Part shown: piece after piece, positions 1 through 63,967 of the stretch | Layout of the letters: the number at the start of each line of letters is the position of its first letter | Numbering within the stretch: position 1 is the first letter of the stretch | Assembly: GCA_041661425.1 (NCBI GenBank) | Contig: JBAZUI010000005.1 | Location: 1 to 63,967 of the forward strand | Direction: 5' to 3' | DNA: 63,967 nucleotides | DNA from: Patescibacteria group bacterium | Lineage (GTDB): Bacteria; Patescibacteriota; Patescibacteriia; UBA9934 | Notes under the pieces: generated by a model | The model's database searches: none | Told to the model about the DNA's origin: nothing | The model's input: the letters and a program-made list of their open reading frames with translations, nothing else | Program-made: the position numbers and the translations under genes

Positions 1-292
1 GAGACAGTTCGGTCTCCTATCTACTATGCACGTCGAAAGTTGCGGGAACTCATCCCTAGTACGAGAGGACCGGGATGAATTGACCTCTGGTGTGCCAGTT
101 GTCCTGCCAAGGGCATCGCTGGGTAGCTATGTCGAGTTCGGATAAGCGCTGAAAGCATCTAAGTGCGAAGCCGATCCCAAGATTAACTTTCATTATGAGA
201 CCCCTAAGAGACTATTAGGTTGATAGGCACTACGTGAAAGCGCGGTAACGCGTGAAGCGGAGGTGTACTAATCGGTCCAGCTCTCCACTCAT
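1..292 (+). rRNA. rrl: 23S rRNA, 3'-terminal ~290 nt (gene continues upstream of the window)
   Basis: Sarcin-ricin loop TAGTACGAGAGGACCGG at 57-73. GCTGAAAGCATCTAAG at 148-163, GGTTGATAGGC, and TACTAAT at 266-272. Colinear with bacterial 23S domain VI. The 3' boundary is approximate. Confidence 0.93.
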
Positions 293-471
293 TGATGATG
301 TTTATTTCGTTCAAAATTACTGCATCTACAGGCTCACGATTTGCGTTCCTCGCTCGCCGTACATTTTGGTACGGCTCGCTCCGGTACGCATTGTTCGCCT
401 GTATCTACAGCAATTTTGGACGAAATAGATCCATCGACTGATTTTCTATCAGTGGTTTCTAATAAAATCAG

Positions 472-592
472 AGGACTTTCACCTTTAGATGCAGAGCGAG
501 GAGAAAACCGAGCAACGAGGAGCCGTACACAGACGTACGGTGACGACGTGCGCAGGTTTTCGACAAAGCTATGCGCTAAAGGTGGAAGTCCT
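472..592 (+). repeat. Structured intergenic repeat, family A, copy in the 23S-5S spacer
   Basis: Outer arms AGGACTTTCACCTTTA / TAAAGGTGGAAGTCCT are complementary. The conserved core TGCAGAGCGAGGAGAAAACCGAGCAACGAGGAGCC ... GGTGACGACGTGCGCAGGTTTTCGACAAAGCTATGCGC is shared with copies at 4665-4783, 51047-51170 and 61004-61156. Confidence 0.85.
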
Positions 593-608
593 AAAGAATC
601 GTTATATT

Positions 609-719
609 GTTCTGGTGGCATTTCCTGCAGGGCAACACCCGTTCCCATCCCGAACACGGCCGTTAAGCCTGCGGGGCCGATGGTAGTCCATTAGGGCGAG
701 AGTAGGTAGTCGCCAGAAC
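609..719 (+). rRNA. rrf: 5S rRNA
   Basis: CCCGTTCCCATCCCGAACACGG, GCCGATGGTAGT and GAGAGTAGG motifs are present. Helix I pairs GTTCTGGTG (609-617) with CGCCAGAAC (711-719). Confidence 0.92.
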
Positions 720-742
720 AATGCAACGATTTTTTGTAAGAA

Positions 743-769
743 GGACGTCTTTATGACGCCCTTTTTTTG
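743..769 (+). terminator. Hairpin plus T-run after the 5S gene
   Basis: GGACGTC..GACGCCC stem followed by TTTTTTT. Confidence 0.5.
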
Positions 770-805
770 TGATAAAATTTGGTTGTTCGTCAATTATCAT
801 TATTT

Positions 806-1855
806 ATGGGAAAAGTTGTTGGAGGGTTTGGAAAACATAATCCCGAAGGACAATCAGAGGAATCGTACGAGCGCGGAGTCGCACGAAAAAGCGTCATTCA
901 ATTTTTAGCGGAGAAACCCCCAGCAGTTTCGCATCGGCTATTTCAAATACTGATTGAAAGAGCCCAAGAGACGCCGGAAGAGGTTGAATTGACGGGATTT
1001 TACAATCGAGTCGTTGATTTTCAAAAATTGCTCGATGAAAAAACATTTGAAGGTTTCGTAAAAACAAAATCAAAGAAATTTAATGATAAAAAAGGAATTC
1101 TGGAAGAAATCGAGGGAGTAACGGATGTCACAAGACAAACCGCTGCAGAAAATTTGTTCCTGGCGTGGGAAAATCTCTATGATGCGCAAGTGCACATTCT
1201 CGATATGGAAGGCATTGATGAAAATCACCCAGAAAGGGAGAGAAAAATTCAAGAAGCAACAAAAAAATGGGATGATCGGACAAAAGTATTTCGAGAACAG
1301 ATCATGAATATCGAGCAAGAACTTCGTCCGGTTATTGCAGCGTATGATCGCTTGGATTGGCAGGTAAAAGATAAGGCGAAACAGTACGGTCTTGATGGTG
1401 CTTTCGAACGTCTAAAATCAAGAATCCCAAGTGCCAAACCAAATATGGAACGCTATGTTCGGGATGTCGAAAAGCTTTTTTCTGATATTGAGCGTCACGA
1501 AAATGAGGCTCGGGTCGCACTTCCTCAACCAACTGAACAGCCAGAAGAGGTTCCTCTCACGCCAGAACAAGAACAGAAGATCGTGGGAGAGGTTCGAAGA
1601 TTAATCACGCAGGGAAAAATTAAAACTCTGAATCGATATTGCGAAGTTAGCGAGGCGATTTTTTGGGAGAATGGGCAATCGATTACAACAGATAATTTTG
1701 AAGGAAATCCCGCAAAGCTCATGAAGGGAAAGACGCGACATGGGGATCATGTTCTTGAAGAGAAGAGTTTATCTCTTGGAAAACTTGTTGTTATCGGAAG
1801 GATTGAACATCCTCGCGATCCACCATTTTTTTATCTTGTTTGGAAGCGAGAGTAG
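806..1855 (+). CDS. Hypothetical E/K-rich protein; sole cargo of the insertion bracketed by 5S 3'-end repeats
   Basis: Long ORF. The first ATG is at 806 (the track ORF starts at TTG 779). The TAG stop (1853-1855) lies inside the second copy of the 5S-derived repeat. No recognisable catalytic motif. Confidence 0.7.
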   Translation: MGKVVGGFGKHNPEGQSEESYERGVARKSVIQFLAEKPPAVSHRLFQILIERAQETPEEVELTGFYNRVVDFQKLLDEKTFEGFVKTKSKKFNDKKGILEEIEGVTDVTRQTAAENLFLAWENLYDAQVHILDMEGIDENHPERERKIQEATKKWDDRTKVFREQIMNIEQELRPVIAAYDRLDWQVKDKAKQYGLDGAFERLKSRIPSAKPNMERYVRDVEKLFSDIERHENEARVALPQPTEQPEEVPLTPEQEQKIVGEVRRLITQGKIKTLNRYCEVSEAIFWENGQSITTDNFEGNPAKLMKGKTRHGDHVLEEKSLSLGKLVVIGRIEHPRDPPFFYLVWKRE

Positions 1856-1887
1856 GTAGTCGCCAGAACAATGCAACGATTTTTTGT
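1846..1887 (+). repeat. Orphan duplicate of the 5S rRNA 3' end plus trailer (identical to 696-737)
   Basis: 42/42 nt identity: GCGAGAGTAGGTAGTCGCCAGAACAATGCAACGATTTTTTGT. The offset between copies is 1150 bp. Confidence 0.95.
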
Positions 1888-1896
1888 TTGGATGAA

Positions 1897-1918
1897 CGTC
1901 AAATTTTGACGCTTTTTA
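1897..1918 (+). terminator. Hairpin plus T-run after the orphan 5S fragment
   Basis: CGTCAA-ATT-TTGACG stem-loop followed by CTTTTTAT. Confidence 0.5.
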
Positions 1919-1946
1919 TCGTCACGAGATGTGCTAAAATGCAAAC

Positions 1947-2381
1947 ATGAAACTCTATCATGGATCAAAAATTGATTTTTCTTCTATCCGGAAGAAGCAG
2001 GCGATGAAGGCCGACCACATTGTGGTTCCTGAGGGTGAATTATTGGATGCTATTTATCTAACGCCTGATTATGGCTTTGCTTTGGCGTGTGGCGCAAGAC
2101 CCGAAGGCGTTACGGACATAGACGACGACCACAAGGCGATAACATTTGAAAATCCCAAGCTTTTTGATCCAGAAGAAAGGGTCTACGTCTACGAAATTGA
2201 TACGGACAAAATTCCCGAGGGGCATATTAGAAAAATCGACGATCGGCAATATGCGATTGTTGATTTTGGAGAAATAGATATAGAGGAAAAACATGTGCAC
2301 AAAGCTGGAGATATTCAAGGATTTTACGAGTTGAAAAATTGGAAGGAAAAGCCGACAGAGATGAATGCTGAGTTAAAATGA
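1947..2381 (+). CDS. Hypothetical protein (N-terminal MKLYHGS motif)
   Basis: 144-aa ORF with ATG start. No confident family assignment. Confidence 0.6.
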   Translation: MKLYHGSKIDFSSIRKKQAMKADHIVVPEGELLDAIYLTPDYGFALACGARPEGVTDIDDDHKAITFENPKLFDPEERVYVYEIDTDKIPEGHIRKIDDRQYAIVDFGEIDIEEKHVHKAGDIQGFYELKNWKEKPTEMNAELK

Positions 2382-2455
2382 AGATAGCTTTTCCATTGGC
2401 ACGGGGTTACGAGTGATTGACTTTCAACGCTTTTTTTAGTATATTGTCGCCAACT

Positions 2456-3205
2456 ATGAATACACGCGTTGTGGTACTCGCCGCTGGGAAGGGAAAACGC
2501 ATGGGAGCAGATTTGCCGAAACCCCTTGTTGAAATCGCAGGAAAACCAATCGTTGAGCACCTTTTGTCGAATATTATTGAAAGCGGTGTTGATCCATTGC
2601 CGATTCTTGTCATTTCTCCGGATGCGACTGAGTTATTCCGTCCAATTTGCGAGAATCATCGGTGTGAATTCGCTTTTCAAGAGGAACAGTTGGGAACCGG
2701 TCATGCCACACGAATGGCAAAAGAATTGTCAGGCGATGCGGATACGATTGTTGTTCTCAATGGTGACCATCCTTTTACTTCACCGGAGGTTATTCAAGAA
2801 TTGGTTGCAATGCGCACAGAACATCATGCGGCCGTTTCCATGATTACGGCGAAAGTCCCAAATTATCAAGGAGATTTTGCGGCATTTCAATCCTGGGGTC
2901 GAATTAAACGCGATACTTCTGGGAACGTTGAAAAGATTGTTGAAGTCAAAGACGCCGGAGAAGAAGAACTCGCGATCAAAGAGGTTAATCCTGCTCTGTA
3001 CGCATTTGACGCTCATTGGCTTTGGGAGCATTTACCTGAATTGCAAAATAAAAACGTGAGTAAGGAATATCATCTAACCGATTTGATTGAGATTGCGATT
3101 GGAGAAGGTGAAGATGTTGTGACAGCTCATGCAGATCCATTTGAAGTGATTGGCATTAACACGCCGGAAGAACTTGAACGCGCAGAACGATTACTTGGAA
3201 AATAA
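2456..3205 (+). CDS. Sugar-1-phosphate nucleotidyltransferase, GlmU N-terminal-domain-like (no acetyltransferase domain)
   Basis: VVLAAGKGKRMG nucleotide-binding motif, and LNGDHPF. ATG at 2456 lies inside track ORF 2417-3205. Confidence 0.8.
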   Translation: MNTRVVVLAAGKGKRMGADLPKPLVEIAGKPIVEHLLSNIIESGVDPLPILVISPDATELFRPICENHRCEFAFQEEQLGTGHATRMAKELSGDADTIVVLNGDHPFTSPEVIQELVAMRTEHHAAVSMITAKVPNYQGDFAAFQSWGRIKRDTSGNVEKIVEVKDAGEEELAIKEVNPALYAFDAHWLWEHLPELQNKNVSKEYHLTDLIEIAIGEGEDVVTAHADPFEVIGINTPEELERAERLLGK

Positions 3206-3207
3206 AG

Positions 3208-3237
3208 AACAGGGCGTGATTGCCCTGTTTTTCTTTT
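3208..3237 (+). terminator. Rho-independent terminator
   Basis: AACAGGGC-GTGATT-GCCCTGTT stem-loop followed by TTTCTTTT. Confidence 0.7.
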
Positions 3238-3256
3238 CTGTTAAAATGAGGTGATT

Positions 3257-4516
3257 ATGCAAGTCATTGCCGATCTTCATGTCCATTCTCGATTTTCTCG
3301 TGCTTGTTCCAAGGAATTGACGCTCGAGAATAATGCTTTGTGGTGCTCAAAAAAAGGCGTTGGGATTTTAGGGACCGGTGACTTTACGCATCCGGCGTGG
3401 TTTAAGGAAATAAAAGAAGAGCTCATCGAGGACGAACCGGGATTATTCCGGCTCAAATCTGGCCATTATCCTGATATTCGTTTTATCCTTTCGACCGAGG
3501 TCTCGCAGATTTATAAGAAGAATGGAAAGACGCGTCGCATCCACAATATTGTTTTTGCGCCTTCGCTCGACGTGGTTGAGAAGATTCACGCCTGGCTCGA
3601 TGATCATCACTTCAATCGTAAAGCAGATGGTCGACCGATTCTTGGCATCGATTCAGAAGTGTTGTTAAAAGCACTCAAAGAAATCGACAAACGTATTTAT
3701 CTCATCCCTGCGCACGCATGGACGCCGTGGTTTTCGGTATTTGGATCATATTCTGGATTTGATTCACTCGAGGAATGCTTTGGTGACATGACAAAAGAAA
3801 TATTTGCGATTGAAACCGGGCTCTCAAGCGATCCGCTCATGAATCGTTCACTTTCGCGTCTCGATCACATCGCACTCATTTCAAATTCCGACGCGCATAG
3901 TCCGCGTAACTTTGGACGTGAAGCAAATGTGTTTGAGATGAAAAAGAAATCATATGATGAATTATTTTCGATTTTAAAATCACGCGATCCGAAAAAGTTT
4001 TTGTCTACGATTGAGTTTTATCCAGAGGAAGGGAAGTATCATGCGGATGGTCATGCGGACTGTGAATTTTGGTGTGAGCCGGAAGAAACGATTCGTCTGG
4101 GCGGTATTTGTCCGAAGTGCAAAAAGCAATTGACCGTTGGCGTGCTCGCACGAGTGAAAAAACTAGCGGATCGTGAACGTCTAAAAATCATGCCGAAGAA
4201 TCAGATCCCGTTCAAATCCATTGTTCCTCTTCAAGAGGTCATTGCCAAGTCTCTTGGGGTTGTGGGGACCGGATCAAAAAAAGTTCAGGCGCAATATGAA
4301 AAGCTGCTTGAACTTGGAAATGAATTTTTTATTCTTCTGGACGCGGATTTGAAGATGATTGGAGAATTTTCTCCCCCAGCTGTTGTTGAATCTATCCGAC
4401 GTATGCGAGCAGGAAAGATGCATATTCGTCCCGGATATGATGGCGTGTATGGGCAGGTAGAATTTTATTTCGAAAACGACCCGCTACCAATTGCGAAACA
4501 AACCTCACTTCTCTAA
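3257..4516 (+). CDS. PHP-family phosphoesterase with Zn-ribbon (COG1379 / EndoQ-like)
   Basis: N-terminal ADLHVHSRFSRA PHP motif, GTGDFTHP, and a CPKC..Zn-ribbon-like CxxC. GAGGTG Shine-Dalgarno 5 nt before ATG 3257. Confidence 0.7.
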   Translation: MQVIADLHVHSRFSRACSKELTLENNALWCSKKGVGILGTGDFTHPAWFKEIKEELIEDEPGLFRLKSGHYPDIRFILSTEVSQIYKKNGKTRRIHNIVFAPSLDVVEKIHAWLDDHHFNRKADGRPILGIDSEVLLKALKEIDKRIYLIPAHAWTPWFSVFGSYSGFDSLEECFGDMTKEIFAIETGLSSDPLMNRSLSRLDHIALISNSDAHSPRNFGREANVFEMKKKSYDELFSILKSRDPKKFLSTIEFYPEEGKYHADGHADCEFWCEPEETIRLGGICPKCKKQLTVGVLARVKKLADRERLKIMPKNQIPFKSIVPLQEVIAKSLGVVGTGSKKVQAQYEKLLELGNEFFILLDADLKMIGEFSPPAVVESIRRMRAGKMHIRPGYDGVYGQVEFYFENDPLPIAKQTSLL

Positions 4517-4518
4517 CA

Positions 4519-4783
4519 CGAAGGACTTTTGTATTTGAGTGCAGAATGAGAAGAGGCAGAGGCTTTTCGCGAGACGAATACAAAACAAGGAGAAGCTTTA
4601 GATTTAGATGCAGCACGAGGAAAAAACCGAGCAACGAGGAGACGTGTGCAGATTTATTTTCGAAGGACTTTTGTATTTGAGTGCAGAACAAGGAGAAAAC
4701 CGAGTAGCAAGGAGCCGTACATAGATGTACGGTGACGAAGCACGGAGGTTTTCGACAAAGTTATGCGCCAAATACAGAAGTCC
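4519..4783 (+). repeat. Nested/tandem array of family A repeats (two truncated units plus one full unit at 4665-4783)
   Basis: CGAAGGACTTTTGTATTTGAGTGCAGAA occurs at 4519 and 4661 (142-bp period). A left-arm-only copy sits at ~4606-4645. Confidence 0.85.
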
Positions 4784-4794
4784 TTAAATAAAAA

Positions 4795-4840
4795 TCCCCG
4801 CTCCTCCACATTGCATCGCTTGAAGGTGGGCGGGGAAATT
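4795..4840 (-). terminator. GC-rich hairpin plus T-run downstream of the small basic-protein gene
   Basis: Minus strand reads CCCCGCCCACC...GGAGGAGCGGGG followed by ATTTTTATTT. Confidence 0.5.
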
Positions 4841-4841
4841 T

Positions 4842-4958
4842 TTATTTGCGGCGCTTTGCAGCTTTGCGCTTTTTTGCAACGTGCTTCTTGGCTACGTGCT
4901 TCTTTGCGCGCTTCGCTGGTTTACGCTTTGCAACTTTGCGTTTCTTTTTTGCTGGCAT
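4842..4958 (-). CDS. 38-aa lysine/arginine/alanine-rich protein (MPAKKKRKVAKRKPAKRAKKHVAKKHVAKKRKAAKRRK)
   Basis: Not in the ORF track because it is under 60 aa. ATG at 4958 is preceded by GGAGG 9 nt upstream. TAA stop at 4844-4842, with a terminator immediately downstream. Confidence 0.55.
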   Translation of the reverse strand: MPAKKKRKVAKRKPAKRAKKHVAKKHVAKKRKAAKRRK

Positions 4959-5125
4959 ATTAATGGAGCCTCCTTTCTGGCATTACTGCCGTGTCATTTC
5001 TTACGATTCGTCGACCACGAATTTTTTTTGTAAGAAATGCATCATGCATCGATGCGTGATGCAATAGTATTATTATACGTCAATTACAAAACAAAAAAAT
5101 AATTTTACAGAAAGTTATGCACAAG

Positions 5126-5160
5126 AGAGAAAAATTCTCCCACATTATTTTTCGTGGGAG
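5126..5160 (-). terminator. Rho-independent terminator after the NUDIX gene
   Basis: Minus strand reads CTCCCAC-GAAAAATAAT-GTGGGAG followed by AATTTTTCTC. Confidence 0.6.
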
Positions 5161-5167
5161 AAAATGA

Positions 5168-5608
5168 TTACATGTACTTTTTGAAATGCTCGGAAAATTT
5201 TGAGAACGTATATTGAAACCCAGTGTGTAAAGGATTTGGTAAACGATCGAGTCGGTGCCAACAGATTTCATCAATTTTTTCCGGTTCATTTATTTTGACT
5301 TCCAGTGGATTCACTTTTACAAAAAATGGAATGACAAGCCAATGAGTTTTTACTCCGTTAGATTCACGAAAAATATCGTGAGCGGGAAGTCGTTCTTGAA
5401 TTTCCCCTTGACATCCGTATTCCTCCAGAACTTCCCGTAAGACATTCTGCTCGATACTTGTCCCAAATTCTAGTTTTCCGGCCCCAGTATCCCAGTGGCC
5501 TTGTTCATCGCGACATTTTTGACTCCGTTTGTGAAAAAGAAAGTTGCCTTCGCTATCATGACAAAAAAATGGTGTGGAGATGCCAATAAAGTCGATGCCG
5601 ATGATCAT
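5168..5608 (-). CDS. NUDIX hydrolase
   Basis: Nudix box GKLEFGTSIEQNVLREVLEEYG (GX5EX7REUXEEXGU). Confidence 0.85.
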   Translation of the reverse strand: MIIGIDFIGISTPFFCHDSEGNFLFHKRSQKCRDEQGHWDTGAGKLEFGTSIEQNVLREVLEEYGCQGEIQERLPAHDIFRESNGVKTHWLVIPFFVKVNPLEVKINEPEKIDEICWHRLDRLPNPLHTGFQYTFSKFSEHFKKYM

Positions 5609-5613
5609 AGAAT

Positions 5614-5633
5614 TGGTGGACTTGAGGGGATTC
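5614..5633 (-). repeat. Orphan copy of the tRNA-Ala 3' end (T-loop to CCA)
   Basis: TGGTGGACTTGAGGGGATTC is identical to 5991-6010. Confidence 0.95.
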
Positions 5634-5990
5634 AGCTTCAGCTCTCGGCTTGCCGTCGCAAGCCTCGGCCCTGCCTACCGGCAGGCAGACTAGCCACCCG
5701 CCTTCGCAAGGCTTCGGCGGGCAGGCCGCCTACAATGGCGGAGTTTATCCACCGAAGCTCCGATTTATCCGTCGTAGCTTTAGCGAAGACGGAAGGAGCG
5801 AAGGAGGAGCGTTCGAATCCCTTCGCAAGCCAAATGGTTGACTTGCGTCTAATTTAATCAATAAATTTCCACGTATTTTGCTTCAGATACAAGGCATGGG
5901 TGGCAGTCGAGGAAACGTACCCAAATGTACGTTGACGAAAACTGACGGGACCCATAACACAGTAGCTTAACAAAATTCGTGGAAATTTCT
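5634..5990 (-). mobile_element. Insert between tRNA-Ala and its displaced 3' end: family B element (5634-5847) plus a family-A-like hairpin (5863-5988)
   Basis: The family B sequence is shared with 63358-63550 and 40810-40930. It abuts the tRNA fragment through the ...CCGAGAGCTGAAGC end (minus strand). Confidence 0.7.
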
Positions 5991-6067
5991 TGGTGGACTT
6001 GAGGGGATTCGAACCCCTGACCTCCTGCTTGCAAAGCAGGCGCTCTAACCAGCTGAGCTACAAGCCC
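5991..6067 (-). tRNA. tRNA-Ala (anticodon TGC), CCA encoded
   Basis: Manual fold: acceptor GGGCTTG/CAAGTCC, anticodon arm CCTGC-TTTGCAA-GCAGG, T-arm AGGGG-TTCGAAT-CCCCT. Confidence 0.95.
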
Positions 6068-6135
6068 GTAGATATTTCGTGGTCGTTATCGTATCGAAAA
6101 AACTCAAATTCGTCAATGAGAAGGGGATCTATTGC

Positions 6136-7113
6136 TTATCGAAGCTTACGCACCTTAATCTCTTGCAAGCGTTTCTTTCCGGGTATTTTTTTAAGGATTC
6201 CTTTTTTTGCCCCGAAATATTGAATCACACTTTGGGCGTTGTGCATGGCGTATCGGAGAGCATCCTCGATAGAATATTCCTCCATGAGAGCGGCGAGAAA
6301 TCCGGAACCGAATGCATCACCCGCGCCTGTGCTTGAAATGACTTTTACAGCTTCTGGTCGTACAAACCAGAGCGCATCATTTTGAAAAGCATACGCTCCA
6401 CGCGGACCATCGGTTATGACGAGCAATAAATCTTTTTGTGCAATCCCACGACAGAGTTTTACCACATCTCGTGATTCGGTATTGAGAAGAAGTTGTGCTT
6501 CTTCTAAATTGATATTCATGATCGTGAGGTTGCGAATAATCGAAGAGAAATTTTCAATGCCTTTTTTTAATTCTTGCGCACCGGGATTGTAGCAGGTTCG
6601 AATATTGTGCGCGACGCAATATCGAATGACTTTTTGCGCAAGCGCAAGATCCCCTCCGAGAGAGGCAATATACATCCAACGCGCTTTCAATTTCTCGAAT
6701 GGGATATCTTTTTCATGGATGTGAGCGCTGGCTCCTCGCCACACCAAAGCAGACCGTTCTCCGTCTGGGGCAGTTAGCAAGACAGAAAATGCCGTCGGTT
6801 CTTGAGGGTCGCGTTTGATGAAGGTTGTTTCAATGTGTTCATTTTTAAGATCGCGAATGATTTCATCGCCAAAATCATCTTTTCCAACGCGGACGATGGC
6901 TCCAGTTTTCATGCCAAGTCGTGCAAAGGTGACGGCCGCATTCGTGGCACCACCTCCAGTTGAGATGACGCATTGATCAAGATCAACTTTTTCTCCCAAC
7001 GGAATACACTCAAATGCTCCAGGCGTCTGAGGATCGGGATCAATACGGGTGAATGCTTTTGAAACAAGAAATGCATCACGGGCTGCGGAACCAAGGGTAA
7101 GAATGTCGTACAT
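6136..7113 (-). CDS. PfkB-family carbohydrate kinase (ribokinase-like)
   Basis: GGGATNAAV and TGAGDAFGSGF motifs. ATG at 7113 lies inside the longer track ORF. Confidence 0.85.
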   Translation of the reverse strand: MYDILTLGSAARDAFLVSKAFTRIDPDPQTPGAFECIPLGEKVDLDQCVISTGGGATNAAVTFARLGMKTGAIVRVGKDDFGDEIIRDLKNEHIETTFIKRDPQEPTAFSVLLTAPDGERSALVWRGASAHIHEKDIPFEKLKARWMYIASLGGDLALAQKVIRYCVAHNIRTCYNPGAQELKKGIENFSSIIRNLTIMNINLEEAQLLLNTESRDVVKLCRGIAQKDLLLVITDGPRGAYAFQNDALWFVRPEAVKVISSTGAGDAFGSGFLAALMEEYSIEDALRYAMHNAQSVIQYFGAKKGILKKIPGKKRLQEIKVRKLR

Positions 7114-7120
7114 ACAAGAT

Positions 7121-7960
7121 TTATTTTGATGCTTTTTTTTGGGTTTTTTTCCACATCTCAATGCTTTCAGAAAATTCTTGAGCAATCTGTCGGATGGCTT
7201 CTTTTTTTGAAATGCGTTTCTTCTCGTAGAGCGTGAGCGTTGGCATAAAAATCGTTCGCCCGATTGCCATACCAGAGACCACGCCACTTTTTGCTGCGGT
7301 TTGGATCCAGGTGCGCACTTGTTTTTTTGATGCTCCACGACCAAGAACAATGAGTGGAATCTCGGTTGCTCGTGCGACTTGTTGCCATTCTTTTGTGGAA
7401 TTCAACCCTTCGACTTTCCAAAGATCAGGAAGAATTCCATCTTGTTGAAGATTCTTAATGGCGTCGATTAAGAGTTGATATTTCGGTTTCGATCCCTTTA
7501 CAAGAATTTCAATGAGAATTTTTATGTGCAAATCACGAGCGATCATTTGCAACTCTTTGAGGCGTTTATGGATGCGCGCGTGGGTTTCTTGCTTTTCCGG
7601 AGCGTAACGAATCAGGACCTTCGCATAGGTTGGCCGGAATCGTTTCAAATGGTCACTCAATGCATCAGAGTATTCAAACGCCAGCGACTCTCCACCGCTT
7701 TGTTCGGTTGTGAGCGCAAATGCTATTTTTTTTCTTCTGGCACTTTTTAGTATTTTTTTCCCAAATTCCTCATCGACAAGAATTGCGAATTCTTCTTTCT
7801 TTTTTGAGTTCCGATAGACTTCAATGAAGCCGGAAAAAATAATGCGCTTGAGGTGACGAATGCGTCGAGCCTCTCTGGATGCCACCGGGTAAGTTGTTCG
7901 CAATAGTTCTTCAGCGAATGAGGCTCGGTGATCAAAGGGGAGAAAAAAGAGATTTTTCAT
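7121..7960 (-). CDS. Aldolase-like protein (DUF2090 / IolC C-terminal-like, class I aldolase fold)
   Basis: Starts MKNLFFLPFDHRASF. ATG at 7960 overlaps the upstream stop (ATGA). The family call is from memory of the motif. Confidence 0.55.
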   Translation of the reverse strand: MKNLFFLPFDHRASFAEELLRTTYPVASREARRIRHLKRIIFSGFIEVYRNSKKKEEFAILVDEEFGKKILKSARRKKIAFALTTEQSGGESLAFEYSDALSDHLKRFRPTYAKVLIRYAPEKQETHARIHKRLKELQMIARDLHIKILIEILVKGSKPKYQLLIDAIKNLQQDGILPDLWKVEGLNSTKEWQQVARATEIPLIVLGRGASKKQVRTWIQTAAKSGVVSGMAIGRTIFMPTLTLYEKKRISKKEAIRQIAQEFSESIEMWKKTQKKASK

Positions 7961-8490
7961 AGAGATTTCAATTGCCGGCCATGATAAAGGAAAATGGGAA
8001 GAGCACCTTGTTCGGCAAAGGATGCTTCCGGTGTGATATTCGGGAGTGGCCAGGCTTCCACAAGTACCAGACAATCATCTTTGAGTCGCGGACCGATTTT
8101 TTTGATGATTTTTTTGTAGGAGTTTGGCATGAGAAAGAGCGTCACCACGTCGGCGCGGGAAGGATCAATGGAAAAAAGATTTCCAAAGCGAAGGGAGACT
8201 CCATGATATTTTTTTTGGTGCATGAGTATCCGAATCCAGCCGATGCAAAGAGGAATAAGAGAGATGTCGTACCCAATATATCTGAGTGTTGGCGCGGTTT
8301 CCTTGAGTCCGAATAAGAGCGAACCGTCCCCGCATCCCAAATCCATGACAATGCCTTGAGCAGGGAGGGGGATTTTTTTCAATTGGTTTCGTTCTCGTTT
8401 TCTTGTCGGGACCCATGGCGCGGCAGAGAGTCCGGCAATGGCCGCCGAAGCAATGAAACTCCAAACAAGAAGAAAAAGAATCCATTTCAT
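7957..8490 (-). CDS. Class I SAM-dependent methyltransferase with N-terminal membrane/signal segment
   Basis: VMDLGCGDGSLL motif I. Confidence 0.7.
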   Translation of the reverse strand: MKWILFLLVWSFIASAAIAGLSAAPWVPTRKRERNQLKKIPLPAQGIVMDLGCGDGSLLFGLKETAPTLRYIGYDISLIPLCIGWIRILMHQKKYHGVSLRFGNLFSIDPSRADVVTLFLMPNSYKKIIKKIGPRLKDDCLVLVEAWPLPNITPEASFAEQGALPIFLYHGRQLKSL

Positions 8491-9182
8491 AAAATGCGCA
8501 AGAGGTCATCCAGCTCTTTTTGTGTGAGAGGCCGCCAAGTCCCAACAGGAAGATTTCCAAGATGGAGCGTTGCGATTCGAATGCGTTGAAGGGCCGTGAC
8601 TCCGTATCCCAACTTTTCACACATGCGCCGAATTTGTCGATTGCGACCTTCGGTGAGAGTCATGAGAAAGGTATTTGAAGAAAGTTTTTTCGTCTTGCAG
8701 GGTTTTGTTTTCTTGCCAAGAATAACCACACCGCGTTCCAGGGTCTGAAGTGTTTCGGGAGTGAGCGGTTTATTGATGACGACGCGATATTCTTTTTCAT
8801 GTGATCCTCTGGCATGGGAGAGCGCTTCTGCGAGGGCACCGTCGTTTGTGAGAATCATGAGTCCCGAAGAGGCCACATCCAATCGCCCAATGGAAAACGT
8901 GCGCTCCGGGAGTTTGACGTAATCAAAAATCGTGCGGCGCGCATGTGGATCGGCCGTGGAAATCACGCCAACGGGTTTATGAAAAGCAACATAAATCCGC
9001 TTCGTTTCTGCGCGAAGTTTTTTTCCTTGGACCATCACCTGATCTCCCGGGAAAACCGCATCTCCGAGCTTTGCTTTCTTCCCATTGATCATCACGTCGC
9101 CTTCTTCGATGAGTGCATCGGCTTTTCGACGTGAACACGATCCGAATTGGGCGATATATTTATTGATGCGTGTTCCGTTCAT
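8487..9182 (-). CDS. rRNA pseudouridine synthase, RsuA/RluB/RluF family
   Basis: N-terminal S4 domain (RINKYIAQ..SRRKAD) and catalytic GRLDVASSGLMILTNDG. Confidence 0.85.
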   Translation of the reverse strand: MNGTRINKYIAQFGSCSRRKADALIEEGDVMINGKKAKLGDAVFPGDQVMVQGKKLRAETKRIYVAFHKPVGVISTADPHARRTIFDYVKLPERTFSIGRLDVASSGLMILTNDGALAEALSHARGSHEKEYRVVINKPLTPETLQTLERGVVILGKKTKPCKTKKLSSNTFLMTLTEGRNRQIRRMCEKLGYGVTALQRIRIATLHLGNLPVGTWRPLTQKELDDLLRIL

Positions 9183-10168
9183 GTTCGAAATTTCTTTTTG
9201 AGCGCTCGAAGCGCCGAGCGATAAATATCTTCCGCGCTCATATGATAGTGGACAGCGAGTTCTTCGGGTGTTCCCGATTGCCCGAAAACATCACAAAGAC
9301 CGATGCGTTCAATGGGAACCGGATCATTCTGACTCAATAATTCTGCAATTGCTCCCCCCAGGCCTCCGGCAATCTGATGTGATTCCGCCGTCACAATCGC
9401 CCCGCATTTTTTGGCGGCCGCGATGATTGTTTTTTCGTCGAGAGGCTTCACCGATGGGGAATTCACAACCATGGCGCGGATGCCATCCTTTTCCAAGAGG
9501 AGAGCCGCTTGAAGACATTCGTAAACGATCGGCCCCGCCCCAATCAGCGCGACATCGTTTCCCTCAAGAAGAATGGACGCTTTTCCAATCTCAAATGGTG
9601 TGGCGGGAAGAGTAAATAATGGTGTTTCATTTCGTTCGAATCGAAGGTAGACCGGGCCTTCATAATCAATAGCAGCCTTTACTGCTTTCTCTGTTTCAAT
9701 AGCATCGCCTGGAACAAGAACGACCATATTCGGAAGCACGCGCATGAGTGCCAAATCCTCTGTCATTTCATGGGTCGCTCCATCGCCTCCGGCCGAAAGA
9801 CCCGCATGAGAACTAAAGATTTTCGCATCAAGATTTTGCAGGGCGATGGTGGTACGAATTTGTTCCCAGTTTCTTGCGGGCGAGAAGGCGGCAAATGTTT
9901 CCACAACGGGAATTGCTCCGGCAAGGGCAAGACCGGCGCCAATCCCTACCATGGCTTGTTCTGAAACGCCGAATTGGAGAAAACGATCAGGATAGGCCTT
10001 GGCAAAATCAGTCGCACGCACGGATTCGGTCACGTCTGCGCAAAGAACGTAAAGATTTTGATGCCTTTTTCCTGCCTCAAGCAAGCCAAAGCCCGCTCCA
10101 TCACGGGTGGATTTTAGCAAAACGGTTTCGCGGTGTTTCCAACCGCGCTGGAGCGGGGAGGGGCTCAT
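9179..10168 (-). CDS. tkt: Transketolase, C-terminal (pyrimidine-binding) subunit
   Basis: FGVSEQAMVGIGAGLALAG, and a C-terminal transketolase domain. ATG at 10168. Confidence 0.88.
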   Translation of the reverse strand: MSPSPLQRGWKHRETVLLKSTRDGAGFGLLEAGKRHQNLYVLCADVTESVRATDFAKAYPDRFLQFGVSEQAMVGIGAGLALAGAIPVVETFAAFSPARNWEQIRTTIALQNLDAKIFSSHAGLSAGGDGATHEMTEDLALMRVLPNMVVLVPGDAIETEKAVKAAIDYEGPVYLRFERNETPLFTLPATPFEIGKASILLEGNDVALIGAGPIVYECLQAALLLEKDGIRAMVVNSPSVKPLDEKTIIAAAKKCGAIVTAESHQIAGGLGGAIAELLSQNDPVPIERIGLCDVFGQSGTPEELAVHYHMSAEDIYRSALRALKKKFRT

Positions 10169-10169
10169 A

Positions 10170-11072
10170 CTATTTACGAACCTTGCGATAGATGGCGCGA
10201 CCAAGAATGAACAGAGCGGCAGCTGGAATTCCGATGGCGCCTCCAACAATGATCGTGTAGATGAGGGCCACGATGAAATCCTGGAAGAGCTGGACAACCG
10301 TTTGTACAGCTTCGATGATTGATTGCCAGGGGCGGAAGGTGTCAGTCTCGAATCCGATGGTCGTTTCTTCCGAGAGGTAGATGTTGATGGTTGAAAGTGA
10401 GACGGATTCTTCGTAATAATTCATTTCCGCTTCCATCATTTCGATCTCTGCACGTACATTTGAAAGCGCATTTTCGATCATGAGCATGTCCTCGACCTCC
10501 GTGGCTTGGTTCATGATGAGAAGATACTGCGCTTCTTCTGCCTGGGCATTTGAAAGCCGAGCTTGCAAATTAATAACTGATTCCGTGACATCACTCGCGT
10601 ACACATTTTCAGATTCGATAACACTCGCAAGATCTTTTATTGAACCCATGGCCGCATCGAATGCCGTTGCCTCAACCTGGATACTCATCCACCCGCTTTT
10701 TGGCATGTCCGGATAATTTGAAATGGATCGATTAGTGACAAGTCCACCGTGTTCTTTGGCAACACCCGCGATGGCATCGGCGGTTGTTTCCACATTGGAT
10801 GTGGTAATGGAAAGATCACCGGTTTTAATAATAAGTTGAGTTGCGCCGCTGGTATCAATTGAAGCGTCTGAAGAGAGATATGCAGCTTCGGGCGCCACCT
10901 CAGAATTCATGGTTTTGACCGCGAATTCATCGCTAAAATAGACGCCCCCCATTCCTCCACTTGAAGTGGTGTAGGGAACTGGGCGTCCCCAAAAGATGGT
11001 GAGACCAAGGGCGACAATGAGAACAGCGCCGAGGCCAAGGAGCCAGTAGAACGTTGGTTTGGATATTTTCAT
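10170..11072 (-). CDS. Membrane-anchored coiled-coil protein (DUF4349-like)
   Basis: N-terminal and C-terminal TM helices with a central Q/E/A-rich coiled coil. ATGA overlap with the upstream tkt subunit. Confidence 0.6.
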   Translation of the reverse strand: MKISKPTFYWLLGLGAVLIVALGLTIFWGRPVPYTTSSGGMGGVYFSDEFAVKTMNSEVAPEAAYLSSDASIDTSGATQLIIKTGDLSITTSNVETTADAIAGVAKEHGGLVTNRSISNYPDMPKSGWMSIQVEATAFDAAMGSIKDLASVIESENVYASDVTESVINLQARLSNAQAEEAQYLLIMNQATEVEDMLMIENALSNVRAEIEMMEAEMNYYEESVSLSTINIYLSEETTIGFETDTFRPWQSIIEAVQTVVQLFQDFIVALIYTIIVGGAIGIPAAALFILGRAIYRKVRK

Positions 11073-11947
11073 AGATGTTTTAAGTCACTTAAAGCTTGTT
11101 GTTTTTGCCGTGATCGCGGGACCTTATCCTCGGGACCGGTTCCCGGAACCGCGCCATGCCAACGATAATTATGCTCCATATAATGAACGCCTTTTCCCGG
11201 GATGGTGTGGAGAAGAAGAACAGTTGGAATCTGCGAAGTTGAACGTGCAAGTCCCAAGGTATCGATCATTTCCCGAATATTATGTCCGTCCACTTCGAGT
11301 ACTTGAAAACCGAATGCTTCGAATTTTTCACGTAAAGGTTCAAGAGGCATGATGTCCTCGGTTTTCCCATCGATTTGGATGCCATTTCGATCGACTATCC
11401 AGGTGAGCGTATCAAGATGATGCTTTGAAATAAAGAGTGCGGTTTCCCAGACGATCCCGGTTTGAAGCTCGCCGTCAGAAAGGAGGCAATAGGTGTGCCA
11501 GGGAAGACCGTGCTGTTTTGCGAAGTAGGCGAGCCCGGCCGATTGTGCGGCTCCGTCTCCCAAAGGGCCTGAGGTTGTCTCAACTCCAGCAAGAGAGGCG
11601 ATTTCCGGATGACCTTGAAGCGCTGATCCGAATTTTCGCAGGGTTTTCAGTTCTTCGCGTGGAAAATATCCGGCTCGGGCCATCGCGGCATAACGCGAAG
11701 GACACACATGACCATTGGAAAGAATAAAACGATCCCGATCCTTCCATCGAGGTTTTTTCGGGTCATGAACGAGAACATGAAAATAGAGCGCGGTCATAAG
11801 ATCAGCAATCCCCAAGGATCCGGCCGCATGTCCGCTTTGGGAAGTCGCAAGCATTTCAACAATATCCACACGAATCTCGCGTGCGATTTTTTCTAAACGT
11901 AAAAAATCCGAATCAGTGAGGACGCGAAGGGCAGAGGGTTTCTCCAT
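11069..11947 (-). CDS. tkt: Transketolase, N-terminal (TPP-binding) subunit
   Basis: SGHAAGSLG, ILSNGH and LSDGELQTG motifs. Confidence 0.9.
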   Translation of the reverse strand: MEKPSALRVLTDSDFLRLEKIAREIRVDIVEMLATSQSGHAAGSLGIADLMTALYFHVLVHDPKKPRWKDRDRFILSNGHVCPSRYAAMARAGYFPREELKTLRKFGSALQGHPEIASLAGVETTSGPLGDGAAQSAGLAYFAKQHGLPWHTYCLLSDGELQTGIVWETALFISKHHLDTLTWIVDRNGIQIDGKTEDIMPLEPLREKFEAFGFQVLEVDGHNIREMIDTLGLARSTSQIPTVLLLHTIPGKGVHYMEHNYRWHGAVPGTGPEDKVPRSRQKQQALSDLKHL

Positions 11948-12039
11948 AGATCACCCCCTAGTATAGCAGAAGTAAAAATACATGAGAAATAGAAAACAGA
12001 GTGATTTTTCACCCTGTTTTCTTATAAGATTTTCGTTTT

Positions 12040-12858
12040 TTATTCTACGTAGACCGCCCCTGTCAACTGCGAATTGTAACTATCGAAGAACCCGAATGTT
12101 CCAGCGGTTTTAAAACGTGAAATAAAGCTTTCACCTGGATTGAGTGTTCCAGTACCCCACGTGAGCGCTTCCGCCGTTGCCGTATGAGTGATGGTATCGT
12201 TATTTGTGAATCGAACAGTCCCATTGGCATTGATCGTCACTGAAATTGGGCTATAGCCGGAGCTCGTAATGGAGATCTCTCCCGGCTCCTCGAGCGCTTT
12301 GTCACTATTAATATCCGCAACACTCGCGGTCACTGTTGAAGGAACGAACTCGGCGGCGTCATCGATGGCTTCGCCAACCGTGTAGTTACTAAAGAAGCTA
12401 TCCGGGACATCGTGGATTTTTGTATTCCAACTGCTTCCATAGAGTGAGATTGCAATACTCTCCGTGCTGACCCAACGAAGGGTTCCGCTCTGCGCCACGG
12501 CGTAGACTTTTGGATCGGTATTGATTTTAATCATCATCACCCCCGGACGATAGGTGACGTTTCCACCGATTTGGATTTTTGATAGATCGGTATCAGAGAG
12601 GAATTTTACCGTGTCGAAATTTGAATACCACGTAAAATAGGTATTGCTATTTGGAAAGACATAGCGTAGCCCGTCGCGGCCCATATAATAAACGGCGGAA
12701 TACGTTGTGCCGCGAATAAGATCGCCGGCAACCACGGAGCTAAGGGGTGTTGTTGCTCCTGCTTTCTCGGGCACGATCGCAAAGAAAAGTCCCATCCCGA
12801 CTAAAAGGAAGGCAGAAAAAGCAACCACGGTCTTCTTAAAAGACAAAGCAATACTCAT
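12040..12858 (-). CDS. Secreted protein: N-terminal domain shared with the FG-GAP protein C-terminus, plus a C-terminal cupredoxin-like domain without obvious Cu ligands
   Basis: Signal/TM segment. The block VYYMGRDGLRYVFPNSNTYFTWY...KINTDPKVYAV...RWVSTE aligns with 25250-25684. Confidence 0.7.
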   Translation of the reverse strand: MSIALSFKKTVVAFSAFLLVGMGLFFAIVPEKAGATTPLSSVVAGDLIRGTTYSAVYYMGRDGLRYVFPNSNTYFTWYSNFDTVKFLSDTDLSKIQIGGNVTYRPGVMMIKINTDPKVYAVAQSGTLRWVSTESIAISLYGSSWNTKIHDVPDSFFSNYTVGEAIDDAAEFVPSTVTASVADINSDKALEEPGEISITSSGYSPISVTINANGTVRFTNNDTITHTATAEALTWGTGTLNPGESFISRFKTAGTFGFFDSYNSQLTGAVYVE

Positions 12859-12894
12859 AGTTTATTTATTACGACACTAGTATAGCACATTTTT

Positions 12895-13536
12895 TTAGGT
12901 CTCAAGAAATTTTTGATAGGCTGCTCCCGGATCCTCTGAATTCCAGAGGCTTGATCCAAGATAAAAACGTTCAATACCAAGAGAAATCAATGTTTTTTTC
13001 ATGGCGAGCGTGATACCGCCATCAATCCCCACGGGAAGCCCTGGGAACAACTTGTGGATTTCTTTTATTTTTTCAAGAACAGGTTCCCCGAGAAATGGTT
13101 GCCCGGAAGCTCCTGGAGGAACGCCCATCATAATAAGGTAGGAAAGAAGCGGTAGATCATCCTGGATCATGGAAAGATCGGTTGTGGCTTCGATGGCGAG
13201 CCCCACGGATTTACCCGAGGCGAGAATCGCTTCAATGGTTTGTGAGCGATGATCGATTTCCGGGTGAACAGTGATGCACGAAATCGATGGAAGAAGCGAA
13301 AACCATTGGGATAGGACAGCAAGAGGATCCTTGACCATGAAATGAATTTCAAGATCCGGAAGTGAGGGGAATGCGGTGATTTCCATGGGCGATGCCCATG
13401 ATGAGGCACCAAAAAGTGAGCCGTCAAGAACGTCAATCTGCCAAAGAGGCGCGAGAGCGCGAAGACCCTCATGACACAATTTTTGAAAACATTCCTCCTT
13501 TGAGTGAGCGAGAACCGTTGGGATAAGTTGGGTCAT
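12895..13536 (-). CDS. rpe: Ribulose-phosphate 3-epimerase-like protein
   Basis: IDVLDG, HFMV, PGASGQPF and GIDGGI motifs occur in Rpe order. Confidence 0.7.
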   Translation of the reverse strand: MTQLIPTVLAHSKEECFQKLCHEGLRALAPLWQIDVLDGSLFGASSWASPMEITAFPSLPDLEIHFMVKDPLAVLSQWFSLLPSISCITVHPEIDHRSQTIEAILASGKSVGLAIEATTDLSMIQDDLPLLSYLIMMGVPPGASGQPFLGEPVLEKIKEIHKLFPGLPVGIDGGITLAMKKTLISLGIERFYLGSSLWNSEDPGAAYQKFLET

Positions 13537-13545
13537 AGCCGATGA

Positions 13546-13992
13546 TTATTCGAATGTTTCAATTTGTTTCAAGCGTCGCTCATGACGTTTTGATTTCGAA
13601 AAAGGAGTTTGAAGAAAGAGATCGACAATTTTTAACGGATCATCCTCGATTTCAATGCGACCGGGAAGACAGAGGATATTCCCATTGTCATCGGTGCGGA
13701 GGGTTTTTGTCGCTTCTTTCGAATACCCGATGCCCGCACGAATCCCATGGAATTTATTTGCCGCAATACAAACACCCTCAGCATTCCCACAGATAAGAAT
13801 TCCAAACGAACCGGGGTGCGCCAGTACGGCCTCGGCAACGGCGTTGGCGTATTGGGGATAGTCATCGGCGGGGTTTAGCGTTGGGGCTCCCAAATCTTCA
13901 ACCGCGTATTCATGTAACTCTAAATGTTCGGAAATGATGGTTTTTAAATCAAATCCCGCATGGTCGGCGCCAAGATAAACGGTTGTTTGCAT
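13546..13992 (-). CDS. rpiB: Ribose-5-phosphate isomerase B
   Basis: GADHAGFDLK and ILICGNAEGVCIAANK motifs. ATG at 13992 lies inside the longer track ORF. Confidence 0.88.
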   Translation of the reverse strand: MQTTVYLGADHAGFDLKTIISEHLELHEYAVEDLGAPTLNPADDYPQYANAVAEAVLAHPGSFGILICGNAEGVCIAANKFHGIRAGIGYSKEATKTLRTDDNGNILCLPGRIEIEDDPLKIVDLFLQTPFSKSKRHERRLKQIETFE

Positions 13993-14055
13993 AGATGGGT
14001 TCAGTATAGCATTTCCCTTGAGCTTTTTGCATTTCATTGATACGATTACGGCCGT

Positions 14056-16992
14056 ATGGAAGCCAAAAAACCAACCACACATTCCGAAGATGAGCATCGA
14101 ATCCTCTCGTATTGGAAGGAGCATCGGTGCTTTGAAAAGTCTGTTGAAAATCGCCCAGAAGGCGACCCTTACGTCTTTTTTGACGGTCCTCCGTTTGCCA
14201 CGGGTCTTCCGCATTATGGTCATATTGTCGCGAGTGTCATGAAAGACGTTGTGCCACGTTATTTCACGATGCGCGGGAAACGTGTTGAGCGTATTTGGGG
14301 CTGGGACTGTCATGGGTTGCCGATTGAAAATATCGTTCAGAAAAAACATGATTTAAAAACAAGCGAAGAAATTGAAGCCTTTGGCGTTCGTGAATTTAAC
14401 GAGGCCTGTCGAGCGGATGTTTTGACCTACGTCGACGAGTGGAAAAAAGTCGTTGAGCGGTTGGGGCGATGGGTTGATATGGACCATGCGTATCACACCA
14501 TGGATTTTTCTTTTATGGAGTCTGTGTGGTGGGCACTCAAGGAGCTGTGGAAGAAAGATCGTTTGTATGAGGGTCGAAAACCCATGCACATTTGTCCACG
14601 CTGTGAAACGGTTCTCTCAAATGCGGAAGTCGGTCAAGGATACGCTGATGTCACAGATCTTACGGTTACGGCAAAGTTCAAATTAACAAGCGGTCCTCAA
14701 AAAGGAGCCTTTGTTCTTGCATGGACCACGACCCCCTGGACATTGCCGGGCAATGTTTTGCTGGCGGTGCATCCGTCCATTGAATATGTTGTTGTCGAAA
14801 TTGAAGGTGATCGTTTTATCTTCGCGAAAGATCGCATGGAAGCGGTTTTAAAAGGAAAAGAAGCAAAAACAATCGCAACCTTGACGGGAAGTCTGCTCGC
14901 AAAATCGACATATGAACCGCTCTTTCCGGTTTTTGCCGATCATCCGCATGCGTTCCGTGTTGTTGAAGCGGATTTTGTGACCATTGAAGAGGGGACGGGG
15001 ATTGTCCATATTGCTCCGGGATTTGGAGAAGATGATATGGAATTGGGGCTTCGAGAAGATGTTGACCCCATCATGCATGTTTCACTCAATGGGACTTTTG
15101 TACCGGAGCTTGTTGATCATCTCAATTCAGAAGGTTTTCCTCTTGCCGGCATCCCAATGAAGGAGAAGGGTGTTTACGATAAAGTGGACGTGGAGATTCT
15201 TCGTTATCTTGCAAAAAAAGGTTTGCTTTTTTCAAAAGAAAAAGTGAAACACCCGTATCCTCACTGTTGGCGATGCGATACGCCGCTTTTAAATTACGCC
15301 ACGAATTCTTGGTTTATTAAAGTGGCCTCCGAGCGTGAACGACTGCTTCTTACCAATCGGGAAATTCAATGGGTGCCGGAGCATATGAAGGATGGACGTT
15401 TCGGCAATTGGCTCTCGGGGGCGCGGGATTGGGCAATTTCTCGATCGCGCTTTTGGGGGACACCGCTTCCATTTTGGAAAAGCGAGGATGGGGATGTTCT
15501 CGTGATCGGGTCAAAACAAGAATTGGAAGAATTATCCGGTATTGCGGTCACGGATTTGCATAAACATATCGTGGATGATATTCGGATTCGAAAAGATGGA
15601 AAAGAATATCGCCGCGTGCCCGAAGTGCTTGATTGTTGGTTTGAGTCAGGTGCCATGCCTTTTGCGCAGTTGCATTACCCGTTTGAGCATCAAGAGCAAT
15701 TTGATGCAGGATTTCCCGCGGAATTCATTGCGGAGGGTCAGGATCAAACGCGTGGATGGTTTTATACCTTGCATGTGCTTGCCAATGCATTATTCGGGAT
15801 GCCAGCTTTTAAACATGTGGTGGTGAACGGCATTGTCCTTGCGGAAGACGGAAAAAAGATGAGTAAGCGTCTAAAAAATTATCCGGATCCCATGGAAGTC
15901 ATGGAGCGTCATGGCGCAGATGCGGTCCGATATTATTTGATGTCTGGTCCGGTGGTGCATGCGGAAAATCTTCGATTCAGCGAGAAGGATGTGAACGAAG
16001 TCTCGAAAAAATTTATCACGATTTTTCGCAATATCCTCTCATTTTACGAGCTTTATGCTTCGTTCGATGATAAAACCTATGAGGTGAACGCAGAAGGTCT
16101 TTTCGAAGACGGGATGATCTTAAAAAAACGCTCCGAGCTCGCGATTCTTGATCGATGGATTCTTTCTCGACTTTATGAGACGCATCAGCATGAAACTGAG
16201 GCGATGGATCGGTACGACCTTCAGGAGGCGGCGCGCGTTCTTCAATCGTTTGTGACGGATTTTTCAACGTGGTATGTGCGTCGCTCTCGAGATCGAATGA
16301 AAGTTGAGGGAAGCGATCGAGTGGAAGCCTTGGCGACTATGCGATCAGTGCTTGAATTTTTTGCAAAGATGATGGCACCGTTCCTGCCTTTTCTTGCCGA
16401 GCTTATTTATCAGAGTGTTCATCATCATTTTTCCGGCGAGGAGGAGCATCTCTCTGTTCATCTGGAACTCTGGCCGGAGATTCAATCCGTAGAACAGGAG
16501 ATTCTCACGGCGATGGGTGAGGCGCGCGCCATGGTGAGCCGAGCGCTTGATCTTCGCGAAGAGGCGGGAATCCCGGTAAAACAAGCTCTTCAATCAATGA
16601 TGGTGACGCTTCCAAGCGGCACGGTCCTCGAAGCCTATCGCACGGTTATTTGTGATGAGGTGAATGTGAAAGAAATGACCGTGCAATCCGGAGAACTCGC
16701 TGTCGCCTTAGATACCACCATCACCCCAGCTTTACGTCGAGAGGGGATGTGCCGTGATGTGGTGCGACATGTGAATCAATTGCGAAAGGAAAGCGGTCTC
16801 ACGATCGCGGATCGCATTCAATTACGTATCAATTCCAATAGTGAAGAAGGACAGATGATGTTGCGTGAACATGAGGCGACCATCCTTTCCGCAACGCTTG
16901 CTGATTCCATTGAAATGGGTCCTCTGAGTTCAGCTATGGAGCATCAGACCACATTCAAAACAGGCGAACAGGAGTTCTCTGTCGGATTTTAA
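14056..16992 (+). CDS. ileS: Isoleucyl-tRNA synthetase (eukaryote-like type 2 signature)
   Basis: GPPFATGLPHYGHI (HIGH region) and KMSKRLKNYPDP. Confidence 0.95.
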   Translation: MEAKKPTTHSEDEHRILSYWKEHRCFEKSVENRPEGDPYVFFDGPPFATGLPHYGHIVASVMKDVVPRYFTMRGKRVERIWGWDCHGLPIENIVQKKHDLKTSEEIEAFGVREFNEACRADVLTYVDEWKKVVERLGRWVDMDHAYHTMDFSFMESVWWALKELWKKDRLYEGRKPMHICPRCETVLSNAEVGQGYADVTDLTVTAKFKLTSGPQKGAFVLAWTTTPWTLPGNVLLAVHPSIEYVVVEIEGDRFIFAKDRMEAVLKGKEAKTIATLTGSLLAKSTYEPLFPVFADHPHAFRVVEADFVTIEEGTGIVHIAPGFGEDDMELGLREDVDPIMHVSLNGTFVPELVDHLNSEGFPLAGIPMKEKGVYDKVDVEILRYLAKKGLLFSKEKVKHPYPHCWRCDTPLLNYATNSWFIKVASERERLLLTNREIQWVPEHMKDGRFGNWLSGARDWAISRSRFWGTPLPFWKSEDGDVLVIGSKQELEELSGIAVTDLHKHIVDDIRIRKDGKEYRRVPEVLDCWFESGAMPFAQLHYPFEHQEQFDAGFPAEFIAEGQDQTRGWFYTLHVLANALFGMPAFKHVVVNGIVLAEDGKKMSKRLKNYPDPMEVMERHGADAVRYYLMSGPVVHAENLRFSEKDVNEVSKKFITIFRNILSFYELYASFDDKTYEVNAEGLFEDGMILKKRSELAILDRWILSRLYETHQHETEAMDRYDLQEAARVLQSFVTDFSTWYVRRSRDRMKVEGSDRVEALATMRSVLEFFAKMMAPFLPFLAELIYQSVHHHFSGEEEHLSVHLELWPEIQSVEQEILTAMGEARAMVSRALDLREEAGIPVKQALQSMMVTLPSGTVLEAYRTVICDEVNVKEMTVQSGELAVALDTTITPALRREGMCRDVVRHVNQLRKESGLTIADRIQLRINSNSEEGQMMLREHEATILSATLADSIEMGPLSSAMEHQTTFKTGEQEFSVGF

Positions 16993-16993
16993 T

Positions 16994-17842
16994 ATGGAAA
17001 TTTCTACCACGGTTCTTCTTTGCCCGCGAAATGATGAGGAATCTCTCACCATCCTTCGGCTCGCCGAGGCAATCGGATTATCCATGGTGGTTTCCTCGCA
17101 ACCGCATGGGGCGAAACTCGCAAAAGAATCACATCTTCTTGAAAGAATTCTCGAGATCAATCCTCAGGTGAATACCGTGGTTATTGTGGAAATTCCCGGG
17201 TCAAAAGAAGAAGAAATGCTTCGGGCGCAAGGCCTTGATGTTCACGTGATTGATCATCATCGTTACGATGAGGTGGACCGTCGAAACGCAAAAAGTTCCC
17301 TCGAACAATTTTGTGAATATTTCAAATTGAACGACGAGAAAATTTCCGCTCTTGGATTCTTACCAAAGGAAATTTCTTGGGTGGCGGCCATTGATCGCGG
17401 ATTCGTTTGGGAACTCCGAGAGCAAGGCTATGCCCCGGAAGAAATCCAGCAAGCGCTGGCCTATTATCGCACGCTCACACTCCAACTCGGTGAAGCTCGG
17501 AGAGAAAAAGAAGAAACCGCGGCCAAGATCGCCTGGGAAGCTCGTGAAGAGAAAAATGGTATCCTCATGGTTCGTAGCGTTGCGGATGATATTTCCATTC
17601 GGGATGCGCTTTCATTTCTCGTGGCCACGACGTTTGAAAAACCGCAGACCGTTTTTATCGTGCAAGGCCATCGGCGGATGTATGTGCAGGATACAGACGC
17701 CGCGTCAGCGTTATTCGATCGATTCGGAGGATTTACGTTTGGGGGCGATCGTTGCTGGGGGATTCTCAAAGATGACGGAAATCTTCCAAAAGAAGAAGAA
17801 ATTCTCGAAGTTCTTGTCCGGGCCATCGGTGCGAGAGTCTGA
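16994..17842 (+). CDS. Hypothetical protein (contains a VIDHHRY motif)
   Basis: 282-aa ORF starting 2 nt after the ileS stop. No confident family. Confidence 0.6.
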   Translation: MEISTTVLLCPRNDEESLTILRLAEAIGLSMVVSSQPHGAKLAKESHLLERILEINPQVNTVVIVEIPGSKEEEMLRAQGLDVHVIDHHRYDEVDRRNAKSSLEQFCEYFKLNDEKISALGFLPKEISWVAAIDRGFVWELREQGYAPEEIQQALAYYRTLTLQLGEARREKEETAAKIAWEAREEKNGILMVRSVADDISIRDALSFLVATTFEKPQTVFIVQGHRRMYVQDTDAASALFDRFGGFTFGGDRCWGILKDDGNLPKEEEILEVLVRAIGARV

Positions 17843-17856
17843 TATACTCAATAGGT

Positions 17857-19044
17857 ATGTGGGAGGTGGTCAAGAAAAAAAGTAACCAAGTTGAAACGAC
17901 CCTCGCCTGGATGGATCGACTTTTTGTTGATGAGGAAATAACCAAAAAAATTGGAGAAGCCATGAAAAAAGGGGAGAGTTTTGGTGAAGAAATTTCGCGC
18001 CTTTATGCAACCCCCCAAACGCCACCTTGGCATGCGGAAGGTCGTGATATTTCGGAACATCTTCGCCGAATGTTTGCCGGGCTTTTCGGTGTTCTTCGCG
18101 GAGATCATCTTGTGAATTTGGAGGAATTTCGATGTCAGAGAATTTTTATCCCCGAGATTCAAGAAATGGAGGAAACGATTGGGGAATACGCGGCAACGCT
18201 TCAGGCGTTTATCTATCTTCACGATATTGGAAAAGTCGAAACGCTTTCTTTTTCAGCACCTCTTGGTTCAAAAGGTAGTCAGGAGGGCTTTGCCCAACGC
18301 GATCGTCATCATCCGATTCTTGCGACCGTTCGCGAACGGGCCTGGTTTCAAAAATTGTGGAATGCCTTTGCACTCCAATACCCAAAAGCCTCGGCACACG
18401 AGTTACAGGCGAAGTTTTATGATACGTACGAAATTCGTGCGCACTATTTCCGACATGCCGAGATCGGTGCTGGAAACACGTATTTACCGTTATGCGATCG
18501 CGTCAGTGAAGCGTTTCGCTTGGGCGATCGCAATGAACGGCTTTTGCATTTTCTTATTCGGTATCACATGGACGCGATGAACGCGCCGGAGGTGATTGAC
18601 TATCTTGTGCATCGGGCCACGAAAGATGGACTTGATGGTGATGATGCCCTCGATGTCTTGTTTGCCGCTCGATTTCTTGATGTGACTCTTGGATGTGTCC
18701 GCTATCGTGAAGGGACATATGGTGTTGATTATCAGCCGATTTTTGATGCATTTCTCGCTGAGGAATCGGCACGTCCTGTTCGTCGTGCGGATCGCCGGGT
18801 TCGAATCGAGAAAAAGAAGAACGAAATTGAAAGAAAAATTCTTCATGAGGCATTACTCGACGGAGATGCTGTTTTTCATCTTCTCGGAACCCCATTTGGC
18901 CCGGAGCGAAAAGAAATGATGGATACCATTTCTGCCCTGGTTCACGGAGAGATTGAAACCGCTGATTTTGGAAGCCATTCCCGTGAAATTCTCGCACGGG
19001 TCGCTCGGGCGCGAATGGCTTTGACGCAGAAAGAGACCTCATGA
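17857..19044 (+). CDS. HD-domain protein
   Basis: YLHDIGK, RHAEIG and IRYHMD motifs. Start uncertain (alternative ATG at 17911). Confidence 0.7.
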   Translation: MWEVVKKKSNQVETTLAWMDRLFVDEEITKKIGEAMKKGESFGEEISRLYATPQTPPWHAEGRDISEHLRRMFAGLFGVLRGDHLVNLEEFRCQRIFIPEIQEMEETIGEYAATLQAFIYLHDIGKVETLSFSAPLGSKGSQEGFAQRDRHHPILATVRERAWFQKLWNAFALQYPKASAHELQAKFYDTYEIRAHYFRHAEIGAGNTYLPLCDRVSEAFRLGDRNERLLHFLIRYHMDAMNAPEVIDYLVHRATKDGLDGDDALDVLFAARFLDVTLGCVRYREGTYGVDYQPIFDAFLAEESARPVRRADRRVRIEKKKNEIERKILHEALLDGDAVFHLLGTPFGPERKEMMDTISALVHGEIETADFGSHSREILARVARARMALTQKETS

Positions 19045-19057
19045 GACAATGCGGTCT

Positions 19058-19600
19058 ATGATCGCTTATCTTACTGGTACCATCTTCTCGAGGACTGAGG
19101 AATCGGTGGTTCTTCTTGTTTCGGGGATTGGATACGACATTCACATGCTCAGCGATATTGCCGTTGGTGATTTGGCGGATTTTTACATTTACGACTGGAT
19201 TCGAGAAGATCGGCATGAGCTTTATGGGTTCGAAACCATCGAAGAAAAAAAGATGTTCGAACAATTGCTAACGATTTCGGGGGTGGGTGCCAAAATGGCA
19301 CAAAAGCTCATGCGCGCCGGTTCCCCTGATCGCCTTTTTGAAGCCTTGCAAAAGCAGGATCTTGATTTCTTTCAAAGCATTCCGGGGATTGGAAAAAAGA
19401 TGGCGCAAAAGATTCTTCTTGAACTTAAGGGGGTCCTTGTCTCGGGAGAGGCGGTGAGCGAAGAAGACACCGAAACTCTTGAAGCCTTGATCCATTTGGG
19501 ATACGCAAGAAAAGATTGTAAAGAAATTCTCTCTTCCTTGCATGGAGAAAATCAGGAAGAGCGTATTCGTGAGGCCTTAAAACTTTTAAGCCATTCCTAA
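19058..19600 (+). CDS. ruvA: Holliday junction DNA helicase subunit RuvA
   Basis: MIAYLTG start and two HhH motifs (ISGVGAKMA, IPGIGKKMA). An alternative ATG is at 19049. Confidence 0.88.
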   Translation: MIAYLTGTIFSRTEESVVLLVSGIGYDIHMLSDIAVGDLADFYIYDWIREDRHELYGFETIEEKKMFEQLLTISGVGAKMAQKLMRAGSPDRLFEALQKQDLDFFQSIPGIGKKMAQKILLELKGVLVSGEAVSEEDTETLEALIHLGYARKDCKEILSSLHGENQEERIREALKLLSHS

Positions 19601-19602
19601 AT

Positions 19603-20547
19603 ATGGACGCTCAACTCTGGAATGAACAGGTTCGTCGATTTGCGCCTCCATTCGGGGCTTTTCTTCAGTCTTGGGAGTGGGGAGAATTTCAGCGTTCCAT
19701 GGGGCGTGAAATTGAGCGATTTTTTGTCGAAGAAGAAGCCGGGACTCTTTTGGCGCAAGGGATTGAGATGCATTTGCCAGGCCGTCAGGTTTACTGGTAT
19801 TTCCCCAAAGGACCGCTTGGGACGCTTCCATTTGATCGAAAAATTGAGATTATTCGCGAACGTTTGGGATCGGCGATGTTTTTACGTCTGGAGCCCCAAG
19901 AGGAAGTTCCGTTTCCAAAAGTATCTGATATTCAGCCGGCCACCACACGAATTATTGATCTTCGCAAAAGCGAGGAAGCCCTTTTTGAAGAAATGAAATC
20001 AAAAACGCGATACAATATTCGGCTCGGAGAACGTCAGGGAGTTGAGTGTCGCATGGTTGGGAAAGAACATTTTGATGATTTTTGTCGCCTCATGGAACAG
20101 ACGGCTGTGCGTGATCGTTTTGCTGCGCATTCTTGCGAACACTATCAGACGATGCTTTCTTCTCTTCAAGGTGGGGAGGTTGAATCATTTTTAGCCATGG
20201 CTTTTTTTGAGGGCCGACCGTTAGCCGGAAATCTTTGTATCGATTTTGGCGGAGCTCGTACCTACCTTCATGGGGGTACGAGCAATCTCCATCGAAATAT
20301 TCGCGCGCAATTTGCGCTCCATGCTTTTCTTTTTCATGATGCAAAAGAACGCGGAAATAAGACGTTTGATTTTTGGGGCATCGCCCCGGTCGATGCTTCT
20401 GAAAATCATCCTTGGGCAGGGATTTCTCGATATAAAGAAGGCTATGGCGGTACCGTTGTCTCCATGCCGGGAACCTATGATTTGCCCATGAAGCACTTGT
20501 GGTATAGCTTGTACGGGATCGGGAAAAGAATCAAACATCTAGGATAG
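19603..20547 (+). CDS. FemAB-family peptidoglycan peptidyl/aminoacyl transferase
   Basis: FLQSWEWGEF, TRYNIR and YLHGGTS motifs typical of FemX/FemAB. Confidence 0.8.
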   Translation: MDAQLWNEQVRRFAPPFGAFLQSWEWGEFQRSMGREIERFFVEEEAGTLLAQGIEMHLPGRQVYWYFPKGPLGTLPFDRKIEIIRERLGSAMFLRLEPQEEVPFPKVSDIQPATTRIIDLRKSEEALFEEMKSKTRYNIRLGERQGVECRMVGKEHFDDFCRLMEQTAVRDRFAAHSCEHYQTMLSSLQGGEVESFLAMAFFEGRPLAGNLCIDFGGARTYLHGGTSNLHRNIRAQFALHAFLFHDAKERGNKTFDFWGIAPVDASENHPWAGISRYKEGYGGTVVSMPGTYDLPMKHLWYSLYGIGKRIKHLG

Positions 20548-20605
20548 CACCCAGCGTTTTACCGAAACAAGGAAAGTAAGAAGGATCAAATTTCTCATCA
20601 ACAAT

Positions 20606-20632
20606 GAATCGCGACAAACGCGATTTTTTTTG
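20606..20632 (+). terminator. Rho-independent terminator
   Basis: AATCGCG-ACAAA-CGCGATT followed by TTTTTTT. Confidence 0.75.
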
Positions 20633-20789
20633 ATATGATTCATCTTGTAATCATTTAGAAAACGGGCCACTTCTGTGATAAAACGTCGAAAAAGTCGAAT
20701 AGAGGCTCTTTGCGTTTTATTTGCATTTATTTTGCAAATTTTTTGTGCATTCCTACCGACTCCGGCCTTCTCTTATCCCGCGTATGTGG

Positions 20790-21300
20790 CAAATTCTGAT
20801 CTAGTCATTGCTGCGCCTTACGACACCGCGACTGCAGGCGTCGGGCCATTGGGCCTTCTCGCAATGACGTGGGGGTATCGCGTCAAAACTCACCCTGCCG
20901 TCATTGCGAGCCCGCAGGGCGAAGCAATCCGTTCGAATAGATTGCTTCCCGCCTTCGCTCATTCCGTCTTCGCTAAAGCTACGACGGATAAATCGGAGCT
21001 TCGGACGGGCAGGCGTCGGCCATGAGGCCTTCTCGCAATGACGGCAGAAAGGAAGCTCCGAAGTTATCGTGTTGCTTATGTTGTCATTGCGGGGTGCGGA
21101 TGGGTCTATGCCATCCCTCTGCCATATCGCGAGGAACTTGTGAGAATTCTCGGTGGCGTAGCAACCCATCCCCCTGCCGTCATTGCGAGGAGTGGATGAA
21201 AAATTATTCGGTGACAGAGCGATCCGTGCCCCCTGCCGTCATTGCGAGGAACTGTCTTACATTTTTTGGTGACGAAGCAATCCAGTATTGCCAATGGGTG
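20790..21300. repeat. ~500-bp mosaic of hairpin-forming repeat modules upstream of the FG-GAP gene
   Basis: CGTCATTGCGAG occurs at 20899, 21178 and 21236, with its complement CTCGCAATGACG at 20858 and 21033. GCAGGCGTCGG..GGCCTTCTCGCAATGACG is repeated at 20835 and 21010. A family B/C hairpin module sits at 20964-20992. Confidence 0.8.
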
Positions 21301-21403
21301 TTCTACGTCCCAACGCCGATTCTTTGCTGTGTATAAAGCGAAAAATCTTTGGATTGTCGTGTTATACTTAATCCATCATTTGTCTTATTTGCATTGCAAA
21401 GAA

Positions 21404-22276
21404 ATGAGCAGACCAATTCCTAAATTTAATATCCAAAAAGCATCCATTGCCATGATGTTTGCTTTGTTGTGTTTTATCCCTTTTGCTTTTGCGGCAACAA
21501 CGCACAATCTGTCGCTTTTTGTTGAGTTTACCGGTGAGAGCACAAATAGTAATTATGCGGGGCGGACGGTCGCCCCTGCCGGCGATGTAAACGGTGATGG
21601 TTACAAAGATTTCCTTATTGGAGCGTATGGCAATAATGATGGTGGCGCCAATACAGGTGCGGTGTATCTCATTTACGGTTCAGCAACACCGTTTACCAGC
21701 AGAAACCTTACAAATGACATAAAATTTTGGGGAGAAGCTGTTGGAGATTTGGTCGGCGAAACCTCTATTGCTTCTGCCGGGGACGTGAATGGTGACGGAT
21801 ACGATGATATTCTTATTGGCGCCTATAGAAATGATGATGCCGGAGCAGATGCCGGTGCCGCATATTTGATTTACGGCCAGGCGGCTACGCTTACCAGTGC
21901 TTCGCTTTCAACAGCAATCGAATTTACCGGTGAAGTCGCCGGAGATAAAGCCGGTTATTTCGTTGCCTCAGCAGGGGATGTGAACTTCGATACGTATGAT
22001 GACTTTTTGGTCGGCGCCTATATGAATGACGATGGCCCCGGTGACAATGGCGGTGCCGCCTATCTCATTTACGGTCAGGCTGATCCACTTGTGAGTGCAT
22101 CACTCTCAACCGCCGTGGAGTTTACCGGTGAAGTTGCCGGAGATAACGCTGGTACTAGTGTTTCTTCAGCTGGGGATGTAAATAACGACACATATAGCGA
22201 TATTCTCGTTGGTGCACAATCGAATGACGATGGCCCTGGTGACGATGGCGGCGCGGCTTATCTTATCTATGGCTAG
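21404..22276 (+). CDS. FG-GAP repeat surface protein, N-terminal part (signal peptide plus 4 repeats), ending at an in-frame TAG
   Basis: MSRPIPKFNIQKASIAMMFALLCFIPFAFA signal. Repeats of the form AGDVNGDGYDD..GAAYLIYGQA. The TAG at 22274-22276 replaces the CAG (Q) of the repeat consensus. Confidence 0.8.
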   Translation: MSRPIPKFNIQKASIAMMFALLCFIPFAFAATTHNLSLFVEFTGESTNSNYAGRTVAPAGDVNGDGYKDFLIGAYGNNDGGANTGAVYLIYGSATPFTSRNLTNDIKFWGEAVGDLVGETSIASAGDVNGDGYDDILIGAYRNDDAGADAGAAYLIYGQAATLTSASLSTAIEFTGEVAGDKAGYFVASAGDVNFDTYDDFLVGAYMNDDGPGDNGGAAYLIYGQADPLVSASLSTAVEFTGEVAGDNAGTSVSSAGDVNNDTYSDILVGAQSNDDGPGDDGGAAYLIYG

Positions 22277-22312
22277 GCCGCGCCACTCGTTAGTGCCTCG
22301 CTCTCAACGGCT

Positions 22313-25300
22313 GTGGAATTTACCGGTGAAGTTGCCGGAAACCAGGCCGGGTATTCTGTTTCTTCAGCCGGGGATGTGAATAACGATACTTACGATGACT
22401 TTTTAGTCGGAGCTTTCTTGAATAGTGACGGCGCGAGCATGGCCGGCGCTGTTTATTTAATTTACGGTCAGGCCGCTCCGCTTGTCGCCGCTTCACTTTC
22501 AACTGCGGTGGAGTTTACCGGTGAAGGTGTAATGGACTTTGCAGGCACCAGTGTTTCTTCAGCTGGGGATGTGAATAACGACACATATGATGATTTTCTC
22601 GTTAATGCAGCTTTTAACGATGATGGCCCGGGTAATGATGGAGGAGCGGCTTATCTCATTTACGGTCAGGCCGCGCCACTCGTTAGTGCTTCTCTTTCGA
22701 CCGCAGTTGAGTTCATCGGTGAAGCCGCTATTGATTATGCGGGCTACACGGTTGCCTCGGCCGGGGATGTGAATAACGACACTTATGATGATTTCCTGGT
22801 CGGCGCCTTTATGCATCATGGATATGGTGCCGATTCCGGTTCGGCTTATTTTATTTATGGTCAAGCTAGCGCACTCACGAGCGCGTCACTTTCAACCGCG
22901 GTTAATTTTGGTGGGGAAGCTTATGAGAATACCGCTGTGGCGTCTGATGACTCCGCGGGGAGTGACATTGGCAATGCTGGAGATGTGAACGGCGATGGGT
23001 ATGATGATTTCCTTGTAGTGGCAAATGCGAATGATGACGGTGGCAGCTCATCAGGATCGGCGTATCTTGTGTATGGTCAAGCTTCGCTTCTTGCGGGAAC
23101 ATCATTGTCAAATGCGGTTGAATATATCGGTGAAACGGTGTCGGATATGGTTAATCTTGCGAAAACAGCCGGAGACGTGAATGGTGATGGGTATGATGAT
23201 TTTCTCATCACAGCTTCTTTTAACGATAGCGGTGCTTCAAACGCCGGCGCCGTGTATCTTATTTACGGTCAGGCCGCACCATTGGCTGGTGGATCGCTAT
23301 CAAGTGTGGCAGTGAAATATACTGGGGAAGGTATTAACTACAAAGCCGGTGTCGCTCTTGCATACGGAGATATCAATGGCGATGAATATAGCGATTTTCT
23401 TATTGATGCCGCTTCAAGTAGTGATGGAAAAACCGTTGTTTATCTTGTGTATGGTCAAGCCGCACCATTGGCTGGTGGATCGCTATCAACGGCTGTTGCA
23501 TTAACCGGTGCGCCAGCGGGTGGCTATAATACTCCAGTTTCGGTCGGCGATGTAAACGGAGATGGGTATGATGATATTTTAATCGGAAATTATACTTTAA
23601 ACATTGCCTATCTTCTCTACGGTCAGGCCGCATCATTTGTGAGCGGATCCTATCTCGCATCATCCGTTCAGTTCACACCTGAGGTGAGTGGCGATTTGGC
23701 AGGAATGGACGTTGCGTTGGCGGATATCAACGGCGATGGATATCGCGACATGATTATTTCCGCCACACAAAATGACGATGGCGCAGTGAATGCCGGTGCG
23801 ATTTATCTGATTTATGGACAAGCCGCCGCACTTACAAACGCCTCTCTTTCGACTGCAATAGAATTTATGGGCATAAATGCCACAGCGTCCGGAGCCTCAA
23901 TTGGACTCGCTGATCATTGTGATGTTAATAACGATGGATACGACGATCTTTTTATTGGATTTAAAGATGACAATACCACCTATTACACTCTTGGTCAGGC
24001 AGCTCCCCTTGTTGGTGGATCGCTTTCAACATTCAATACATTCACGGGTGAAGTTGTTGGCGATAGTGCCGGTGATTCTGTCTCTTGTGCCGGTGATGTG
24101 AACGGCGACAATTATAATGAAATAATCATCGGTGCAACAGGAAATGATGATGCTGGATCCGGTGCCGGTGCCGCCTATCTTGGCTATCTCTACGTTGACT
24201 CCGATCACGATGGCATGCCGGGAACAGCCGGCATTCTCGACGGCAATGATTTTGACGATAATGACCCGAGCGTTCAGGATAGTTGGATTTCGAATTTGAG
24301 CGTTGGTGGTTCCTCGGATGGGTGGGGTGGAGTACTCATTCAATTTACCCTCGACGATCCAGACGATGATGATACCGATCAGGCAAGAATTCAATATAGC
24401 CTTGATAACGGCGCAACATGGGCAGATCCAACACTCAGCACATCAGATGCCGATACTACCGCAACCTATGGCGATCCGGATATTAATAATTCCGTTGCGT
24501 ATCAGGTTGGACAATCCGGTGCCTACATTACAACGTCTTCCGGAGCAAATACGATTCAGGTTCGATGGAATTCCGCGGTTGATGTTCCAACAGCGGCAAC
24601 ACAAACCGCAAAAATTCGCGTGACCCCTTATGACGGGACTTCAGAAGGAACCTCAGCAACAAGCTCAGCGTTTTCACTCAATAACCTCGAATCAAATCCC
24701 AGCGATTCCACTCCATCACAACCAAAGGTCACGCCGGAACTGACGGGCCTCGTCATCTCTCAAGGCAATGGCACTACGACCGGTACTCTCACCGAAGGGG
24801 AGTGGACAAGTGTTTCTTGGCTCACACTCGGCTCCGTTCCGTATGTGCTTGTTTCTTATTCAACAGATAATGGATCCACCTGGCAGACGCTTGTTGGTCC
24901 CATCGCAAATCGCAGTAATATCGCCTTTACCATGCCAAGTGATCTGGGTGACACCTTCATGCTCAAGGTTGAAGGAACTGATCTTGCTCTTGTTCTCGAT
25001 ACGCTCACGAGTGATCCAATTATCATCCTCGAACAGACAACCACCCCACCAACATCAACGACTCCGGTCGTAACTCCACCAGCCACGTACGTCCCAGTGG
25101 TTCCGGTTTATGCTCCCTCTCCCATTCTTGGTTACCAGTTCCCAACAACTCCAACGGATACAACATCGGCTACTCAAACTCCCGCAGAAACAGGCGATGA
25201 ACCATCTCCCATCCTTACCTATACCTCTCCCGAGGCCGCATCTCCCGTCACAGGTGAACAGGAAGAGGTGACTGAAGTCTTCCCTGGAGACTATATCAAG

Positions 25301-25684
25301 AGTCCATATTTCCCAACGGTCTATTATGTCACGGAAAACATGGAGCGCCGTCCATTCATGGACGCTCAAACCTACTTTACCTATGAGAGTTCGTTTAATG
25401 CCGTAAAGATCGTTTCTGATGCCACGCTTCCTCTCCTCAATCTTGCCGGTCCCATGCTTCCAAAGCCTTCGACCGTTCTTGTGAAAATCCAGAGTGATCC
25501 AAAGGTCTATCTCGTCTCCACAAATCCCGACAGTGAATATCGCCCCATTCTTCATTGGATCTCGAGCGAGGAATTGGCCGTCAAGATGTACGGCCCTCAA
25601 TGGCCACAATACGTGATTGATATTCCTGTTACTCTATTCGCACGATTTGAGATTGGAGACAAGATTGCCCTGAATCCGAATTGA
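22313..25684 (+). CDS. FG-GAP repeat surface protein, continuation (same frame as 21404-22276; 10 more repeats, T/P-rich linker, C-terminal conserved domain)
   Basis: Frame is continuous from 22277 (AAPLVSASLSTAVEFTGE...). Track ORF start 22313 is a GTG inside the repeat. Confidence 0.85.
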   Translation: MEFTGEVAGNQAGYSVSSAGDVNNDTYDDFLVGAFLNSDGASMAGAVYLIYGQAAPLVAASLSTAVEFTGEGVMDFAGTSVSSAGDVNNDTYDDFLVNAAFNDDGPGNDGGAAYLIYGQAAPLVSASLSTAVEFIGEAAIDYAGYTVASAGDVNNDTYDDFLVGAFMHHGYGADSGSAYFIYGQASALTSASLSTAVNFGGEAYENTAVASDDSAGSDIGNAGDVNGDGYDDFLVVANANDDGGSSSGSAYLVYGQASLLAGTSLSNAVEYIGETVSDMVNLAKTAGDVNGDGYDDFLITASFNDSGASNAGAVYLIYGQAAPLAGGSLSSVAVKYTGEGINYKAGVALAYGDINGDEYSDFLIDAASSSDGKTVVYLVYGQAAPLAGGSLSTAVALTGAPAGGYNTPVSVGDVNGDGYDDILIGNYTLNIAYLLYGQAASFVSGSYLASSVQFTPEVSGDLAGMDVALADINGDGYRDMIISATQNDDGAVNAGAIYLIYGQAAALTNASLSTAIEFMGINATASGASIGLADHCDVNNDGYDDLFIGFKDDNTTYYTLGQAAPLVGGSLSTFNTFTGEVVGDSAGDSVSCAGDVNGDNYNEIIIGATGNDDAGSGAGAAYLGYLYVDSDHDGMPGTAGILDGNDFDDNDPSVQDSWISNLSVGGSSDGWGGVLIQFTLDDPDDDDTDQARIQYSLDNGATWADPTLSTSDADTTATYGDPDINNSVAYQVGQSGAYITTSSGANTIQVRWNSAVDVPTAATQTAKIRVTPYDGTSEGTSATSSAFSLNNLESNPSDSTPSQPKVTPELTGLVISQGNGTTTGTLTEGEWTSVSWLTLGSVPYVLVSYSTDNGSTWQTLVGPIANRSNIAFTMPSDLGDTFMLKVEGTDLALVLDTLTSDPIIILEQTTTPPTSTTPVVTPPATYVPVVPVYAPSPILGYQFPTTPTDTTSATQTPAETGDEPSPILTYTSPEAASPVTGEQEEVTEVFPGDYIKSPYFPTVYYVTENMERRPFMDAQTYFTYESSFNAVKIVSDATLPLLNLAGPMLPKPSTVLVKIQSDPKVYLVSTNPDSEYRPILHWISSEELAVKMYGPQWPQYVIDIPVTLFARFEIGDKIALNPN

Positions 25685-25696
25685 ATGAAATAAAAA

Positions 25697-25730
25697 ATGG
25701 GCAGATACTCGGGTCTGCCCATTTGTTTTT
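25697..25730. terminator. Bidirectional terminator between convergent genes
   Basis: ATGGGCAGA...TCTGCCCAT stem, with A-run upstream and TTTGTTTTT downstream. Confidence 0.7.
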
Positions 25731-27606
25731 ATTCCACCACGATTCCTTTTCCTTCGGCGTAAGAGTCCTCGGTCAAATCCGTTGTGAGACTCGAGGTTGT
25801 TGTTTGAAGAATAGTATTGGTGTTGGCATCCGTGCCCTTGAATGTGCTCTGGGAAAGGAGTTTTACAAAAGTCCCGATGTCCTCGCTTGTGGGGGTTGCG
25901 GAAATCATGAACGTTGCTTCTGCTTCGGGAGTCGTTACAGAAAGCTCAGTTATTTTCCATGTGATTTTTCTTGTTTCCTCATCGAAGTTTACTGTGCCGA
26001 GAGTTGCTGTTGTGACATCGTCCCAAGAAATATCCGGGGGAAGCGTTGTTTCAATCGTGATCATCTCAAGAGCGTGAAGGGAGTTGGAAAGCGCCCATCC
26101 CACCTGATAGGAGGTTTTTGATCCCACGACCGGAGGCAAGGGGCCTGATCCGACCGGGGTTCCGCTCTCATCAAAATAGCGAGCGTTTGCAGAAAAAGTC
26201 GCATTCGTTGTGAGAGAAACGGTGATAGGGGAAGAACGAATGGTCGTGCCGTTTATTTTTGCAGATGCCAAGAGAGTAAAAATATCGGACGTACTTTCAT
26301 CGATGGAATCTTTGAGCGGTAGGGTAATCGTAATCATGCGTTTTTCACCGGCGGCGATTCCCCCGATTGTTGCGCTGTCCCAAGAGATTCCTTGCGAGGT
26401 CATGAGACCGTCGGAAAGTGAAGCGCTCGCCCAATCGATTGGAAGATTCAAATCTGCTTCAGCGCTTACAAGAAGTGAAACCGCGGCAAGCGCATCATCG
26501 CTCTTGTTCTCAAGTGCGATCGGGACGCGTACTTCATCGCCGATTTGGCTGACCGCTTTTTCTGTGGAACCATTCGCGGCCATCGTGAGTGTCACGTCGG
26601 TTGTGAGGACATCGGTGTAGGCTTGCCCGTTGTGTTGAATAAGAGAAGCTGTCCCTGTAGAAACAAGTGTCGTGAAGTCGAAATATTGAAATCCGGAAAC
26701 ATCGGTCGCAAATGATCCGGTAAAGGCGATGATTTGTTCATCTCCAGGAAGCAAATTCTCGAATGTCCATACCGGAGAACTTCCGGCCGCAATTTCCGGG
26801 TCGCTCGATTCGAAATAAAATCCGTTTGGAATTTCAAGCTCAACCGTGGTTTGGCCGAACATTTTATCCGAGGCATTGGTGAGAACCATTTCATAGGACA
26901 CGTCCTCTCCGGGAGAGGTTTCTTCCGGCCCGGTCATGGTGGTTTCCATGACGCTTCCCGTGGTCGTGAGATAGACTGTTTCGATATCCTGAAAATCCGC
27001 ATTGAAATTTGATGGTCGATAATTGGCAAATGCCTGAATGGGAGTCGATGAAGGGACTTCCGCTAGCCAAAGCCCAGAAAGAACAATCGTTCCACTTTCG
27101 CCGGCAGAGAGGCTCCCGAGATCCCAAACTTTTTCCGCCTCCTCGGTTGGCATCGGATTCATTTCTTCCAGGAGAAAACCTTTTGGCAATCGCATCTCAA
27201 TCGAAAGAGTCGCAAGAGGAATGGTCGTTGGATTTTTGTAGTGAACCGTAACCGTGGTGGATGTTCCGCTCTCAATTTGTTCCGGAGTCTCAATCGTGAG
27301 CTCAAAACTTTCTTCTTTCTCGAATGAGAAAAAACGCATGTAAATAAAAAATCCAAGCCACGTTGTAATGGCAATCACGCCAAGCGTGGCAATAATCGTT
27401 AAAAGAATTCCGGTGAATCGGCTATTGGCACGTTCGAGTTTCGTGAAATCAATTTTTTCTTTTTCATCACCATAAATCGCTTCGAGCCCTTCATGCATTT
27501 GGACTTCGGATTTTTCTTGAGGAGTTTTTGGAGCTTTCTCTTCTTCCTTCTTCTCTGCTTCTGGTTTTTTTTCCTCGGCATTTTCTTTCATGTGCTTAGA
27601 AGCCAT
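25729..27606 (-). CDS. Membrane-anchored protein with repeated beta-sandwich (DUF11/CARDB-like) domains
   Basis: K/E-rich N-terminus, one TM helix (ILLTIIATLGVIAITTWLGFFIY), then repetitive T/S-rich domains. Start uncertain (27606, 27591 or TTG 27624). Confidence 0.65.
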   Translation of the reverse strand: MASKHMKENAEEKKPEAEKKEEEKAPKTPQEKSEVQMHEGLEAIYGDEKEKIDFTKLERANSRFTGILLTIIATLGVIAITTWLGFFIYMRFFSFEKEESFELTIETPEQIESGTSTTVTVHYKNPTTIPLATLSIEMRLPKGFLLEEMNPMPTEEAEKVWDLGSLSAGESGTIVLSGLWLAEVPSSTPIQAFANYRPSNFNADFQDIETVYLTTTGSVMETTMTGPEETSPGEDVSYEMVLTNASDKMFGQTTVELEIPNGFYFESSDPEIAAGSSPVWTFENLLPGDEQIIAFTGSFATDVSGFQYFDFTTLVSTGTASLIQHNGQAYTDVLTTDVTLTMAANGSTEKAVSQIGDEVRVPIALENKSDDALAAVSLLVSAEADLNLPIDWASASLSDGLMTSQGISWDSATIGGIAAGEKRMITITLPLKDSIDESTSDIFTLLASAKINGTTIRSSPITVSLTTNATFSANARYFDESGTPVGSGPLPPVVGSKTSYQVGWALSNSLHALEMITIETTLPPDISWDDVTTATLGTVNFDEETRKITWKITELSVTTPEAEATFMISATPTSEDIGTFVKLLSQSTFKGTDANTNTILQTTTSSLTTDLTEDSYAEGKGIVVE

Positions 27607-30181
27607 AGGGGAGTTGCTGTTCAAAAAGGATATCTAACCGTTTAGACGATTGATTGTCAAATTGATACGCGCGACCGGTCGTTTCCTTAGATTCCCAAAC
27701 CGAGGTGAGAGAATTTGGGGCATGGATGACGACATTGGTTACCCGATCAAGAACACCGGATTGTTTTTGGACCGTTAAGGAATAATTCGAATACGTATTG
27801 AATCCGATTTTCTCTTTTGCCATTTCAAAGAAGGTTGGTGTCGCGGATGGAGTCGAGAGACGGATGGGAAGGCGATAAGTGAACGTGACGGTTTGCGTTT
27901 CCCCGGGGGCCGTTTGCATCCAGTTTCCAAAAACCGTGAATCCATTTTCTTCCCAAATGTCTGTTTGACTCTCTTTTTCCTTTCGAGCATTGAGCATAAG
28001 GGATCGCAAATCTTCATCGATGGTGAGGGGGAGATCAGATGTTTCGAAAAGCGAATCGTCAGGGATGTTAAATCCGGAAGCGCTTAAAAGTTCTGCTCCG
28101 CGCGGCACATAGATTCGGAGATAGTCCACGTTATTGAGGCCTTCAAAAAGGGCGGATTTTAAACCTTCATGTGTTTTTGTGATGGTGACGGTATTCGTGA
28201 TTGATCCATCGTCTCCAATATCGACCGAAAGATCGATATTTTGAGAAATCACCCCATCGGTTTTTCCACCGCCAAGATTCGTATCCACGACTTCAAGATA
28301 ATCTCCTCCAGAATGGGTTTGCGCTCCGGCCCAGCCAAGGGCAAGAACTTGCGATTCAAGAGAATTTTCTGAGAAATACAATTGTATTTCCTGTTGGTTG
28401 AGTGCATTTGCAACAATGCTTGTGACCGCAAGTAATTCTTCAAAATCGGCATTTTGCATGTGTATAAGAATGGCATCTGCTAAATCTCCGATAAATTGTT
28501 TTGGAGCTTCAACAGTACGCGTTTCATCGGCAACGGCAAAATTGACATAATCATCTTCCACGATTTTTTGTGTTTCAAAAAGAACGTTTTCACTGTCGAT
28601 GGTTTTTCCATAGGCGGGAAGTTCAATCGGGCCTGTGATTTTCAGGATTTGAGGAAGGATGGAAGCATTCAAAGAAATGACCCCATCAACGGTTGGTCCG
28701 CCCGAACGATCGTAGAACCAAAGAATTTTTTTGGCGCTCGTTGGATAATCCGGGAACCAATTGGCATCCTGAAATTCCCATCGTGGATCGAGTAATTGCA
28801 ACGGCTCTGGGGCGCTCACATAAGCGGAAAGCTGTCCTTGAACATCATAGGATCCTCCTTCCGGAATCCGGATATTCACGAGCGCGCCGTCAAGAAGATC
28901 AATCTCCGCGAAGCTCCCCATAAATCCACCGGTGGCGCGAAGCTCGGTGTTGTTTTGAAAGATGAAGAGATAACGCATTTTTTGCTCCTGTCCAAGAATG
29001 GTATTGAGCGTATCGGCATAGGAAAGGAATTCCTCGATCGATGCGCGAAGCGTTGGGAGCGTTTTGGAGAGAAGTGCGAATTCATCTTGATAATCCGTAG
29101 GAATAATATCGGAATCCACGTGTGAAAAATTTTCTTCCGCTTGCTCGACAAGCGGTAAAACTTCCGTGAAATAATTTTTTAATACATCGATTTTTGTGAC
29201 AAGCGTTGGCGAAGATTGTGAAGAAAGCGTATCGGCCGCGTCGGCAAGAAGCGAGGCGGCGGCGGAGAGATTCGTGCCCGCATCCGTCAGAGCTCGCGCA
29301 CTTCCAATCATGTGAGAGGTGCTGGGAAGGACGGCGGCCGCGGTGCTGACAAGAAGATTCACGGAAGCGAGTGAGCTTTGAGCTTCGGAGAATTGTTGTG
29401 AAGCTTTTTCAAAATTCGTGGTCGCAACGTCAAAATTTTGCGTAGAAAGCGCCGAGGCGCCACGCATCAGATTATCAATGGCAAGTCGACCGATATCGGT
29501 GACGTCTTCGCGAGTTTCTTGCGTGCTTGCAAATCCATAGACGGCCTGAAGTGGAGCAATACAGACGACGGCAAGTAAGGCGAAAATAACAACGGCTCGA
29601 TAGCGCAGAGGCGTACGGGCAAAACGTTTTTTGCTATGGGTATAGTGCGAAAGTGTTGCGCAAACATCATCGAAGAACGAGTGTTCATCCTCGGAAAAGA
29701 GCGTGAGCGGATCCTCTTCGGCGACTGTTTTTTGAAGGGCGAGTGCAAGAGAATTTCCAGGCGTGTGAGAGGGGTGAGCCACCGGGCGATTCGGCGAGGT
29801 GCTTGTCGAAACTTGGAGGAGAACGTCGGGAACTTTGTATTGAATCTGCAATTCAAATTCTTGCAATTGAGCTTTCACGTCATCGAGATCCACTTCCAAA
29901 TCATCAGAGTGCTTTCTTTCTTCATCTTCGAGAAGGAGCTCTGGATCGAGATCAAGATCTTCGAGAAGTTGATGATCGGCAACTGCATCGGATTCGGGTG
30001 CGTGTTCTCGGGAAAGTCGAATAATGTAGGGAGAAAGCGGGAGCGTTTTTCCGTGGTGAATGGAAGGTGATCGAGGAACCGCGTGTGTCTGTCGCAAAGA
30101 AAGAGGCACGGCATCATCAAAAAGATCCTCGGTGTGATGAGAGAGATTAGATTCGGAACGATGATTGTTTTTCTGAATCAT
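27596..30181 (-). CDS. DUF4012-domain envelope protein
   Basis: FIFQNNTELRATGGFMGSF and DANWFPDYPTSA motifs with one N-terminal TM helix. ATG 30181 sits just after the upstream stop. Confidence 0.75.
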   Translation of the reverse strand: MIQKNNHRSESNLSHHTEDLFDDAVPLSLRQTHAVPRSPSIHHGKTLPLSPYIIRLSREHAPESDAVADHQLLEDLDLDPELLLEDEERKHSDDLEVDLDDVKAQLQEFELQIQYKVPDVLLQVSTSTSPNRPVAHPSHTPGNSLALALQKTVAEEDPLTLFSEDEHSFFDDVCATLSHYTHSKKRFARTPLRYRAVVIFALLAVVCIAPLQAVYGFASTQETREDVTDIGRLAIDNLMRGASALSTQNFDVATTNFEKASQQFSEAQSSLASVNLLVSTAAAVLPSTSHMIGSARALTDAGTNLSAAASLLADAADTLSSQSSPTLVTKIDVLKNYFTEVLPLVEQAEENFSHVDSDIIPTDYQDEFALLSKTLPTLRASIEEFLSYADTLNTILGQEQKMRYLFIFQNNTELRATGGFMGSFAEIDLLDGALVNIRIPEGGSYDVQGQLSAYVSAPEPLQLLDPRWEFQDANWFPDYPTSAKKILWFYDRSGGPTVDGVISLNASILPQILKITGPIELPAYGKTIDSENVLFETQKIVEDDYVNFAVADETRTVEAPKQFIGDLADAILIHMQNADFEELLAVTSIVANALNQQEIQLYFSENSLESQVLALGWAGAQTHSGGDYLEVVDTNLGGGKTDGVISQNIDLSVDIGDDGSITNTVTITKTHEGLKSALFEGLNNVDYLRIYVPRGAELLSASGFNIPDDSLFETSDLPLTIDEDLRSLMLNARKEKESQTDIWEENGFTVFGNWMQTAPGETQTVTFTYRLPIRLSTPSATPTFFEMAKEKIGFNTYSNYSLTVQKQSGVLDRVTNVVIHAPNSLTSVWESKETTGRAYQFDNQSSKRLDILFEQQLPYGF

Positions 30182-30182
30182 G

Positions 30183-31322
30183 TTAGAGATAGAAGAATCG
30201 TTCGTAAACATCGAGAATTTTTTTTGCCGTTTCTTCCCAGGTAAATAATTTTGCACGGCGAAATCCTCGTTCGACGAGCGGGGTGAAATAGGTTGGCTCC
30301 TTCACGGATTTTTGCATGAGCTCGGAAAGAGTTTCAATATCATCTGGGTGAAAGTAGGCCGCGGCATTTCCGCAGACTTCCGGAAGAGAAGAAGCGCTCG
30401 AACAAGCAACCGGCACTCCATGGCTCATGGCCTCAAGCGGGGGAATGCCGAATCCTTCAAGTCGTGACGGGAAGATGAAAAGGGCGGCGTGCTCGTAGAG
30501 AGTGGCAATTTCTTCATCGGTTGGAAGATCAACAAAGCGTAATCGATGTTTGGGAATTCCAATTTCCTCTGCTTCTTTCTCGAGGGCTTGTGAAAATGGA
30601 TCGCGTCTTCCGGCAATCACGAGTTGTGTTTGGTGGTCGTGTTCTGTGAATTGTCGGAACGCATGCATCATCATCTCGGGATTTTTATGCGGATACGCGT
30701 TCCCCACGTAGAGAAAATACGGCTCGTACACCCCAAGTTGTGTGAGGCTGACGGTTCGTGGTCGCTCCGGTGGAAGGACTCCATTTGGGATAACCGTGAT
30801 TTTTTCCGGACGAACACGAAAATGCTTGAGAATCGACGCACGAGAATATTTTGAAATCGTAAGAATGTGACGACTCTTTTTGACCGCGTGTTCGAGCACT
30901 GTTCGGAATGCCGCGTATTTTATTCCGTGAATCAACGGTCCTTTGGTTGTGGAATGAGCGGATTCCGGATCCTCCAAGAGGATCAAATCATGAATCGTAA
31001 CAAGAAAAGGAATTTTGGAGAAAAGCGGGACATTCCAGTGCGGGAAGTGCATGAAATCGACTCGCGCATGACGAATCTCGCGAGGAAGCTCGGTTTGTTC
31101 TTTCCAGGAATACCACGGGATGTTAACGAGCTGTTTGTAGAATCGCGGATTGCGAATGCGACATTCATGAAAATTCTCTTTTCGAAGGAATAAAATGTAC
31201 TCATTTCGGTGGTCGATCATTTGGAGGTGCGTTACTAACTCCGCGACATAGCGGCCAATTCCACCCCCACCTGATCTCGGACCAAAAAATCGTGCATCAA
31301 TACCGATTTTCATGTCTTTCAT
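30183..31322 (-). CDS. Glycosyltransferase family 4
   Basis: EGFGIPPLEAMSHGVPV (E-x7-E region). Confidence 0.85.
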   Translation of the reverse strand: MKDMKIGIDARFFGPRSGGGGIGRYVAELVTHLQMIDHRNEYILFLRKENFHECRIRNPRFYKQLVNIPWYSWKEQTELPREIRHARVDFMHFPHWNVPLFSKIPFLVTIHDLILLEDPESAHSTTKGPLIHGIKYAAFRTVLEHAVKKSRHILTISKYSRASILKHFRVRPEKITVIPNGVLPPERPRTVSLTQLGVYEPYFLYVGNAYPHKNPEMMMHAFRQFTEHDHQTQLVIAGRRDPFSQALEKEAEEIGIPKHRLRFVDLPTDEEIATLYEHAALFIFPSRLEGFGIPPLEAMSHGVPVACSSASSLPEVCGNAAAYFHPDDIETLSELMQKSVKEPTYFTPLVERGFRRAKLFTWEETAKKILDVYERFFYL

Positions 31323-31406
31323 TTTATCATGAAATCAACATTTCGGATGCGAAGTTGTACACAAATAAAAAAGAGATATCTTTAGCAATATTGGCCAAAA
31401 ATAACT

Positions 31407-32540
31407 CTAGATTTTTGCAGCCTTGCGAAGAATCGTGAGTGTTGCCTCTGCCGTGGATTTCCAGGAAAAAGAATGGGCGATCTGGGGTCCTTTTTTTCGA
31501 AGCGCATTTTGAAGCAATGGATCGGTCGAAACAAGACGCATGGCTTCTGCGATATCTGAAACGAGATAAGGATCAACGTAAATCGCCGCGTCTTTTGCAA
31601 CTTCTGGAATGGAGCTGACCGGGCTGGTAATAACCGGGGTGCCTGAGGCCAAGGCTTCAAGCACCGGAAGACCAAACCCTTCGTAAAACGAGGGGAAAAG
31701 AAAGGCTTCGGCATGACGGTAAAATGCGGAACGTTCCTGATCGCGAAGATAGCCAAGGACATGAATTTGTTTTTGATGCGGGGAATGGCGGACTCGATCA
31801 AGAAATGATTTTGTTCTCCACCCAGAACCTCCGGCGAAGACGAGGTCAATTTTTCTTTTCGATTCTGCGCAAAAGAGTTCGTATGCTTCAAGAATTCCGA
31901 GGATATTTTTTCGAGGCTCGAGCGTTGCGAGTGAAAGAAAATACGGTTTTTCAATTTTGTAGTTTCGAAGATAAGACTCATCCGATGGTTTGACAGTGGG
32001 TTGATATTGTTTTTCGTATCCCAAGGGAATGGCGCTCATGTGTTCCTTGGGAATAGAAAAAATCGATGAAAGATCATGGGCAGTACTCTCGGAAACGGTA
32101 ATGAGATGGGCGGCATTTTTGAGAAGGGTCTCAAAATGCGTGAGCGCATACCAGAGTCGAGATTTATAGGAAAAAAATTCAGGAAAGATACGAAAACTCA
32201 CATCATGAACTGTGAGCACGTAGGGAAGCCTGGTGCGGATGATGTTTTGATTTGGAAAAAACCAGATGTCAGGTTTTCTTGTACAAAAGTCCTCGAGATT
32301 TTTTCCCAGAAGAATTTTGGCATTGACCAGTTTATTTGGGAGAAGATGAGTGCAGAGAGAGACATTTTTTTCAGGAAAATAGGGGAGGCGTTTGAGGGCC
32401 ATTTTTCTTCCAGACGCAAAAAGAACCCATTGCGTCGTTGGGTCAAGCAAAAAGAGTTCATGAAGAAGTTCGAGCGTATAGCGTGGAACGCCCGTGATCG
32501 TTGGAGCGCAAAGATGACGGATATCAACACCAATAATCAT
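31407..32540 (-). CDS. Glycosyltransferase family 4
   Basis: FPSFYEGFGLPVLEALASGTPVI. Confidence 0.85.
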   Translation of the reverse strand: MIIGVDIRHLCAPTITGVPRYTLELLHELFLLDPTTQWVLFASGRKMALKRLPYFPEKNVSLCTHLLPNKLVNAKILLGKNLEDFCTRKPDIWFFPNQNIIRTRLPYVLTVHDVSFRIFPEFFSYKSRLWYALTHFETLLKNAAHLITVSESTAHDLSSIFSIPKEHMSAIPLGYEKQYQPTVKPSDESYLRNYKIEKPYFLSLATLEPRKNILGILEAYELFCAESKRKIDLVFAGGSGWRTKSFLDRVRHSPHQKQIHVLGYLRDQERSAFYRHAEAFLFPSFYEGFGLPVLEALASGTPVITSPVSSIPEVAKDAAIYVDPYLVSDIAEAMRLVSTDPLLQNALRKKGPQIAHSFSWKSTAEATLTILRKAAKI

Positions 32541-33646
32541 GCAATGGGTTTATCCGCATGAGAACGACAAGTTTTTGCGACGAAACTCGTGAATCGTTCT
32601 CGAAAAGCGGCCAAGGAAAAATGTTCCGCGTGTTGTCGAATGACTTCCGGATTGAATAGTGTTTCATCAAAATGAAGGATCGTATCGGCCAACTCTTCCC
32701 AGGATTGTTCATCGAAAAATGTACCGGTGACTCCTTCGACAACCGTTTCGGTGGCTCCACCCCGGCGAAGGGCAATCACCGGTCGGCCAGCGGCCATGGA
32801 TTCAATGGGGGTGATGCCGAAATCTTCCTCGTGAGGATGGAGAAATGCTTTGGCTCCTTGAAATAAAGAGATGCGTTCTTCATCGGAAACACGACCAAGA
32901 AATTGAATGTTTTTTCCCGCCCGTTTTCGGAGTAACTGTTCCATGGGGCCAGAACCAAAAATTTTGAGAGGCACGCCAAGGCGATTGAATGCCTCGACAA
33001 TCATGTCAAAACGCTTGTAGGGAACAAGACGTCCGCCGGCTAAAAAATAGTCTTTTGGTCCTGGGGTGATGGAAAATTTATGGGTGTCGACTGGAGGAAA
33101 GATCACGGTGCTATCAGCATGATAATATTTTTTTATACGTGTTTTTACGGTTTCGGAATTCGCAATAAAATGGTCAACGCGATCGGCAGAGAGACGATCC
33201 CAGGATCGAAGGTAGCTGAGGAGGGGAGGAAGAAGCATTTTTACTGGTCCAGGAACCGAAAGTTCACTCACATAGCTATGCGTATCAGACCAAAGATATC
33301 GGGTCGGAGTATGGCAATAGCAAATATGGATCGCGTTTGGACGTGTGATAATTCCTTTTGAAAAGGCACTCGAGCTTGAAATGATGAGGTCGTATTCGGA
33401 AAGATCATACATCTCGGTTGCGGTCGGCATGAGGGGGAGGGTCCAGCGGAGATGCTTCATGGCCCCGGGAAATTTTTGTAAAAATGATGAGCGAATATCC
33501 CGATGGATAAAACGATCGCCCATGGCTTCCTGATCGTAGAACAAGACAAAAGTTGGCGCCTCGGGATAGAGGGCCTGGAGCGCTTCAAGGACTCGCTCCG
33601 CGCCACCGTATTGACAGAGATAATCATGCACTAAGGCCACTTTCAT
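32537..33646 (-). CDS. Glycosyltransferase family 4
   Basis: MKVALVHDYL..GGAERV N-terminus and EDFGITPIESMAAGRPVI. Confidence 0.85.
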   Translation of the reverse strand: MKVALVHDYLCQYGGAERVLEALQALYPEAPTFVLFYDQEAMGDRFIHRDIRSSFLQKFPGAMKHLRWTLPLMPTATEMYDLSEYDLIISSSSAFSKGIITRPNAIHICYCHTPTRYLWSDTHSYVSELSVPGPVKMLLPPLLSYLRSWDRLSADRVDHFIANSETVKTRIKKYYHADSTVIFPPVDTHKFSITPGPKDYFLAGGRLVPYKRFDMIVEAFNRLGVPLKIFGSGPMEQLLRKRAGKNIQFLGRVSDEERISLFQGAKAFLHPHEEDFGITPIESMAAGRPVIALRRGGATETVVEGVTGTFFDEQSWEELADTILHFDETLFNPEVIRQHAEHFSLAAFRERFTSFVAKTCRSHADKPIA

Positions 33647-33689
33647 AGCGCATTGACCTTAGCAAATACAGGCGCTTTGTCAAACGATT

Positions 33690-35087
33690 TTAATACGCTC
33701 CAGTTCGGAAAAAGACGGCGAGTGGAGTTTTTACAAGAACAACCAAATCCATCCATGGGCTCCAATTTTCAATATAATACATATCAAGGCGCACCTCATC
33801 GTTGAAATCAAGATTTGCACGGCCACTGATTTGCGCGATGCCGGTGATGCCGGGTTTGATCGTGAGGACCCGGCGTTGGGCTGGTTTATAATTTGCGACC
33901 TCTTCGGGTAAATGTGGCCGAGGTCCAATAATACTCATGCGACCAAAGAAAACAAGATAGAATTCCGGGATCTCATCGAGACTCAATTTTCGGAGAATGC
34001 GTCCAACCGGAGTGACGCGCGGATCGTCCTTCAGTTTAAAAAGCGGACCCTTGCGTTCGTTTCCAAATTTTTTTATGAAGGCGGGATCGGACCGAAGGGC
34101 GACAGCATTCTTTACCATGGAGCGGAACTTGAAATATTGAAATGGTTTTTCATTTTGTCCCATGCGTTTTTGATGAAAGAGAATACCGCCTTGGCGTTCA
34201 ATAAGAAGGGCCGCGGCAACGATCACTTGGATGGGGAGAGAAAAAACAATCAAGAAAAAAGAAACAACAATGTCAAAAAGGCGTTTATAGATCGCGCCCC
34301 ACCCATCAAGGGGGGTTTTCGGGATCTCGATGACTGGAATACCAGCGAATGTATGGATGATTGGTTGCACGGCGCTTCCGGGGAAAAGCTCAGCGGAATA
34401 GAGAAAGGTCAGATGCTCAATGTCCGCGAATGATTTGATGTCTTCAAGCTGTTCGTGGTTGATGTGCGGATCAGCCAGGCAGAGAATGTCCGCCTTATTT
34501 TTTTTTCGAAGTTCAAGGATTCTTTGTTTTGTCTCCTCGGAAAAAGATCCGAATTGTTGAGAGACATGGAATCCAAGGCGGGGAAAACGCGTAAAGAATT
34601 CGCGGAGTTCGTGACCGGATTTTGTCTTGCCAAGAATCACGACATATTTTGCACCAATCCCTTTGCTGTAGAGCGTGCGCTGAATCATACGAATCGTGAG
34701 GCGCTCGATAATCAAAAAGAGTGAAGCGACCGCCCAGATTGCCAAGAGAATAAAACGCGATTCAAAGAGCTCGCGCGAAAAGAAAGCAATGCCAAGCACC
34801 ACGGCAATACCGGCGGAAACAGCAACAATAATTCGAGTCGCCTCAGTTGCGAGTCGACGCGTTTTAATGGCGTAAAGACCGGAAAGAGCAAAAATGACAA
34901 TCCAGACAATGGCGAGCGGTACAATGGTTTGAAGATATCCGGCAAGCGTGAGATCGAATGTTACGGGGCGAATATTTGTAAACATCGGGATAAAACGGAG
35001 ACTAAACGCCGCAATTGCCGCGAGGATGAGAGTCAGATAATCCAATGGAACAAGCGCGGCCGTAAAAAATAAATCAATGCGTTTCAT
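33690..35087 (-). CDS. Polyprenyl-phosphate glycosyl-1-phosphate transferase (bacterial sugar transferase, WbaP/WcaJ-like)
   Basis: Multi-TM N-terminus, with C-terminal KFRSM...GPRP and PGITGxAQ motifs. Confidence 0.85.
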   Translation of the reverse strand: MKRIDLFFTAALVPLDYLTLILAAIAAFSLRFIPMFTNIRPVTFDLTLAGYLQTIVPLAIVWIVIFALSGLYAIKTRRLATEATRIIVAVSAGIAVVLGIAFFSRELFESRFILLAIWAVASLFLIIERLTIRMIQRTLYSKGIGAKYVVILGKTKSGHELREFFTRFPRLGFHVSQQFGSFSEETKQRILELRKKNKADILCLADPHINHEQLEDIKSFADIEHLTFLYSAELFPGSAVQPIIHTFAGIPVIEIPKTPLDGWGAIYKRLFDIVVSFFLIVFSLPIQVIVAAALLIERQGGILFHQKRMGQNEKPFQYFKFRSMVKNAVALRSDPAFIKKFGNERKGPLFKLKDDPRVTPVGRILRKLSLDEIPEFYLVFFGRMSIIGPRPHLPEEVANYKPAQRRVLTIKPGITGIAQISGRANLDFNDEVRLDMYYIENWSPWMDLVVLVKTPLAVFFRTGAY

Positions 35088-35104
35088 ACAAAATCTATTA
35101 TAAC

Positions 35105-35128
35105 AAAAAATCCCGCTTTTCAGCGAGG
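35105..35128 (-). terminator. Terminator after rnpB
   Basis: Minus strand reads CTCGC-TGAAAA-GCGGG followed by ATTTTTT. Confidence 0.6.
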
Positions 35129-35134
35129 TTTTTT

Positions 35135-35645
35135 GTATTCAGGAAATGCGTAAGCCGAATTCTGTTCCAAATGCCGAAGCATTGGGGCGGTCATCTCTCT
35201 AGGGCGTCTCTTGCGAGACGTCTCATGCGAGCTACCTAATTTGCTCTTGCACCAAGGCAGGTTTGCCACCGCTCCATGTCGCCATGGAGGGAGACTGGTG
35301 GCTCCCGTCAGGGAACCTCCAATCACTTTTCACCTTTTGTTCTACGCAGTGGAACAATCCTGAGTACCGAGCTTGTCGAGGTATCGAAGGGTCACGTTGC
35401 ACCTCTCGACTCGCTTTGCTCGCTCGGGATCGTTTTACTGCGTAAAACTAGTATTGTCTCTGTGGCGCTATCTCTGGGTTTCGGGAAGGGACCGAGGAAC
35501 GGATAAATCCAGTTCCTTGAACTCTTCCTATGTCCCGGTTGCCGTTAGCAACGCCTTTTGATTTTCGATCTTGCGATCGAAAAGGTGTTCGGACTTTCCT
35601 CTTGGGATCCGAAGATTCCAAGTAACCACCACCATTTCCTGAATG
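35135..35645 (-). ncRNA. rnpB: RNase P RNA, bacterial type A, unusually long (~510 nt)
   Basis: On the minus strand: GAGGAAAGTCCGAACAC (P4 5'), GGTGCAAGAGCAAATTAGG, CTAGAGAGATGACCGCCC, and ACAGAATTCGGCTTAC (P4 3'). P1 pairs ATTCAGGAAATG with CATTTCCTGAAT. Confidence 0.9.
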
Positions 35646-35650
35646 CCGAA

Positions 35651-35679
35651 ATAATAGCAGAAAACAGCTGAATTGTCAA
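35651..35679 (-). promoter_or_regulatory. Sigma70-type promoter for rnpB
   Basis: Minus strand reads TTGACA-17 nt-TATTAT. The predicted start falls ~7 nt downstream, at the P1 5' end. Confidence 0.65.
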
Positions 35680-35680
35680 T

Positions 35681-36083
35681 AAAAAAATGCTCCAGGGCAA
35701 GGGGCCTTGGAGCAGACGAAAAGAGAAGAATGCGGTGCGTAGAACAAGAAAAAGATAGTGTAGAGGGTTTCGTGGTTTGGCATCCGCCACATGTCCGATA
35801 AGCCGGAGTGACTTCTCAACAGCTTATCCCAAAGCGGATTGGCCTCGGTGGTGGGTTCTCACGCTCTTCGCTATTGGACCTCTAACGAAGCATCCCACTT
35901 CTCACATCCCCCTCACCCTGAATGTGAGCTTGGTGCGTGAGTTTACCCCATGATCAAGAGGCTACCTGCAAAAGTAACACGTTCTTGATCACACAAGACA
36001 GGCGTAGAACTCGCCCCTGACATATTCGACCTCGCCACGACCACAGCTACGTCTTTTGTTCCTCTTCTCCTACGCACCGCAGT
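35681..36083 (-). ncRNA. Unassigned structured RNA candidate Y (~400 nt) with its own promoter and terminator
   Basis: A 12-bp closing helix TGCGGTGCGTAG / CTACGCACCGCA encloses ~330 nt of hairpin-rich, ORF-poor sequence. Terminator hairpin GCTCCAAGGCC..GGCCCTGGAGC plus T7 at 35681-35713. Confidence 0.5.
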
Positions 36084-36089
36084 GTGGTG

Positions 36090-36118
36090 AAAGTACAGGA
36101 AAATCCAACAAAAGTCAA
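36090..36118 (-). promoter_or_regulatory. Sigma70-type promoter for RNA candidate Y
   Basis: Minus strand reads TTGACT-17 nt-TACTTT, immediately after the preceding terminator. Confidence 0.55.
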
Positions 36119-36411
36119 TAAAAATAGAACCCCACTGGAGGAGGTTCCGGTGGGGAGAATAAAATTGTGCGGTGTCGTTTTTTGCCGGGTGAGTTTGGGG
36201 GGCGTTCCCGAGAGAGGGCGGATTGAAAGGCTAGATTCACTCATGAATCAGCCGATGCCTCAAGCTTTTTTCTGTGCTCAAACCCGTGAGGGGAGCAACA
36301 GATATTGTGCTTGAACTTCGTCTTTTAGACGAAGGCCTGTCGGCATTTATTTTTCAACTTCTCAATCCCGGGTGACGGGGAAGGGCCCAGTGCGAAAAGA
36401 CGTCACCGCGC
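36119..36411 (-). ncRNA. Unassigned structured RNA candidate X (~290 nt) with its own promoter and terminator
   Basis: ORF-poor. Nested helices include GGTGACG..CGTCACC, GCCGACAGG..GCATCGGC and CTTCGTCT-AAA-AGACGAAG. Terminator CCCCACCGG..CCAGTGGGG plus T-rich run at 36119-36155. Confidence 0.45.
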
Positions 36412-36417
36412 GAAAAA

Positions 36418-36446
36418 AGAGTATCCCTTTTTTATAAATTTGTCAA
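36418..36446 (-). promoter_or_regulatory. Sigma70-type promoter for RNA candidate X
   Basis: Minus strand reads TTGACA-17 nt-TACTCT. Confidence 0.5.
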
Positions 36447-36456
36447 GAGTTAGCCT

Positions 36457-36488
36457 AAAAAACGAAAAGCCACGGGTTTAGCCGTGGG
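36457..36488 (-). terminator. Terminator after the GC-rich small gene
   Basis: Minus strand reads CCACGG-CTAAAC-CCGTGG followed by CTTTTCGTTTTTT. Confidence 0.65.
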
Positions 36489-36523
36489 AGGAGGCGGTTA
36501 GGCTCGAGCGGAGGATTGTCCGT

Positions 36524-36913
36524 CTACGAAACGGAGATGTCCGCGGGCCAGAGTTGGGGGCGCCTCGCCTGAATGGGCGGGCGGGCCGTGGGGATGGGGG
36601 CGCGGTCGAGGCCGAGGCTCAACACCTCGGGCGGCAAGAACGCGTGGAGGTAGAAGGGGATTTTCCGGACAAAAGTCCGGTAGTGGTACTGCCACTCAGT
36701 CTCGTTGGTAGCAGTGAGATCGACGATCCACTGCGCGAGAGTGTGGAGCCAAATCACGTTTTCCGGGCTCCTCTCGACCATGGGCATGATCGAGGTGATC
36801 GCGCTCATGAGTGCCCTCTGGTGCTCATTCATGCAGGCCCGCACGATCTTGAGCCTCCGAGAAGAACGGTGATGCTGTCGACGACCCTTGATTTCGGACT
36901 GGTGAAGACTCAT
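36524..36913 (-). CDS. Hypothetical 129-aa protein in a visibly GC-richer islet
   Basis: ATG at 36913 is preceded by GGAGG ~8 nt upstream. Third codon positions are mostly G/C. Own terminator. No family recognised. Confidence 0.6.
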   Translation of the reverse strand: MSLHQSEIKGRRQHHRSSRRLKIVRACMNEHQRALMSAITSIMPMVERSPENVIWLHTLAQWIVDLTATNETEWQYHYRTFVRKIPFYLHAFLPPEVLSLGLDRAPIPTARPPIQARRPQLWPADISVS

Positions 36914-37038
36914 GGTGAGTCCTCCGTGCTGGGGTGGGAATATCCTGTTGATCCAAGCCGGGCGGCTAGGACCAGGAAAGAATACCAAAAAAACCGCTTT
37001 TGTCAAGGGAAGCGGTTCTTTTTTTGTTTTGTTTTTTG

Positions 37039-37536
37039 TTACTTGGCTGCGATTTGAATATCAGTATTGCGCCGGTAAGCCTGTTGAATAAGTTCTTCGA
37101 GGAATTGATTCTGGACATCTTCGTTGCTTGCGAAGAATTGATTAGAACGAAGAATCCGTGCTCGCAGATTATCTTTTTCGTTGTTGGTAAGATGCGCCCA
37201 TTCAAGATGGTCTTGGAGATTTGATATTGACTGTTTTATTCGTTCCTCAGCAAGCTCCTTTTGCACACCCTTTTCTAGATTGGGGATGCTCTTTTGATAG
37301 GCCTGAATGACCTCGGGACCATATTCCCAGGCGGTTTGCGCGATGTCGCGATGAAGGCGTTTTTTTATTGAATCGTGTCCCGTGGCATGTGTTTCCTCAA
37401 GGATGACATGTGAGACGAATCGGATAAGTTCGTTTTTTCGATCTTCGGAAAAGAAATTCTCAAGAGAGATTTGTTTTTGATTATTTTCCTGATTTGCCGG
37501 TTTTTCCGGTTGCGGGAATCGTTCGAAGACGTTCAT
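37039..37536 (-). CDS. Hypothetical protein
   Basis: 165-aa ORF starting 4 nt after the trpS stop. Confidence 0.6.
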   Translation of the reverse strand: MNVFERFPQPEKPANQENNQKQISLENFFSEDRKNELIRFVSHVILEETHATGHDSIKKRLHRDIAQTAWEYGPEVIQAYQKSIPNLEKGVQKELAEERIKQSISNLQDHLEWAHLTNNEKDNLRARILRSNQFFASNEDVQNQFLEELIQQAYRRNTDIQIAAK

Positions 37537-37539
37537 AAC

Positions 37540-38520
37540 TTAGAGCTTGAGGCCAATATTTGTTTTCACCGTGTTGAGCGTATCGTGTGCAATGTGATGG
37601 GCTGCTTCTGATCCAATCGTGAGGATTTTCTTGAGTTCATCTTCGTTTTTGAGGTATCCCAGGATTTCCGCACGTAACGGTCGGAGGGAAAGAATGATAG
37701 CTTCGGTAAGGTCATCTTTGAGTGCCTTTGCGCCCTTTGTGGCATATTGTGCGGCAACTGCGTCGGGTTTTTCCTTTGTGATGATTCCAAAAATCGTGAG
37801 GAGATTATGAAGGCCGGTTCGTTGTTCATCGAACGTGATGGTGGGGGAGGAATCTGTGACCGCGCTGCGAATTTTTTTGGCAATCATTTCATCGTCATCG
37901 AGGAGCGATAGATAACTCTTGGCGCTCGGGGCGCTCTTGCTCATCTTTTTTTCCGGTTCGGAAAGGGATTTAATTCGTGCCCCGCTTTTTGGAATGAGGG
38001 GTTCGGGAATGGTAAACGTCTCTCCGAATCGTGTATTGAAACGAAGGGCCAAATCGCGTGTGAGCTCGATATGTTGTTTTTGATCGGCTCCCACGGGCAC
38101 ACCTTCGGCGTGATAAAGAAGGATGTCGGCGGCTTGGAGCATGGGGTAGGCAAAAAGTCCAACCGAGGTTCGTTTCCCCTGGCTCGCACTTTTATCTTTA
38201 AATTGCGTCATGCGCTCGGCTTCACCCAAGGAGGTGATCGTCTCCATAATCCAGGCGAGTTCGGTATGCTCTGGAACTTGGGATTGTTGGAAAAGGATGG
38301 TTCGTTTTGGATCGACTCCCGCCGCAAGATAGGCGGCCGTGGCAAAATAAATGGCCTTTCGGAGATCCTCGGGTTTTCGTTCAATCGTGATTGCATGATA
38401 ATCCGCAATCATCATGAAAACATCGTTTTTTTCTTGGAGCGTTGATGCAGGAATCAGGGCGCCAAAAAGATTGCCGATGTGAAGAGTGTTCGTGGGTTGA
38501 ATGCCAGTAAGAATACGCAT
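37540..38520 (-). CDS. trpS: Tryptophanyl-tRNA synthetase
   Basis: TGIQPTNTLHIGNLFGAL (HIGH-like) and KMSKS. Confidence 0.93.
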   Translation of the reverse strand: MRILTGIQPTNTLHIGNLFGALIPASTLQEKNDVFMMIADYHAITIERKPEDLRKAIYFATAAYLAAGVDPKRTILFQQSQVPEHTELAWIMETITSLGEAERMTQFKDKSASQGKRTSVGLFAYPMLQAADILLYHAEGVPVGADQKQHIELTRDLALRFNTRFGETFTIPEPLIPKSGARIKSLSEPEKKMSKSAPSAKSYLSLLDDDEMIAKKIRSAVTDSSPTITFDEQRTGLHNLLTIFGIITKEKPDAVAAQYATKGAKALKDDLTEAIILSLRPLRAEILGYLKNEDELKKILTIGSEAAHHIAHDTLNTVKTNIGLKL

Positions 38521-38663
38521 AGATGCAGAGAACAATAATCATTGTTCCTTCAGCATAACAAAATCGGGAGGATTATTCCATTTCGTGCATCATCAACATT
38601 GAGGCCCATTATCACTGGCCCTTACAGATTCCGTATAGGTGGATCTGTGACCCACCTAAATGG

Positions 38664-40457
38664 TTACAGTTCGATCACCACTGGCAAGACCATGGGGCGG
38701 CGTTCTGTTTTTGTGAAGAGGAATTTTCCGACCTCATCGCGAATGGTATTCTTGATGAATTTCGTATCGGCCGCTGATTGAGGGTCCGGATCTTTTCCAG
38801 CGAATTTTTGGACAATTTTTTTCGTGTGCTCTGCGAGTTCGTGATTATCTTTCATCTGCACAAATCCTCGGCTCATAATTTCTGGAGGGCCAATCATGGC
38901 ACCGGTTTTTTTATCGATTTGAACAATGATCACCACAACTCCATCATCAGAAAGTGTTTTGCGATCGCGAAGGACAATTTGGGAGACATCCCCAACACCA
39001 AGCCCATCCACGAAAACATGTTCAGCGGGTACACGCTCTTCTGTCAGTTTTACGATCGAATCGCCCTTGCGGTCTTTTTCCACGGTGACGACTTGGCCAT
39101 TATCGGCGATGATGACATCGGATTCCTTATACCCGAGTGCAAGAGCCACTTCCGCATTTTCTCGAAGAAGAAAGTGGAGTCCTTCAATTGGCATGTAATA
39201 TTTTGGTTTGAGCAGTGTGAGAAGAAGTTTGATATCTTCCTTTTTTGCATGGCCGCCGGCGTGGACATCCATAATTTCTTTTTGGATCACCATGGCGCGC
39301 TTTCGAGAGAAGGTATCCTTGAGGCGTTGCACAGAATTTTCATTTCCGGGAATAATTGAGCTCGAGAAAATAACCGTATCACCTTTTTTGACATGAATGG
39401 AACGGTGCTCATCATTGGCAATACGACTGAGCGCTGCATTTTTTTCACCCTGCGCACCGGTACAAATAATAAGGACCTTATCATCGGGGTAATCTTCAAC
39501 CGCTTCAATCGGGATGAAGATTTTTGGATTCACCTGCATGTGGCTCAATCGGATGGCGATTTCCACATTCGATTTCATAGAAAACCCATCAATCGCGATT
39601 TTGCGTCCAAGGATTTCCGCAATCTGAATCACCTGCGTCACGCGTGAAAGCAAAGAGGAAAATGTTCCAATAATAATGCGACCGCGCGCATTGGCGATAA
39701 TGCTATATAGTTCAGCACCAATAACCTTTTCCGATATTTGGTGCCCGGGCATATTCGAATTCGTTGAATCGCCCATGAGGAGGGTTACTCCTTTTTCGCC
39801 CCAGGAAGCCATTTTGTGGATATCGGTTGTTTTGGTGCCTACCGGATGAAAATCGAATTTCCAATCCCCGGTATGGATAATATTTCCCGCCGGCGTTTCC
39901 ACCACCACCATCGCACAATCCGGAATATTGTGATTGATATGGATGAAGCTCACTTTGAAGACGCCGAGCTGGAGGACAGTGTCGATGGTGAGGTCTTTTA
40001 CGGTGATGTGAGAGTTTCGAAAATCGGTTTGGCGCTTCCGGATGATGCCTGCGGCCATGGGGAGGGCATAGACCGGAGGATTGCCTATTTGCGGGATGGC
40101 ATGAGGAATTCCACCGATGTGATCAAGATGTCCGTGGGTGATAATCACGCCACGCACATTTTTTTCCTTGCCCTTGAGGTAACTCATGTTCGGGATGATG
40201 TAGTCGACCCCCGGCATTTCCTCATCTGGGAATTCGAGTCCCATGTCAATAAGAATGATGTCGTTTTTGTATTCGATGAGTGTACAGTTGCGCCCGACTT
40301 CTTCGAGTCCGCCAAGGACCATGACGCGTACCGCATCGCCTTGGGGCGCGCGGAAGACGTGAAGTCGGTTACGATCGATGGGCGGTCGTCGCATTTGATT
40401 GCGCGGATGAATGCGTCCACGTGATCTTGGACGAAAATTTGGTTTTGGATCTGCCAT
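38664..40457 (-). CDS. rnj: Ribonuclease J (beta-CASP metallo-beta-lactamase)
   Basis: ITHGHLDHIGG motif; size and order of the beta-CASP motifs fit RNase J. Confidence 0.9.
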   Translation of the reverse strand: MADPKPNFRPRSRGRIHPRNQMRRPPIDRNRLHVFRAPQGDAVRVMVLGGLEEVGRNCTLIEYKNDIILIDMGLEFPDEEMPGVDYIIPNMSYLKGKEKNVRGVIITHGHLDHIGGIPHAIPQIGNPPVYALPMAAGIIRKRQTDFRNSHITVKDLTIDTVLQLGVFKVSFIHINHNIPDCAMVVVETPAGNIIHTGDWKFDFHPVGTKTTDIHKMASWGEKGVTLLMGDSTNSNMPGHQISEKVIGAELYSIIANARGRIIIGTFSSLLSRVTQVIQIAEILGRKIAIDGFSMKSNVEIAIRLSHMQVNPKIFIPIEAVEDYPDDKVLIICTGAQGEKNAALSRIANDEHRSIHVKKGDTVIFSSSIIPGNENSVQRLKDTFSRKRAMVIQKEIMDVHAGGHAKKEDIKLLLTLLKPKYYMPIEGLHFLLRENAEVALALGYKESDVIIADNGQVVTVEKDRKGDSIVKLTEERVPAEHVFVDGLGVGDVSQIVLRDRKTLSDDGVVVIIVQIDKKTGAMIGPPEIMSRGFVQMKDNHELAEHTKKIVQKFAGKDPDPQSAADTKFIKNTIRDEVGKFLFTKTERRPMVLPVVIEL

Positions 40458-40577
40458 AAGAATAACATTGGTTCCCGGTTCAATGGCCGGGAAGAATTAA
40501 GAGAAAATTATTTGTCTGTCTTCGACGTGTTCGGAGAAAGACAAATGAGTTTCTCGATGAATTGATTTTTTATTCCT

Positions 40578-40788
40578 GGTGCCGGGCAGGATGGCTGTAT
40601 CATTCTTCGTTCCGACTGACGAGGTAGGCTTGAATGGCCTGTTCGCGTCCTCCTACGCTCCTCAGCATTACCTCGGAGCTTCGGAGGACAGCCGTAGCTT
40701 CAGCCGACAAGCAGGGTGGCTTGCCAGCCGTTTTATCCACCGTAACTCTAGTGAAGGTGGAAGCTTCAGCGATAGCTGAAGCGAAGGC
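40578..40788 (-). repeat. Family C tRNA-trailer element (copy 3), following the displaced tRNA-Leu 3' fragment
   Basis: Minus strand begins GCCTTCGCTTCAGCTATCGCTGAAGCTTCCACCTTCACTAGAGTTACGGTGGATAAAACGG..., near-identical to 51257-51470. Confidence 0.85.
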
Positions 40789-40809
40789 TGGTGGGCGGAG
40801 AGGGACTCG
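40789..40809 (-). repeat. Orphan copy of the tRNA-Leu(CAG) 3' end (T-loop to CCA)
   Basis: TGGTGGGCGGAGAGGGACTCG is identical to 40936-40956. Confidence 0.95.
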
Positions 40810-40935
40810 GCCTCGACTCTCGGCTTGCCGTCGCAAGCCTCGGTCTGGCCACCGCCTCGCCATTCTGCCTGCTGGCAGAATATGGCTCCGGCGTTCGAGT
40901 CCATTAACAAGCCAAATGGTTGGCTTGTCGACCCT
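40810..40935 (-). mobile_element. Short family B element inserted between tRNA-Leu(CAG) and its displaced 3' end
   Basis: Shares CTCGGCTTGCCGTCGCAAGCCTCGG and GTTCGAGTCC..ACAAGCCAAATGGTTGGCTTGT with the B copies at 5634 and 63358. Confidence 0.7.
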
Positions 40936-41021
40936 TGGTGGGCGGAGAGGGACTCGAACCCTCAAGAGATTACTCTCACAAGCTTCTGAAACTTGCGTGT
41001 CTACCGTTTCACCATCCGCCC
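40936..41021 (-). tRNA. tRNA-Leu (anticodon CAG), long variable arm, CCA encoded
   Basis: Manual fold: acceptor GGGCGGA.., anticodon arm CAAGT-TTCAGAA-GCTTG, T-arm GAGGG-TTCGAGT-CCCTC. Confidence 0.9.
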
Positions 41022-41040
41022 GAAATGAAAAAGGAACGTA

Positions 41041-42963
41041 TCATTCTCCCGGCGTTGTGTCAACGGCCGGTTCCTCAGTTGTCGACGTTGTTTCTGTGGT
41101 TTCTTCTGTTGAATCAGTGACCTCTTCAGCTTTCGGTGCAAAGGTTCGTTTTGTTTTAATATACCAGTCCGCTATATCCGCAAGACGATCGGAAGGAGAT
41201 GTCATAAGGCTTATAGAACCTTCATTGATGCGGCTCGGCAAAACATAAGAGTATTTTGGTTGATACAAGAAGATCGCCGGGACTTCCTCGGCAATAAGCA
41301 CTTGAAGGTTTTGATAGGCTTCTGCGCGTTTTACAAGATCGTTGGTGGTGCGGCCGGCTTCGATGTATTCATCGGCTTTGCGATAGCTAAACATGGAGAG
41401 ATTGAGTCCGGGGAAGTTTGCCTGGGAAGAGTGCCAGAACGCGTAGGGATCAGGGTCGACTCCATACAACTCTCCGGAGAGGAGCATATCATAATCGCGG
41501 TTCTTGAGGATATCGCTTTGAAGCTCCACATTCGTGACAATTTTGATTTGAAGATCAACTCCGGCCGTTGCCCATTGATCTTTTATGAGCTTCGCAGTTT
41601 CAACAAGTTCTGTGGCATTTAATGTCACAAGTTCTAATGTCAGTGTGGCGTCGCCATTGGTACGAATGCTTGCTCCCTCGGCAAGCGTCCAATCTTCTTC
41701 CTCAAGTTTCGCTTTTGCACCTTCAAGATCAAACGCGATGGTGGCAAGATCTGTTTTTTCACCAATCATCCCCGGAAGAATACAAGAATTGATTGGCGTT
41801 CCAAATCCAGAGAGCGCGGATGCGATAATGGCGTTTTTATCTGTCGCCATGCTGAGAGCGGTACGGACGGCATCGTTGGCAAGGATCGAACTGTGAGATT
41901 GATTGAAGAAAATGGCCGTGTATTGGGCAATATCAGGATGATAAATCGTTAGATCATGATCACTTTCAAAATCCTGCACGTCATTACTCGAAAGATAGGC
42001 TAACCCTTCCACATTGTGATTGCGGAGAGCGTCCGCAGCTTCCGCGGTACTTCCATAGAATTTAAATGTGATGGATTCCAAGTAAGGTGTTGTGCGATAA
42101 AAACGTTCGTCGCGCACAAACGTATAGCTGCGGACATTTCCATCTGTATCTTTCACGAGTTTTTCGAATTTATACGGTCCGGAACCGATTGGTTTTTTAT
42201 TGAGCGCGGCGGTTGCGGCATTTGCCGGAGCAATGTTTTGCCAAAGATGGGAAGGAAGAATACCGGTGGTAAGAAGAGAGAGAAAAGGAGCGAATGGTTC
42301 TGAAAGCGTAAAAATAATGGTCCGCTCATCTGTTTGTGTTACCCCGATCCCGGCAAAACTCACAGAAAGGGGACTGCGATAATCCGGATTTTGAATCGCA
42401 GAAATCGTAAACACGACATCATCGGCAATCACGGGTTTCGCGTCATGCCAACGAGCGTCGGAGCGAAGGATGAATGTGTAGGTTTTTTCATCTTCGGAAA
42501 TAGTATAGGATTCCGCGAGATCCGCAACAAGATTTCCTTCGGAATCCGTGCGCATAAGCCCACTGTAAACCAAGCGTGAAAGATCGCTGTCAACATCGCT
42601 CGACATGGCATAGAGCGGATTGATGAGCTGAGGAATGCCGACGATTCCTTCAGTATAGGTACCCCCGACAGCGGGAATGACAATTTGAGACGAATGATAG
42701 AGTTTCCATCCCAAGAAAAGTCCACCAAAAACAAGAACAAGAAGAGCCGCGCCCGCAATTTTTTTTTCTTTTGATGAAAGAAGGGTCGGAAAAACGCGAA
42801 GCTGGGCAACGCTTGGAACCGCAGGAGTATTACGCGCGCGAAGAACCTGATTCATGGCTCGACTATCGTTTGATTTTGTATGCTTGCCATGAACGAAAAA
42901 AGCCCGAATGGAATGAATCCATCGTTTTGGTGCTTTGAAAATAGTTCGGCCTTTTAAAGCCAT
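41041..42963 (-). CDS. ABC transporter substrate-binding protein, family 5 (peptide/nickel type)
   Basis: N-terminal TM anchor and a GGTYTEG..LINPL..SDLSRLVYSGL SBP-5 N-terminal signature. Confidence 0.8.
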   Translation of the reverse strand: MALKGRTIFKAPKRWIHSIRAFFVHGKHTKSNDSRAMNQVLRARNTPAVPSVAQLRVFPTLLSSKEKKIAGAALLVLVFGGLFLGWKLYHSSQIVIPAVGGTYTEGIVGIPQLINPLYAMSSDVDSDLSRLVYSGLMRTDSEGNLVADLAESYTISEDEKTYTFILRSDARWHDAKPVIADDVVFTISAIQNPDYRSPLSVSFAGIGVTQTDERTIIFTLSEPFAPFLSLLTTGILPSHLWQNIAPANAATAALNKKPIGSGPYKFEKLVKDTDGNVRSYTFVRDERFYRTTPYLESITFKFYGSTAEAADALRNHNVEGLAYLSSNDVQDFESDHDLTIYHPDIAQYTAIFFNQSHSSILANDAVRTALSMATDKNAIIASALSGFGTPINSCILPGMIGEKTDLATIAFDLEGAKAKLEEEDWTLAEGASIRTNGDATLTLELVTLNATELVETAKLIKDQWATAGVDLQIKIVTNVELQSDILKNRDYDMLLSGELYGVDPDPYAFWHSSQANFPGLNLSMFSYRKADEYIEAGRTTNDLVKRAEAYQNLQVLIAEEVPAIFLYQPKYSYVLPSRINEGSISLMTSPSDRLADIADWYIKTKRTFAPKAEEVTDSTEETTETTSTTEEPAVDTTPGE

Positions 42964-42987
42964 GGGACAAGACGCCTGGGGCGCCGA

Positions 42988-43203
42988 TTAAAGGTCGAAG
43001 AGAACGTTAGCGAGTGAGATGCCGAAAAAGAGAATGGCAAGGATAATGGTTGCCATATGAAGTTTTTTTTCAATGCCACGCTTCGTGCGAAAGACATTTC
43101 CTTCACCACCGAATGCGGCCCCAAGACCCGATCCGCGCGCTTGCAATAAAATAGCTGCCACAAGAAGCGCTGAGAGAAGACACTGGAAGATATTGAGGAT
43201 CAT
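42988..43203 (-). CDS. secG: Preprotein translocase subunit SecG
   Basis: 71 aa with two TM helices and LLQARGSGLGAAFGG. Confidence 0.88.
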   Translation of the reverse strand: MILNIFQCLLSALLVAAILLQARGSGLGAAFGGEGNVFRTKRGIEKKLHMATIILAILFFGISLANVLFDL

Positions 43204-43316
43204 AGCGAAAAAATCCTATCAAACCGGGCTGATTCTGTCAATCAATCCCAAGAGCCTCTTTAGTATATCAAAGTTCGGTAGGAATGCAGAGAGAAGAATG
43301 ATAGAATAGGGGTCAT

Positions 43317-44978
43317 ATGCGGTTTATGAAACGAATCTTTGCTTTGACGTTTTGTTTTGTGATGCTCGTTCCGGCCATGGCCTGGGCCGTGGAGTCCACA
43401 TCATCAACGTGCGAATGTTTTTGCAAAACAAAGGATGGAGCGGAGAGCCTCGACAATCAAAATTCGAGCGATGAGTGTTATGACGCGTGTAAAAAAAAGG
43501 ACGGATATTCGTTATTGGGATGTTATAAAGATGACGCGGCAAAACCGGAGAATAATTTGCTCTGCTGGACCGAAGAATCATGTACATCAACGGTTTCCGA
43601 AGATGCATTGGGCGCTGCCCGAGTAGAAAACGAAAAAGAAGTGACACTTGAGTGGGGCGGGCAAAATTCAATTTGTCCTTCGGGAAAGGGTTATTGTTAT
43701 AATCCGCCGGAGAATATCAAATTGGGTGTCGCCATTGGCTCGCTCACGGAAGTGGGAAATTTATCAACGTACATCGATGCGGTGTACGGCTTTCTCCTTC
43801 CCGCTGTCTCGCTTTGCGCGGTTGTTCTCTTGATGGTTGCCGGCATGCAGTGGATTACGGCCCTTGGTGATCCCGGGAAGATCAACAAGGCAAAAGAACG
43901 CATTGTGAAATCCGTCTTTGCTCTTCTTTTGGTGTTTGGATCCTATGCCATCGCTTATCTTATTGATCCACGTTTGACGCAAATGGACGCGTTGCGCATT
44001 CCCATGATTCAGCGCGTGGTTTATTTGGATGATACGTCGAGCTGTGAAGGCATTGCGGCAAATAAAGGTGTGACGGTCGAGATGGCGGGGAATAGCAATT
44101 ATTGTGGGGATTCAGGGATTGTTCACATCGAAGAAAATACAACGGTTATTGGCTTAAAAGAAGGCGATTCTTGTTTTTATCAACATTGTTCTGATGCGCG
44201 TCAAGCTTGTGCACAAGTTAGCGGCAATACAGAGGTGACGACCGGCACGACTCAAGAAGTGAGAAAATGGCAGTGCGTTGCGTGTGAAGATATTTATGAA
44301 GATGGACCTATTGGAACAACCCCGAGTGAATCAACTTGCTCGGCTTTATCGAGTTCTCCGGAGATGGAAGCAAAAATTAACTTACTCGATGGCCAATCCT
44401 ATTGTTCCTTTTACGACGGTCTCATTATTGGTGAAGTTGATTCTTGCGTCCGTATTGAATATCCAGCGAATGAAACATTTATCAATTGTCAGGCATTACG
44501 AGCAGATGCTCAGCGCGCGGGGAGCGAAAGTTGTCGCGCCTATGATTTAGTTCTTGGGAGAGTGAATGTCTATGATGGACCAAGCGAAATCGATAATTGG
44601 CGAGGAGACGGTGATGACTATCCTCTCATGCAAGAGATTTGTGAAGGTGACCCGTGTATGCTGGGAGAAAATGGAGGATGTAAAATGATGCGCTACGACG
44701 CCGGGGCGATGGCGGGAATTTGCGGAGGATGGTCGGAATATTTACCGTGGTGTGCGATCACAACAAGTACCGATAAACTTGATTGCGTGGACGCCGGTTA
44801 TTATTCAAAGATGACAGAACTTCTCGAAGTTGATTGGGAGACCTATGTCGTCTCAGGAAATTCTTCTATTCTTTCCTCGATTTCAACCAGCGTCGATGCA
44901 TTAACGAGTGGACCGTCCATCACCGGTGTGACGGCAAGCGGAGCTGTTGGACCGGTCGAATATAATCCAACGTGGTAA
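43317..44978 (+). CDS. Cysteine-rich secreted/membrane protein with a TrbC/VirB2-like (T4SS pilin-type) two-helix core
   Basis: Signal peptide. Core is FLLPAVSLCAVVLLMVAGMQWITALGDPGKINKAKERIVKSVFALLLVFGSYAIAYLI. About 30 Cys counted in the translation. Confidence 0.6.
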   Translation: MRFMKRIFALTFCFVMLVPAMAWAVESTSSTCECFCKTKDGAESLDNQNSSDECYDACKKKDGYSLLGCYKDDAAKPENNLLCWTEESCTSTVSEDALGAARVENEKEVTLEWGGQNSICPSGKGYCYNPPENIKLGVAIGSLTEVGNLSTYIDAVYGFLLPAVSLCAVVLLMVAGMQWITALGDPGKINKAKERIVKSVFALLLVFGSYAIAYLIDPRLTQMDALRIPMIQRVVYLDDTSSCEGIAANKGVTVEMAGNSNYCGDSGIVHIEENTTVIGLKEGDSCFYQHCSDARQACAQVSGNTEVTTGTTQEVRKWQCVACEDIYEDGPIGTTPSESTCSALSSSPEMEAKINLLDGQSYCSFYDGLIIGEVDSCVRIEYPANETFINCQALRADAQRAGSESCRAYDLVLGRVNVYDGPSEIDNWRGDGDDYPLMQEICEGDPCMLGENGGCKMMRYDAGAMAGICGGWSEYLPWCAITTSTDKLDCVDAGYYSKMTELLEVDWETYVVSGNSSILSSISTSVDALTSGPSITGVTASGAVGPVEYNPTW

Positions 44979-45102
44979 TAAAAAAGAGCGGTTCATGATT
45001 CAATGGGCCGCTTTTCTTTTTGTTTTTTTTCGTCGAATATCGAGTCTTGTCATGATGAAGAAAACATGCTATGCTCCCCCAACAAAAATTAGTTAGCAAA
45101 GC

Positions 45103-47949
<2,847 letters not shown>

Positions 47950-48001
47950 CCCCTCATGGAGGGGCCATTTTGAGCGCATGCGCTCTGATCGTTTATTCGA
48001 T

Positions 48002-48442
48002 TTATTTTTGTTCTGTGAGACGTCGATGAAAACGATTGCGGAGGAAGGACAATTTTCCGCGACGAACTTTAAAGGTTTTTACGACTTCGATTTTTTCAAC
48101 AATCGGGGAAGCGAGCGGATAAATTTTTTCAACCATCCAGCCACCGGAATTTTTTTGCACTGTCATCATGCGTGAAGCACCGGCGCCACGAATGTGAAGA
48201 ACAAGCCCTTCAAAAACTTGAATACGCTCGCGCTCTTCGCCTTCGGAGGTGAGATCCTTGATTTTTTCATGTACACGCACGACCATACCAGGCACAATTT
48301 TTTGTGCGGGAATTGGCTGAACTTCAACCGTTGGTTCGGCGACTTCGGAAGTTGCTTCTGGAGCGGTTGCAACTTCGGCAATAGGAGCTTCTGGGGCTGG
48401 AGAAACCACCGGAGCTTGAGGAATGATTTGTTCATCGGTCAT
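48002..48442 (-). CDS. rplS: 50S ribosomal protein L19 with a ~50-aa P/A/E/V-rich N-terminal extension
   Basis: [36 protein letters not shown]. Confidence 0.9.
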
Positions 48443-48532
48443 ACAATGGGTTTAGGGCGTGAGAGGAAGAGGATTAAGGTTCTTCATGCGCGCAATTTGG
48501 TGCGAGCAGTGTAGCGAAAATCTCCATTTTCG

Positions 48533-49141
48533 TCAAGAACTTAAGGGTTTTTTGAGATAGTTGGCAATCGAAACCACGGTTTTTTCAAAAACCTCGTGAA
48601 CCGAGAGAGGGGTCGTATTGATGAAGACGTCGAAATTTTTTGGATCGAAGATATCGATGTGATAATAGGTTTGATATCGCGTAATTTCCGATTGTTTCCG
48701 GCGTTCATTGGCGGCTTTTACCTCCTCGAGCGTTTCAAAATGTTCTCGTTTTGGGTTTGTCGAGTCTGCAAGAACTCGTTTTGCACCTTCAAGTGGATCG
48801 ACGGCCAAAAATACACGGATTTTCGGATCAACCACAAAATGCCAACTCGTTCGACCTTCGAAAATTCCACGATTCACTTCTTGCGATCGTTCGTGTTGTT
48901 TGGCGTCCATTTTCCGGTCGAGCTCATCATTTTTTTCTTGTTCTGCGCCGAGCTCCGTGAGAGTGATTCCGCGAGCGATCGCTTCCTCGCGCATAAAATC
49001 TCCAATCGAAATTCGCGGGAGATCGAGCGCTTCAGCAAGATGCGTGGTGAATGTGGATTTTCCTGATCCGATGTCGCCCGAAACGGTAATACGAAGCGGA
49101 TCGATGGTTTTGATAAACGCGAGCGCTTCATAGGTGGTCAT
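48533..49141 (-). CDS. cmk: Cytidylate kinase-like P-loop kinase (type 2 CMK family)
   Basis: ITVSGDIGSGKST P-loop, EGRTSW, and ERRKQSEITRYQTYYHIDIFD. Confidence 0.7.
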   Translation of the reverse strand: MTTYEALAFIKTIDPLRITVSGDIGSGKSTFTTHLAEALDLPRISIGDFMREEAIARGITLTELGAEQEKNDELDRKMDAKQHERSQEVNRGIFEGRTSWHFVVDPKIRVFLAVDPLEGAKRVLADSTNPKREHFETLEEVKAANERRKQSEITRYQTYYHIDIFDPKNFDVFINTTPLSVHEVFEKTVVSIANYLKKPLSS

Positions 49142-50046
49142 AGAGCAAGTGTTGAAAGGTAGTCTTTGAGTTCCTGGGGAAGTGGGGATTCGAAAATCTT
49201 TTTTTCTCCATTTGGGAGGGTGAGTTCAAGAGAACGCGCATGAAGAAAGAGTCGATGAAGCATTTCGGGTTTCTGGTACTTTGGCGCATAAAGTCGATCT
49301 CCCACGACGGGATGCTCGATCGCAAAAAGATGGGCGCGGATTTGATGTGTCCGCCCGGTTTCAATTTCGACATCAAGAAGAGCGTATTGCGCGTATTGGG
49401 TCAGCACCGTGTGGTGCGTGATGGCAGATTTTCCTTCTTGTTGGATCGGGCGAGCGGCCATACGCGCAGAATGTTTTGAACGCGCGATCGCAAGAGTAAT
49501 GGTATCGTTTGGTTTTGAGAATGTTCCTTTTGCAAGAACGGTATAGAATTTTTTAATGTGGTGTGATTTGAATTCCTGTTTGAGGTAATCGAAGGCGGTT
49601 TGCGTCTTGGCGACAACGAGAACCCCGGAAGCGAATTTATCGAGTCGATGCACAATGCCGGGACGATCGGCATGTTCGCCGATTTTTTCGATCTCTGGAT
49701 GAAGGGCAATAATGCCATCAACCACGGTTGATTCGTGACTGGTGGCGGTTTTATGAACAAGGAGCCCGGCGGGTTTATCGATCACCATCAGATCGGCATC
49801 TTCGTAGAGAACGGTCAGAACCGGAGGTTTGAGCGGTTTTGATTCTTTTACTTGAAAAGCCTCTGGGTCGTATGTGATCTCATTTTCGCCATCCACAAGG
49901 AAGTGGGGAGAGCGTTTATAGCCATCCACAAGGATAAAACCGGCTTTTATGGCCTTTTGTGCTTGAGTTCGGCTAATTTCCAAAGAAAGCGCAACAGTCA
50001 CATCGAGCCGGGTGAGTCCATCGATTTTGAGTTTAAGGGGTTGCAT
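49138..50046 (-). CDS. rluD: RluA-family 23S rRNA pseudouridine synthase (RluD-like)
   Basis: S4 domain, HRLDKFASGVLVVAKT, and RTHQIRAH. An alternative GTG start is at 50067. Confidence 0.88.
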   Translation of the reverse strand: MQPLKLKIDGLTRLDVTVALSLEISRTQAQKAIKAGFILVDGYKRSPHFLVDGENEITYDPEAFQVKESKPLKPPVLTVLYEDADLMVIDKPAGLLVHKTATSHESTVVDGIIALHPEIEKIGEHADRPGIVHRLDKFASGVLVVAKTQTAFDYLKQEFKSHHIKKFYTVLAKGTFSKPNDTITLAIARSKHSARMAARPIQQEGKSAITHHTVLTQYAQYALLDVEIETGRTHQIRAHLFAIEHPVVGDRLYAPKYQKPEMLHRLFLHARSLELTLPNGEKKIFESPLPQELKDYLSTLAL

Positions 50047-50125
50047 GGCAAGAGTATGGCATACCACGCTCGCCTTGTAAACGCTTGATTTTCTTTTTGT
50101 TTTTGTGTAGTTTATACTGTTCCAT

Positions 50126-50202
50126 GGGTCTGTAGCTCAGTTGGTTAGAGCGCCGAGCTTATACCTCGGTGGTCGATGGTTCGAGTCCATCCAGACCCAC
50201 CA
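50126..50202 (+). tRNA. tRNA-Ile (anticodon TAT), CCA encoded
   Basis: Manual fold: acceptor GGGTCTG/CAGACCC, anticodon arm CCGAG-CTTATAC-CTCGG, T-arm GATGG-TTCGAGT-CCATC. The body resembles bacterial tRNA-Ile. Confidence 0.85.
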
Positions 50203-50365
50203 GCCTTCGCTTCAGCTATCGCTGAAGCTACGGCTGGCAGGCCATCCTGCCTTCCACCTTCACTAAAGTTACGGTGGATAAAACGGCTGGCAGGCCACCC
50301 TGTCAGCTGAAGCGAAGGCTGTCCTCCGAAGCTCCGAGGCAATGCCGAGGAGCGTAGGAGGACAT
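50203..50365 (+). repeat. Family C tRNA-trailer element (copy 1), starting at the nucleotide after CCA
   Basis: GCCTTCGCTTCAGCTATCGCTGAAGC...CCACCTTCACTAAAGTTACGGTGGATAAAACGG...GCTGAAGCGAAGGCTGTCCTCCGAAGCTCCGAGGC...GGAGGAC. Confidence 0.85.
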
Positions 50366-50416
50366 GAACTGAATTAGTTATTGCCGAAGTTTCCGCTTTT
50401 CATCGATACCGCTTCT

Positions 50417-50587
50417 ATGCCCTACATCACCATCTTATTCTTGTTTCTCGCGGTTTCATTCGGCATCTCTGGGATGCGGAATGGTTCTTCGGATGAAAAA
50501 CGGATGGCGATCATCTTCTTGATCGCGGTTATCGGAACGGGCTTTTTAGATTATGTTGCTTGGACTACAATGAGGGGTGCCGTATGA
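50417..50587 (+). CDS. Small membrane protein (2 TM)
   Basis: ATG at 50417 in track ORF 50381-50587; hydrophobic. ATGA overlap with the next ORF. Confidence 0.45.
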   Translation: MPYITILFLFLAVSFGISGMRNGSSDEKRMAIIFLIAVIGTGFLDYVAWTTMRGAV

Positions 50588-51021
50588 GCACTCTTTTTTG
50601 GTATCAGATTTTGATTGCGCTTTTTCAATTTCCTTTTTTTTGGATTGCAGCCGGGACAATTTTTGCTGTTCTCTGTCTTGCGCAAGGCCGGAAAATTAAA
50701 AAAGCTCTTTTTTCATTTCTTTTTACGTTTGCCACGATTGTGACGTGTTGCGGGAGTGCCTGGACCGGTGGAATGCTTGGAAAAGAGAAGATTTTTTCTT
50801 GTCTTGCGGAGGCACAGGGCGTTGCAGAATCGTTAGCGGCCGTGATTGGCTGTGGCATTTTGGAATACGTGATCGCTTGTGCCATTTGGTTTGTTGCTCT
50901 TCTTGTGATGGGTTTTTTCTTATTGCTCTTGAGTCGGGCGGATAATCAATCCTGGATGAGTGATGCATCGGAAGAAACAGAAGCGAATTTCTCGTTTGAC
51001 ACCAAAGGAAAAATACCGTAA
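50584..51021 (+). CDS. Membrane protein (4 predicted TM)
   Basis: ATG 50584 overlaps the upstream stop; strongly hydrophobic segments. Confidence 0.55.
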   Translation: MSTLFWYQILIALFQFPFFWIAAGTIFAVLCLAQGRKIKKALFSFLFTFATIVTCCGSAWTGGMLGKEKIFSCLAEAQGVAESLAAVIGCGILEYVIACAIWFVALLVMGFFLLLLSRADNQSWMSDASEETEANFSFDTKGKIP

Positions 51022-51046
51022 ACTTTTCCGCGTTCAGAATCTATCC

Positions 51047-51170
51047 GAGAACTTTTCCTTTTGGATGCAGAACAAGGAAGAACCAAGGCTTTTTGTGAGA
51101 CGTACCCAAATGTACGTTGAACAAAAAACGAAGGTTCTGACGAAGCTATGCGCCAAAAGGAGAAGTTCTC
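51047..51170 (+). repeat. Family A structured repeat (variant core), between the membrane-protein gene and tRNA-Val
   Basis: Outer arms GAGAACTTTTCCTTTTGG / CCAAAAGGAGAAGTTCTC. Core GATGCAGAACAAGG...ACGTACCCAAATGTACGT...GACGAAGCTATGCGCC. Confidence 0.8.
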
Positions 51171-51179
51171 TGTAAGTGA

Positions 51180-51256
51180 GGGCGTGTAGCTCAGCTGGTT
51201 AGAGCGTCACATTGACATTGTGAAGGTCAGAGGTTCGAGTCCTCTCACGCCCACCA
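51180..51256 (+). tRNA. tRNA-Val (anticodon GAC), CCA encoded
   Basis: Manual fold: acceptor GGGCGTG/CACGCCC, anticodon arm TCACA-TTGACAT-TGTGA. Confidence 0.93.
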
Positions 51257-51490
51257 GCCTTCGCTTCAGCTATCGCTGAAGCTTCCACCTTCACTAGAGT
51301 TACGGTGGATAAAACGGCTGGCAAGCCATCCTGCTTGTCGGCTGAAGCGAAGGCTGTCCTCCGAAGCTCCGAGGCAACGCCGAGGAGCGTAGGAGGACGC
51401 GAATAGGCCATCAAGTCTGCCATCTCGTCAGTCGGAACGAAGGATGCCCTCCGAAGCCCCGTTTACAGCGGGGCGAAGGAGGGCAGGATT
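51257..51490 (+). repeat. Family C tRNA-trailer element (copy 2), starting at the nucleotide after CCA
   Basis: Same sequence family as 50203-50365 and 40578-40788, with an extended 3' part (CTCGTCAGTCGGAACGAAGGATG...). Confidence 0.85.
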
Positions 51491-51526
51491 TCATGAAAAC
51501 TTTCTGTTAACGAAGACTATTCGGAT

Positions 51527-51769
51527 ATGTTTTTTGTGTATATTATTCAAAGCATGATTGACCGAGATCAATTTTATACTGGTTTTACTGATGACATTGA
51601 AAATCGAATAACGAAACATAATAAAGGTGACTCGTTTCATACAAAAAAATACAGGCCATGGAAATTACTTTTCTATAGTGCTTTTGAAGAAAAGAAAAAG
51701 GCTCTTTGTTTCGAAAAGTATCTAAAAACAGGATCAGGTATAGCTTATAAGAGAAAACATTTCATCTAG
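51527..51769 (+). CDS. Stand-alone GIY-YIG nuclease-domain protein
   Basis: FVYIIQS..QFYTGFT (GIY..YIG), R..KHN, and an 80-aa size typical of the UPF0213-type. Confidence 0.75.
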   Translation: MFFVYIIQSMIDRDQFYTGFTDDIENRITKHNKGDSFHTKKYRPWKLLFYSAFEEKKKALCFEKYLKTGSGIAYKRKHFI

Positions 51770-51801
51770 AATTTGCGAAGACTTTTTTATAATTACAAAC
51801 C

Positions 51802-51830
51802 TTGACTTTTTCCAAAAAATTTGCTAATTT
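51802..51830 (+). promoter_or_regulatory. Sigma70-type promoter in front of the GC-rich three-gene cassette
   Basis: TTGACT-17 nt-TAATTT. GGGAGG Shine-Dalgarno lies before ATG 51890. Confidence 0.55.
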
Positions 51831-51889
51831 TTGAGTGCTTCTGAAGCGAAGAATAGTGTCTAAATTTTCATTCCACCGGGAGGTGAGAG

Positions 51890-52093
51890 ATGCGGTTTCG
51901 GTACCCGGAGATCGAGGTTCGTTTCGAGCGAAGGCTCACGGAGCTCATTTTCGATGGGCACTGCTATGGCGATGCTCATGACCTTGCGAAGGAGGAGTTC
52001 GCGCGGGCCGAGGCCGAGTACGAGCGTCGGCGGGCCGAGGAGAAGATCGTGGCGGAATCCGCCGCGATTGTGCTCGTGCCCGCGGAGGCCTGA
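51890..52093 (+). CDS. Hypothetical 67-aa protein (GC-rich cassette, gene 1)
   Basis: Shine-Dalgarno GGGAGGTG plus ATG; G/C-rich third codon positions. Confidence 0.55.
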   Translation: MRFRYPEIEVRFERRLTELIFDGHCYGDAHDLAKEEFARAEAEYERRRAEEKIVAESAAIVLVPAEA

Positions 52094-52094
52094 G

Positions 52095-52331
52095 ATGACC
52101 CGCCGCGATCGTGCGCGGGCGATCCTACTGGATGTCCTGCTCGAGACCTCGGGTCTTCTCTCGAGACTCGAGTGCCCCATGAACGCCGCGGAGTTTGCAA
52201 TCGTGCAGCGCCTTCGGGACTTCCGCGTCCATGGTGTCTGGGTTGCGATCTGCGACAAGACGCTCATGGCCGTGGCCGAGATCTGGTTCGGGACCGAGTG
52301 CCGATCCGTGATCGTCGAGATCGGCCTCTAG
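52095..52331 (+). CDS. Hypothetical 78-aa protein (GC-rich cassette, gene 2)
   Basis: ATG lies 1 nt after the gene-1 stop (TGAGATG), suggesting tight coupling. Confidence 0.5.
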   Translation: MTRRDRARAILLDVLLETSGLLSRLECPMNAAEFAIVQRLRDFRVHGVWVAICDKTLMAVAEIWFGTECRSVIVEIGL

Positions 52332-52410
52332 TGTTCTTCGTCCGCGTCGCCATCTGGCTGACGCGGGTCGTGCTGAGTGCAGAAAGAAAATTATGCATTG
52401 AGTACGACAG

Positions 52411-52620
52411 ATGGAGGAAATCGTGAATCGAATTTATCGGGAAGTTGTGGCGGTGTTTTATGCCGAATGTCTCGGACGTCACCTGCAGGCCGGATATTCG
52501 TGCGATCGTGCGGAGTCGATTGCAGAAAACGAAGCGAAGTACCTCTCCAGAGCTATCCTCGATGGCTTGATCATCATTCATATTTCCGTGGCGAGGAATC
52601 TCGAATGTCCTTATCACTAA
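52411..52620 (+). CDS. Hypothetical 69-aa protein (GC-rich cassette, gene 3; weakly resembles gene 1)
   Basis: The ORF is followed by hairpin GCCTCG..CGAGGC plus a T-run. An alternative GTG start at 52423 follows GGAGGA. Confidence 0.5.
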   Translation: MEEIVNRIYREVVAVFYAECLGRHLQAGYSCDRAESIAENEAKYLSRAILDGLIIIHISVARNLECPYH

Positions 52621-52659
52621 AACAAGGCCTCGTCGACGTATCGGCGAGGCTCCTGTGTT

Positions 52660-54141
52660 TTATTTTTCACTTTGATATTTTTTTGCCATCTCCTCGGCTT
52701 GTGGTGGTGTTTGGATTTTTCCAGCAAGTTGCGCATCCCGAATGGCATCGAGGACTTCGCGGTAGAGTGGGCCCGGGGGAATTCCCATTTCCTTCAGATG
52801 GGAGCCAGAAAGAAGTCGTGGCAGACGATCCTTTGAACCTTGAAGCTCGGCCATGCCGATCATGGCTTCGCGAATGCGTTTGGCAATGAGCAATCGTTCA
52901 CGCGCAACTCCATGTTGATCGCGAGCAATGTGGGTGGCGTGCATGAGCATTAAAAGATTCCGTCCGCGATCGGAAAGGAACATGGATTCGAATTTTGATG
53001 GTCGCATGGTTGCAGGATCGATCATTTGAAAATCATGAAGATGCTCCAGGAGCCAGAATAATTCCTCGCAAGAAATATTGGCATGATGATGGCGAGAAAA
53101 TTGATGAAAATAATAATCCTCGCAAATACGAATGGCCGTTGTGGAAACGGAATCCTCCAAGAAAGAGAAAAGCCCGGCTAAAAGAAGGGTTGGGGATGCG
53201 TGTTTCACTCCATAGGAAGCAAGAAAAGTCGGCTTTTCGAGTGTCTGGAGCGTTTGAAATGTTTTTTGGAGAATGGATTCGCGATCATCTTCGAGCATGT
53301 TCTCAAGTGCCGCGAGTTCGGGCATGAACAAGTGGAGCGCTCGGCTTTCAAGCCAAAGACGAATCGTGTGCACGGGATGCGCCACAAATCCAAGCAAAAA
53401 TTCCCGACCGATCATTTCGCGCGGAATCACGTAGATGTGTTTTCCGTGTTCATTGAGTGTGGTGTTCTGCAAGAGATTGAGGTTCGCTTTGAGTGCGCGC
53501 CACGTGAGTTCCTCAATGCCAAAATTCAATTGACTGGCAAGACGAAGCGCCCGAAGCATGCGCGTGGCATCTTCGGCAAAACGTTGTTCCGGAAGAAGCA
53601 CCGCACTGAGCGTTGCGGCAGACAGATCTTGCAAGCCAAGAAAAGGATCAATAAGTCGATGTTCGCGTAATTCATACGCCATGGCGTTCACGGTGAAATC
53701 GCGTCGTGATAAATCTTCTTTAATGGGGAGATCGGCATCAAAACGAACATCCAAGCTTTTTCTTCCAGCAGTGTGAAAGGTGGGGTCAAAGAGATGTTCT
53801 TTTCGCGGAAGGGCGATATCAATGGGCAGACGACTCGTACATCCGTGAGGAACAAATTTGAATGTCCCAAAGCGCCCAACGAATTCCGCAGCGCCATGTT
53901 GCAAAAGCCAACGCTCAAGAATGGGCGGTTCGACATGACGAATCACTAAATCAATATCTTGCGGCAATCGACCGAGCAAAACATCTCGAAGCGTACCGCC
54001 GACCAGAAAAATTTCCGCCTGCGGAAAATGAGAATAAAAAAGCGCGGTCCACGTGAGCCGTGGCTCGCTCTCGAGATAAAGAGAGATCCGCTCCTCCGGA
54101 GGGATGCTCTGCGACGCATAATGCACGAGCATGGTTTCCAT
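52660..54141 (-). CDS. cca: CCA-adding enzyme / poly(A) polymerase-family tRNA nucleotidyltransferase
   Basis: LVGGTLRDVLLGR..DIDLV and RRDFTVNAM motifs. Confidence 0.85.
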   Translation of the reverse strand: METMLVHYASQSIPPEERISLYLESEPRLTWTALFYSHFPQAEIFLVGGTLRDVLLGRLPQDIDLVIRHVEPPILERWLLQHGAAEFVGRFGTFKFVPHGCTSRLPIDIALPRKEHLFDPTFHTAGRKSLDVRFDADLPIKEDLSRRDFTVNAMAYELREHRLIDPFLGLQDLSAATLSAVLLPEQRFAEDATRMLRALRLASQLNFGIEELTWRALKANLNLLQNTTLNEHGKHIYVIPREMIGREFLLGFVAHPVHTIRLWLESRALHLFMPELAALENMLEDDRESILQKTFQTLQTLEKPTFLASYGVKHASPTLLLAGLFSFLEDSVSTTAIRICEDYYFHQFSRHHHANISCEELFWLLEHLHDFQMIDPATMRPSKFESMFLSDRGRNLLMLMHATHIARDQHGVARERLLIAKRIREAMIGMAELQGSKDRLPRLLSGSHLKEMGIPPGPLYREVLDAIRDAQLAGKIQTPPQAEEMAKKYQSEK

Positions 54142-54177
54142 GCGGACATTATAGCAAAGATTCCTCCAAAATTCCGA

Positions 54178-55317
54178 TTAGAGGTGATTCAATTGGGAGC
54201 GCACGTGACCAATGACTTTTTTTTCCGCCTGCATGAGCGAGGTGTCGCGGATTTCCAAGCGGGCTTCTTCGCGCGTGCCCGAGGCGGAAAACGGTGCCCC
54301 AAGAAAGAGGGCGTCGTGTGGTCGCTCGGCATGCAAGATCACGTGGACGTGGTGTTCTTTGTTTTCGTAAAAAATCGCCGCAATTTTTGCTTGAGGAGAC
54401 GTGATAATCAATTCATTGATCACGTCTGCGAGAGCGGTTTCATCGGCCCCGGCATTCATAAAATCGGCTTGATTGAGCACGGTCCAGACAAGCTCATGAT
54501 CCTTATCCGATTTGAGACGCGCCAAGGCTCGGCCCCACAATCGAAGCGTCTCCACCGTCCGTGTGCGATAGAGGCTGGCAACGATCTCATCGCGTCGGGC
54601 GCCAAACGACATCAAATCGCTCGCGACTTTGAGTGTTCGTGGGGTTACGTTGGGAGATTTAAAACTTTTTGTTTTATAAATCATGCCCGTGAGGAGCATG
54701 GTCGCGATTTCTTGATCGATGAGCGATGGATCGAGTTGACGCAGAAGATCAAAAATAATTTCCGAAATCGACACCGCATTGACGTCGACGATATTCAGTT
54801 GCCCGAATTGTTCATTCTCAACCGTATGATCAAAATTCACAATCGGCGTTTCAAAAAAGAAGTCTGAATATTTTTTGTAAAGATCACCAAGCTGGGAAAG
54901 ATCGCGCGCGCCCACGGTGAGAATCAAATCATAACGGTAGCCGTCGGCATTCACGATCACATCTTTTTCCTGCCAGGCTCCGGTTTTTGGGGTGAGATGA
55001 ATGTGGATTTCACCATCCACAATATCGTAAGAAAGCTCGTCGATTTTTGTCTCCTTTGCAGTGAGGCGAATGAGAAGCTTACGAATATTCGGGAGATCCC
55101 CACGAACAGAAATTTTTGAAGAAAGGAAGTCAAGCGTTTTTGGAGCTCGACCCCCGATGGTTGCCATTTCAATGGGTTTTTGTAATTTTTCCAAAAGATG
55201 CGCGAGCGCAAAACCGGAAACAAAATCATCGGGATTGGCTGTTTTGGGTAAAACAATCAAGGGACGTTTTGCACGTTCAAGCGCGGAGAGGAGTTGTTCG
55301 TGAAGCTGAAGCGACAT
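54178..55317 (-). CDS. DHH/DHHA1-family (NrnA-like) protein with degenerate motifs
   Basis: NFDHT in place of DHH. Overall size and order resemble NrnA, but the N-terminal Asp/His motifs are not obvious. Confidence 0.55.
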   Translation of the reverse strand: MSLQLHEQLLSALERAKRPLIVLPKTANPDDFVSGFALAHLLEKLQKPIEMATIGGRAPKTLDFLSSKISVRGDLPNIRKLLIRLTAKETKIDELSYDIVDGEIHIHLTPKTGAWQEKDVIVNADGYRYDLILTVGARDLSQLGDLYKKYSDFFFETPIVNFDHTVENEQFGQLNIVDVNAVSISEIIFDLLRQLDPSLIDQEIATMLLTGMIYKTKSFKSPNVTPRTLKVASDLMSFGARRDEIVASLYRTRTVETLRLWGRALARLKSDKDHELVWTVLNQADFMNAGADETALADVINELIITSPQAKIAAIFYENKEHHVHVILHAERPHDALFLGAPFSASGTREEARLEIRDTSLMQAEKKVIGHVRSQLNHL

Positions 55318-55445
55318 GCATCGATGAATGGTTGAAATTAGAAATCAGCATGGGAAGAGGAGTAGCTTAGCCCACACATTTTTCCTCGTCAAGCTTCGAG
55401 AGTGGGAGTTGAAAAAGTCGCGAGATTTCGCTACAATCATTCCGT

Positions 55446-58097
55446 ATGTCAAAAGGAATCGATCTTCCCAAAGCTTATGAAGCAAAACAGGTGGAAGATG
55501 GAATCTCTGCCACATGGATGCAGAGTGGCTTTTTTTCACCTGAGAATCTTCCGGAACGTGAAAATCGTCGGGAACCTTTTTCGATTATTTTGCCGCCGCC
55601 AAATGTGACCGGAACTCTCCATATGGGGCATGCGGTGATGCTCGCCATTGAGGATGCAATGGTGCGTTTTGCACGCATGAGTGGAAAAAATGCGGTTTGG
55701 ATTCCGGGGACCGACCATGCCGCCATTGCCACAGAATCAAAAGTAGAAAAAATGCTTATCGAAAAAGAAGGGAAGACGCGCCATGATTTGGGTCGAGAGG
55801 CATTTTTGCGCCGTGTGGAAGCTTTTGCGAAAGAAAGCCACGATACGATTGTCAATCAAATGAAAAAGATGGGGGCGAGTGTTGATTGGAGTCGCGAAGC
55901 GTATACGCTCGATGAGAAACGACACGATGCGGTGAATACCGCATTCCTTCGGATGTACAAGGATGGACTCATCTATCGTGGGTATCGAGTCATCAATTGG
56001 GACCCTGTGGGCAAGACCGCGGTCTCCGATGAAGAAGTAGAATATAAAGAAGGAACCGCAACGCTCTATACGTTTCGATATGGGAAAGACGTTCCGATCG
56101 CAATCTCAACCACGCGACCGGAGACGAAAGTGGGTGATACCGCGATTGCGGTCCATCCCGACGATCCACGTTATCAAGCCTTCATTGGAAAAGAATTCGA
56201 TGTGGCTTTTGCTGGCACGACTCTTCATCTTCGGGTGATTGCGGATGCATGTGTTGATCGTGAATTCGGGACCGGGGCACTTGGCGTCACTCCGGCGCAT
56301 AGCCTCGCGGATGCGGATTTGGCGCATGTCCACGAGCTTCCCATGATTCAGGTGATTGACGAATCAGCTCACATGACCCAAGAGGCTGGCACATTGGTTG
56401 CGGGAAAATCGACCCTCGAGGCTCGTGCTTTGGTGATTGAGTGGTTGCGCGAGGAAGGATTGCTCCTGGGTGAAGAAGAAGTTTCGCAAAATCTTTCCTA
56501 TGCGCAACGAAGTGGCGGCGTGATTGAACCTTTGCCAAAAGAGCAGTGGTTTATTGATGTCAACAAGTCATTTCATTTTCGAAATTCCACGCGTCATCCG
56601 ATTGATGGTGTTGAAGACGGGCAAGAAGTGAGTCTCAAATCATTAATGCAGCACGTGGTGCGTTCGGGCCAGATAAAAATTATTCCGGATCGTTTTTCGA
56701 AAACGTATTTTCATTGGATCGATCATTTGCGTGATTGGAATATCAGCCGTCAGATTTGGTTTGGACATCGTTTACCGGTGTGGTATCGAAACACTGAGGT
56801 GAAGGTGAGTGTCACAAAACCCGAGGGCGAAGGTTGGGAACGTGATCCCGATACGCTCGACACGTGGTTTAGCTCTGGGCTTTGGACATTTTCAACTCTC
56901 GGGTGGCCGAATGAATCGTCTCCGGATCTTTTGGCGTATCACCCAACCACGGTCATGGAAACCGGTTACGACATTCTCTTCTTTTGGGTTGCACGCATGA
57001 TCCTCATGTCCACGTATCTTTTGGGGGAGATTCCATTTGAGACCGTCTACCTTCACGGATTGGTGCTCGATGAAGAAGGTCGGAAGATGTCCAAATCGCT
57101 TGGCAATGTTTTGAATCCGCTCGACATGATTGATCGCTATGGCGCAGATGCCACCCGCCTTTCGCTTCTTATTGGATCAACGCCAGGCAATGACATGAAA
57201 ATTTCCGAGGAAAAGGTGGCGGGATTCCGGAACTTCACAAATAAACTTTGGAATATTTCGCGCTTTGTTTTTCTCTCGGTTGACGATGTGAAAAGCATTG
57301 AAAAACCGCCGGTGCCAAAGACGCTTGCTGATCGATGGATTCTTGGACGATTCAGTGAAGTTGAGAAAAAGGTGACACATCATTTTGAGGCGCATGAATT
57401 TTCTTTCTTGGGAGAAACGCTGCGAGATTTTACCTGGAATGAATTTGCGGATTGGTATTTGGAAATCGCAAAAATCGAAAAAGGAAAAGAGGAAATTCTG
57501 CTCTACATCCTTGAGCGTTTGCTTTTGCTTTGGCATCCTTTTATGCCATTCGTAACAGAAGAACTCTCCAAGAACTTTGGAAAGGGATTGGCCTTGATCG
57601 CCCCCTGGCCCGTGGCGGAATACGCGCTTGCCTCGATTGATCAACAAGCCATGATGGAATTACAAGAGATCATTACTGCTATTCGTTCTGTCCGTTCAAC
57701 GTATCACGTGAATTCGCAAGTGATGCTCGATATCGTGGTGGATGGGCTTCTGTCTCCGGATGTTGAGCCTCTTGTAAAATCACTCGCGAAGGTTGCTTCT
57801 ATTTCATCTTTTCAAGGAGAAAAACCAGCGCAAGCCGCAGTGGTCTTGGTGGGAGAGATGGAAATTTATGTGAAGCTCGAGGGGTTCATTGATGTACAGA
57901 AAGAAATCACTCACGTTGAAGAAGAACTTGCCGAAGCCAAGCGCTACATGCAATTATTAGAGCAGAAATTAGGAAACACGGCATTTGTGGAGCATGCGCC
58001 GGCCGCGGTGGTCGAAGAGGAGCGCGCAAAACGAGAGGCAACGTTTGACCGCATTCAAAAATTAGAACAAAGTCTTCATCATCTATCTCACGTATGA
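55446..58097 (+). CDS. valS: Valyl-tRNA synthetase
   Basis: PPPNVTGTLHMGHA, KMSKSLGN, and a C-terminal coiled coil. Confidence 0.97.
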   Translation: MSKGIDLPKAYEAKQVEDGISATWMQSGFFSPENLPERENRREPFSIILPPPNVTGTLHMGHAVMLAIEDAMVRFARMSGKNAVWIPGTDHAAIATESKVEKMLIEKEGKTRHDLGREAFLRRVEAFAKESHDTIVNQMKKMGASVDWSREAYTLDEKRHDAVNTAFLRMYKDGLIYRGYRVINWDPVGKTAVSDEEVEYKEGTATLYTFRYGKDVPIAISTTRPETKVGDTAIAVHPDDPRYQAFIGKEFDVAFAGTTLHLRVIADACVDREFGTGALGVTPAHSLADADLAHVHELPMIQVIDESAHMTQEAGTLVAGKSTLEARALVIEWLREEGLLLGEEEVSQNLSYAQRSGGVIEPLPKEQWFIDVNKSFHFRNSTRHPIDGVEDGQEVSLKSLMQHVVRSGQIKIIPDRFSKTYFHWIDHLRDWNISRQIWFGHRLPVWYRNTEVKVSVTKPEGEGWERDPDTLDTWFSSGLWTFSTLGWPNESSPDLLAYHPTTVMETGYDILFFWVARMILMSTYLLGEIPFETVYLHGLVLDEEGRKMSKSLGNVLNPLDMIDRYGADATRLSLLIGSTPGNDMKISEEKVAGFRNFTNKLWNISRFVFLSVDDVKSIEKPPVPKTLADRWILGRFSEVEKKVTHHFEAHEFSFLGETLRDFTWNEFADWYLEIAKIEKGKEEILLYILERLLLLWHPFMPFVTEELSKNFGKGLALIAPWPVAEYALASIDQQAMMELQEIITAIRSVRSTYHVNSQVMLDIVVDGLLSPDVEPLVKSLAKVASISSFQGEKPAQAAVVLVGEMEIYVKLEGFIDVQKEITHVEEELAEAKRYMQLLEQKLGNTAFVEHAPAAVVEEERAKREATFDRIQKLEQSLHHLSHV

Positions 58098-59293
58098 ATC
58101 ACGAACAAGAGCAAGAACTTATCGAAAAGCTTCTCACCCGTGGGGTGCATGCCATCTATCCCACTGAGGAGATGTTGCGCAAGCAACTTGAAAGTGGAAA
58201 GCGTTTACGTTTTTATTTAGGGATCGATCCAACATCGCCGCATCTCCATATTGGTCATGCGATTGGATTGCGAAAGCTTCGTCTTTTCCAAGAACTTGGG
58301 CATGAAGTGATTTTACTCTTGGGATCCTTTACCGCCATGATTGGGGACCCAACCGATAAACTCGCCGCACGCACTCAGCTCACACAAAAACAAGTGCTCG
58401 AGAACGCAGCGACCTATAAAAAACAAGCGTCAAAGATTTTGCGATTCACCGGGAAGAATCCGGCAAAAATCATGTTTAATCATAAGTGGCTTGCGCGTCT
58501 TGATTTTGCGGAGGTGATTGATCTCGCGAGTCACTTTACCGTACAACAAATGCTCGAGCGTGACATGTTTGAAAAACGAATCACCGATGAGAAACCGATT
58601 TATTTGCATGAGTTTTTCTATCCGCTCATGCAAGGCTATGACTCGGTTGCCATGGATGTAGATGGAGAAATCGGTGGGTCGGATCAGATGTTTAATATGC
58701 TTGCCGGGCGCGATTTATTAAAGGAGATGAAAGGAAAAGAAAAAGTCGTGCTCACCATGAAGCTTCTTACCAATGCGGAAGGAGAGAAAATGAGTAAGAG
58801 CGCGGGAGGATTCATTGCCCTCGATGAGGAACCTCAAGAGATGTATGGAAAAATCATGTCCATGGACGATTCAATGATCATCCCGTATTTCGAACTCGCA
58901 ACCGATCGCTCGCTCGAGGAAATCGAGGGAATGAAAGTTCAAATGACTCAGGGAGTGAATCCGCGTGACGTTAAAATGCAGCTCGCCGGGGAAATAGTCA
59001 CCATCTTCCACGGCAAAGAAGCCGCGGAGGGCGCCGAGGAAGCATTTAAGAATCTTTTTCAACAGCATGAGCAACCGGACGTGATTGAAGAATTTTCTCT
59101 CACACTCCCCATGAATATTATCGACGCTTTGGTTGAAACGCGTCTTGCCACTTCACGAAGCGAAGCAAAACGACTTCTCTCTCAACAGGCGATTAAAATG
59201 GACGGGACGGTTGTGGGGGATGAAACCATGACGATTGAAACATACGGCGTGGTCCTTCAGCGCGGGAAACGTCAATTTGCAAAACTGAAATAA
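58094..59293 (+). CDS. tyrS: Tyrosyl-tRNA synthetase
   Basis: GIDPTSPHLHIGHA, KMSKS, and a C-terminal S4-like domain. ATGA overlap with valS. Confidence 0.95.
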   Translation: MNHEQEQELIEKLLTRGVHAIYPTEEMLRKQLESGKRLRFYLGIDPTSPHLHIGHAIGLRKLRLFQELGHEVILLLGSFTAMIGDPTDKLAARTQLTQKQVLENAATYKKQASKILRFTGKNPAKIMFNHKWLARLDFAEVIDLASHFTVQQMLERDMFEKRITDEKPIYLHEFFYPLMQGYDSVAMDVDGEIGGSDQMFNMLAGRDLLKEMKGKEKVVLTMKLLTNAEGEKMSKSAGGFIALDEEPQEMYGKIMSMDDSMIIPYFELATDRSLEEIEGMKVQMTQGVNPRDVKMQLAGEIVTIFHGKEAAEGAEEAFKNLFQQHEQPDVIEEFSLTLPMNIIDALVETRLATSRSEAKRLLSQQAIKMDGTVVGDETMTIETYGVVLQRGKRQFAKLK

Positions 59294-59294
59294 T

Positions 59295-61001
59295 ATGTCA
59301 ACACGCGACAAAGCGATTCTTGATATTGTCAAAGCGCTTAAAAAAGCGATTGGAAAAGGATATACGGTTCACCCGGATATTTTTGAAGTCCCACCGAATT
59401 CAAAATATGGGGATATCGCTTTCCCGTGTTTTGATTATGCAAAAGGTCTTGGAAGAAATCCGGCGGAGATTGCTTCTGAACTCGCGGCACACATCGGCCC
59501 CACGGATTATATTGAAACCATTACGGCGGCAGGCCCGTACGTGAATTTTACTTTTTCTCTTCCAACGCTCACCGAACAGGTCATAAAAGAAATCTTGAAG
59601 CTCGGCGTCACCTATGGATGCGGAACATCGGGAGAAGGAAAATCAATTCTTGTCGATTATGCGCAACCGAATACGCATAAGGAATTTCATATTGGGCATG
59701 TCCGTAATGCCGTACTTGGGCAATCCATCATCAACATTCTTCGTGCGAATGGATTTCATGTCGTGGGAGCTTCCTATATTGGCGATATCGGTGCCCACGT
59801 CGCGAAAGTGATTTGGGCCATGGAAAAATTCCATCACGGAGAATCTGTGCCAAAAGATCAACGGACAAAATGGTTGGGAGAGGTCTATACGCAAGCGACA
59901 GCTTATGTGGATGCGCACGAGGAGGCAAAAGAAGAAATCGCACTTATCCAAAGAAAACTCGAAGGAAAGGAAGAGCCGTATTATTCCCAGTGGAAAGAAA
60001 CGCGTGAGTGGAGTTTGACGGCGTTTCGTGAAGCATTTAAGGAGTTGCATGTTCATCCGGACGTGTGGTACTTCGAAAGTGACGTCGAAGGGGAAGGAAA
60101 AGAGATTGTGAAGAAAATGCTCATTGATGGATTGGCAAAAAAGAGTCAAGGCGCGGTCGTGATGGATCTTGCGGAAGAGAATTTAGGAATTTTTCTCCTG
60201 CTCAAGTCAGATGGGGGAGCCCTGTACTCAACAAAAGAAATCGCACTTATTCTCCGCAAACAAAAAGATCATCATCCGGACCGTCAGCTCATGGTCGTGG
60301 ATGTGCGACAATCACTCTATTTTCAACAAGTGTTTGCCACACTCCATCGCATGGGATTCACACAACCGTTAACGCATATCGCCTACGATATGGTGACGCT
60401 TCCCGAGGGGGCGATGTCCTCGCGTTCCGGGAATGTGGTGACTTTCGAAGCGTTACGTGACGATCTTGTGAATTCTTTTCAAGAAGAAACCAAAAAACGT
60501 CATCCGGAATGGACAGAGAAAAAGGTTGAGGAAACCGCACGGGCGCTTGCGATTGCCTCGATGATTTTTATGATGCAACGGCAGGATTCGCAAACCATTA
60601 TCACATTTGATCGTGAAGAAGCTCTTTCCTTCGATGGATTTACCGGGCCGTATCTCCTCTATACGGTTGCGCGAATCGCGTCTCTTCGTAAGAACACAAA
60701 AATAAAACCAAAAGGAAAGGCGGGTCTTCTTACCCACGAGAAAGAATATGCGCTTATTCGACACTTGGCGCGCTTCCCCGATGAAGTCCAAAAGGCCGGA
60801 ATCACCTTCCAAATTTCGACGATCGCCCTCTGGGCGTTTGAACTCGCAAAACTTTTTGCAGAATACTATCACGAGGTCCACGTGATCGATGAAGAACAAA
60901 AGGAACGAACCGCCGCACGATTGATGCTCTGCGATGCCGTACGAATCGCGCTCGAAAACGCTCTCCGATTACTTTGCATCGAACCCATCGAAGAAATGTA
61001 G
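59295..61001 (+). CDS. argS: Arginyl-tRNA synthetase
   Basis: EFHIGHVRNAVLG, MSSRSGNVV (MSTRxG-type), and a C-terminal DALR-type anticodon-binding region. Confidence 0.9.
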   Translation: MSTRDKAILDIVKALKKAIGKGYTVHPDIFEVPPNSKYGDIAFPCFDYAKGLGRNPAEIASELAAHIGPTDYIETITAAGPYVNFTFSLPTLTEQVIKEILKLGVTYGCGTSGEGKSILVDYAQPNTHKEFHIGHVRNAVLGQSIINILRANGFHVVGASYIGDIGAHVAKVIWAMEKFHHGESVPKDQRTKWLGEVYTQATAYVDAHEEAKEEIALIQRKLEGKEEPYYSQWKETREWSLTAFREAFKELHVHPDVWYFESDVEGEGKEIVKKMLIDGLAKKSQGAVVMDLAEENLGIFLLLKSDGGALYSTKEIALILRKQKDHHPDRQLMVVDVRQSLYFQQVFATLHRMGFTQPLTHIAYDMVTLPEGAMSSRSGNVVTFEALRDDLVNSFQEETKKRHPEWTEKKVEETARALAIASMIFMMQRQDSQTIITFDREEALSFDGFTGPYLLYTVARIASLRKNTKIKPKGKAGLLTHEKEYALIRHLARFPDEVQKAGITFQISTIALWAFELAKLFAEYYHEVHVIDEEQKERTAARLMLCDAVRIALENALRLLCIEPIEEM

Positions 61002-61003
61002 TC

Positions 61004-61156
61004 GGACCTACACCTTTGGCGCATAACTTTGTCAAAAACCTCCGCACTTCGTCACCGTATCCCGCCCATGGCGGGACCCCGCCAAAGTGAAACGACGGCG
61101 GGGCGGCTCCTCGTTGCTCGGTTTTTTCCTCGTTCTGCATCAAAACGTGTAAGTCC
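61004..61156 (-). repeat. Family A structured repeat (inverted orientation, enlarged apical hairpin), directly after the argS stop
   Basis: The reverse complement reads GATGCAGAACGAGGAAAAAACCGAGCAACGAGGAGCC...GGTGACGAAGTGCGGAGGTTTTTGACAAAGTTATGCGCCAAAGG. Confidence 0.85.
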
Positions 61157-61159
61157 GTA

Positions 61160-61582
61160 ATGATTCACCTGTGGATAGGCGCTTTGCGCCTGTTCATCTA
61201 TTTGGTTAACATGAACGCAAAGAATTCATTTTATCTTATGGGAAAAGGGAATGGCGAAGAAACAATCATCGCCCATGGCGTACGCATGGAGGGTGATTTT
61301 CAAAGTGGAGGGAATATCGTGATCGAAGGGGAAGTGCATGGCAGTATCAAAACGCAAGGGGATTTGCGCATTGGAGACGCGGCGGTGATCCAAGCGACCA
61401 TTGAATCGGCAAACGCCTCAATTTCCGGGACGGTGGAGGGAAATCTGAAAGTGAACGGCCGATTGGAATTGGCGTCGAGTGCTAAAATTACGGGAGATAT
61501 TTCCGTTGAGGTGCTTTCCATCGCACCGGGCGCAACCGTGAATGGCCAGGTATCCATGAAGGGAGCTGTTGCATTGGAATAG
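61160..61582 (+). CDS. Bactofilin (polymer-forming cytoskeletal protein)
   Basis: Repetitive G-x-V/I-x-G beta-helix pattern (IEGEVHGSIKTQGDLRIG...ISGTVEGNLKV). Start uncertain (ATGs at 61160, 61211, 61238). Confidence 0.8.
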   Translation: MIHLWIGALRLFIYLVNMNAKNSFYLMGKGNGEETIIAHGVRMEGDFQSGGNIVIEGEVHGSIKTQGDLRIGDAAVIQATIESANASISGTVEGNLKVNGRLELASSAKITGDISVEVLSIAPGATVNGQVSMKGAVALE

Positions 61583-61583
61583 T

Positions 61584-62330
61584 GTGTACTATTACGTCTA
61601 CGATGATTTTGTTCAGGGGCAAAAATACGAGCGCGAGATGGCTCTTGTTGAAACGCGCTTGACCGACCTCGAGATTGCCGGAAAAATTGCACGTCTGGCT
61701 TTGTTTCGTGATCCCAAGGAATCGATTCATGAAGCCATCCAAGCGGGAGCCAAGACGATTATCGCGGTTGGGAATGATCAGACACTTCGGCATGTGATTG
61801 ATGCGGTGAGTGATGCGGAGGTAGTGATTGGGATTATCCCCATGACCAAGGAGAACAACATGATTGCGGAAATCCTTGGGATTCCTTTGGGCGTTGCGGC
61901 CTGCGATGTGATTTCTCAACGCATGGTTTCCTCACTCGATATTGGGGTCGTGAGCGGACATCGATTTCTTTATTCCGCATTGATTCAGACGTCTCCGGAA
62001 ATGAAAATCATTTGCGAAGATCACTTCACGCTTTTTCCTCCAAAAAAGTCTGTGGTCGAAGTTCGAAATATGACGTTCGCCGATAAGGTGACGCGCGCGG
62101 CAAATCCCACGGATGGAAAAATCGAAATTGTGATTCGCAATGAAGGGCGTTCAATTTTTGGCCATAAATCTCTCGCGACACTTGTTCCCCTCAAGCAGGC
62201 GGTGATCTCAACCGGTGGAACAACAGTCGACCTCACGGTCGATGGCGAGCTTTTTGAAGGCGAAGAATTTCATGTGAGCGTGCTTCCGTCGAGGATGAAA
62301 GTGATCACAGGGAAGGAAAGAAAATTTTGA
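61584..62330 (+). CDS. Diacylglycerol-kinase-catalytic-domain (YegS/LCB5-like) lipid kinase
   Basis: IIAVGNDQTLRHVIDAV and GIIPMTKENNMIAEILGIP. GTG at 61584 follows the upstream stop (the track ORF starts at TTG 61569). Confidence 0.7.
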   Translation: MYYYVYDDFVQGQKYEREMALVETRLTDLEIAGKIARLALFRDPKESIHEAIQAGAKTIIAVGNDQTLRHVIDAVSDAEVVIGIIPMTKENNMIAEILGIPLGVAACDVISQRMVSSLDIGVVSGHRFLYSALIQTSPEMKIICEDHFTLFPPKKSVVEVRNMTFADKVTRAANPTDGKIEIVIRNEGRSIFGHKSLATLVPLKQAVISTGGTTVDLTVDGELFEGEEFHVSVLPSRMKVITGKERKF

Positions 62331-62418
62331 GTGATAAAAATGCGCTTTTTTGTAAAAGAAAAAAGCGACTTTGTCATTTTTTGACAGGTGTCGCAAGACC
62401 CTAGCTGTTTTTTCCGGC

Positions 62419-63127
62419 TCAGAGCACCGAAGCGATTTCTTCTTCGATGCGTCTTGCCGCCTGGATGGGAGTCCCGATTTCCGGCGGTGGTTTTGTGATC
62501 GGGCGCCCGATCACGACAAACGACGCACCGGCCTTCACCGCTTCCGCGGGAGTCATGATCCGCTTCTGGTCGCCGGCCACCGCCCATGCGGGACGGATAC
62601 CGGGCGTGATTCTCAAAAGGCCATCGAGTTCGCGGTGCTCTGAGGAATCTGAGCTCCTGCGGCGAGCAGATGATGCCGTCGCAACCGGCGATTTTCGCGT
62701 CGCGTGCCATTTGCAAAACCTTCGCTTTGGTCGTCCCGCCAAAAATGAGTTGGGCGGTATTTTCCTCCAGCGAAGTCAGGACCGTGACGGCGAATACAAG
62801 CGACGACCCACGGTTGTCGACGGCGGCCATCATCGCCTCGACTCCCGCCGAAGCGTGGACATCGAACATTTTCACGTTGAGTCCCGCAACGACTCTGGCC
62901 GCGCCAGCGATCGTATTTGGGATGTCGGAGAACTTGCCGTCGAAGAACACCTGTCCTCTGAGCGCGTGAATACATTCGACGACCTTGGGAGCTCCCACAG
63001 CCGTCAGAAGTTCAAGTCCAACCTTGAAACTTCCGACATACGAGGCGAGGTCTCTCACATGAGCCTCCGCCTCTTCCAAGTTGTCGACATCCAGCGCCAC
63101 GATGACTCTTTTTCTTGCTTCCATCAC
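62419..63127 (-). pseudogene. pyrF: Orotidine-5'-phosphate decarboxylase, frameshifted
   Basis: The N-terminal part ([36 protein letters not shown]) is in one frame. The C-terminal part ([28 protein letters not shown]) is in another, with the switch near 62640-62655. Confidence 0.85.
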
Positions 63128-63166
63128 TAACCTCCAGCGTGGAAAGAAAAAAATTTATTTTCCATT

Positions 63167-63336
63167 CCGCCTGCACAAGGGCGGAGTTTATCCACCGAAG
63201 CTCCGATTTATCCGTCGTAGCTTTAGTGAAGACGGAAGGAGCGAAGGAGGAGCGTTCGAATCCCACGCAAGCCAAATTGTTGGCTTGCTATGAAATACCA
63301 ACCCACAAGGTTCCAATGATTTGAAACATTCTGGGT
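63167..63336 (-). mobile_element. Older, 5'-truncated tandem copy of the family B element plus spacer
   Basis: Near-identical to 63429-63598 (262-bp period). Confidence 0.75.
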
Positions 63337-63357
63337 TGGTGGACGCCAAGGGATTCG
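63337..63357 (-). repeat. Orphan copy of the tRNA-Val(TAC) 3' end (T-loop to CCA)
   Basis: TGGTGGACGCCAAGGGATTCG is identical to 63599-63619. Confidence 0.95.
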
Positions 63358-63598
63358 GCTTCAGCTCTCGGCTTGCCGTCGCAAGCCTCGGCTTAGCCAC
63401 CCGCCTTCGCAAGGCTTCGGCGGGCAGGCCGCCTGCACAAGGGCGGAGTTTATCCACCGAAGCTCCGATTTATCCGTCGTAGCTTTAGCGAAGACGGAAG
63501 GAGCGAAGGAGGAGCGTTCGAATCCCACGCAAGCCAAATTGTTGGCTTGCTATGAAATACCAACCCACAAAGTTCCAATGATTTGAAACATTCTGGGT
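63358..63598 (-). mobile_element. Family B element (63358-63550) plus spacer, inserted between tRNA-Val(TAC) and its displaced 3' end
   Basis: Shares almost its whole length with 5634-5847. Confidence 0.75.
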
Positions 63599-63675
63599 TG
63601 GTGGACGCCAAGGGATTCGAACCCCTGACCTTCTCGGTGTAAACGAGACGCTCTAACCAGCTGAGCTAGGCGTCC
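63599..63675 (-). tRNA. tRNA-Val (anticodon TAC), CCA encoded
   Basis: Manual fold: acceptor GGACGCC/GGCGTCC, anticodon arm TCTCG-TTTACAC-CGAGA, T-arm AGGGG-TTCGAAT-CCCTT. Confidence 0.93.
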
Positions 63676-63766
63676 ATGGTTTGACGAATATACCAGGAAA
63701 ATGACCTTTTGACAAGACAGGGGCGTTGACGAGTGAAAGAAAATGAGTTATAGTCATCCCGCAAAT

Positions 63767-63853
63767 GCGGACGTGGCGGAATTGGTATACGCGCTAGCTT
63801 GAGGGGCTAGTGCCTTCACCGGCTTGAGGGTTCGAGTCCCTCCGTCCGCACCA
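63767..63853 (+). tRNA. tRNA-Leu (anticodon GAG), long variable arm, CCA encoded
   Basis: Manual fold: acceptor GCGGACG/CGTCCGC, anticodon arm CTAGC-TTGAGGG-GCTAG, T-arm GAGGG-TTCGAGT-CCCTC. Confidence 0.9.
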
Positions 63854-63883
63854 AAAAAACAACAGGAATCTGATCTGTACCCC

Positions 63884-63916
63884 AAAAAGTGGACACGAAA
63901 GTGTCCACTTTTTGAT
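63884..63916. terminator. Perfect hairpin flanked by A-run and T-run (bidirectional terminator shape)
   Basis: AAAAAGTGGACAC-GAAA-GTGTCCACTTTTT. Confidence 0.7.
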
Positions 63917-63967
63917 TCTGTTAAACTACTACCATATGAGCAGAAGAATATTTACGAAGGAACAGAT

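Follow-up and report, generated by a model that had tools for sequence, protein, structure and literature searches.

Known REP and MITE families are lineage-specific. The ERIC/IRU, Correia/NEMIS, RUP and BOX repeats are confined to a genus or family, and both their terminal inverted repeats and their target duplication are fixed. In integron attC sites, it is the "bottom" strand, antisense to the preceding gene, that is folded, and the AAC/GTT triplet is essential. We know of no REPIN- or MITE-like hairpin element with a directional insertion that recognises gene ends. REPINs themselves are REP doublets that form hairpins, with RAYT transposases responsible for their mobility (Bertels and Rainey 2011, PMC3116915); they are also a case, already published, of a mobile hairpin repeat with compensatory changes (PMC3116915). 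Here we describe an intergenic hairpin element that resembles each of these systems in part.

The window, by which we mean the whole stretch of 63,967 nt that was analysed, contains three intact copies of the element, one copy with an insertion in its apex, one diverged copy, one degenerate copy and two left-arm fragments, a density of about one copy per 10 kb. A previous reading made from the sequence alone had proposed this repeat family, and a motif search, folding, and a covariance model (CM) trained on 39 copies of the element and used to score those of the window confirm that the copies are real. The right-arm and left-arm motifs each occur three times in the window at ≤3 mismatches, where shuffles predict 0.

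The first intact copy (472–592, plus strand, CM 106.8 bits at 471–594, minimum free energy (MFE) −66.1 kcal/mol, z = −12) lies in the 23S-5S spacer in the same orientation as the rRNA operon, with its 3' end 18 nt upstream of the 5S rRNA (611–718). It shares this spacer with the degenerate copy on the opposite strand (311–418, minus, CM 32.8 bits, E = 2e-6), whose 3' end is oriented toward the 23S 3' end (about 292). A second copy had been suspected here around a GCCGTAC/GTACGGC hairpin at 356–375, and this hairpin is indeed located inside the degenerate copy; a 19-nt repeat is common to the two copies (356–374 and 522–540). The second intact copy (4664–4784, plus, CM 110 bits at 4663–4786, MFE −56.9 kcal/mol, z = −11.8) is found between the convergent ORF 3251–4516 (plus) and a small basic minus-strand ORF with a terminator hairpin. 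Both fragments, also on the plus strand, precede it. One of them (4522–4590), which has the left arm only or is internally deleted, begins 5 nt past the stop of ORF 3251–4516, and the 5' strand of its outer stem is 90–92% identical to the corresponding strand of the full copy at 4664 (90% for 4522–4552). The other (4591–4652) is a left arm with GATGCAGCACGAGGAAAAAACCGAGCAACGAGGAG, one mismatch to the left-arm motif and a match of 79% identity, from which the right arm is absent. Identities of these fragments (4522–4552/4590 and 4591–4652) to the left arms of full copies range from 68–92%, and the fragment region folds no better than shuffles (z = −0.05). The third intact copy (51047–51170, plus, CM 125.8 bits at 51047–51171, MFE −58.4 kcal/mol, z = −10) is positioned 25 nt past ORF 50560–51021 and 9 nt upstream of tRNA-Val(GAC) (51180–51256), in sense orientation.

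The diverged copy (5864–5988, plus, CM 47 bits, z = −4.6 for 5863–5988) represents a subfamily with the termini AAATTTC...GAAATTT. It is antisense to tRNA-Ala (5991–6067, minus), with its 3' end 2 nt from the 3' end of the tRNA, and lies inside a 356-nt segment whose borders are 21-nt direct repeats of the tRNA-Ala 3' end (5613–5633, 5990–6010). A sister copy with the same termini occurs in the relative L034, 1–4 nt from a tRNA-Val 3' end. In the remaining copy (61004–61156, minus, CM 54.4 bits at 61009–61151, z = −5.1 for 61006–61154) the apex carries a 46-nt GC-rich insertion of two hairpins. Its 3' end is 2 nt past the argS stop (61001), antisense to the gene, and its 5' end points toward the bactofilin gene (61160–61582). 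Copies had been said to sit right after stop codons or beside stable-RNA genes; a position right after a stop codon applies to the argS copy and to the fragment at 4522, but not to the other copies in the window. The identity of argS is supported by a match to TIGR00456, while for the ORF called "EndoQ-like" there is only a TIGR00375 family match below the cut-off.

All full window copies fold to a long imperfect hairpin (z = −10 to −12 for the best three), and the unit is the whole rod of about 120–130 nt (about 125 nt), with the same fold in all copies. The rod possesses an outer stem of 15–20 bp, the termini of which are typical of the lineage (Patescibacteria, TAGGACTT...AAGTCCTA; Clostridia, CCTGACG...CGTCAGG), a conserved box, UUUGG-A-UGCAGAAC, which pairs with GUUAUGCGCC-AAA, a purine-rich spacer (GAGGA / GACRAA), two variable stems and a conserved GUAC...GUAC apex. 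The sequence-only reading had described the purine-rich segments as conserved and unpaired, which is what the aligned copies show. Its description of the outermost arms as completely different was too strong: the outer stems of patescibacterial copies have AGRACTTWY...RWAAGTYCT in common, and only a core of 3–6 bp varies, with compensation.

The stems covary. The pairing of GAAAACC with GGTTTTC is replaced by GAAGAACC/GGTTCTG and by GAAAAAACC/GGTTTTTG, and 96% of pair cells are paired, compared to 76% in shuffles and 33–39% when partners are slid. Two-sided changes were observed at 26 of 38 pairs, with a total of 297 such changes as opposed to 84 in shuffles, and none of 500 shuffles matched the observed percentage of pairing, the two-sided-change counts or the covariation score. 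Even between copies of a single genome, two-sided changes keep the pairing. From phylum to phylum the internal loops keep their sequence, while the stems are entirely different and covary. That the conserved AUG of GGAUGCAG starts a small peptide could be ruled out, as several copies have AUG UAG or no AUG.

One strand folds better than the other. Mean values are −62.4 vs −51.4 kcal/mol with RNA parameters, the same strand being better in 95 of 100 copies, and −34.3 vs −30.1 with DNA parameters (93 of 100 copies). The better-folding strand carries wobble pairs (G.U) and purine loops, whereas the other, which is the one transcribed after genes, has C.A mismatches in place of G.U, and pyrimidine loops. 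This asymmetry is unchanged whether a copy is sense or antisense to the neighbouring gene. Covarying stems, conserved loops and a single better-folding strand together argue for a selected single-stranded fold over a plain MITE. To this extent we agree with the sequence-only reading, which had preferred a selected RNA or ssDNA structure to a MITE with fixed terminal repeats on account of covarying stems and conserved loops; the pairing excess over shuffles and the strand asymmetry strengthen its case. Of the three roles that it suggested, a REP-like element is the closest. A role as mRNA 3' stabiliser is not borne out by the data presented below, and the element is not fixed at its sites.

Copies were also sought in other genomes, and about 100 more were found. 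The search of reference genomes, anchored on the right arm, returned 100 genome stretches, and about 103 elements were confirmed by the CM, some of which lack the search motif. The hosts are many Patescibacteria, several Clostridia MAGs and a few other MAGs. In viral contigs the right- and left-arm patterns matched coding DNA at chance level only, none being confirmed by the CM, and GenBank phages and PLSDB plasmids gave no element match. The recurrent neighbours are housekeeping genes (tuf, fusA, rpsJ, rplB, rplE/rpsN/rplF, rpsD/rpsK, ftsZ, hisS, tpiA, gpmI, sodA, ftsX). Some copies are located inside essential operons (rplE-rpsN-rpsH-rplF, tuf-rpsJ) and are necessarily transcribed, and distant lineages carry the element at one kind of site, after rpsJ or tuf. 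ORFs between paired copies encode ribosomal proteins, FtsZ, HisS, TpiA, GpmI and similar products, and their operon order is conserved. In the 8-kb blocks around copies and the 64-kb window, no transposase, RAYT, recombinase, integrase or reverse transcriptase was detected beside any copy, nor was a described MITE or REP family with a cognate transposase. All-against-all clustering of the 1,468 flanking ORFs from these regions, by which an autonomous copy or an associated gene was sought, produced housekeeping families only, and a scan of 26 window ORFs revealed 0 transposases, the tested window genes being housekeeping genes.

A new result is the polarity of the element relative to gene ends. 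In 60 of 108 copies, a long ORF on the opposite strand stops ≤12 nt from the element 3' end, while the mirror case was seen 7 times; with a 150-codon ORF threshold, the figures are 53 and 0. The same polarity is observed at the 3' ends of tRNA-Ala, tRNA-Val and 23S rRNA. In other copies, a tRNA, 5S, 23S or coding gene lies downstream, and the 3' end of the element is directed toward the 5' end of that gene; where the gene is tRNA-Val, 5S or 23S, the element is in sense. A role as mRNA 3' stabiliser fits poorly with these data, since in most cases (60 vs 7) the strand that folds better is antisense to the gene next to it. Orientation by replication strand is not supported in the window, where GC skew is positive throughout and orientations are mixed (4 plus, 2 minus), following the neighbouring gene; outside the window, locus-level GC skew is confounded with gene strand. 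An intrinsic (Rho-independent) terminator can be ruled out, as in the flanks of 88 copies neither strand consistently shows a T-run following the hairpin, and several copies are inside operons that need read-through. A promoter of its own for the better-folding strand is likewise ruled out at tight sites, where the next start codon is only 10–30 nt away from the element.

Between relatives, sites are found filled and empty. The argS site is filled in the window and empty in a relative with a 78% identical ArgS, and there is a converse case where the site is empty in the window and filled in a relative. At the tRNA-Val site, L034 has the element on the opposite side of the tRNA compared to the window, and genomes that are about 90% identical have two alternative insertion sites in one intergenic region. 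TTATTTT is duplicated at one polymorphic site, and one empty site retains 8 nt similar to the outer arm. An origin of the outer stem from the target sequence was considered but not adopted, as within a lineage the termini are conserved. Some copies are truncated, nested or in tandem, others have decayed, and one orthologous site is occupied by copies of different subfamilies (64% identical vs 83–89% for the flanks). Given such filled and empty sites between relatives, mobility is needed in any explanation. In four Patescibacteria pairs, orthologous copies are 95–99% identical vs 84–92% for the mostly coding flanks, and this higher conservation points to constraint in place rather than to neutral junk. 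Direct repeats of at least 3 nt are absent from the flanks of 60 of 76 copies, and flanking direct repeats of 5–7 nt were observed in five cases (5, 5, 5, 5 and 7 nt), with 0.8 expected for the 76 copies.

How does the element compare with described families? A full-text literature search (Patescibacteria RNAs, repeats and MITEs; integrons and attC; consensus strings) retrieved no earlier description of it. It has a covariation-supported secondary structure and conserved loops in common with Rfam-type RNA families, but no Rfam 15 family reached the gathering score in the window elements, in nine Clostridia-MAG loci or in 18 further loci. A permissive Rfam scan of 4500–4800 gave only chance-level matches with E ≥ 5.9 (RAGATH-28, 12.7 bits, E = 5.9), and a group II domain-5 likeness of the apex (12.1 bits, E = 7.8) was taken as chance. 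As is generally known for ERIC/IRU, Correia/NEMIS, RUP and BOX, the element is an imperfect palindrome of 100–150 bp in transcribed intergenic DNA, often positioned between cistrons or right after stops, forming RNA hairpins when transcribed and varying in presence between strains. It differs from them in that it mostly lacks a target duplication, that its interior stems covary, and that it spans Patescibacteria, Clostridia and other MAGs. Compared to a classical MITE, the termini are conserved within a lineage (TAGGACTT / CCTGACG), but most copies have no target-site duplication of fixed length, and no parent IS was seen.

The element and REPINs are both extragenic, multi-copy hairpin repeats of about 100 nt with a predicted ssDNA or mRNA fold, and both are non-autonomous, persistent and vertically inherited, with tandem and partial copies (PMC3116915). 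The conserved blocks of a REPIN are its two terminal REPs, whereas those of the element are internal (box, spacer, apex), with termini that vary by lineage; the arms themselves are not short palindromic REP units, but a long hairpin with compensatory changes is present. A REPIN family is confined to the lineage with its cognate RAYT, in contrast to the internal blocks of the element, which are common to several phyla. Strict polarity to the neighbouring gene is a feature of the element and not a described property of REPINs.

Of several possible explanations, we favour a non-autonomous mobile hairpin (foldback) element, similar to a REPIN or a palindromic MITE, with its single-stranded fold under selection, and we give this reading an even chance of being correct. 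The fold would matter because the element would be handled as a single strand, most likely as ssDNA while being copied or inserted by a protein whose gene lies elsewhere in the genome. Such a protein would read the conserved box, spacer and apex, and only copies with an intact fold would propagate or persist. The polarity could result from a directional insertion step, or from strong selection on the strand that ends up in the neighbouring transcript. When transcribed, the outer stem of 17–20 bp would in either orientation form a long hairpin beside stops and mature RNA ends, which may secondarily serve as a processing or stabilising structure.

An alternative, which we regard as rather unlikely, reverses these priorities: the element would be a host-selected punctuation module in transcripts, either a processing site (e.g. 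for a double-strand-specific RNase) or a 3'-end protector, with loops that bind a conserved host RNA-binding protein, and mobility would be secondary. Its placement flush with stop codons, inside essential operons and 1–21 nt from mature tRNA, 5S and 23S ends is what such a module would lead one to expect, as are the occupation of the rpsJ/tuf-type site in distant lineages, the conservation of orthologous copies beyond that of their flanks, and loops that are conserved across phyla while stems covary. However, after genes the transcribed strand is the worse-folding one, and the strand asymmetry does not flip with context. A rule acting at the RNA level would not yield the same physical end facing the gene both upstream and downstream, and the filled and empty sites, the decayed copies and the lack of a U-tract after the hairpin on either strand also speak against this possibility.

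It is quite improbable that the element is an ssDNA recombination site for a tyrosine recombinase, comparable to integron attC or to the folded attP of CTX phage, where the AAC/GUU box and unpaired spacer would be the site of protein binding and cleavage and the folded strand would be the "bottom" one, antisense to the preceding gene. Like attC sites, including the VCRs of about 125 bp, the element is an imperfect hairpin, of similar size and with conservation of structure rather than sequence, in which a short box ending in AAC/GTT (here GCAGAAC/GUUAUGC) adjoins an unpaired central spacer (here 5–6 nt on either side) and is followed first by a second stem and then by a terminal structure that varies. 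As with attC, the element comes directly after ORFs, and its folded strand is antisense to the ORF whose end it adjoins. The right-arm complement GGCGCATAAC also has GCGCATAA in common with what we take to be the XerC arm of E. coli dif, and some genes are bracketed by two copies with the same end inward (ftsZ in L073). The box, however, does not fit RYYYAAC/GTTRRRY, and its AAC/GUU becomes AGC/GCU in 4 of 39 copies (columns 31–112). Outside the box the element has an extra stem of 15–20 bp that attC lacks, and instead of cassette arrays there are core housekeeping genes in conserved operons, with no integrase seen near any copy.

Least probable, and in our opinion very unlikely, is a family of small ncRNA genes or a retro-copied RNA, in which the functional RNA would come from the better-folding strand, with expression for example from the copies in rRNA and tRNA operons, and antisense copies would be cDNA-derived or antisense regulators, for although the strand-specific fold with G.U pairs and conserved purine loops, the sense copies inside stable-RNA transcription units and the existence of right-arm-only copies (in a search that was itself anchored on the right arm) are in its favour, tight intercistronic sites leave no room for a promoter in the 10–30 nt from the element 5' end to the next start codon, and there is no terminator, no reverse transcriptase seen nearby and no Rfam family match.

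Beyond the mobile hairpin element that we favour, a more far-reaching possibility, which we consider doubtful, is an undescribed class of structured single-stranded nucleic-acid module common to Patescibacteria and Firmicutes, in which a widely conserved protein, either host or mobile, would recognise the box, spacer and apex, with directional placement at gene boundaries (after stops and tRNA/rRNA 3' ends, and before stable-RNA 5' ends). If true, the module would either belong to a new mechanism of transposition or recombination able to sense gene polarity, or act as portable "gene punctuation" in genomes that are streamlined.

The genomes of Patescibacteria are tiny and densely packed, and to our knowledge almost no mobile repeats or regulatory RNAs have been described in them. 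At a practical level, the element breaks metagenome assemblies at its sites, as assembly contigs end inside it; for example, a 9.7-kb contig of another assembly, reached through proteins identical to those of the window, breaks within the argS-site copy. What makes the element unusual is the combination of loops conserved across phyla, stem covariation within genomes, a 60 vs 7 polarity at gene ends and slower change than the surrounding genes. With the CM and a testable polarity rule in hand, it becomes feasible to look for the partner protein through phyletic co-occurrence and to address whether RNA or ssDNA is the folded form.

The Family A element, an intergenic hairpin repeat of about 120–150 nt, has a defined polarity relative to its neighbouring genes, and this is the main new result of the analysis. 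If the better-folding strand is taken as the element's own strand, then an opposite-strand ORF of 100 or more codons has its stop codon no more than 12 nt from the element's 3′ end in 60 of 108 copies (53 of 108 for ORFs of 150 or more codons). The mirror case, a sense ORF with its stop at the element's 5′ end, occurs in 7 of 108 copies at 100 or more codons and in 0 of 108 at 150 or more. In the low-GC (mainly patescibacterial) loci alone (n = 61) there are 34 cases versus 6 mirror cases. The outermost base pairs often contain the stop codon, being the TGA of CCTGACG in 20 copies and the TAG of TAGGAC in 9.

Stable RNA genes obey the same polarity as ORFs. The 3′ end of the copy at 5864–5988 is separated by 2 nt from that of tRNA-Ala (5991–6067, minus strand), the tRNA being on the other strand. 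In L034, a locus of another “Patescibacteria group bacterium” (JBAYHI01) that is syntenic with 50.4–57.5 kb of the window at ~70% identity, a related copy sharing the AAATTTC...GAAATTT termini lies 1–4 nt from the tRNA-Val 3′ end; this synteny assigns the window to a patescibacterium. A copy at 311–418 points its 3′ end towards that of the 23S rRNA, whose final part occupies 1–292. In a second recurrent arrangement, the element's 3′ end is located shortly upstream of a co-directional gene: 9 nt before tRNA-Val (51180–51256) for the copy at 51047, 18 nt before the 5S rRNA (611–718) for the copy at 472, 21 nt before a 23S rRNA in locus L069, and 5–40 nt before a coding-gene start for 8 low-GC copies that are adjacent to starts only. 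No low-GC copy adjoins a start codon with its 5′ end alone. As the nearest gene, whether upstream or downstream, is faced by the same physical end, the mirror rule applies at the level of DNA and not of the transcript. The window has a positive GC skew throughout, so that its plus strand is G-rich everywhere; orientations of the element in the window are mixed and track the neighbouring gene (argS plus, element minus; tRNA-Ala minus, element plus). For loci outside the window, skew is confounded with gene strand. In locus L073 (3946–5477), two inverted copies bracket ftsZ with the 3′ end of each towards the gene, one flush with the stop and the other 12 nt before the start, with a 5-nt direct repeat (GAACA).

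The copies of Family A named by the sequence-only reading are indeed present; both arm motifs recur and full copies fold as hairpins. A motif scan of the window found three occurrences each of the right-arm motif GGTTTTCGACAAAGYTATGCGC and of the left-arm motif with at most 3 mismatches, where dinucleotide-preserving shuffles predict 0 for either. On the strand originally read, each full copy forms one long imperfect hairpin: 472–592 (MFE −66.1 kcal/mol, z −12.0), 4665–4783 (−56.9, z −11.8), 51047–51170 (−58.4, z −10.1), 61006–61154 (−66.9, z −5.1; between argS, 59295–61001, TIGR00456, and a bactofilin gene, 61160–61582) and 5863–5988 (−41.1, z −4.6). The four better copies fold more weakly on the complementary strand. 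The stretch 4519–4664 folds no better than shuffles and consists of two left arms (4522–4590 and 4591–4652) with 68–92% identity to those of full copies. R1, a covariance model built from an alignment (A2) of 39 diverse copies, recovered every listed copy when the window was searched again with filters off, and the hairpin noted at 356–375 falls within an additional degenerate minus-strand copy at 311–418, which scores 32.8 bits (E = 2e-6). On the minus strand at 4792–4960, a small, very basic ORF of ~38 codons (MPAKKKRKVAKRK...) followed by a terminator-like hairpin converges on the copy at 4664–4784.

The consensus fold is a rod. An outer stem of ~17 bp ending in UUUGG/CCAAA is followed by a bulged A, UGCA/UGCG (in which the U.G pair is invariant), a mismatch of G and A, and AAC/GUU; beyond an unpaired spacer, which reads GAGGA on its 5′ and GACRAA on its 3′ side, come a variable stem of 6–7 bp, another variable stem where the MAFFT alignment is poor, a GAG/UGA-type loop and an apex stem with conserved GUAY...RUAC. 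Pairing statistics were taken from the MAFFT alignment, with no structure used in fitting. Standard pairs make up 96.0% of 1,463 pair cells, compared to 76.4% in shuffles and 33–39% for slid partners. Two-sided changes occur in 26 of 38 pairs and in 297 cells versus 84 in shuffles, and none of 500 shuffles reached the observed score. The outer stems, previously described as completely different between copies, do have a variable part (3–6 bp in patescibacterial copies), but this was overstated, as lineage-shared sequence lies on either side of it: AGRACTTWY-(3–6 variable bp)-TTTGG in patescibacterial and CTGACG-(variable)-ATTTGG in clostridial copies. Wobble pairs are concentrated on the strand originally read (U.G at columns 25–118 in 37 of 39 copies and at columns 14–128 in 16 of 39; G.U at columns 62–81 in 12 of 39), where A.C-type cells are rare. 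The fold of this strand is the more stable one in 95 of 100 copies under RNA parameters (−62.4 kcal/mol, versus −51.4 for the complement) and in 93 of 100 under DNA parameters (−34.3 versus −30.1). Antisense copies adjoining a gene show the same asymmetry as the remaining ones, and hence it belongs to the element, not to whichever strand is transcribed.

An exact-pattern scan with GACRAAGYTATGCGCYAAA over one genome per species (596 Gb) returned at least 100 stretches, where we estimate ~35 chance matches; among the matches listed, most contain the whole element. According to record titles, repeatedly matched genomes are patescibacterial (Uhrbacteria, Magasanikbacteria, Parcubacteria, Campbellbacteria, Saccharibacteria and unclassified bins) or belong to several gut “Clostridia” MAGs, and single MAGs are labelled Christensenella, Acutalibacteraceae, Lachnospiraceae, delta-proteobacterium and Gammaproteobacteria. 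Applied to the loci among the matches listed, R1 gave 137 matches, corresponding to 103 non-overlapping elements, including copies that lack the search motif; intact copies score 107–126 bits on the forward versus 26–61 bits on the reverse strand. The element was not found in IMG/VR viral contigs, GenBank phages or PLSDB plasmids. The comparison with Rfam that had been proposed yielded no matching family, and no description was found in the literature searched.

Copies come and go between relatives. Two genomes of ~90% identity differ in the position of the element within a shared intergenic region, with reciprocal filled and empty sites, one filled site having TTATTTT on either side. The argS site is filled in the window, whereas in a relative whose ArgS is 78% identical the same stop codon and the same downstream hairpin are separated by 20 unrelated bases, and R1 finds no copy at that locus. 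Window ORFs 52660–54141 and 54178–55317 are 36 nt apart, but a copy separates their orthologues in L034, and the element is upstream of tRNA-Val in the window and downstream of it in L034. A single orthologous site is occupied by copies of different subfamilies in two Clostridia MAGs (64% identity vs 83–89% for the flanks). In a pair of fusA-like ORFs, one ends in ...NKQ-TAA without an element at its terminus and the other in ...NKS-TGA with an element, from which its final codon and stop are derived. Flanking direct repeats of 5–7 nt occur in 5 of 76 copies (0.8 expected); 60 of the 76 have none. Copies retained in both relatives are conserved above their flanks, with copy and flank identities in four patescibacterial pairs of 96.8/91–92%, 96.8/78–92%, 99.2/92.5–99.2% and 95.2/67–84%. 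This in-place conservation speaks for a host processing or punctuation signal as a possible role. The repeat also breaks assemblies. Several MAG contigs end within copies (L040, L048, L068, L090), and in an independent assembly (Logan SRR18595301, L107, 9642–9683) with identical ArgS the contig ends inside the element, 41 nt past the argS stop.

A second, GC-rich repeat family (5613–5850, 20949–21004, 40634–40935, 50198–50370, 51256–51461, 63167–63357 and 63429–63619) adjoins tRNA gene 3′ ends and carries duplicated tRNA 3′ ends (21-nt TTGGTGGACTTGAGGGGATTC at 5613 and 5990; TGGTGGGCGGAGAGGGACTCG at 40789 and 40936), resembling miniature integrative elements with tRNA 3′ ends as attachment sites. 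A tRNA-Ile at 50126–50202 (plus strand) has the anticodon UAU, an uncommon bacterial route for reading AUA. The RNase P RNA match (35135–35642, minus strand) spans 508 nt versus a 367-position model, implying one or more large insertions; the Family A model has no significant match there. A large plus-strand ORF contains tandem 198-nt coding repeats (21500–24200; GDVNGDGYDD-type), one with TAG in place of CAG (~22274), which separates ORFs 21242–22276 and 22313–25684. In Clostridia-MAG loci (L021, 560–1796; L008, 1–167; and others), further repeated modules occur in long non-coding stretches 5′ of the element. They include the motif GTTTGGCTGAGCGGCGCGTAA..CCGTCTCC, are common to several loci and genomes (70–91% identity over 400–560 nt) and have no match in Rfam.

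After clustering of 1,468 flanking ORFs, the element-adjacent families were all housekeeping (EF-Tu/EF-G, S10, L2, FtsX, SodA, MetK, PrfB), and ftsZ, rpsD/rpsK, hisS, tpiA, gpmI and rpsL/rpsG lie between paired copies. Locus L031 has two copies among rplF-rpsH-rpsN-rplE, both antisense to the operon; one of them is 1–2 nt past the rplE stop and 10 nt ahead of the rpsN start. No transposase, recombinase or reverse transcriptase was found among flanking ORFs, genes between paired copies or the 26 window ORFs scanned.

The many copies, their gain and loss between relatives, the truncated and nested copies, the two-sided changes that maintain stem pairing between copies of one genome, and a strand-specific fold that is independent of transcription context, with no mobility gene nearby, point to a mobile hairpin element with selection on its single-stranded fold (RNA or ssDNA). 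An attC/dif-like ssDNA recombination site is an unlikely alternative: such sites have the same layout and antisense placement, but the element's box differs from that of attC and failed the attC box test. The suggested role as an mRNA 3′ stabiliser is weakened because the transcript after genes carries the worse-folding strand. For a mobile hairpin, REPINs are a published precedent, with compensatory changes and folding “in ssDNA or mRNA” already described (PMC3116915). Three features exceed this precedent: internal conserved blocks common to several phyla, with termini that differ by lineage; slower evolution of resident copies than of the genes beside them; and a gene-end polarity that is nearly absolute. 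We file the element as a hairpin repeat of the REPIN/MITE type, without a match in Rfam or the literature searched. Given its polarity rule and cross-phylum core, there is a real chance that it represents something mechanistically new.

Follow-up and report, generated by a model that had tools for sequence, protein, structure and literature searches.

A lineage-specific gene inserted behind the 5S rRNA gene of an Uhrbacteria lineage and flanked by an exact 42-nt direct repeat

The DNA behind the rRNA operon of an uncultured member of the Candidatus Uhrbacteria (Patescibacteria, CPR) contains an additional gene located between two exact copies of the 3' end of the 5S rRNA gene. It is best classed as the insertion of a gene specific to this lineage, bounded by direct repeats and situated at a hotspot just downstream of the operon. 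The insertion is most probably real and recent, and a one-off event in one Uhrbacteria lineage. It is located close to the left end of a stretch of 63,967 nt, which is referred to as the window in the following. The contig was placed in this group by the neighbouring glmU-like gene, whose product is 58-63% identical to that of the nearest species-representative genomes. Our leading, still tentative explanation is that a very close relative supplied DNA which, in a single recombination event, placed a further "post-5S" gene cassette in front of the one already present at this site.

The repeat comprises positions 696-737 and 1846-1887, which are identical at 42 of 42 nt in direct orientation; its edges are sharp and exact, and the flanking sequences are unrelated. 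No further copy was detected within the window at up to three mismatches (100 shuffled sequences gave an expectation of 0), nor did a search of the window reveal a degenerate third copy. The rRNA operon extends into the window with the 3' end of the 23S rRNA gene (positions 1-292, plus strand; Rfam LSU_rRNA_bacteria, 259 bits), which is followed by an intact 5S rRNA gene (611-718, plus strand) matching the full Rfam model RF00001 (72.6 bits, model positions 1-120). From these bounds it follows that copy 1 (plus strand) consists of the last 23-24 nt of the 5S gene and approximately 18 nt of trailer. Copy 2 (plus strand) is an orphan 5S 3' fragment with trailer, which holds the stop codon of the inserted ORFan gene. 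In all these respects, the exact match and the Rfam search agree with the initial annotation, which had described an exact repeat with one copy on an intact 5S gene and an orphan second copy.

Copy 1 is at the same time part of a predicted processing stem. In the fold of positions 586-775 (z = -6.4), the 5S leader (592-617, plus strand; inverted repeat I1) forms the 5' strand of an extended pre-5S processing stem, pairing with 711-736, which comprise the 3' side of helix I as well as all of the trailer to this point, in both the minimum free energy (MFE) and the centroid fold. The outermost pair of this stem is 592-736, the 3' 26 nt of the repeat pair with the 5S leader, and the insert begins at 738. 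The apparent T-run in the trailer is part of the stem in this fold, and the real terminator candidate after the 5S gene is a predicted hairpin at 739-769 (hairpin A, plus strand), a terminator-like stem-loop with T-run in the MFE fold and the first feature of the inserted DNA. A second terminator-like hairpin with T-run (hairpin B, 1897-1918, plus strand) was recovered behind copy 2 by a terminator scan (1897-1911 plus T-tail), so that a hairpin and T-run indeed follow each copy, as had been noted initially. Hairpins A and B resemble each other no more than might be expected by chance (p ~0.1). The orphan copy 2 itself shows no significant structure (z = 0.19) and has no pairing partner. The right edge of the repeat at 737 coincides with the base of the processing stem and with the point where all relatives diverge; this edge can therefore reflect conservation and not the point of crossover. 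At the other junction (1845/1846), no microhomology is visible on the recipient side.

The order 23S rRNA gene, 5S rRNA gene, variable gap and glmU-like gene is kept in seven relatives (including L002, L003, L004, L006, L008 and L009), in which the 5S gene and the glmU-like gene are separated by as little as 248 bp (L006) and as much as 2,057 bp, occupied by unrelated genes; divergence always begins directly after the 5S trailer. Judged from this comparison, the DNA behind the 5S trailer is a gene-turnover hotspot in the group, with a different gene present behind the rRNA operon of every relative. In the window, the second gene of the variable segment encodes a lineage-specific protein of 144 aa (1947-2381, plus strand; preceded by TGCTAAAAT at 1932-1940); this gene is absent from all relatives, and its product shows only sub-threshold matches to ART-PolyVal and DUF3990. 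The right end of the variable segment is marked by the promoter-like site of the glmU-like gene (2417-2445, plus strand; TTGACT-17-TATATT).

The closest relative is a metagenome contig (L030) that is 92% identical in the 3' end of the 23S rRNA gene, 96.5% in the 5S gene plus trailer and 81% in the glmU-like gene, and in which positions 636-737 are identical to the window. As the 42 nt are conserved exactly despite the divergence of the 23S and glmU-like sequences, this stretch is constrained and can be shared exactly by two lineages. L030 contains the 42 nt only once, followed by TTG as after copy 2 and then by 662 bp with a different gene, before its similarity to the window returns at position 2417 (BLAST), at the glmU promoter. 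L030 thus has the 5S gene, the 42 nt and TTG without the insert, but as it also differs from the window from position 1891 on, it does not represent an empty site in the strict sense. The TTG at 1888-1890 (plus strand) continues the ancestral 5S trailer: positions 1846-1890 match L030 at 45 of 45 nt, and the same three nucleotides are present in L003, L031, L046 and L009. Indeed, the trailers of L030, L003/L031, L046 and L009 match the right flank of copy 2 (TTG...) 3-8 nt further than that of copy 1, and therefore copy 2 together with its flank looks like the ancestral context, with the new DNA lying between the two copies.

The insert is carried by none of the relatives, and an arrangement common to all of them, which the initial annotation had allowed for, was not seen. 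The exact 33-nt pattern of the 5S end is absent from species-representative genomes, so that the present genome does not belong to this set. The lack of the arrangement in the relatives makes it very improbable that the 5S end was duplicated and fixed long ago, its copies kept identical by selection or gene conversion while the ORFan evolved in place between them. In favour of such an old duplication are exact 5S-like 11-mers within the ORF (1560-1570 and, as reverse complement, 1456-1466; enrichment p ~0.002-0.01), but the arrangement is missing even from L030 with its identical 42-mer, and the orphan copy offers selection neither a structure nor a partner to act on.

The 1,108 bp between the repeat copies contain a single long ORF on the plus strand, which extends, in accordance with the first description, from 806 to 1855 and whose TAG stop (1853-1855) lies within copy 2. 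It encodes an E/K-rich protein of 349 aa when read from the ATG at 806; a TTG at 779 is an alternative start. The synonymous-codon log-likelihood of the ORF is -1.075 in frame, compared to -1.062 +/- 0.053 for host genes, and -1.49 and -1.40 in the two other frames. Because its codon choice agrees with that of the host in the correct frame only, the ORFan is a genuine coding sequence. Its GC3 of 0.34 is 2.5 SD below the host mean (0.457 +/- 0.046), and low GC3 is frequent in acquired genes. An extended -10-like element, TGATAAAAT, is located 5' of the ORFan at 770-778 (plus strand) and is, according to its motif, a putative promoter. Motifs of this type occur six times in the window, three of them just 5' of the starts of consecutive plus strand genes, and the ORFan shares the same extended -10-like motif with the next two genes. 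Codon use and promoter type of the ORFan therewith look like those of the host. In addition, the layout behind both repeat copies is the same: a hairpin is followed by a T-run, the motif TGnTAAAAT and a gene.

Relatives of the ORFan protein were sought extensively. Among ~5.8 billion proteins only the protein itself was matched, and an exhaustive phmmer search against 1.84 billion representatives likewise returned the self-match only; a tblastn search against phages and plasmids gave no match. In Pfam, PHROGs, PADLOC, NCBIfam and the sequences of the PDB there were only noise-level matches of the coiled-coil type, in keeping with the earlier remark that the cargo shows no recombinase signature. 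The protein is predicted to consist mostly of long helices with a small C-terminal beta domain; an AF2 model from the single sequence had a mean pLDDT of 42 and was unusable.

The arrangement is known from assembled contigs, namely the 64-kb contig and an independent k=31 assembly (Logan) of SRR18595301. In the latter, contig L033 corresponds to positions 708-1887 with 0 mismatches and a second contig, L034, begins at 1858. L033 is exactly 1150+30 nt long, its two ends overlapping by 30 nt so that it can be closed to a circle, and it passes the second repeat without the break that would be expected if the 5S body joined the repeat in that graph. All of this would suit an assembly effect or an extrachromosomal form, in which the ORFan and one repeat copy exist as a circle of 1,150 bp, or as an array of tandem units, that was threaded once into the contig, especially as k=31 is too short to resolve a repeat of 42 nt. 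We nevertheless consider this explanation unlikely. In the 64-kb contig the insert is part of the chromosome, and the repeat would be bridged by reads of ordinary length or by any k larger than 42; L033 breaks exactly at the boundary of repeat and insert, which implies a chromosomal exit branch in that graph; and a circle of 1.15 kb would lack any replication protein that can be recognised and does not fold into a rod.

The latter point also disposes of an Obelisk- or viroid-like circular RNA, which was ruled out by its fold: the circular MFE of the 1,150 nt is -297 kcal/mol, compared to -279 +/- 11 for shuffled sequences (~1.6 SD below mononucleotide shuffles), and other genomic segments of 1,150 nt fold more strongly (mean -354). 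A self-splicing or group II intron or a ribozyme was ruled out as well, as there is no Rfam match in 738-1887 at gathering score or at E <= 1.

Signatures of mobility were searched for in the insert, in the window and in other genomes. There is no XerD-like protein among the window ORFs of at least 80 aa, and a Pfam scan of 20 window ORFs gave no domain typical of recombinases, transposases or Cas1; the insert itself contains no transposase or Cas1 domain (Pfam). Terminal inverted repeats are lacking at 738 and 1845, and the ends of the insert have no copy elsewhere in the window or in ~150 loci. A second copy of the 5S end was found at none of 119 other 5S loci sharing the 3' motif (mean of 4.6 kb downstream sequence per locus; at most three mismatches in 24 nt), and the 5S 3' motif is present in none of 2.9 million viral contigs. 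A DDE transposon or insertion sequence does not fit an insert that has neither a transposase domain nor terminal inverted repeats, and a casposon does not fit one with a 42 bp duplication in which Cas1 and terminal inverted repeats are missing. We therefore regard as improbable a long target-site duplication, i.e. staggered cuts 42 bp apart (at 695/696 and 737/738) by a transposase- or casposase-like enzyme, insertion of 1,108 bp and duplication upon repair. The sharp and exact repeat edges with their unrelated flanks are what such a process would leave behind, and precedent exists, as Cas1-type integrases and some IS4-group elements create long duplications. Besides the missing enzyme and inverted repeats, however, the insert ends have no second copy, and 42 bp is far above typical duplications.

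The initial annotation had related the 5S repeat to similar duplications at three tRNA genes of the same window. These are real: the 3' end of a tRNA-Ala gene is duplicated at 5613-5633 and 5990-6010 (21 nt), that of a tRNA-Leu gene at 40789-40809 and 40936-40956 (21 nt), and that of a tRNA-Val gene at 63337-63357 and 63599-63619, here inside a 262-nt tandem unit. They do not represent the same footprint, though, but belong to a conserved non-coding module, termed E1, in whose closing helix they form the 3' strand. The module ends with an invariant hairpin (CCGAGGCTTGCGACGGCAAGCCGAGAG), a short linker and a tRNA copy of 19-21 nt. This copy reproduces the upstream tRNA exactly, beginning at a set position in the T-loop and running through the 3' end. 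In other Patescibacteria, E1 with a tRNA copy was found after tRNA-Tyr (L035), tRNA-Ser (L036, L038) and tRNA-Arg (L036) genes, and E1 cores without tRNA copy after tRNA-Arg genes (L037, L036) and after rpsI (L039).

A five-sequence alignment folds into a hairpin and a three-way junction. The 3' strand of the closing helix is the tRNA copy and its 5' strand the complement thereof, reaching the acceptor strand in the tRNA-Ser copies. When 11 copies were aligned to this model, 89% of cells could pair and compensatory changes were present in 42 of 50 pairs; the covariation score is 0.523, whereas shuffles reach 0.174 and slid controls 0.07-0.10, with the proviso that fitting the alignment to the model is in favour of the structure. 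E1 has no match in Rfam, and nothing relevant on an E1-like motif was found in the literature; it is apparently an uncatalogued, covarying structured RNA. The module is missing at the loci of the nearest relatives and in 627 kb around 100 other 5S genes, and given this patchy distribution it is probably mobile. Its architecture points to a templated, tRNA-directed process. No E1-like RNA is present near the 5S gene of the window. The tRNA cases are consequently a separate phenomenon that does not explain the 5S event, and the earlier generalisation from them, that 3' ends of structured-RNA genes may be a preferred insertion target in this genome, does not extend to it.

With respect to the 5S repeat itself, the initial annotation had seen the footprint of att-type recombination or of a very long target duplication. 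The trailers of the relatives bear out that the intact 5S gene gained DNA at its 3' side and that a 5S 3'-end copy was displaced downstream, while they do not demonstrate either of the two mechanisms. An att-type integration, in which a small circle carrying the 42-nt site entered the 5S 3' end by means of an integrase acting in trans, or in which a larger island decayed and lost its integrase gene by deletion, is a possible alternative, though we give it less weight than recombination. The repeat spans and overruns the 3' end of a stable-RNA gene, which is regenerated and has its orphan counterpart downstream, and a length of 42 nt is not unusual for att identity blocks at tRNA and tmRNA integration sites. 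The self-closing Logan contig 708-1887 with its 30-nt overlap is what an excised circle would produce, and the E1 modules at tRNA 3' ends of the same genome look mobile.

Against att-type integration, the direct repeat across the 3' end of the target RNA gene is not accompanied by a recombinase gene within the 64-kb window, as is evident from the negative XerD and Pfam searches above, and the cargo is one ORFan without recombinase motif. Viral contigs do not contain this 5S end, the other 5S loci are not duplicated, and the repeat includes a lineage-specific trailer identical to that of the host, so that the element would have to originate from the same lineage. A literature search for 5S as attachment site yielded nothing relevant. 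A bolder and improbable variant holds that the ORFan and one 42-nt site form a minimal integrative element of a novel type, which would be excised as a 1,150-bp circle, would re-enter at the pre-5S processing stem and, taken together with the E1 modules at tRNA T-loops, would reflect a CPR-specific targeting of 3' ends of stable-RNA genes. In the same, equally improbable proposal, mobility would be provided either by the ORFan protein, as an enzyme of a type not recognised so far, or by an enzyme encoded elsewhere. If the insert does excise, it would be among the smallest known integrative elements, with 5S as an unusual attachment site.

Recombination with DNA from a very close relative is ranked first because the 42 nt are constrained, as demonstrated by their exact conservation in L030, and because the right edge of the repeat is an edge of conservation. 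The similar layout after both copies, the host-like cargo, the uniqueness of the event and the failure to find mobility genes are further reasons for this ranking. The incoming DNA would have carried its own conserved 5S end, with hairpin A and the ORFan behind it. Of the two joins, one would have formed by homology in the conserved rRNA or in flanking DNA, the other illegitimately at 1845/1846. Both 5S ends would have been kept, which would leave two alternative post-5S cassettes in tandem, first the ORFan and then the 144-aa gene. The cassette would have arrived ready-made, consisting of a terminator hairpin, a host-type promoter and the single ORFan gene. The ORFan would be passive cargo, its arrival being due to ordinary recombination and not to a function encoded by the insert, and the right edge at 737 would be where the constraint on the processing stem ends and not where the DNA was cleaved. 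The donor and the combination of homologous and illegitimate joining are inferred, whereas the repeat, the intact 5S gene, the coding nature of the ORFan, the direction of the insertion, the variable hotspot and the lack of mobility genes were observed.

Small variable segments flanked by direct repeats belong to ordinary bacterial diversity and make up 10-18% of such segments (PMC2884548), and after transformation two alleles may remain side by side in tandem, with repeats at their borders (PMC3784515). Several observations speak against the recombination scenario. No donor haplotype, i.e. a 5S gene followed by the ORFan without second repeat, was seen, and it would have to be coincidence that an illegitimate joint falls within a 5S gene and that a complete-looking ORF ends 10 nt further on. 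The low GC3 of the ORFan and the non-significant likeness of hairpins A and B also count against it. Moreover, the duplicated 3' end of a stable-RNA gene is a classic mark of integrase-mediated insertion.

The 5S event cleanly illustrates the way in which orphan genes specific to one lineage are acquired by tiny CPR genomes, with the recombination joint still visible. Of the two leads, the more interesting one is E1, an RNA that looks uncatalogued and is located behind tRNA genes in several Patescibacteria.

Among known systems, casposons and CRISPR spacer integration share with the 5S insertion a long direct duplication beside the 3' end of a conserved gene, but in the present case Cas1 and terminal inverted repeats are lacking and the duplication measures 42 bp instead of 14-15 bp. 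Tyrosine-integrase islands and prophages in the 3' ends of tRNA and tmRNA genes resemble it more in their architecture: the repeat consists of the RNA gene 3' end plus trailer, the gene remains intact and an orphan fragment is found at the far end. In contrast to these islands, the target here is 5S rRNA, the insert has a size of 1.1 kb with one ORFan as its sole gene, the window ORFs include no integrase that could be found, the arrangement was seen in no other genome, and no viral contig had a matching site. The cis-mobilisable, integrase-less CIMEs related to ICESt1 are likewise flanked by repeats and devoid of recombination genes of their own; for the insertion described here, whose mobility is hypothetical, no cognate integrase-bearing element or second copy was found. 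Homology-facilitated illegitimate recombination in natural transformation, which is attributed in PMC2884548 to de Vries and Wackernagel (2002) and Prudhomme et al. (2002), usually results in the replacement of recipient DNA, whereas here 42 nt were duplicated. As proposed for the Uhrbacteria insertion, however, a conserved anchor (rRNA or a flanking gene) and one illegitimate joint add a strain-specific gene at a hotspot between conserved genes without the help of mobility genes.

Downstream of tRNA genes, and in one case behind rpsI, we detected a non-coding RNA module of 130-220 nt, termed E1, which folds into a hairpin and a three-way junction with covariation and contains an invariant hairpin (GGCTTGCGACGGCAAGCC). 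In the window, E1 modules lie on the minus strand, 3' of tRNA genes, at 5613-5860, 40789-40931 and 63337-63553, with a partial tandem unit at 63167-63336. Loci of other Patescibacteria, across which the distribution of the module is patchy, contain it in L035 (7043-7243), L036 (four copies; 2322-2467, 6402-6545, 7482-7630 and 7892-8000), L037 (5935-6077), L038 (3670-3815) and L039 (2286-2426). The 19-21 nt at the end of many copies are identical to the upstream tRNA from the T-loop to the 3' end; this tRNA copy provides one strand of the closing helix, and the opposite strand is formed by sequence complementary to it. E1, for which Rfam holds no entry, may be a mobile, tRNA-directed RNA element.

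A second repeat family, E2, consists of long GC-rich hairpins (gccttcgcttcagc...gctgaagcgaaggc, followed by tgtcctcc...ggaggaca) and is found at window positions 50203-50370, 51257-51405 and 40700-40788 (minus strand), and behind tRNA-Thr in L035. E2 hairpins begin immediately behind the CCA of tRNA-Ile and tRNA-Val(gac). An E2 copy also begins directly after the orphan tRNA-Leu fragment, which suggests that tRNA-Leu and its E2 trailer were split by insertion of E1 between them. The tRNA-Ile gene (50126-50202, plus strand), predicted by ARAGORN, has the anticodon TAT (UAU), an uncommon route to reading AUA in bacteria.

The 23S-5S spacer holds a palindromic element of approximately 190 nt (408-596), related copies of which lie at 4519-4790 and around 51050-51170. 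It is missing from the 23S-5S spacer of the close relative L030, a metagenome contig with a related copy at another site (3710-3811). The element is another small structured repeat adjoining stable-RNA genes.

Within the ORFan between the two 5S repeats, short exact pieces of the 5S region occur at 1456-1466 (as the reverse complement of CATCCCGAACA), 1560-1570 (CGCCAGAACAA) and 1656-1665 (CGATTTTTTG), exceeding what is seen in codon shuffles or other window segments (p about 0.002-0.01). In the Logan assembly of run SRR18595301, the k=31 contig L033 corresponds to window positions 708-1887 and a second contig, L034, starts at 1858. L033 continues without interruption out of the insert and across the second repeat, with a terminal overlap of 30 nt; in that graph, therefore, no link connects the 5S body with the repeat. 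This pattern could be explained by a closed loop of 1,150 bp present at a depth above that of the chromosome, or may instead be a by-product of graph cleaning. The orphan repeat is followed by a likewise lineage-specific 144-aa gene (1947-2381, plus strand), found in none of the relatives, whose N-terminus resembles the ADP-ribosyltransferase-like families ART-PolyVal and DUF3990 at sub-threshold level only (E = 0.14).

Elsewhere in the window, a gene for a giant repeat protein (21242-25684, plus strand) is interrupted by one in-frame TAG (22274-22276) where the other repeat units have CAG. The protein's repeat units measure about 66 aa, and it contains the motif GDVNGDGYDD, which is FG-GAP/VCBS-like. 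The interruption could reflect a pseudogene, an error in sequencing or read-through of the stop codon. The RNase P RNA (35135-35642, minus strand) measures 508 nt compared with the 367 positions of the model, and thus carries large insertions.

Follow-up and report, generated by a model that had tools for sequence, protein, structure and literature searches.

A gene-less, folded insert at tRNA T-loops in Patescibacteria: a probable, hitherto undescribed family of miniature mobile elements aimed at tRNA genes

The stretch of DNA under study, called the window throughout, spans 63,967 nucleotides of a Patescibacteria group bacterium. It carries a tRNA-Ala(UGC) gene on the minus strand at 5991-6067, which was called by ARAGORN (tgc) and by the Rfam tRNA model (76.3 bits). 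The 3' end of this gene is present twice. Specifically, TGGTGGACTTGAGGGGATTC, which on the plus strand is the reverse complement of tRNA-Ala positions 57-76, occurs in two exact copies, one at 5991-6010 within the intact gene and one at 5614-5633. The window holds no third copy even at three mismatches, and 100 shuffles gave 0 matches. Because one base past the CCA is common to both copies, the identity is 21 nt rather than 20 nt, with a gene-proximal copy that takes in the A at 5990 (5990-6010) and a displaced minus-strand fragment made up of positions 57-76 plus 1 nt (5613-5633). An earlier note on this DNA had described an intact tRNA-Ala with a displaced 20-nt copy of its own 3' end, and the gene calls, the exact repeat, and the shuffles all bear this out. 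It had also stated that the repeat starts in the T-loop as it does at the tRNA-Leu and tRNA-Val genes of the window; the placement in the T-loop holds, whereas the starting nucleotide differs, being G57 at Ala (TTC/GAATCC) and C56 at Leu and Val (TT/CGA...).

Two features lie between the copies, in agreement with the earlier description. The first is a long-type element of what we call family B, at 5634-5847 on the plus strand, a non-coding structured core that was identified by covariance model and is read opposite to the tRNA. It is 214 bp long with about 60% GC, compared with 43-45% in its surroundings, and the match to covariance model R1 covers 5614-5846 (67.6 bits, E = 3e-15). Between family B and tRNA-Ala is spacer S (5846-5989, no strand assigned), which holds the second feature, a long hairpin of family A at about 5863-5988. 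This 126-nt hairpin has a DNA fold of -27.6 kcal/mol (z = -6.3) and aligns with family-A copies at 465-600, 4515-4795, and 51040-51180; it is a separate repeat, nested in the terminator-like spacer of the Ala-locus element. Long family-A hairpins of about 125 nt are located in the 23S-5S spacer, upstream of tRNA-Val(GAC), and beside the NUDIX gene, as well as in the Ala-locus spacer. The NUDIX gene itself, whose start codon at 5608 had been said to adjoin the orphan fragment, was confirmed: the ORF at 5168-5608 on the minus strand encodes a NUDIX protein (Pfam E = 2.5e-13), and its ATG lies 4-5 nt beyond the displaced fragment. The PfkB kinase gene neighbouring tRNA-Ala has its best matches in Patescibacteria, Uhrbacteria-like, and a Logan contig from the same population ends inside the tRNA.

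The interval from tRNA-Ala to a gene of the MJ0043_C family is hypervariable among relatives (window 4517-5612 versus L007 5010-5680 and the interval in L012, L014, and L016, the L numbers being our labels for other sequences), which suggests that this flank is an insertion hotspot. Its contents include the NUDIX gene in the window, a lysine-rich mini-ORF in L007, and, in L012, FG-GAP/YkuD genes along with a DGR-type reverse transcriptase with bAvd.

Family B elements carry no gene; the mobile element is put at 120-215 bp, and the whole folded module at 120-350 bp. At the Ala locus, an invariant 27-mer, CTCTCGGCTTGCCGTCGCAAGCCTCGG, comprising hairpin hp1 and its flanks, lies at 5642-5668 (plus strand), 8 nt from the junction with the tRNA fragment. 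Exactly three copies of it occur in the window, each 7-8 nt after a tRNA fragment, with 0 expected by chance. An internal T-loop copy, GTTCGAATCCC, inverted with respect to the tRNA gene, is found at 5811-5821 (plus strand), and the element ends in terminal hairpin H (CAAGCCAA-N4-TTGRCTTG, 5826-5845, plus strand), which is covarying helix 7. In the form CAAGCCAA-N4-TTGGCTTG, this hairpin has four copies in the window, all at the right ends of family B elements, against an expectation of 0.04. Read in the sense of the tRNA, the unit begins with the tRNA up to C56 and a gene-proximal, probably new, copy of positions 57-76, followed by spacer S and hairpin H. H is followed by the T-loop together with the 3' strand of the T-stem, both in antisense, and by a variable hairpin, hp2; next is a two-part stem, P1, which encloses hp1 with the 27-mer, and then the sequence from C56/G57 to the 3' end again, followed by the old flank. 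Spacer S is usually a terminator-like hairpin, the stem of which can reach into the CCA. Across loci, the break is always at C56/G57 beside the conserved 27-mer arm. This distal arm is invariant, and the tRNA-proximal end of the insert is without conserved sequence.

The same arrangement is repeated at two other tRNA genes of the window. At the Leu locus, an insert at 40789-40935 (plus strand) starts with a displaced 3' fragment of tRNA-Leu(CAG) (40789-40809), one copy of a 21-nt repeat whose second copy is at 40936-40956. This is followed by a short-type family B element of 118 bp (40810-40927, plus strand; 157.9 bits with the covariance model, and folded), which includes the internal T-loop copy GTTCGAGTCC (40893-40902, plus strand), and by a spacer of 8 nt that leads to the intact tRNA-Leu(CAG) (40936-41021, minus strand). 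At the Val locus, matches to the covariance model reveal a tandem array (63160-63598, plus strand) with a 262-nt period at 99% identity. Its outer unit is truncated and consists of a partial family B element (63160-63287) and a spacer (63288-63335); over 191 nt, it is 99% identical to the inner unit, which contains a displaced fragment (63336-63357), a full family B element (63358-63549), and a 48-nt spacer (63550-63597). The intact tRNA-Val(UAC) lies at 63599-63675 on the minus strand, and the repeat copies are at 63336-63357 and 63598-63619. The Ala and Val cores are near-identical (about 95%) over their whole length, starting at the base next to the fragment and running through hairpin H, but the flanking 3' end is in each case that of the local tRNA. 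Their spacers are unrelated, whereas the spacer of the Val locus is homologous to that of a tRNA-Tyr locus in another assembly (L002). The tandem array was absent from the earlier note, as were the inverted T-loop copy within family B and the identity of the 126-nt hairpin as a separate, nested repeat.

The displaced Leu fragment is followed, right after its CCA, by the same GC-rich repeat that stands behind the intact tRNA-Ile and tRNA-Val(GAC) genes. Since this flank is typical of intact genes, the displaced fragment is the old 3' end. The GC-rich repeat, family C, consists of a long-range stem (GCCTTCGCT...AGCGAAGGC) and then a GTCCTCC...GGAGGAC hairpin, and it begins at the first base after the CCA of tRNA-Ile, of tRNA-Val(GAC), and of the displaced Leu fragment. 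Copies are located at 50203-50365, 51257-51400, and 40640-40788 (reverse complement) in the window, at 7378-7522 in L002, at 5010-5110 in L007, and downstream of tRNA-Ala in L012, and similar elements stand behind tRNA-Thr, tRNA-Ala, and other genes in other Patescibacteria. Family C may likewise be an element directed at the 3' ends of tRNAs, or it may be a shared trailer or terminator module. The tRNA-Ile gene in question (50126-50202) was assigned the anticodon TAT (UAU) by ARAGORN, which is unusual for bacteria, as they normally use a CAU tRNA-Ile modified to lysidine.

Family B has a conserved fold, a three-way junction plus an extra hairpin. Helix P0 is formed when part of the displaced fragment's T-loop and T-stem pairs with the internal antisense copy, and the boundary between element and flank falls exactly at the P0/P1 junction. 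For four short copies, RNAalifold predicted a consensus fold in which 22 of 43 pairs show double changes. In an alignment of eleven copies that was fitted to the model, with pairing statistics that lean towards structure, 92.4% of cells were paired compared with 69% in shuffles, and 33 of the 43 pairs had changes on both sides; controls in which partners were slid gave pairing of at most 46%. On its tRNA-sense strand, the Leu unit takes up the consensus fold (z = -6.6) and leaves the acceptor strand and CCA as a free 3' tail, while the other strand takes up an alternative fold (z = -4.0). The helices contain 12 G:U and 10 A:C pairings, counts that show no strand bias and do not point to a specific folded strand.

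At all nine loci examined, the internal inverted copy matches the T-loop class of the neighbouring tRNA, over 9-15 nt. The Ala, Val, Tyr, and Ser units have GAATC here, the Leu unit has GAGTC, the Pro unit AAATC, and the Arg unit GATTC. At the Ser locus of L003 and the Pro locus of L006, 8 nt of the acceptor 3' strand are also present in antisense, on the other side of H. Together with a similar copy at tRNA-Gly of L006, this places the tRNA 3' end in sense-antisense-sense order, and in all three units a cloverleaf-like fold with a true acceptor stem is possible. The window copies contain only the T-loop part of the antisense tRNA copy. Their internal copies match other tRNAs slightly better than their own, which suggests that these copies were inherited and not made anew with every insertion.

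Searches of other assemblies with the central 21-24 nt of the 27-mer extended this pattern beyond a single genome. A 24-mer scan of one genome per species (185k representatives) returned two matches, both in metagenome-assembled genomes of Patescibacteria (L002 and L003). A metagenome scan with the family B pattern returned one new locus (L006), one duplicate, and one chance match in a coding gene (L005), and the viral contigs of IMG/VR gave 0 matches for the 24-mer and for the right-end pattern. The full 27-mer is present in the three Patescibacteria assemblies found in this way. The same layout was seen in four other Patescibacteria assemblies at tRNA-Tyr (L002), tRNA-Ser and tRNA-Arg(UCU) (L003), tRNA-Pro (L006), and tRNA-Ala (L011), bringing family B to 6-7 tRNA species in at least five genomes. 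A covariance model built from four short copies found family B only beside tRNA 3' ends and added divergent copies behind three tRNA-Arg genes in L003 and behind tRNA-Ala in the AT-rich L011. Among the three Arg copies, only that at Arg(UCU) has a displaced fragment and an inverted T-loop copy; those at Arg(CCG) and Arg(GCG) are without a matching fragment. The repeats are exact over 20-21 nt at Ala, Leu, Val, and Tyr, and measure 17-19 nt at Ser, Arg, and Gly. As at the Val locus of the window, the Ala locus of L011 is a tandem array with a truncated outer unit. Its two units (6030-6265) have a terminator loop that is exactly inverted between them (TTTA versus TAAA), which could stem from a hairpin flip or from two substitutions.

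Two of these sequences have features of their own. L003 is an 8-kb stretch from a member of the Paceibacterota in which four of five tRNA genes have B-like units (2167-2460, 7483-7636, and 7884-8000), some of which are flanked by a recurring motif, GGTCAGGAATATTTT. Its tRNA genes do not encode the CCA. Gene-proximal copies there read N73-CC, whereas displaced copies and other tRNAs read N73-CA; therefore, the two copies are not simple duplicates. In L006, tRNA-Gly(GCC) is followed at 1942-2190 by an unrelated core in the same architecture: the 3' end recurs as a direct repeat of 20 nt, there is a terminator, and the whole 3' end is also present in antisense, split by a hairpin (9 nt of it acceptor antisense). 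The unit folds into a shape resembling a cloverleaf, acceptor stem included (z = -7.7). The same layout around an unrelated core means that the architecture is wider than family B.

The earlier note had proposed to look for empty sites in relatives, and such sites were found. L007 is syntenic with the window over genes for DUF4349, transketolase, RluA, a methyltransferase, DeoC, PfkB (75% identical), and tRNA-Ala. The 3' end of its tRNA-Ala is identical to that of the window, with no family B, no second fragment, and no NUDIX gene. L012, L014, and L016 likewise have a plain tRNA-Ala without family B or a second fragment. An empty attB is thus present at tRNA-Ala in four relatives, and direct repeats of the tRNA 3' part flank the inserts, two marks of an integrase-mobilised element or CIME. 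Given the flank of the Leu fragment, the displaced Tyr fragment of L002, which retains its own terminator, and the empty sites, it is probably the displaced copy that first ended the gene, and the gene-proximal one that was added. By analogy with the Leu locus, this would probably hold for the displaced tRNA-Ala copy as well.

No gene that could move the element was found near the copies examined. Recombinase, transposase, reverse transcriptase, and Cas1 genes were absent from the 30 window ORFs that were scanned and from the neighbours of the L003 and L004 copies, consistent with the previous description of the inserts as tiny and without an integrase. Translation of family B compared against 5.8 billion proteins found nothing and gave no coding capacity of note. 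Rfam 15 yielded no credible match over family B at E <= 10; at the Ala and Leu loci, the same threshold gave weak chance matches only (YrlA, and a permuted tmRNA at 20 bits that arises from the T-loop plus CCA). A promoter scan of the Val locus detected no promoter-like site. In the window as a whole, only tRNA, RNase P, and rRNA passed the Rfam gathering score.

Two further features of the window are worth recording. The RNase P RNA (35135-35642, minus strand) is 508 nt long compared with a 367-position model. Peripheral helices are expanded at two places, by about 90 nt and by about 55 nt, and these expansions may be further hairpin-repeat insertions in a structural RNA. In addition, an FG-GAP-type repeat array with a period of roughly 198 nt covers 21242-25684 and is divided between two adjacent ORFs (21242-22276 and 22313-25684). 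One repeat unit has GGCTAGGCC where the other units have GGTCAGGC, so the two ORFs may represent one very large repeat protein that is split by an in-frame stop.

Several identities were considered for family B and set aside. A tRNA-like gene on the plus strand was not called by ARAGORN, and its would-be T-stem is unpaired. A group I or group II intron does not fit, given the small size of the core, the lack of any match to a ribozyme, and a tRNA that is contiguous as it stands. For rolling-circle elements of the IS91 type, which target GTTC, the break does follow GTTC, but the origin-bearing end would be the variable one and the conserved end of family B abuts neither GTTC nor CTTG; this identity was not adopted. 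Finally, tRNA-primed reverse transcription was rejected on the ground that the Gly copy of L006 ends in CAA instead of CCA and has no reverse transcriptase nearby, although it is kept as a sub-case of the target duplication discussed below.

Taken together, our observations suggest that family B is a group of miniature mobile elements, aimed at tRNA genes, that has not been described before. With no enzyme gene near the copies examined, and with its architecture and fold, it is therefore a non-autonomous insertion element specific to tRNA T-loops and not a decayed island. The earlier suggestion of non-autonomous miniature elements mobilised in trans is supported by the range of tRNA species and genomes, the empty sites, and the lack of a nearby enzyme. 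As for the mechanism, we tentatively favor site-specific recombination in trans at C56/G57 of the T-loop with a tRNA 3' end borne by the element, at a probability of roughly 40%. Family B would insert between C56 and G57, bringing with it a fresh copy of the T-loop-to-3'-end segment, the spacer, H, the antisense copy, and the core. With a fresh 3' copy supplied, the tRNA gene would stay functional, and the original 3' end would be displaced to the far side. The element would essentially be a bare attachment site, in which the point where the 27-mer arm joins the tRNA 3' segment recombines with a tRNA T-loop. The site-specific recombinase would be encoded elsewhere, following the logic of T-loop-class tyrosine integrases and cis-mobilisable elements. 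Its substrate may be single-stranded DNA that, once folded, imitates the duplex half-site of the target, in the manner of attC and the attP of CTX phage; we infer this from the covarying helices and from the antisense tRNA copy, which can fold back on the tRNA segment.

Several observations argue for recombination in trans. T-loop-to-3'-end duplications are the classic footprint of integrase-mediated insertion into tRNA genes and have this as their standard cause. The same architecture recurs at many tRNA species with a break that is always at C56/G57, and relatives have empty sites. A variable tRNA-proximal end combined with an invariant distal arm is what would be expected of a single recombination site and not of a two-ended transposon. 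The conserved, covarying fold and the internal inverted copy that tracks the T-loop class of the target also fit, as do the N73-CC and N73-CA copies of L003. Furthermore, the tandem arrays at Val in the window and in L011, with the newer unit beside the gene, are consistent with successive integrations, which in tRNA-targeting integrase elements stack next to the gene (bioRxiv 10.1101/2020.12.28.424599).

Yet, recombination in trans leaves some of the evidence less well explained. Near-identical Ala and Val cores have the 3' ends of their own tRNAs, and so an element-borne end would have to be swapped for each tRNA species, something that conservative recombination can achieve only by a detour such as accretion with an element already in place. 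Reassortment of this kind fits the unrelated spacers of Ala and Val, but the homologous spacers of Val and Tyr show that the spacer can travel with the core. Classical integrases use a duplex attP, the arms of which should not show compensatory changes, and the G:U and A:C counts give no folded-strand bias. The shared block begins at C56/G57 and does not cover the whole 7-nt T-loop. Moreover, no integrase was found in the 64-kb window or among the neighbours of the L003 and L004 copies.

The strongest alternative is true transposition with a 20-21-bp target-site duplication, which we regard as possible but less probable; integrase-type recombination is favored over it, while the present data do not separate the two. 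Here a trans-acting enzyme would make staggered cuts at C56/G57 and just past the tRNA 3' end, gap repair would duplicate the segment in between, and the internal T-loop copy would select T-loops by pairing with them or by serving as a guide. Candidates for the enzyme include a ruler-type integrase like Cas1 or a casposase, or the event could be target-primed reverse transcription of a trailer RNA. Under this scenario, the own-tRNA 3' end at each copy, despite cores that are about 95% identical between Ala and Val, follows automatically, and it accounts for the far end of the repeat, which at most loci coincides with the tRNA 3' end or misses it by no more than about 2 nt. The internal copy that follows the T-loop class of the target is equally compatible with it, and covarying helices would fit an RNA or single-stranded DNA intermediate. 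There is also a precedent in casposase, with its long duplication abutting the TPsiC-loop of tRNA-Pro and its directional tandem insertion, but that duplication is 15 bp and mostly outside the tRNA (PMC5137440). Against transposition stand the unconserved tRNA-proximal end, which by eye has no consistent terminal inverted repeat, and the systematic difference of the L003 copies at positions 75-76. No Cas1, DDE enzyme, or reverse transcriptase was seen near the copies examined (window, L003, and L004), and, for the reverse-transcription form, the truncated units keep the part that 5' truncation would remove first. In a more specific version, a gene-less element would fold on its antisense tRNA copy to pick tRNA genes, and a trans-acting enzyme would measure from the T-loop to the 3' end, such that a 20-21-bp duplication restores the gene. 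We know of no bacterial transposon with such guide- or mimic-directed, ruler-type integration, and we give this version a minor but real chance; much the same chance applies to the enzymology of family B insertion being new.

Other explanations fare worse. An enzyme-free origin, in which replication switches template at the quasi-palindromes of the T-arm and terminator (of the tandem-inversion-duplication type) and family B spreads by gene conversion, is improbable. It draws on the Ser unit of L003 and the Pro and Gly units of L006, where 3' end, terminator, and antisense copy make up a long imperfect palindrome followed by a sense copy, on the unrelated core in the same architecture at tRNA-Gly, and on the flipped terminator loop of L011. 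However, a 27-mer that is identical across genomes is joined at the same nucleotide every time, the window copies lack the long palindrome, and template switching leaves the arrival of a foreign conserved core unexplained. If anything, we give even less credence to the idea that family B and the displaced fragment form a functional tRNA-like RNA gene that benefits the host, for example, as a processed trailer RNA or an acceptor/T-arm mimic. The tRNA-sense fold of the Leu unit with its free acceptor strand and CCA tail, the cloverleaf-like Gly unit of L006 with its genuine acceptor stem, and the strong covariation are in keeping with such a gene. But family B is missing from close relatives at the same tRNA and is found with a wide range of other tRNAs. 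At several loci a terminator stands between it and the tRNA, and the Val locus has no promoter-like site. The helices show no G:U strand bias, and no Rfam family matches. Last, although T-loop-to-3'-end repeats are a footprint of integrase-bearing islands and prophages, the proposal that the inserts are eroded remnants or decay products of such islands is effectively rejected, as random remnants would not share a covarying fold and an invariant 27-mer abutting the junction in independent loci and genomes, with conserved ends, both junctions intact, and no coding remnants.

Regardless of the enzyme, family B can be viewed as a folded module resembling an attachment site, one that now sits at many tRNA species across Patescibacteria with their reduced genomes, having spread among them. 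Should it depend on a resident recombinase, then it marks the presence of that enzyme and illustrates the small size to which a mobile integrative element can be pared down. If instead the 20-bp duplication is real, it would point to an unrecognised class of integrase with a tRNA-shaped ruler. Either way, family B explains orphan tRNA 3' fragments along with part of the GC-rich repeats that break CPR assemblies, and it offers a compact and conserved substrate that can be tested experimentally.

Among known systems, tRNA genes are classic landing pads for islands and prophages, and to our knowledge all cases that are well understood concern elements of kilobase size that encode an integrase themselves. 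Integrative elements that target tRNAs and their integrase-less derivatives are known, whereas for the gene-less, folded version of 120-350 bp, with a conserved fold, an antisense target copy, and a host range of many tRNAs, our literature search found no description. Mobilisation in trans is known for CIMEs (PMC5704250; bioRxiv 10.1101/2020.12.28.424599). Like T-loop-class tyrosine-integrase elements, CIMEs, and tycheposon remnants, family B has a T-loop-to-3'-end repeat, restores the gene, displaces the old end, and stacks. Unlike tyrosine-integrase elements and CIMEs, it is gene-less, holds an antisense copy of its target, has a covarying multi-hairpin fold, and places one core at many tRNA species. 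Casposons share with it a long target duplication next to the TPsiC-loop and directional, possibly tandem, insertion, but they have a 15-bp duplication that overlaps the tRNA by 5 bp, terminal inverted repeats, and Cas1 with PolB (PMC5137440). We did not assign family B to them, in view of the lack of an ORF in the element, the lack of consistent terminal inverted repeats by eye, and a 20-21-bp duplication that lies inside the gene.

Bacterial MITEs and REP-like repeats resemble family B in being small, non-coding, GC-rich, hairpin-forming, multi-copy, and non-autonomous. In contrast to MITEs, family B has neither terminal inverted repeats nor a duplication of 2-10 bp and targets one nucleotide position of the tRNA; its ends are unrelated to each other (27-mer arm versus variable spacer), and its repeat is 20-21 nt of tRNA, so it was not classed with them. 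In integron attC sites and the attP of CTX phage, which uses host XerCD, folded inverted segments mimic a duplex site, a recombinase from another locus does the work, and the target is left restored and can collect arrays. Family B is not an attC: its target is a tRNA T-loop and not attI or dif, by inspection it has no RYYYAAC...GTTRRRY core motifs (GTTCGAA has C at the first R position), and its fold is a three-way junction plus an extra hairpin instead of an imperfect hairpin. Nevertheless, attC and CTX attP share with family B a structure that is conserved above sequence, inverted segments, and tandem arrays.

Follow-up and report, generated by a model that had tools for sequence, protein, structure and literature searches.

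The features claimed for the stretch of about 400 nt lying directly upstream of the RNase P RNA gene (rnpB), here called Y, are confirmed in the sequence; that Y is an RNA gene is plausible, and it is a singleton. The comparisons of sequence and gene order described below suggest that it may be a genuine, expressed non-coding RNA (ncRNA) gene, specific to its lineage and a diverged tandem paralogue of an adjoining unit, RNA X; this reading is given about an even chance of being correct. X, Y and rnpB form a head-to-tail array on the minus strand of the window (the whole stretch of DNA analysed, 63,967 nt or 64 kb), in which the U-tract of each unit abuts the next -35 box. Y would be the middle unit of this array, with a sigma-70-type promoter and an intrinsic terminator proposed for each of the three. 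It lies outside every described RNA family. The coordinates of the features discussed are collected in Table 1.

Table 1. Features of the X - Y - rnpB array, with positions in the window.
Feature	Position	Strand	Description and basis
RNA X	36120-36446	minus	Upstream neighbour and putative paralogue of Y; fold z -5.5
X promoter	TTGACA 36446-36441, 17-nt spacer, TACTCT 36423-36418	minus	
X clamp	GCGGUG 36409-36404 with CACCGC 36174-36169	minus	
X terminator	36148-36126	minus	
Y unit	36083-35681	minus	Candidate ncRNA gene of ~400 nt directly upstream of rnpB
Y promoter-like site	TTGACT 36118-36113, 17-nt spacer, TACTTT 36095-36090	minus	Read from sequence
Y terminal helix, 5' arm	36063-36081	minus	Outermost 12 bp perfect, UGCGGUGCGUAG; inverted-repeat search and MFE fold
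Y terminal helix, 3' arm	35731-35749	minus	...CUACGCACCGCA; inverted-repeat search and MFE fold
Y body, remainder	35797-36062	minus	5' side of irregular rod to 36019, then five-branch interior; single-sequence fold
Y branch 1, hairpin	36016-36000	minus	Predicted fold
Y branch 2, hairpin	35992-35950	minus	Predicted fold
Y branch 3, three-way domain	35948-35853	minus	Predicted fold
Y branch 4, hairpin	35848-35829	minus	Predicted fold
Y branch 5, hairpin	35828-35797	minus	Predicted fold
Y 3' tail	35715-35730	minus	16 nt, U/C-rich, single-stranded, UUCUUCUCUUUUCGUC
Y intrinsic terminator	35681-35714	minus	Stem-loop 35714-35688, then seven U 35687-35681; inverted-repeat search and MFE fold
rnpB promoter	35651-35679	minus	TTGACA-17-TATTAT, 11/12 matches, TG-extended; consensus scan
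rnpB, RNase P RNA type A	35642-35135	minus	RF00010, 156.9 bits, E 1.2e-48; downstream neighbour of Y

The first-pass annotation had read Y as an independently transcribed, stable RNA closed by a perfect pairing of its two ends. This pairing was recovered: TGCGGTGCGTAG (36081-36070), which begins nine bases past the -10 box TACTTT, pairs over 12 bp with CTACGCACCGCA (35742-35731), and the inverted-repeat search returned closing arms of 19 nt that are 89% complementary and 313 nt apart. In the predicted fold the terminal helix has 14 pairs and extends, via small bulges, into a rod of about 45 bp (36081-36019 with 35795-35731), the 3' partner strand of the rod (35750-35795) lying outside the span given in Table 1 for the remainder of the body. 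Of the five predicted branches, one is the GAUAAGC/GCUUAUC hairpin, one a three-way domain and one a long hairpin, and the other two are simple hairpins; in single-sequence folding the MFE and centroid structures agree. The local helices described earlier are also present, TGATCAAGA/TCTTGATCA being recovered by the inverted-repeat search, and CUCACAU/AUGUGAG and GAUAAGC/GCUUAUC appearing in the MFE fold. At the 3' end, the terminator hairpin and its run of seven U residues are there as claimed, but the stem consists of 10 pairs with one A.C mismatch and not of 11 bp. The transcript, if made, is predicted to be about 400 nt long, or about 350 nt without the terminator. In agreement with the earlier reading, Y contains no credible ORF, either under code 11 or on reassignment of any one of its stop codons, and the open frames that overlap it run across the promoter and terminator boundaries.

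The claim that Y has its own promoter stands in part. The site TTGACT-17-TACTTT (36118-36090, minus strand) is present, correctly oriented and plausible as a sigma-70-type promoter, but its -35 half belongs to a duplication of the rnpB promoter region, of which it forms the left half (see below), and for this reason it is weaker evidence than it appears. The -10 box matches TATAAT at only 3 of 6 positions, which is why the site is absent from the list given by the consensus scan. Other stable-RNA promoters in the window share the form TTGACn-17-TAnnnT, as in tRNA-Ala with TACGAT. Downstream, the U-tract of the Y terminator runs straight into TTGACA-17-TATTAT, exactly as had been described, and rnpB keeps this conserved promoter as its own.

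Y is surrounded by X, two small ORFs without Pfam assignment, TrpRS (1.4 kb upstream), RNase J, rnpB and glycosyltransferases. The proteins closest to this TrpRS carry the names Candidatus Uhrbacteria or Patescibacteria. Every relative fetched keeps the order RNase J - TrpRS - small hypothetical gene - rnpB - Bac_transf sugar transferase - GT4 glycosyltransferases, and the linkage of rnpB to the sugar transferase was seen at about 70 of 80 JGI metagenome loci. An identical copy of the window sequence occurs in a Logan contig from SRR18595301.

Relatives of the locus were gathered by a TrpRS-based scan of GTDB, by searching 5.8 billion proteins with TrpRS and then looking up the contigs, and by a sugar-transferase-based scan of JGI metagenomes (the 80 loci mentioned above). 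The loci fetched numbered 172, and Uhrbacteria-like genomes or metagenomes supplied about 90 of these. No homologue of Y was found by nhmmer in any of the 172, nor was one found in phages, plasmids or IMG/VR. Since Y has a homologue nowhere among the collections searched, there is no covariation and no sign of purifying selection on its interior; the first-pass annotation had itself named a want of homologues with covariation as an argument against Y, and in that sense the result counts against its reading. When Y, X, the X orthologue described in the next paragraph and the RNAs of loci L085 and L089 (see below) were each compared with all loci by nhmmer, only X and its orthologue matched each other.

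The closest TrpRS among the 5.8 billion proteins is 78% identical and leads to contigs L082, L083, L084 and L093 (ERZ27249449 k141_1316775 and Ga0172379_10000509 for the L082 organism). In this nearest relative the X orthologue is followed directly by the rnpB promoter and Y is absent from the site. As support for independent transcription of Y as a stable RNA there is still only one sequence. The junction in L082 is composed of the left half of the X-to-Y junction of the window (ATTTTTATTGACTTTT, 16/16) and the right half of its Y-to-rnpB junction (TTTTCTGCTATTATT onwards). The left half of the Y promoter, ATTTTTATTGACTTTT, is identical to the junction of X terminator and rnpB in L082, and the right half of the rnpB promoter is identical between the window and L082. 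This three-way alignment places Y between two copies of the rnpB promoter region. To judge from the aligned junctions, such a duplication would fit equally well with a tandem duplication in the window lineage or with a deletion between direct repeats in the L082 lineage. Under either history, Y is dispensable for a close relative.

The preferred reading draws on the likeness of Y to X. X, which is unclassified, shares with Y its strand, its place in the tandem array, a TACnnT box, an outer 6-bp clamp, a rod with a multi-branch interior, a tail, a terminator and TTTTTATTGAC. The -10 boxes are TACTCT in X, TACCGT in the L082 orthologue and TACTTT in Y, while that of rnpB differs (TATTAT). In all three RNAs GCGGUG starts 8-9 nt after the TACnnT box, and all three end in (C/U)ACCGC and an A, after which come a U/C-rich tail, the terminator and the TTTTTATTGAC junction. 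X and Y have in common their outermost six base pairs, GCGGUG/CACCGC, followed by A. The clamp that joins them is a short match at 6 bp. Y agrees with the provisional definition of an X-type RNA, i.e. a clamp GCGGUG/(C/U)ACCGC, then A, situated 8-9 nt past TACnnT. A pattern search for GCGGTG...CACCGC across all loci gave many chance matches in coding DNA, and the promoter context was found only at X and Y. The probability that identical outer six base pairs would arise at the same position by chance is put, as a rough estimate, at 1 in 1000.

Apart from the short elements at the ends, no similarity between X and Y was detected by nhmmer, BLAST or MAFFT. The true orthologue of X in L082 (11543-11915) aligns with X only at the termini and the terminator, the only parts that are conserved, and the comparison of interiors therefore has little power against paralogy. 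If the interior of X-type RNAs turns over as fast as the two orthologues suggest, a paralogue of X could lose all interior similarity. X and L082 X have identical terminators and that of Y differs, which places Y further from X than the L082 orthologue; such divergence needs either a duplication that is old, with the copy lost afterwards in L082, or a faster rate of change in Y. Beyond its unalignable interior and its different terminator sequence, Y is unlike X in being about 100 nt longer than the copy of X in the window, and in having no orthologue in the nearest relative, where X has one.

The promoter region duplicated on both sides of Y could also have arisen if Y were a decayed tandem duplicate of rnpB, either an RNase P RNA pseudogene or a neo-functionalised paralogue. 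By eye, Y shows likenesses to E. coli M1 RNA that occur in the same order (AGGGUGA, AGGCCAA, GGGAUAAGCUGUUGAG and CCGGCUUAUCGG), the last matching at 14 of 15 positions; the segment in Y is CCGGCUUAUCGGACA. However, neither RF00010 nor any other RNase P/MRP model matched Y alone at E<=10, and a profile of eight Uhrbacteria-type rnpB genes finds nothing in it. Local alignment of Y with M1 scored within the range of shuffles (9/500 and 60/300 as high under two scoring schemes), tests of little power given that genuine rnpB compared with M1 is not significant either. The CCGGCUUAUC segment pairs locally with GAUAAGC and has no CR-I/P4 partner, and the -10 box of Y is of the X type (TAC) and not of the rnpB type (TAT). 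Descent from rnpB is largely refuted by the covariance models and must be considered very improbable.

Y was compared with the 4227 covariance models of Rfam 15, among them tmRNA, SRP, 6S, RNase P A and B, ROOL, GOLLD, HEARO, raiA, OLE, Y RNA and group I/II introns. No match to 35681-36083 was obtained at the gathering threshold in a scan of the whole window. At E<=10 over 35500-36600, the only match on Y was a terminator look-alike (ncS16, 20 bits against the 48 needed), and Y alone gave zero matches at E<=10. The scan covered the large ncRNAs (ROOL, GOLLD, HEARO, raiA) that the first-pass annotation had named for comparison, and no family matched. Guide RNAs associated with genetic elements (retron ncRNA, omega/reRNA, bridge RNA) were rejected because no reverse transcriptase, TnpB/IscB or IS110 recombinase gene is adjacent. 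Nothing relevant was found in the literature on CPR/Patescibacteria ncRNAs near rnpB.

The first-pass annotation had been unable to fit Y to tmRNA, SRP RNA or 6S RNA, and this was borne out by ARAGORN and by Rfam to E<=10. ARAGORN finds no tmRNA in the window, and by the 3' strand of Y, where CUACGCACCGCA is followed by UUC, there is no adjoining T-arm, G3:U70 pair or CCA. Neither the small nor the large bacterial SRP models matched at E<=10. As to 6S RNA, the body of about 350 nt is a rod with small internal loops only, leading to a five-way junction, and matches neither RF00013 nor related models. In favour of a housekeeping RNA of one of these three kinds, so divergent in CPR that the models miss it, the 64-kb window has no tmRNA, SRP RNA or 6S RNA gene in the Rfam scan; the length of about 350 nt and the rod with a branched head are loosely like tmRNA, and a closing stem is typical of 6S and 4.5S RNA as well. 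Such an RNA would not, however, be missing from the syntenic site of the closest relative or be unalignable across about 90 related loci, and the rod of Y has no large central bubble. With the negative ARAGORN and Rfam results and the missing tmRNA features added, this explanation is extremely improbable.

In other relatives, the gap between the hypothetical gene and rnpB is usually shorter than 200 nt, and the slot occupied by X and Y is empty in most of them. At this slot upstream of rnpB, L085 (TrpRS 69% identical) has a rod-closed RNA of about 370 nt (z -6.8), L089 a rod-closed RNA of about 350 nt and L171 a rod of 146 nt, each with a promoter and terminator of its own, and L111 has a long hairpin of about 220 nt. 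The order of closing helix, tail and terminator is common to Y, X, L082 X and the RNAs of L089 and L171. Where checked, the slot RNAs of relatives have no Rfam match; those of L085, L089 and L171 show no similarity to X, Y or each other that nhmmer can detect, and k-mer searches with mismatches found no motif in the five slot RNAs beyond shuffled controls. They may all be orthologues of one RNA that have diverged extremely, or they may have arrived independently.

These slot RNAs bear on the alternative that sequence resembling a promoter, a terminator and a palindrome came together in Y by chance, in otherwise ordinary spacer DNA. Y is a single sequence with a weak -10 box, and a perfect inverted repeat of at least 12 bp occurs in 4 of 300 shuffles (1.3%) of the 821-nt region around it. 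On the other side, the helix arms of Y sit exactly between promoter and terminator, and X and the RNAs of L085, L089 and L171 repeat this architecture in the same order. The 410-nt unit has an MFE of -161.6 kcal/mol compared with -130.9 +/- 6.3 in dinucleotide shuffles, none of the 100 shuffles being as stable (z -4.87), and with a z of -4.9 a chance origin is highly unlikely.

A different alternative takes Y for an insertion of structured DNA, selfish or neutral (palindromic and MITE-like, or a by-product of local duplication), which a permissive spacer beside a stable-RNA gene tolerates and which is transcribed only via the copy of the rnpB promoter, having no RNA function. Several other intergenic regions adjoining tRNA or rRNA genes in the window genome have fold z-scores of -4 to -14, and with strongly negative values so common in its intergenic DNA, repeated and probably selfish elements among it, stability alone is no proof of RNA function. 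Several families of structured repeats adjoin tRNA/rRNA genes; X and Y are not members of these by sequence, and the repeats show that structured DNA builds up beside stable-RNA genes here. Promoter, terminator and fold stability are by themselves insufficient here as validation of an RNA gene. Relative to L082, there are two further gains in the window genome: after tRNA-Leu-CAG, some 300 nt of sequence that is structured and repeated and contains a second copy of 21 nt from the tRNA 3' end, and a 165-aa ORFan gene between TrpRS and the hypothetical gene, in the same 2-kb interval as Y. The homologue search gave nothing that would remove the 165-aa ORF from the ORFans, and a search with the 160-aa ORF returned itself alone; the latter is weakly related by BLASTP to a 141-aa ORF preceding X in L083.

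These gains, the long terminal inverted repeats of Y, its absence at the same junction in the nearest relative and the slot that most relatives leave empty are all as an insertion would have it. Against this, no second copy of Y exists in the 64-kb window or in any fetched locus, no target-site duplication directly flanks the inverted repeats, and Y carries a correctly placed tail and a good terminator. Its clamp is common to X, itself conserved across two species. Y also gives a more stable fold on the sense strand (-144.5 kcal/mol, 13 G.U pairs) than on the antisense (-120.4 kcal/mol), a weak and non-discriminating test, as genuine rnpB shows the opposite preference. An insertion lacking RNA function is a serious, if unlikely, alternative.

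If Y is instead an expressed and diverged paralogue of X, tandem duplication of the segment between the X -10 box and the rnpB -35 box, both included, would yield its hybrid promoter, with an rnpB-type -35 and an X-type -10, and the same event would also give Y its X-type ends. Y would then be transcribed from the hybrid promoter as a stable RNA that starts a few nucleotides before the 12-bp helix. Because the clamp is the only part conserved between the X orthologues and common to Y, it is read as a functional handle, and might serve for processing or protection, as a duplex of the kind that RNase III cleaves, or else bind a protein. The terminal duplex of 19 quasi-continuous base pairs, extending to about 45, looks like a substrate of the RNase III type. 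The hypervariable interior makes it less likely that a catalytic or ligand-binding core is conserved; a decoy, scaffold or regulatory RNA that evolves fast and could be lost without harm would fit it better. Duplexes of Y with X, rnpB, 5S or the 23S 3' end had energies no better than those of shuffles. Any specific functional reading of Y is doubtful.

It is rather improbable that X, Y and perhaps the RNAs of L085, L089 and L171 are the founding members of a new class of clamp-closed large ncRNAs, in tandem with rnpB in Uhrbacteria-like CPR. In such a class only the terminal duplex would be constrained, as a handle for a protein or RNase, and the interior would turn over rapidly, as in an antagonistic or host-interaction process.

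CPR genomes are tiny, about 1 Mb, and have little spare DNA. Should Y be real, about 700 nt beside rnpB are given over in one lineage to two large structured RNAs, X and Y, both outside described families. Y would then represent a new RNA class in a part of the tree whose ncRNA biology is essentially uncharted, and would exemplify an RNA gene family with an interior that evolves faster than can be aligned. If Y is non-functional, the locus documents the gain and loss of structured, promoter-flanked cassettes beside stable-RNA genes.

Among known systems, ROOL, GOLLD, OLE, raiA and HEARO are similar to Y in being long, highly structured ncRNAs beside stable-RNA genes. The genes for ROOL and GOLLD often lie close to tRNA genes and in mobile contexts. 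None of the Rfam models of these five matches Y, and whereas wide conservation together with covariation is what defines such ornate ncRNA families, Y is a singleton. MITEs are comparable in size (350-400 bp), in terminal inverted repeats (19 nt at 89% in Y, 12 bp of them perfect) and in being present or absent between close relatives. Y differs from them in having no direct target-site duplication at the repeat ends and no second copy in 64 kb, and its flanking repeat is a promoter-region duplication of about 30-45 nt and not a short target-site duplication.

RNase P RNA of type A (RF00010) is adjacent to Y, shares the duplicated promoter region, and likewise has a closing helix that joins its 5' and 3' ends; the M1 segment CCGGCUUAUCGGUCA is matched at 14/15. 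Y nevertheless has no CR-I GGAAAGUCC, no P4 pairing, and no match to the covariance model (E<=10) or the profile. P4, formed by CR-I (GGAAAGUCC) and CR-V (GGCUUA), was not found in Y, in which GGCUUAUC pairs locally with GAUAAGC. Compared with 6S RNA and the Ro-associated Y RNAs, Y is at least twice as large, its interior is multi-branched and its rod has no central bubble; the 6S, Y_RNA and YrlA models of Rfam do not match it, and no Ro or other partner protein was identified. With these two groups, however, X, its L082 orthologue and Y share a conserved terminal helix around a variable interior, paired ends, and a promoter and terminator of their own.

Besides Y, the roughly 400-nt candidate structured RNA just upstream of rnpB, the locus holds a second unassigned structured RNA candidate, X, with its own promoter (TTGACA-17-TACTCT) and a GCGGUG/CACCGC clamp. 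The 26-nt terminator hairpin of X, which carries in its loop the anti-Shine-Dalgarno-like sequence ACCUCCUCC, is kept at 100% identity in L082, a contig of the closest relative (TrpRS 78% identical), while the interior of X is not alignable between the two. A search of X against Rfam gave no match.

The slot immediately upstream of rnpB is empty in most relatives. In other Uhrbacteria-like genomes (L085, L089, L171 and L111) it is occupied by rod-closed RNA genes or hairpins of 146–370 nt, for which no similarity could be detected among themselves or with X and Y; in L085, L089 and L171 each comes with a promoter and a terminator of its own. A 165-aa ORF close by matched only itself among 5.8 billion proteins and is thus an ORFan. 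Its absence from the closest relative indicates a second lineage-specific gain inside the same 2 kb as Y.

Features of the window and of related loci
Feature	Source	Position (nt)	Strand	Location
X	window	36120-36446	-	directly upstream of Y
X counterpart	L082	11543-11915
RNA gene/hairpin upstream of rnpB	L085	11812-12218
RNA gene/hairpin upstream of rnpB	L089	5195-4825	-
RNA gene/hairpin upstream of rnpB	L171	~320-510
RNA gene/hairpin upstream of rnpB	L111	~680-880
165-aa ORF	window	37039-37536	-	between TrpRS and next hypothetical gene
rnpB	window	35135-35642	-
rnpB region	L113	~780-1601
1123-aa ORF	window	21560-24180	+
~125-nt repeat	window	472-595, 4519-4787, 51048-51169
~170-nt structured repeat	window	50203-50368, 51257-51403, 40640-40790
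tRNA-linked structured elements	window	5613-5990, 40640-40935, 63167-63619		downstream of minus-strand tRNA-Ala, tRNA-Leu-CAG, tRNA-Val-TAC

The window rnpB measures 508 nt, a large size for type A, whose model has 367 positions. In L113, another of the fetched loci, the 5' end of rnpB apparently lies ~300 nt ahead of the conserved GGAAAGUCC; this distance points to a large insert in P3.

Repeats occur elsewhere in the window. The 1123-aa ORF contains a coding unit of ~198 nt that is repeated in tandem 13 or more times, with the FG-GAP/VCBS-like motif GDVNGDGYDD. The ~125-nt repeat, closed by AGGACUUU...GAAGUCCU, is found in three places: within the 23S-5S spacer, which at 319 nt is of unusual length and folds with extreme stability (z about -14), at 4.5–4.8 kb as two copies in tandem, and just upstream of tRNA-Val-GAC. 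Copies of the ~170-nt repeat (GCCUUCGCUUCAGCUAUCGCUGAAGCU...GUCCUCC...GGAGGAC) are 86–94% identical and lie directly 3' of tRNA-Ile-TAT, tRNA-Val-GAC and the tRNA-Leu-linked element.

The last of these, present in the window and not in L082, is one of the structured elements of 150–370 nt found 3' of tRNA-Ala, tRNA-Leu-CAG and tRNA-Val-TAC. They terminate in a 21-nt copy of the tRNA 3' end (nt 40789–40809, for example, are identical to nt 40936–40956), and with this duplication they resemble an att-site footprint left by some small integrating element.
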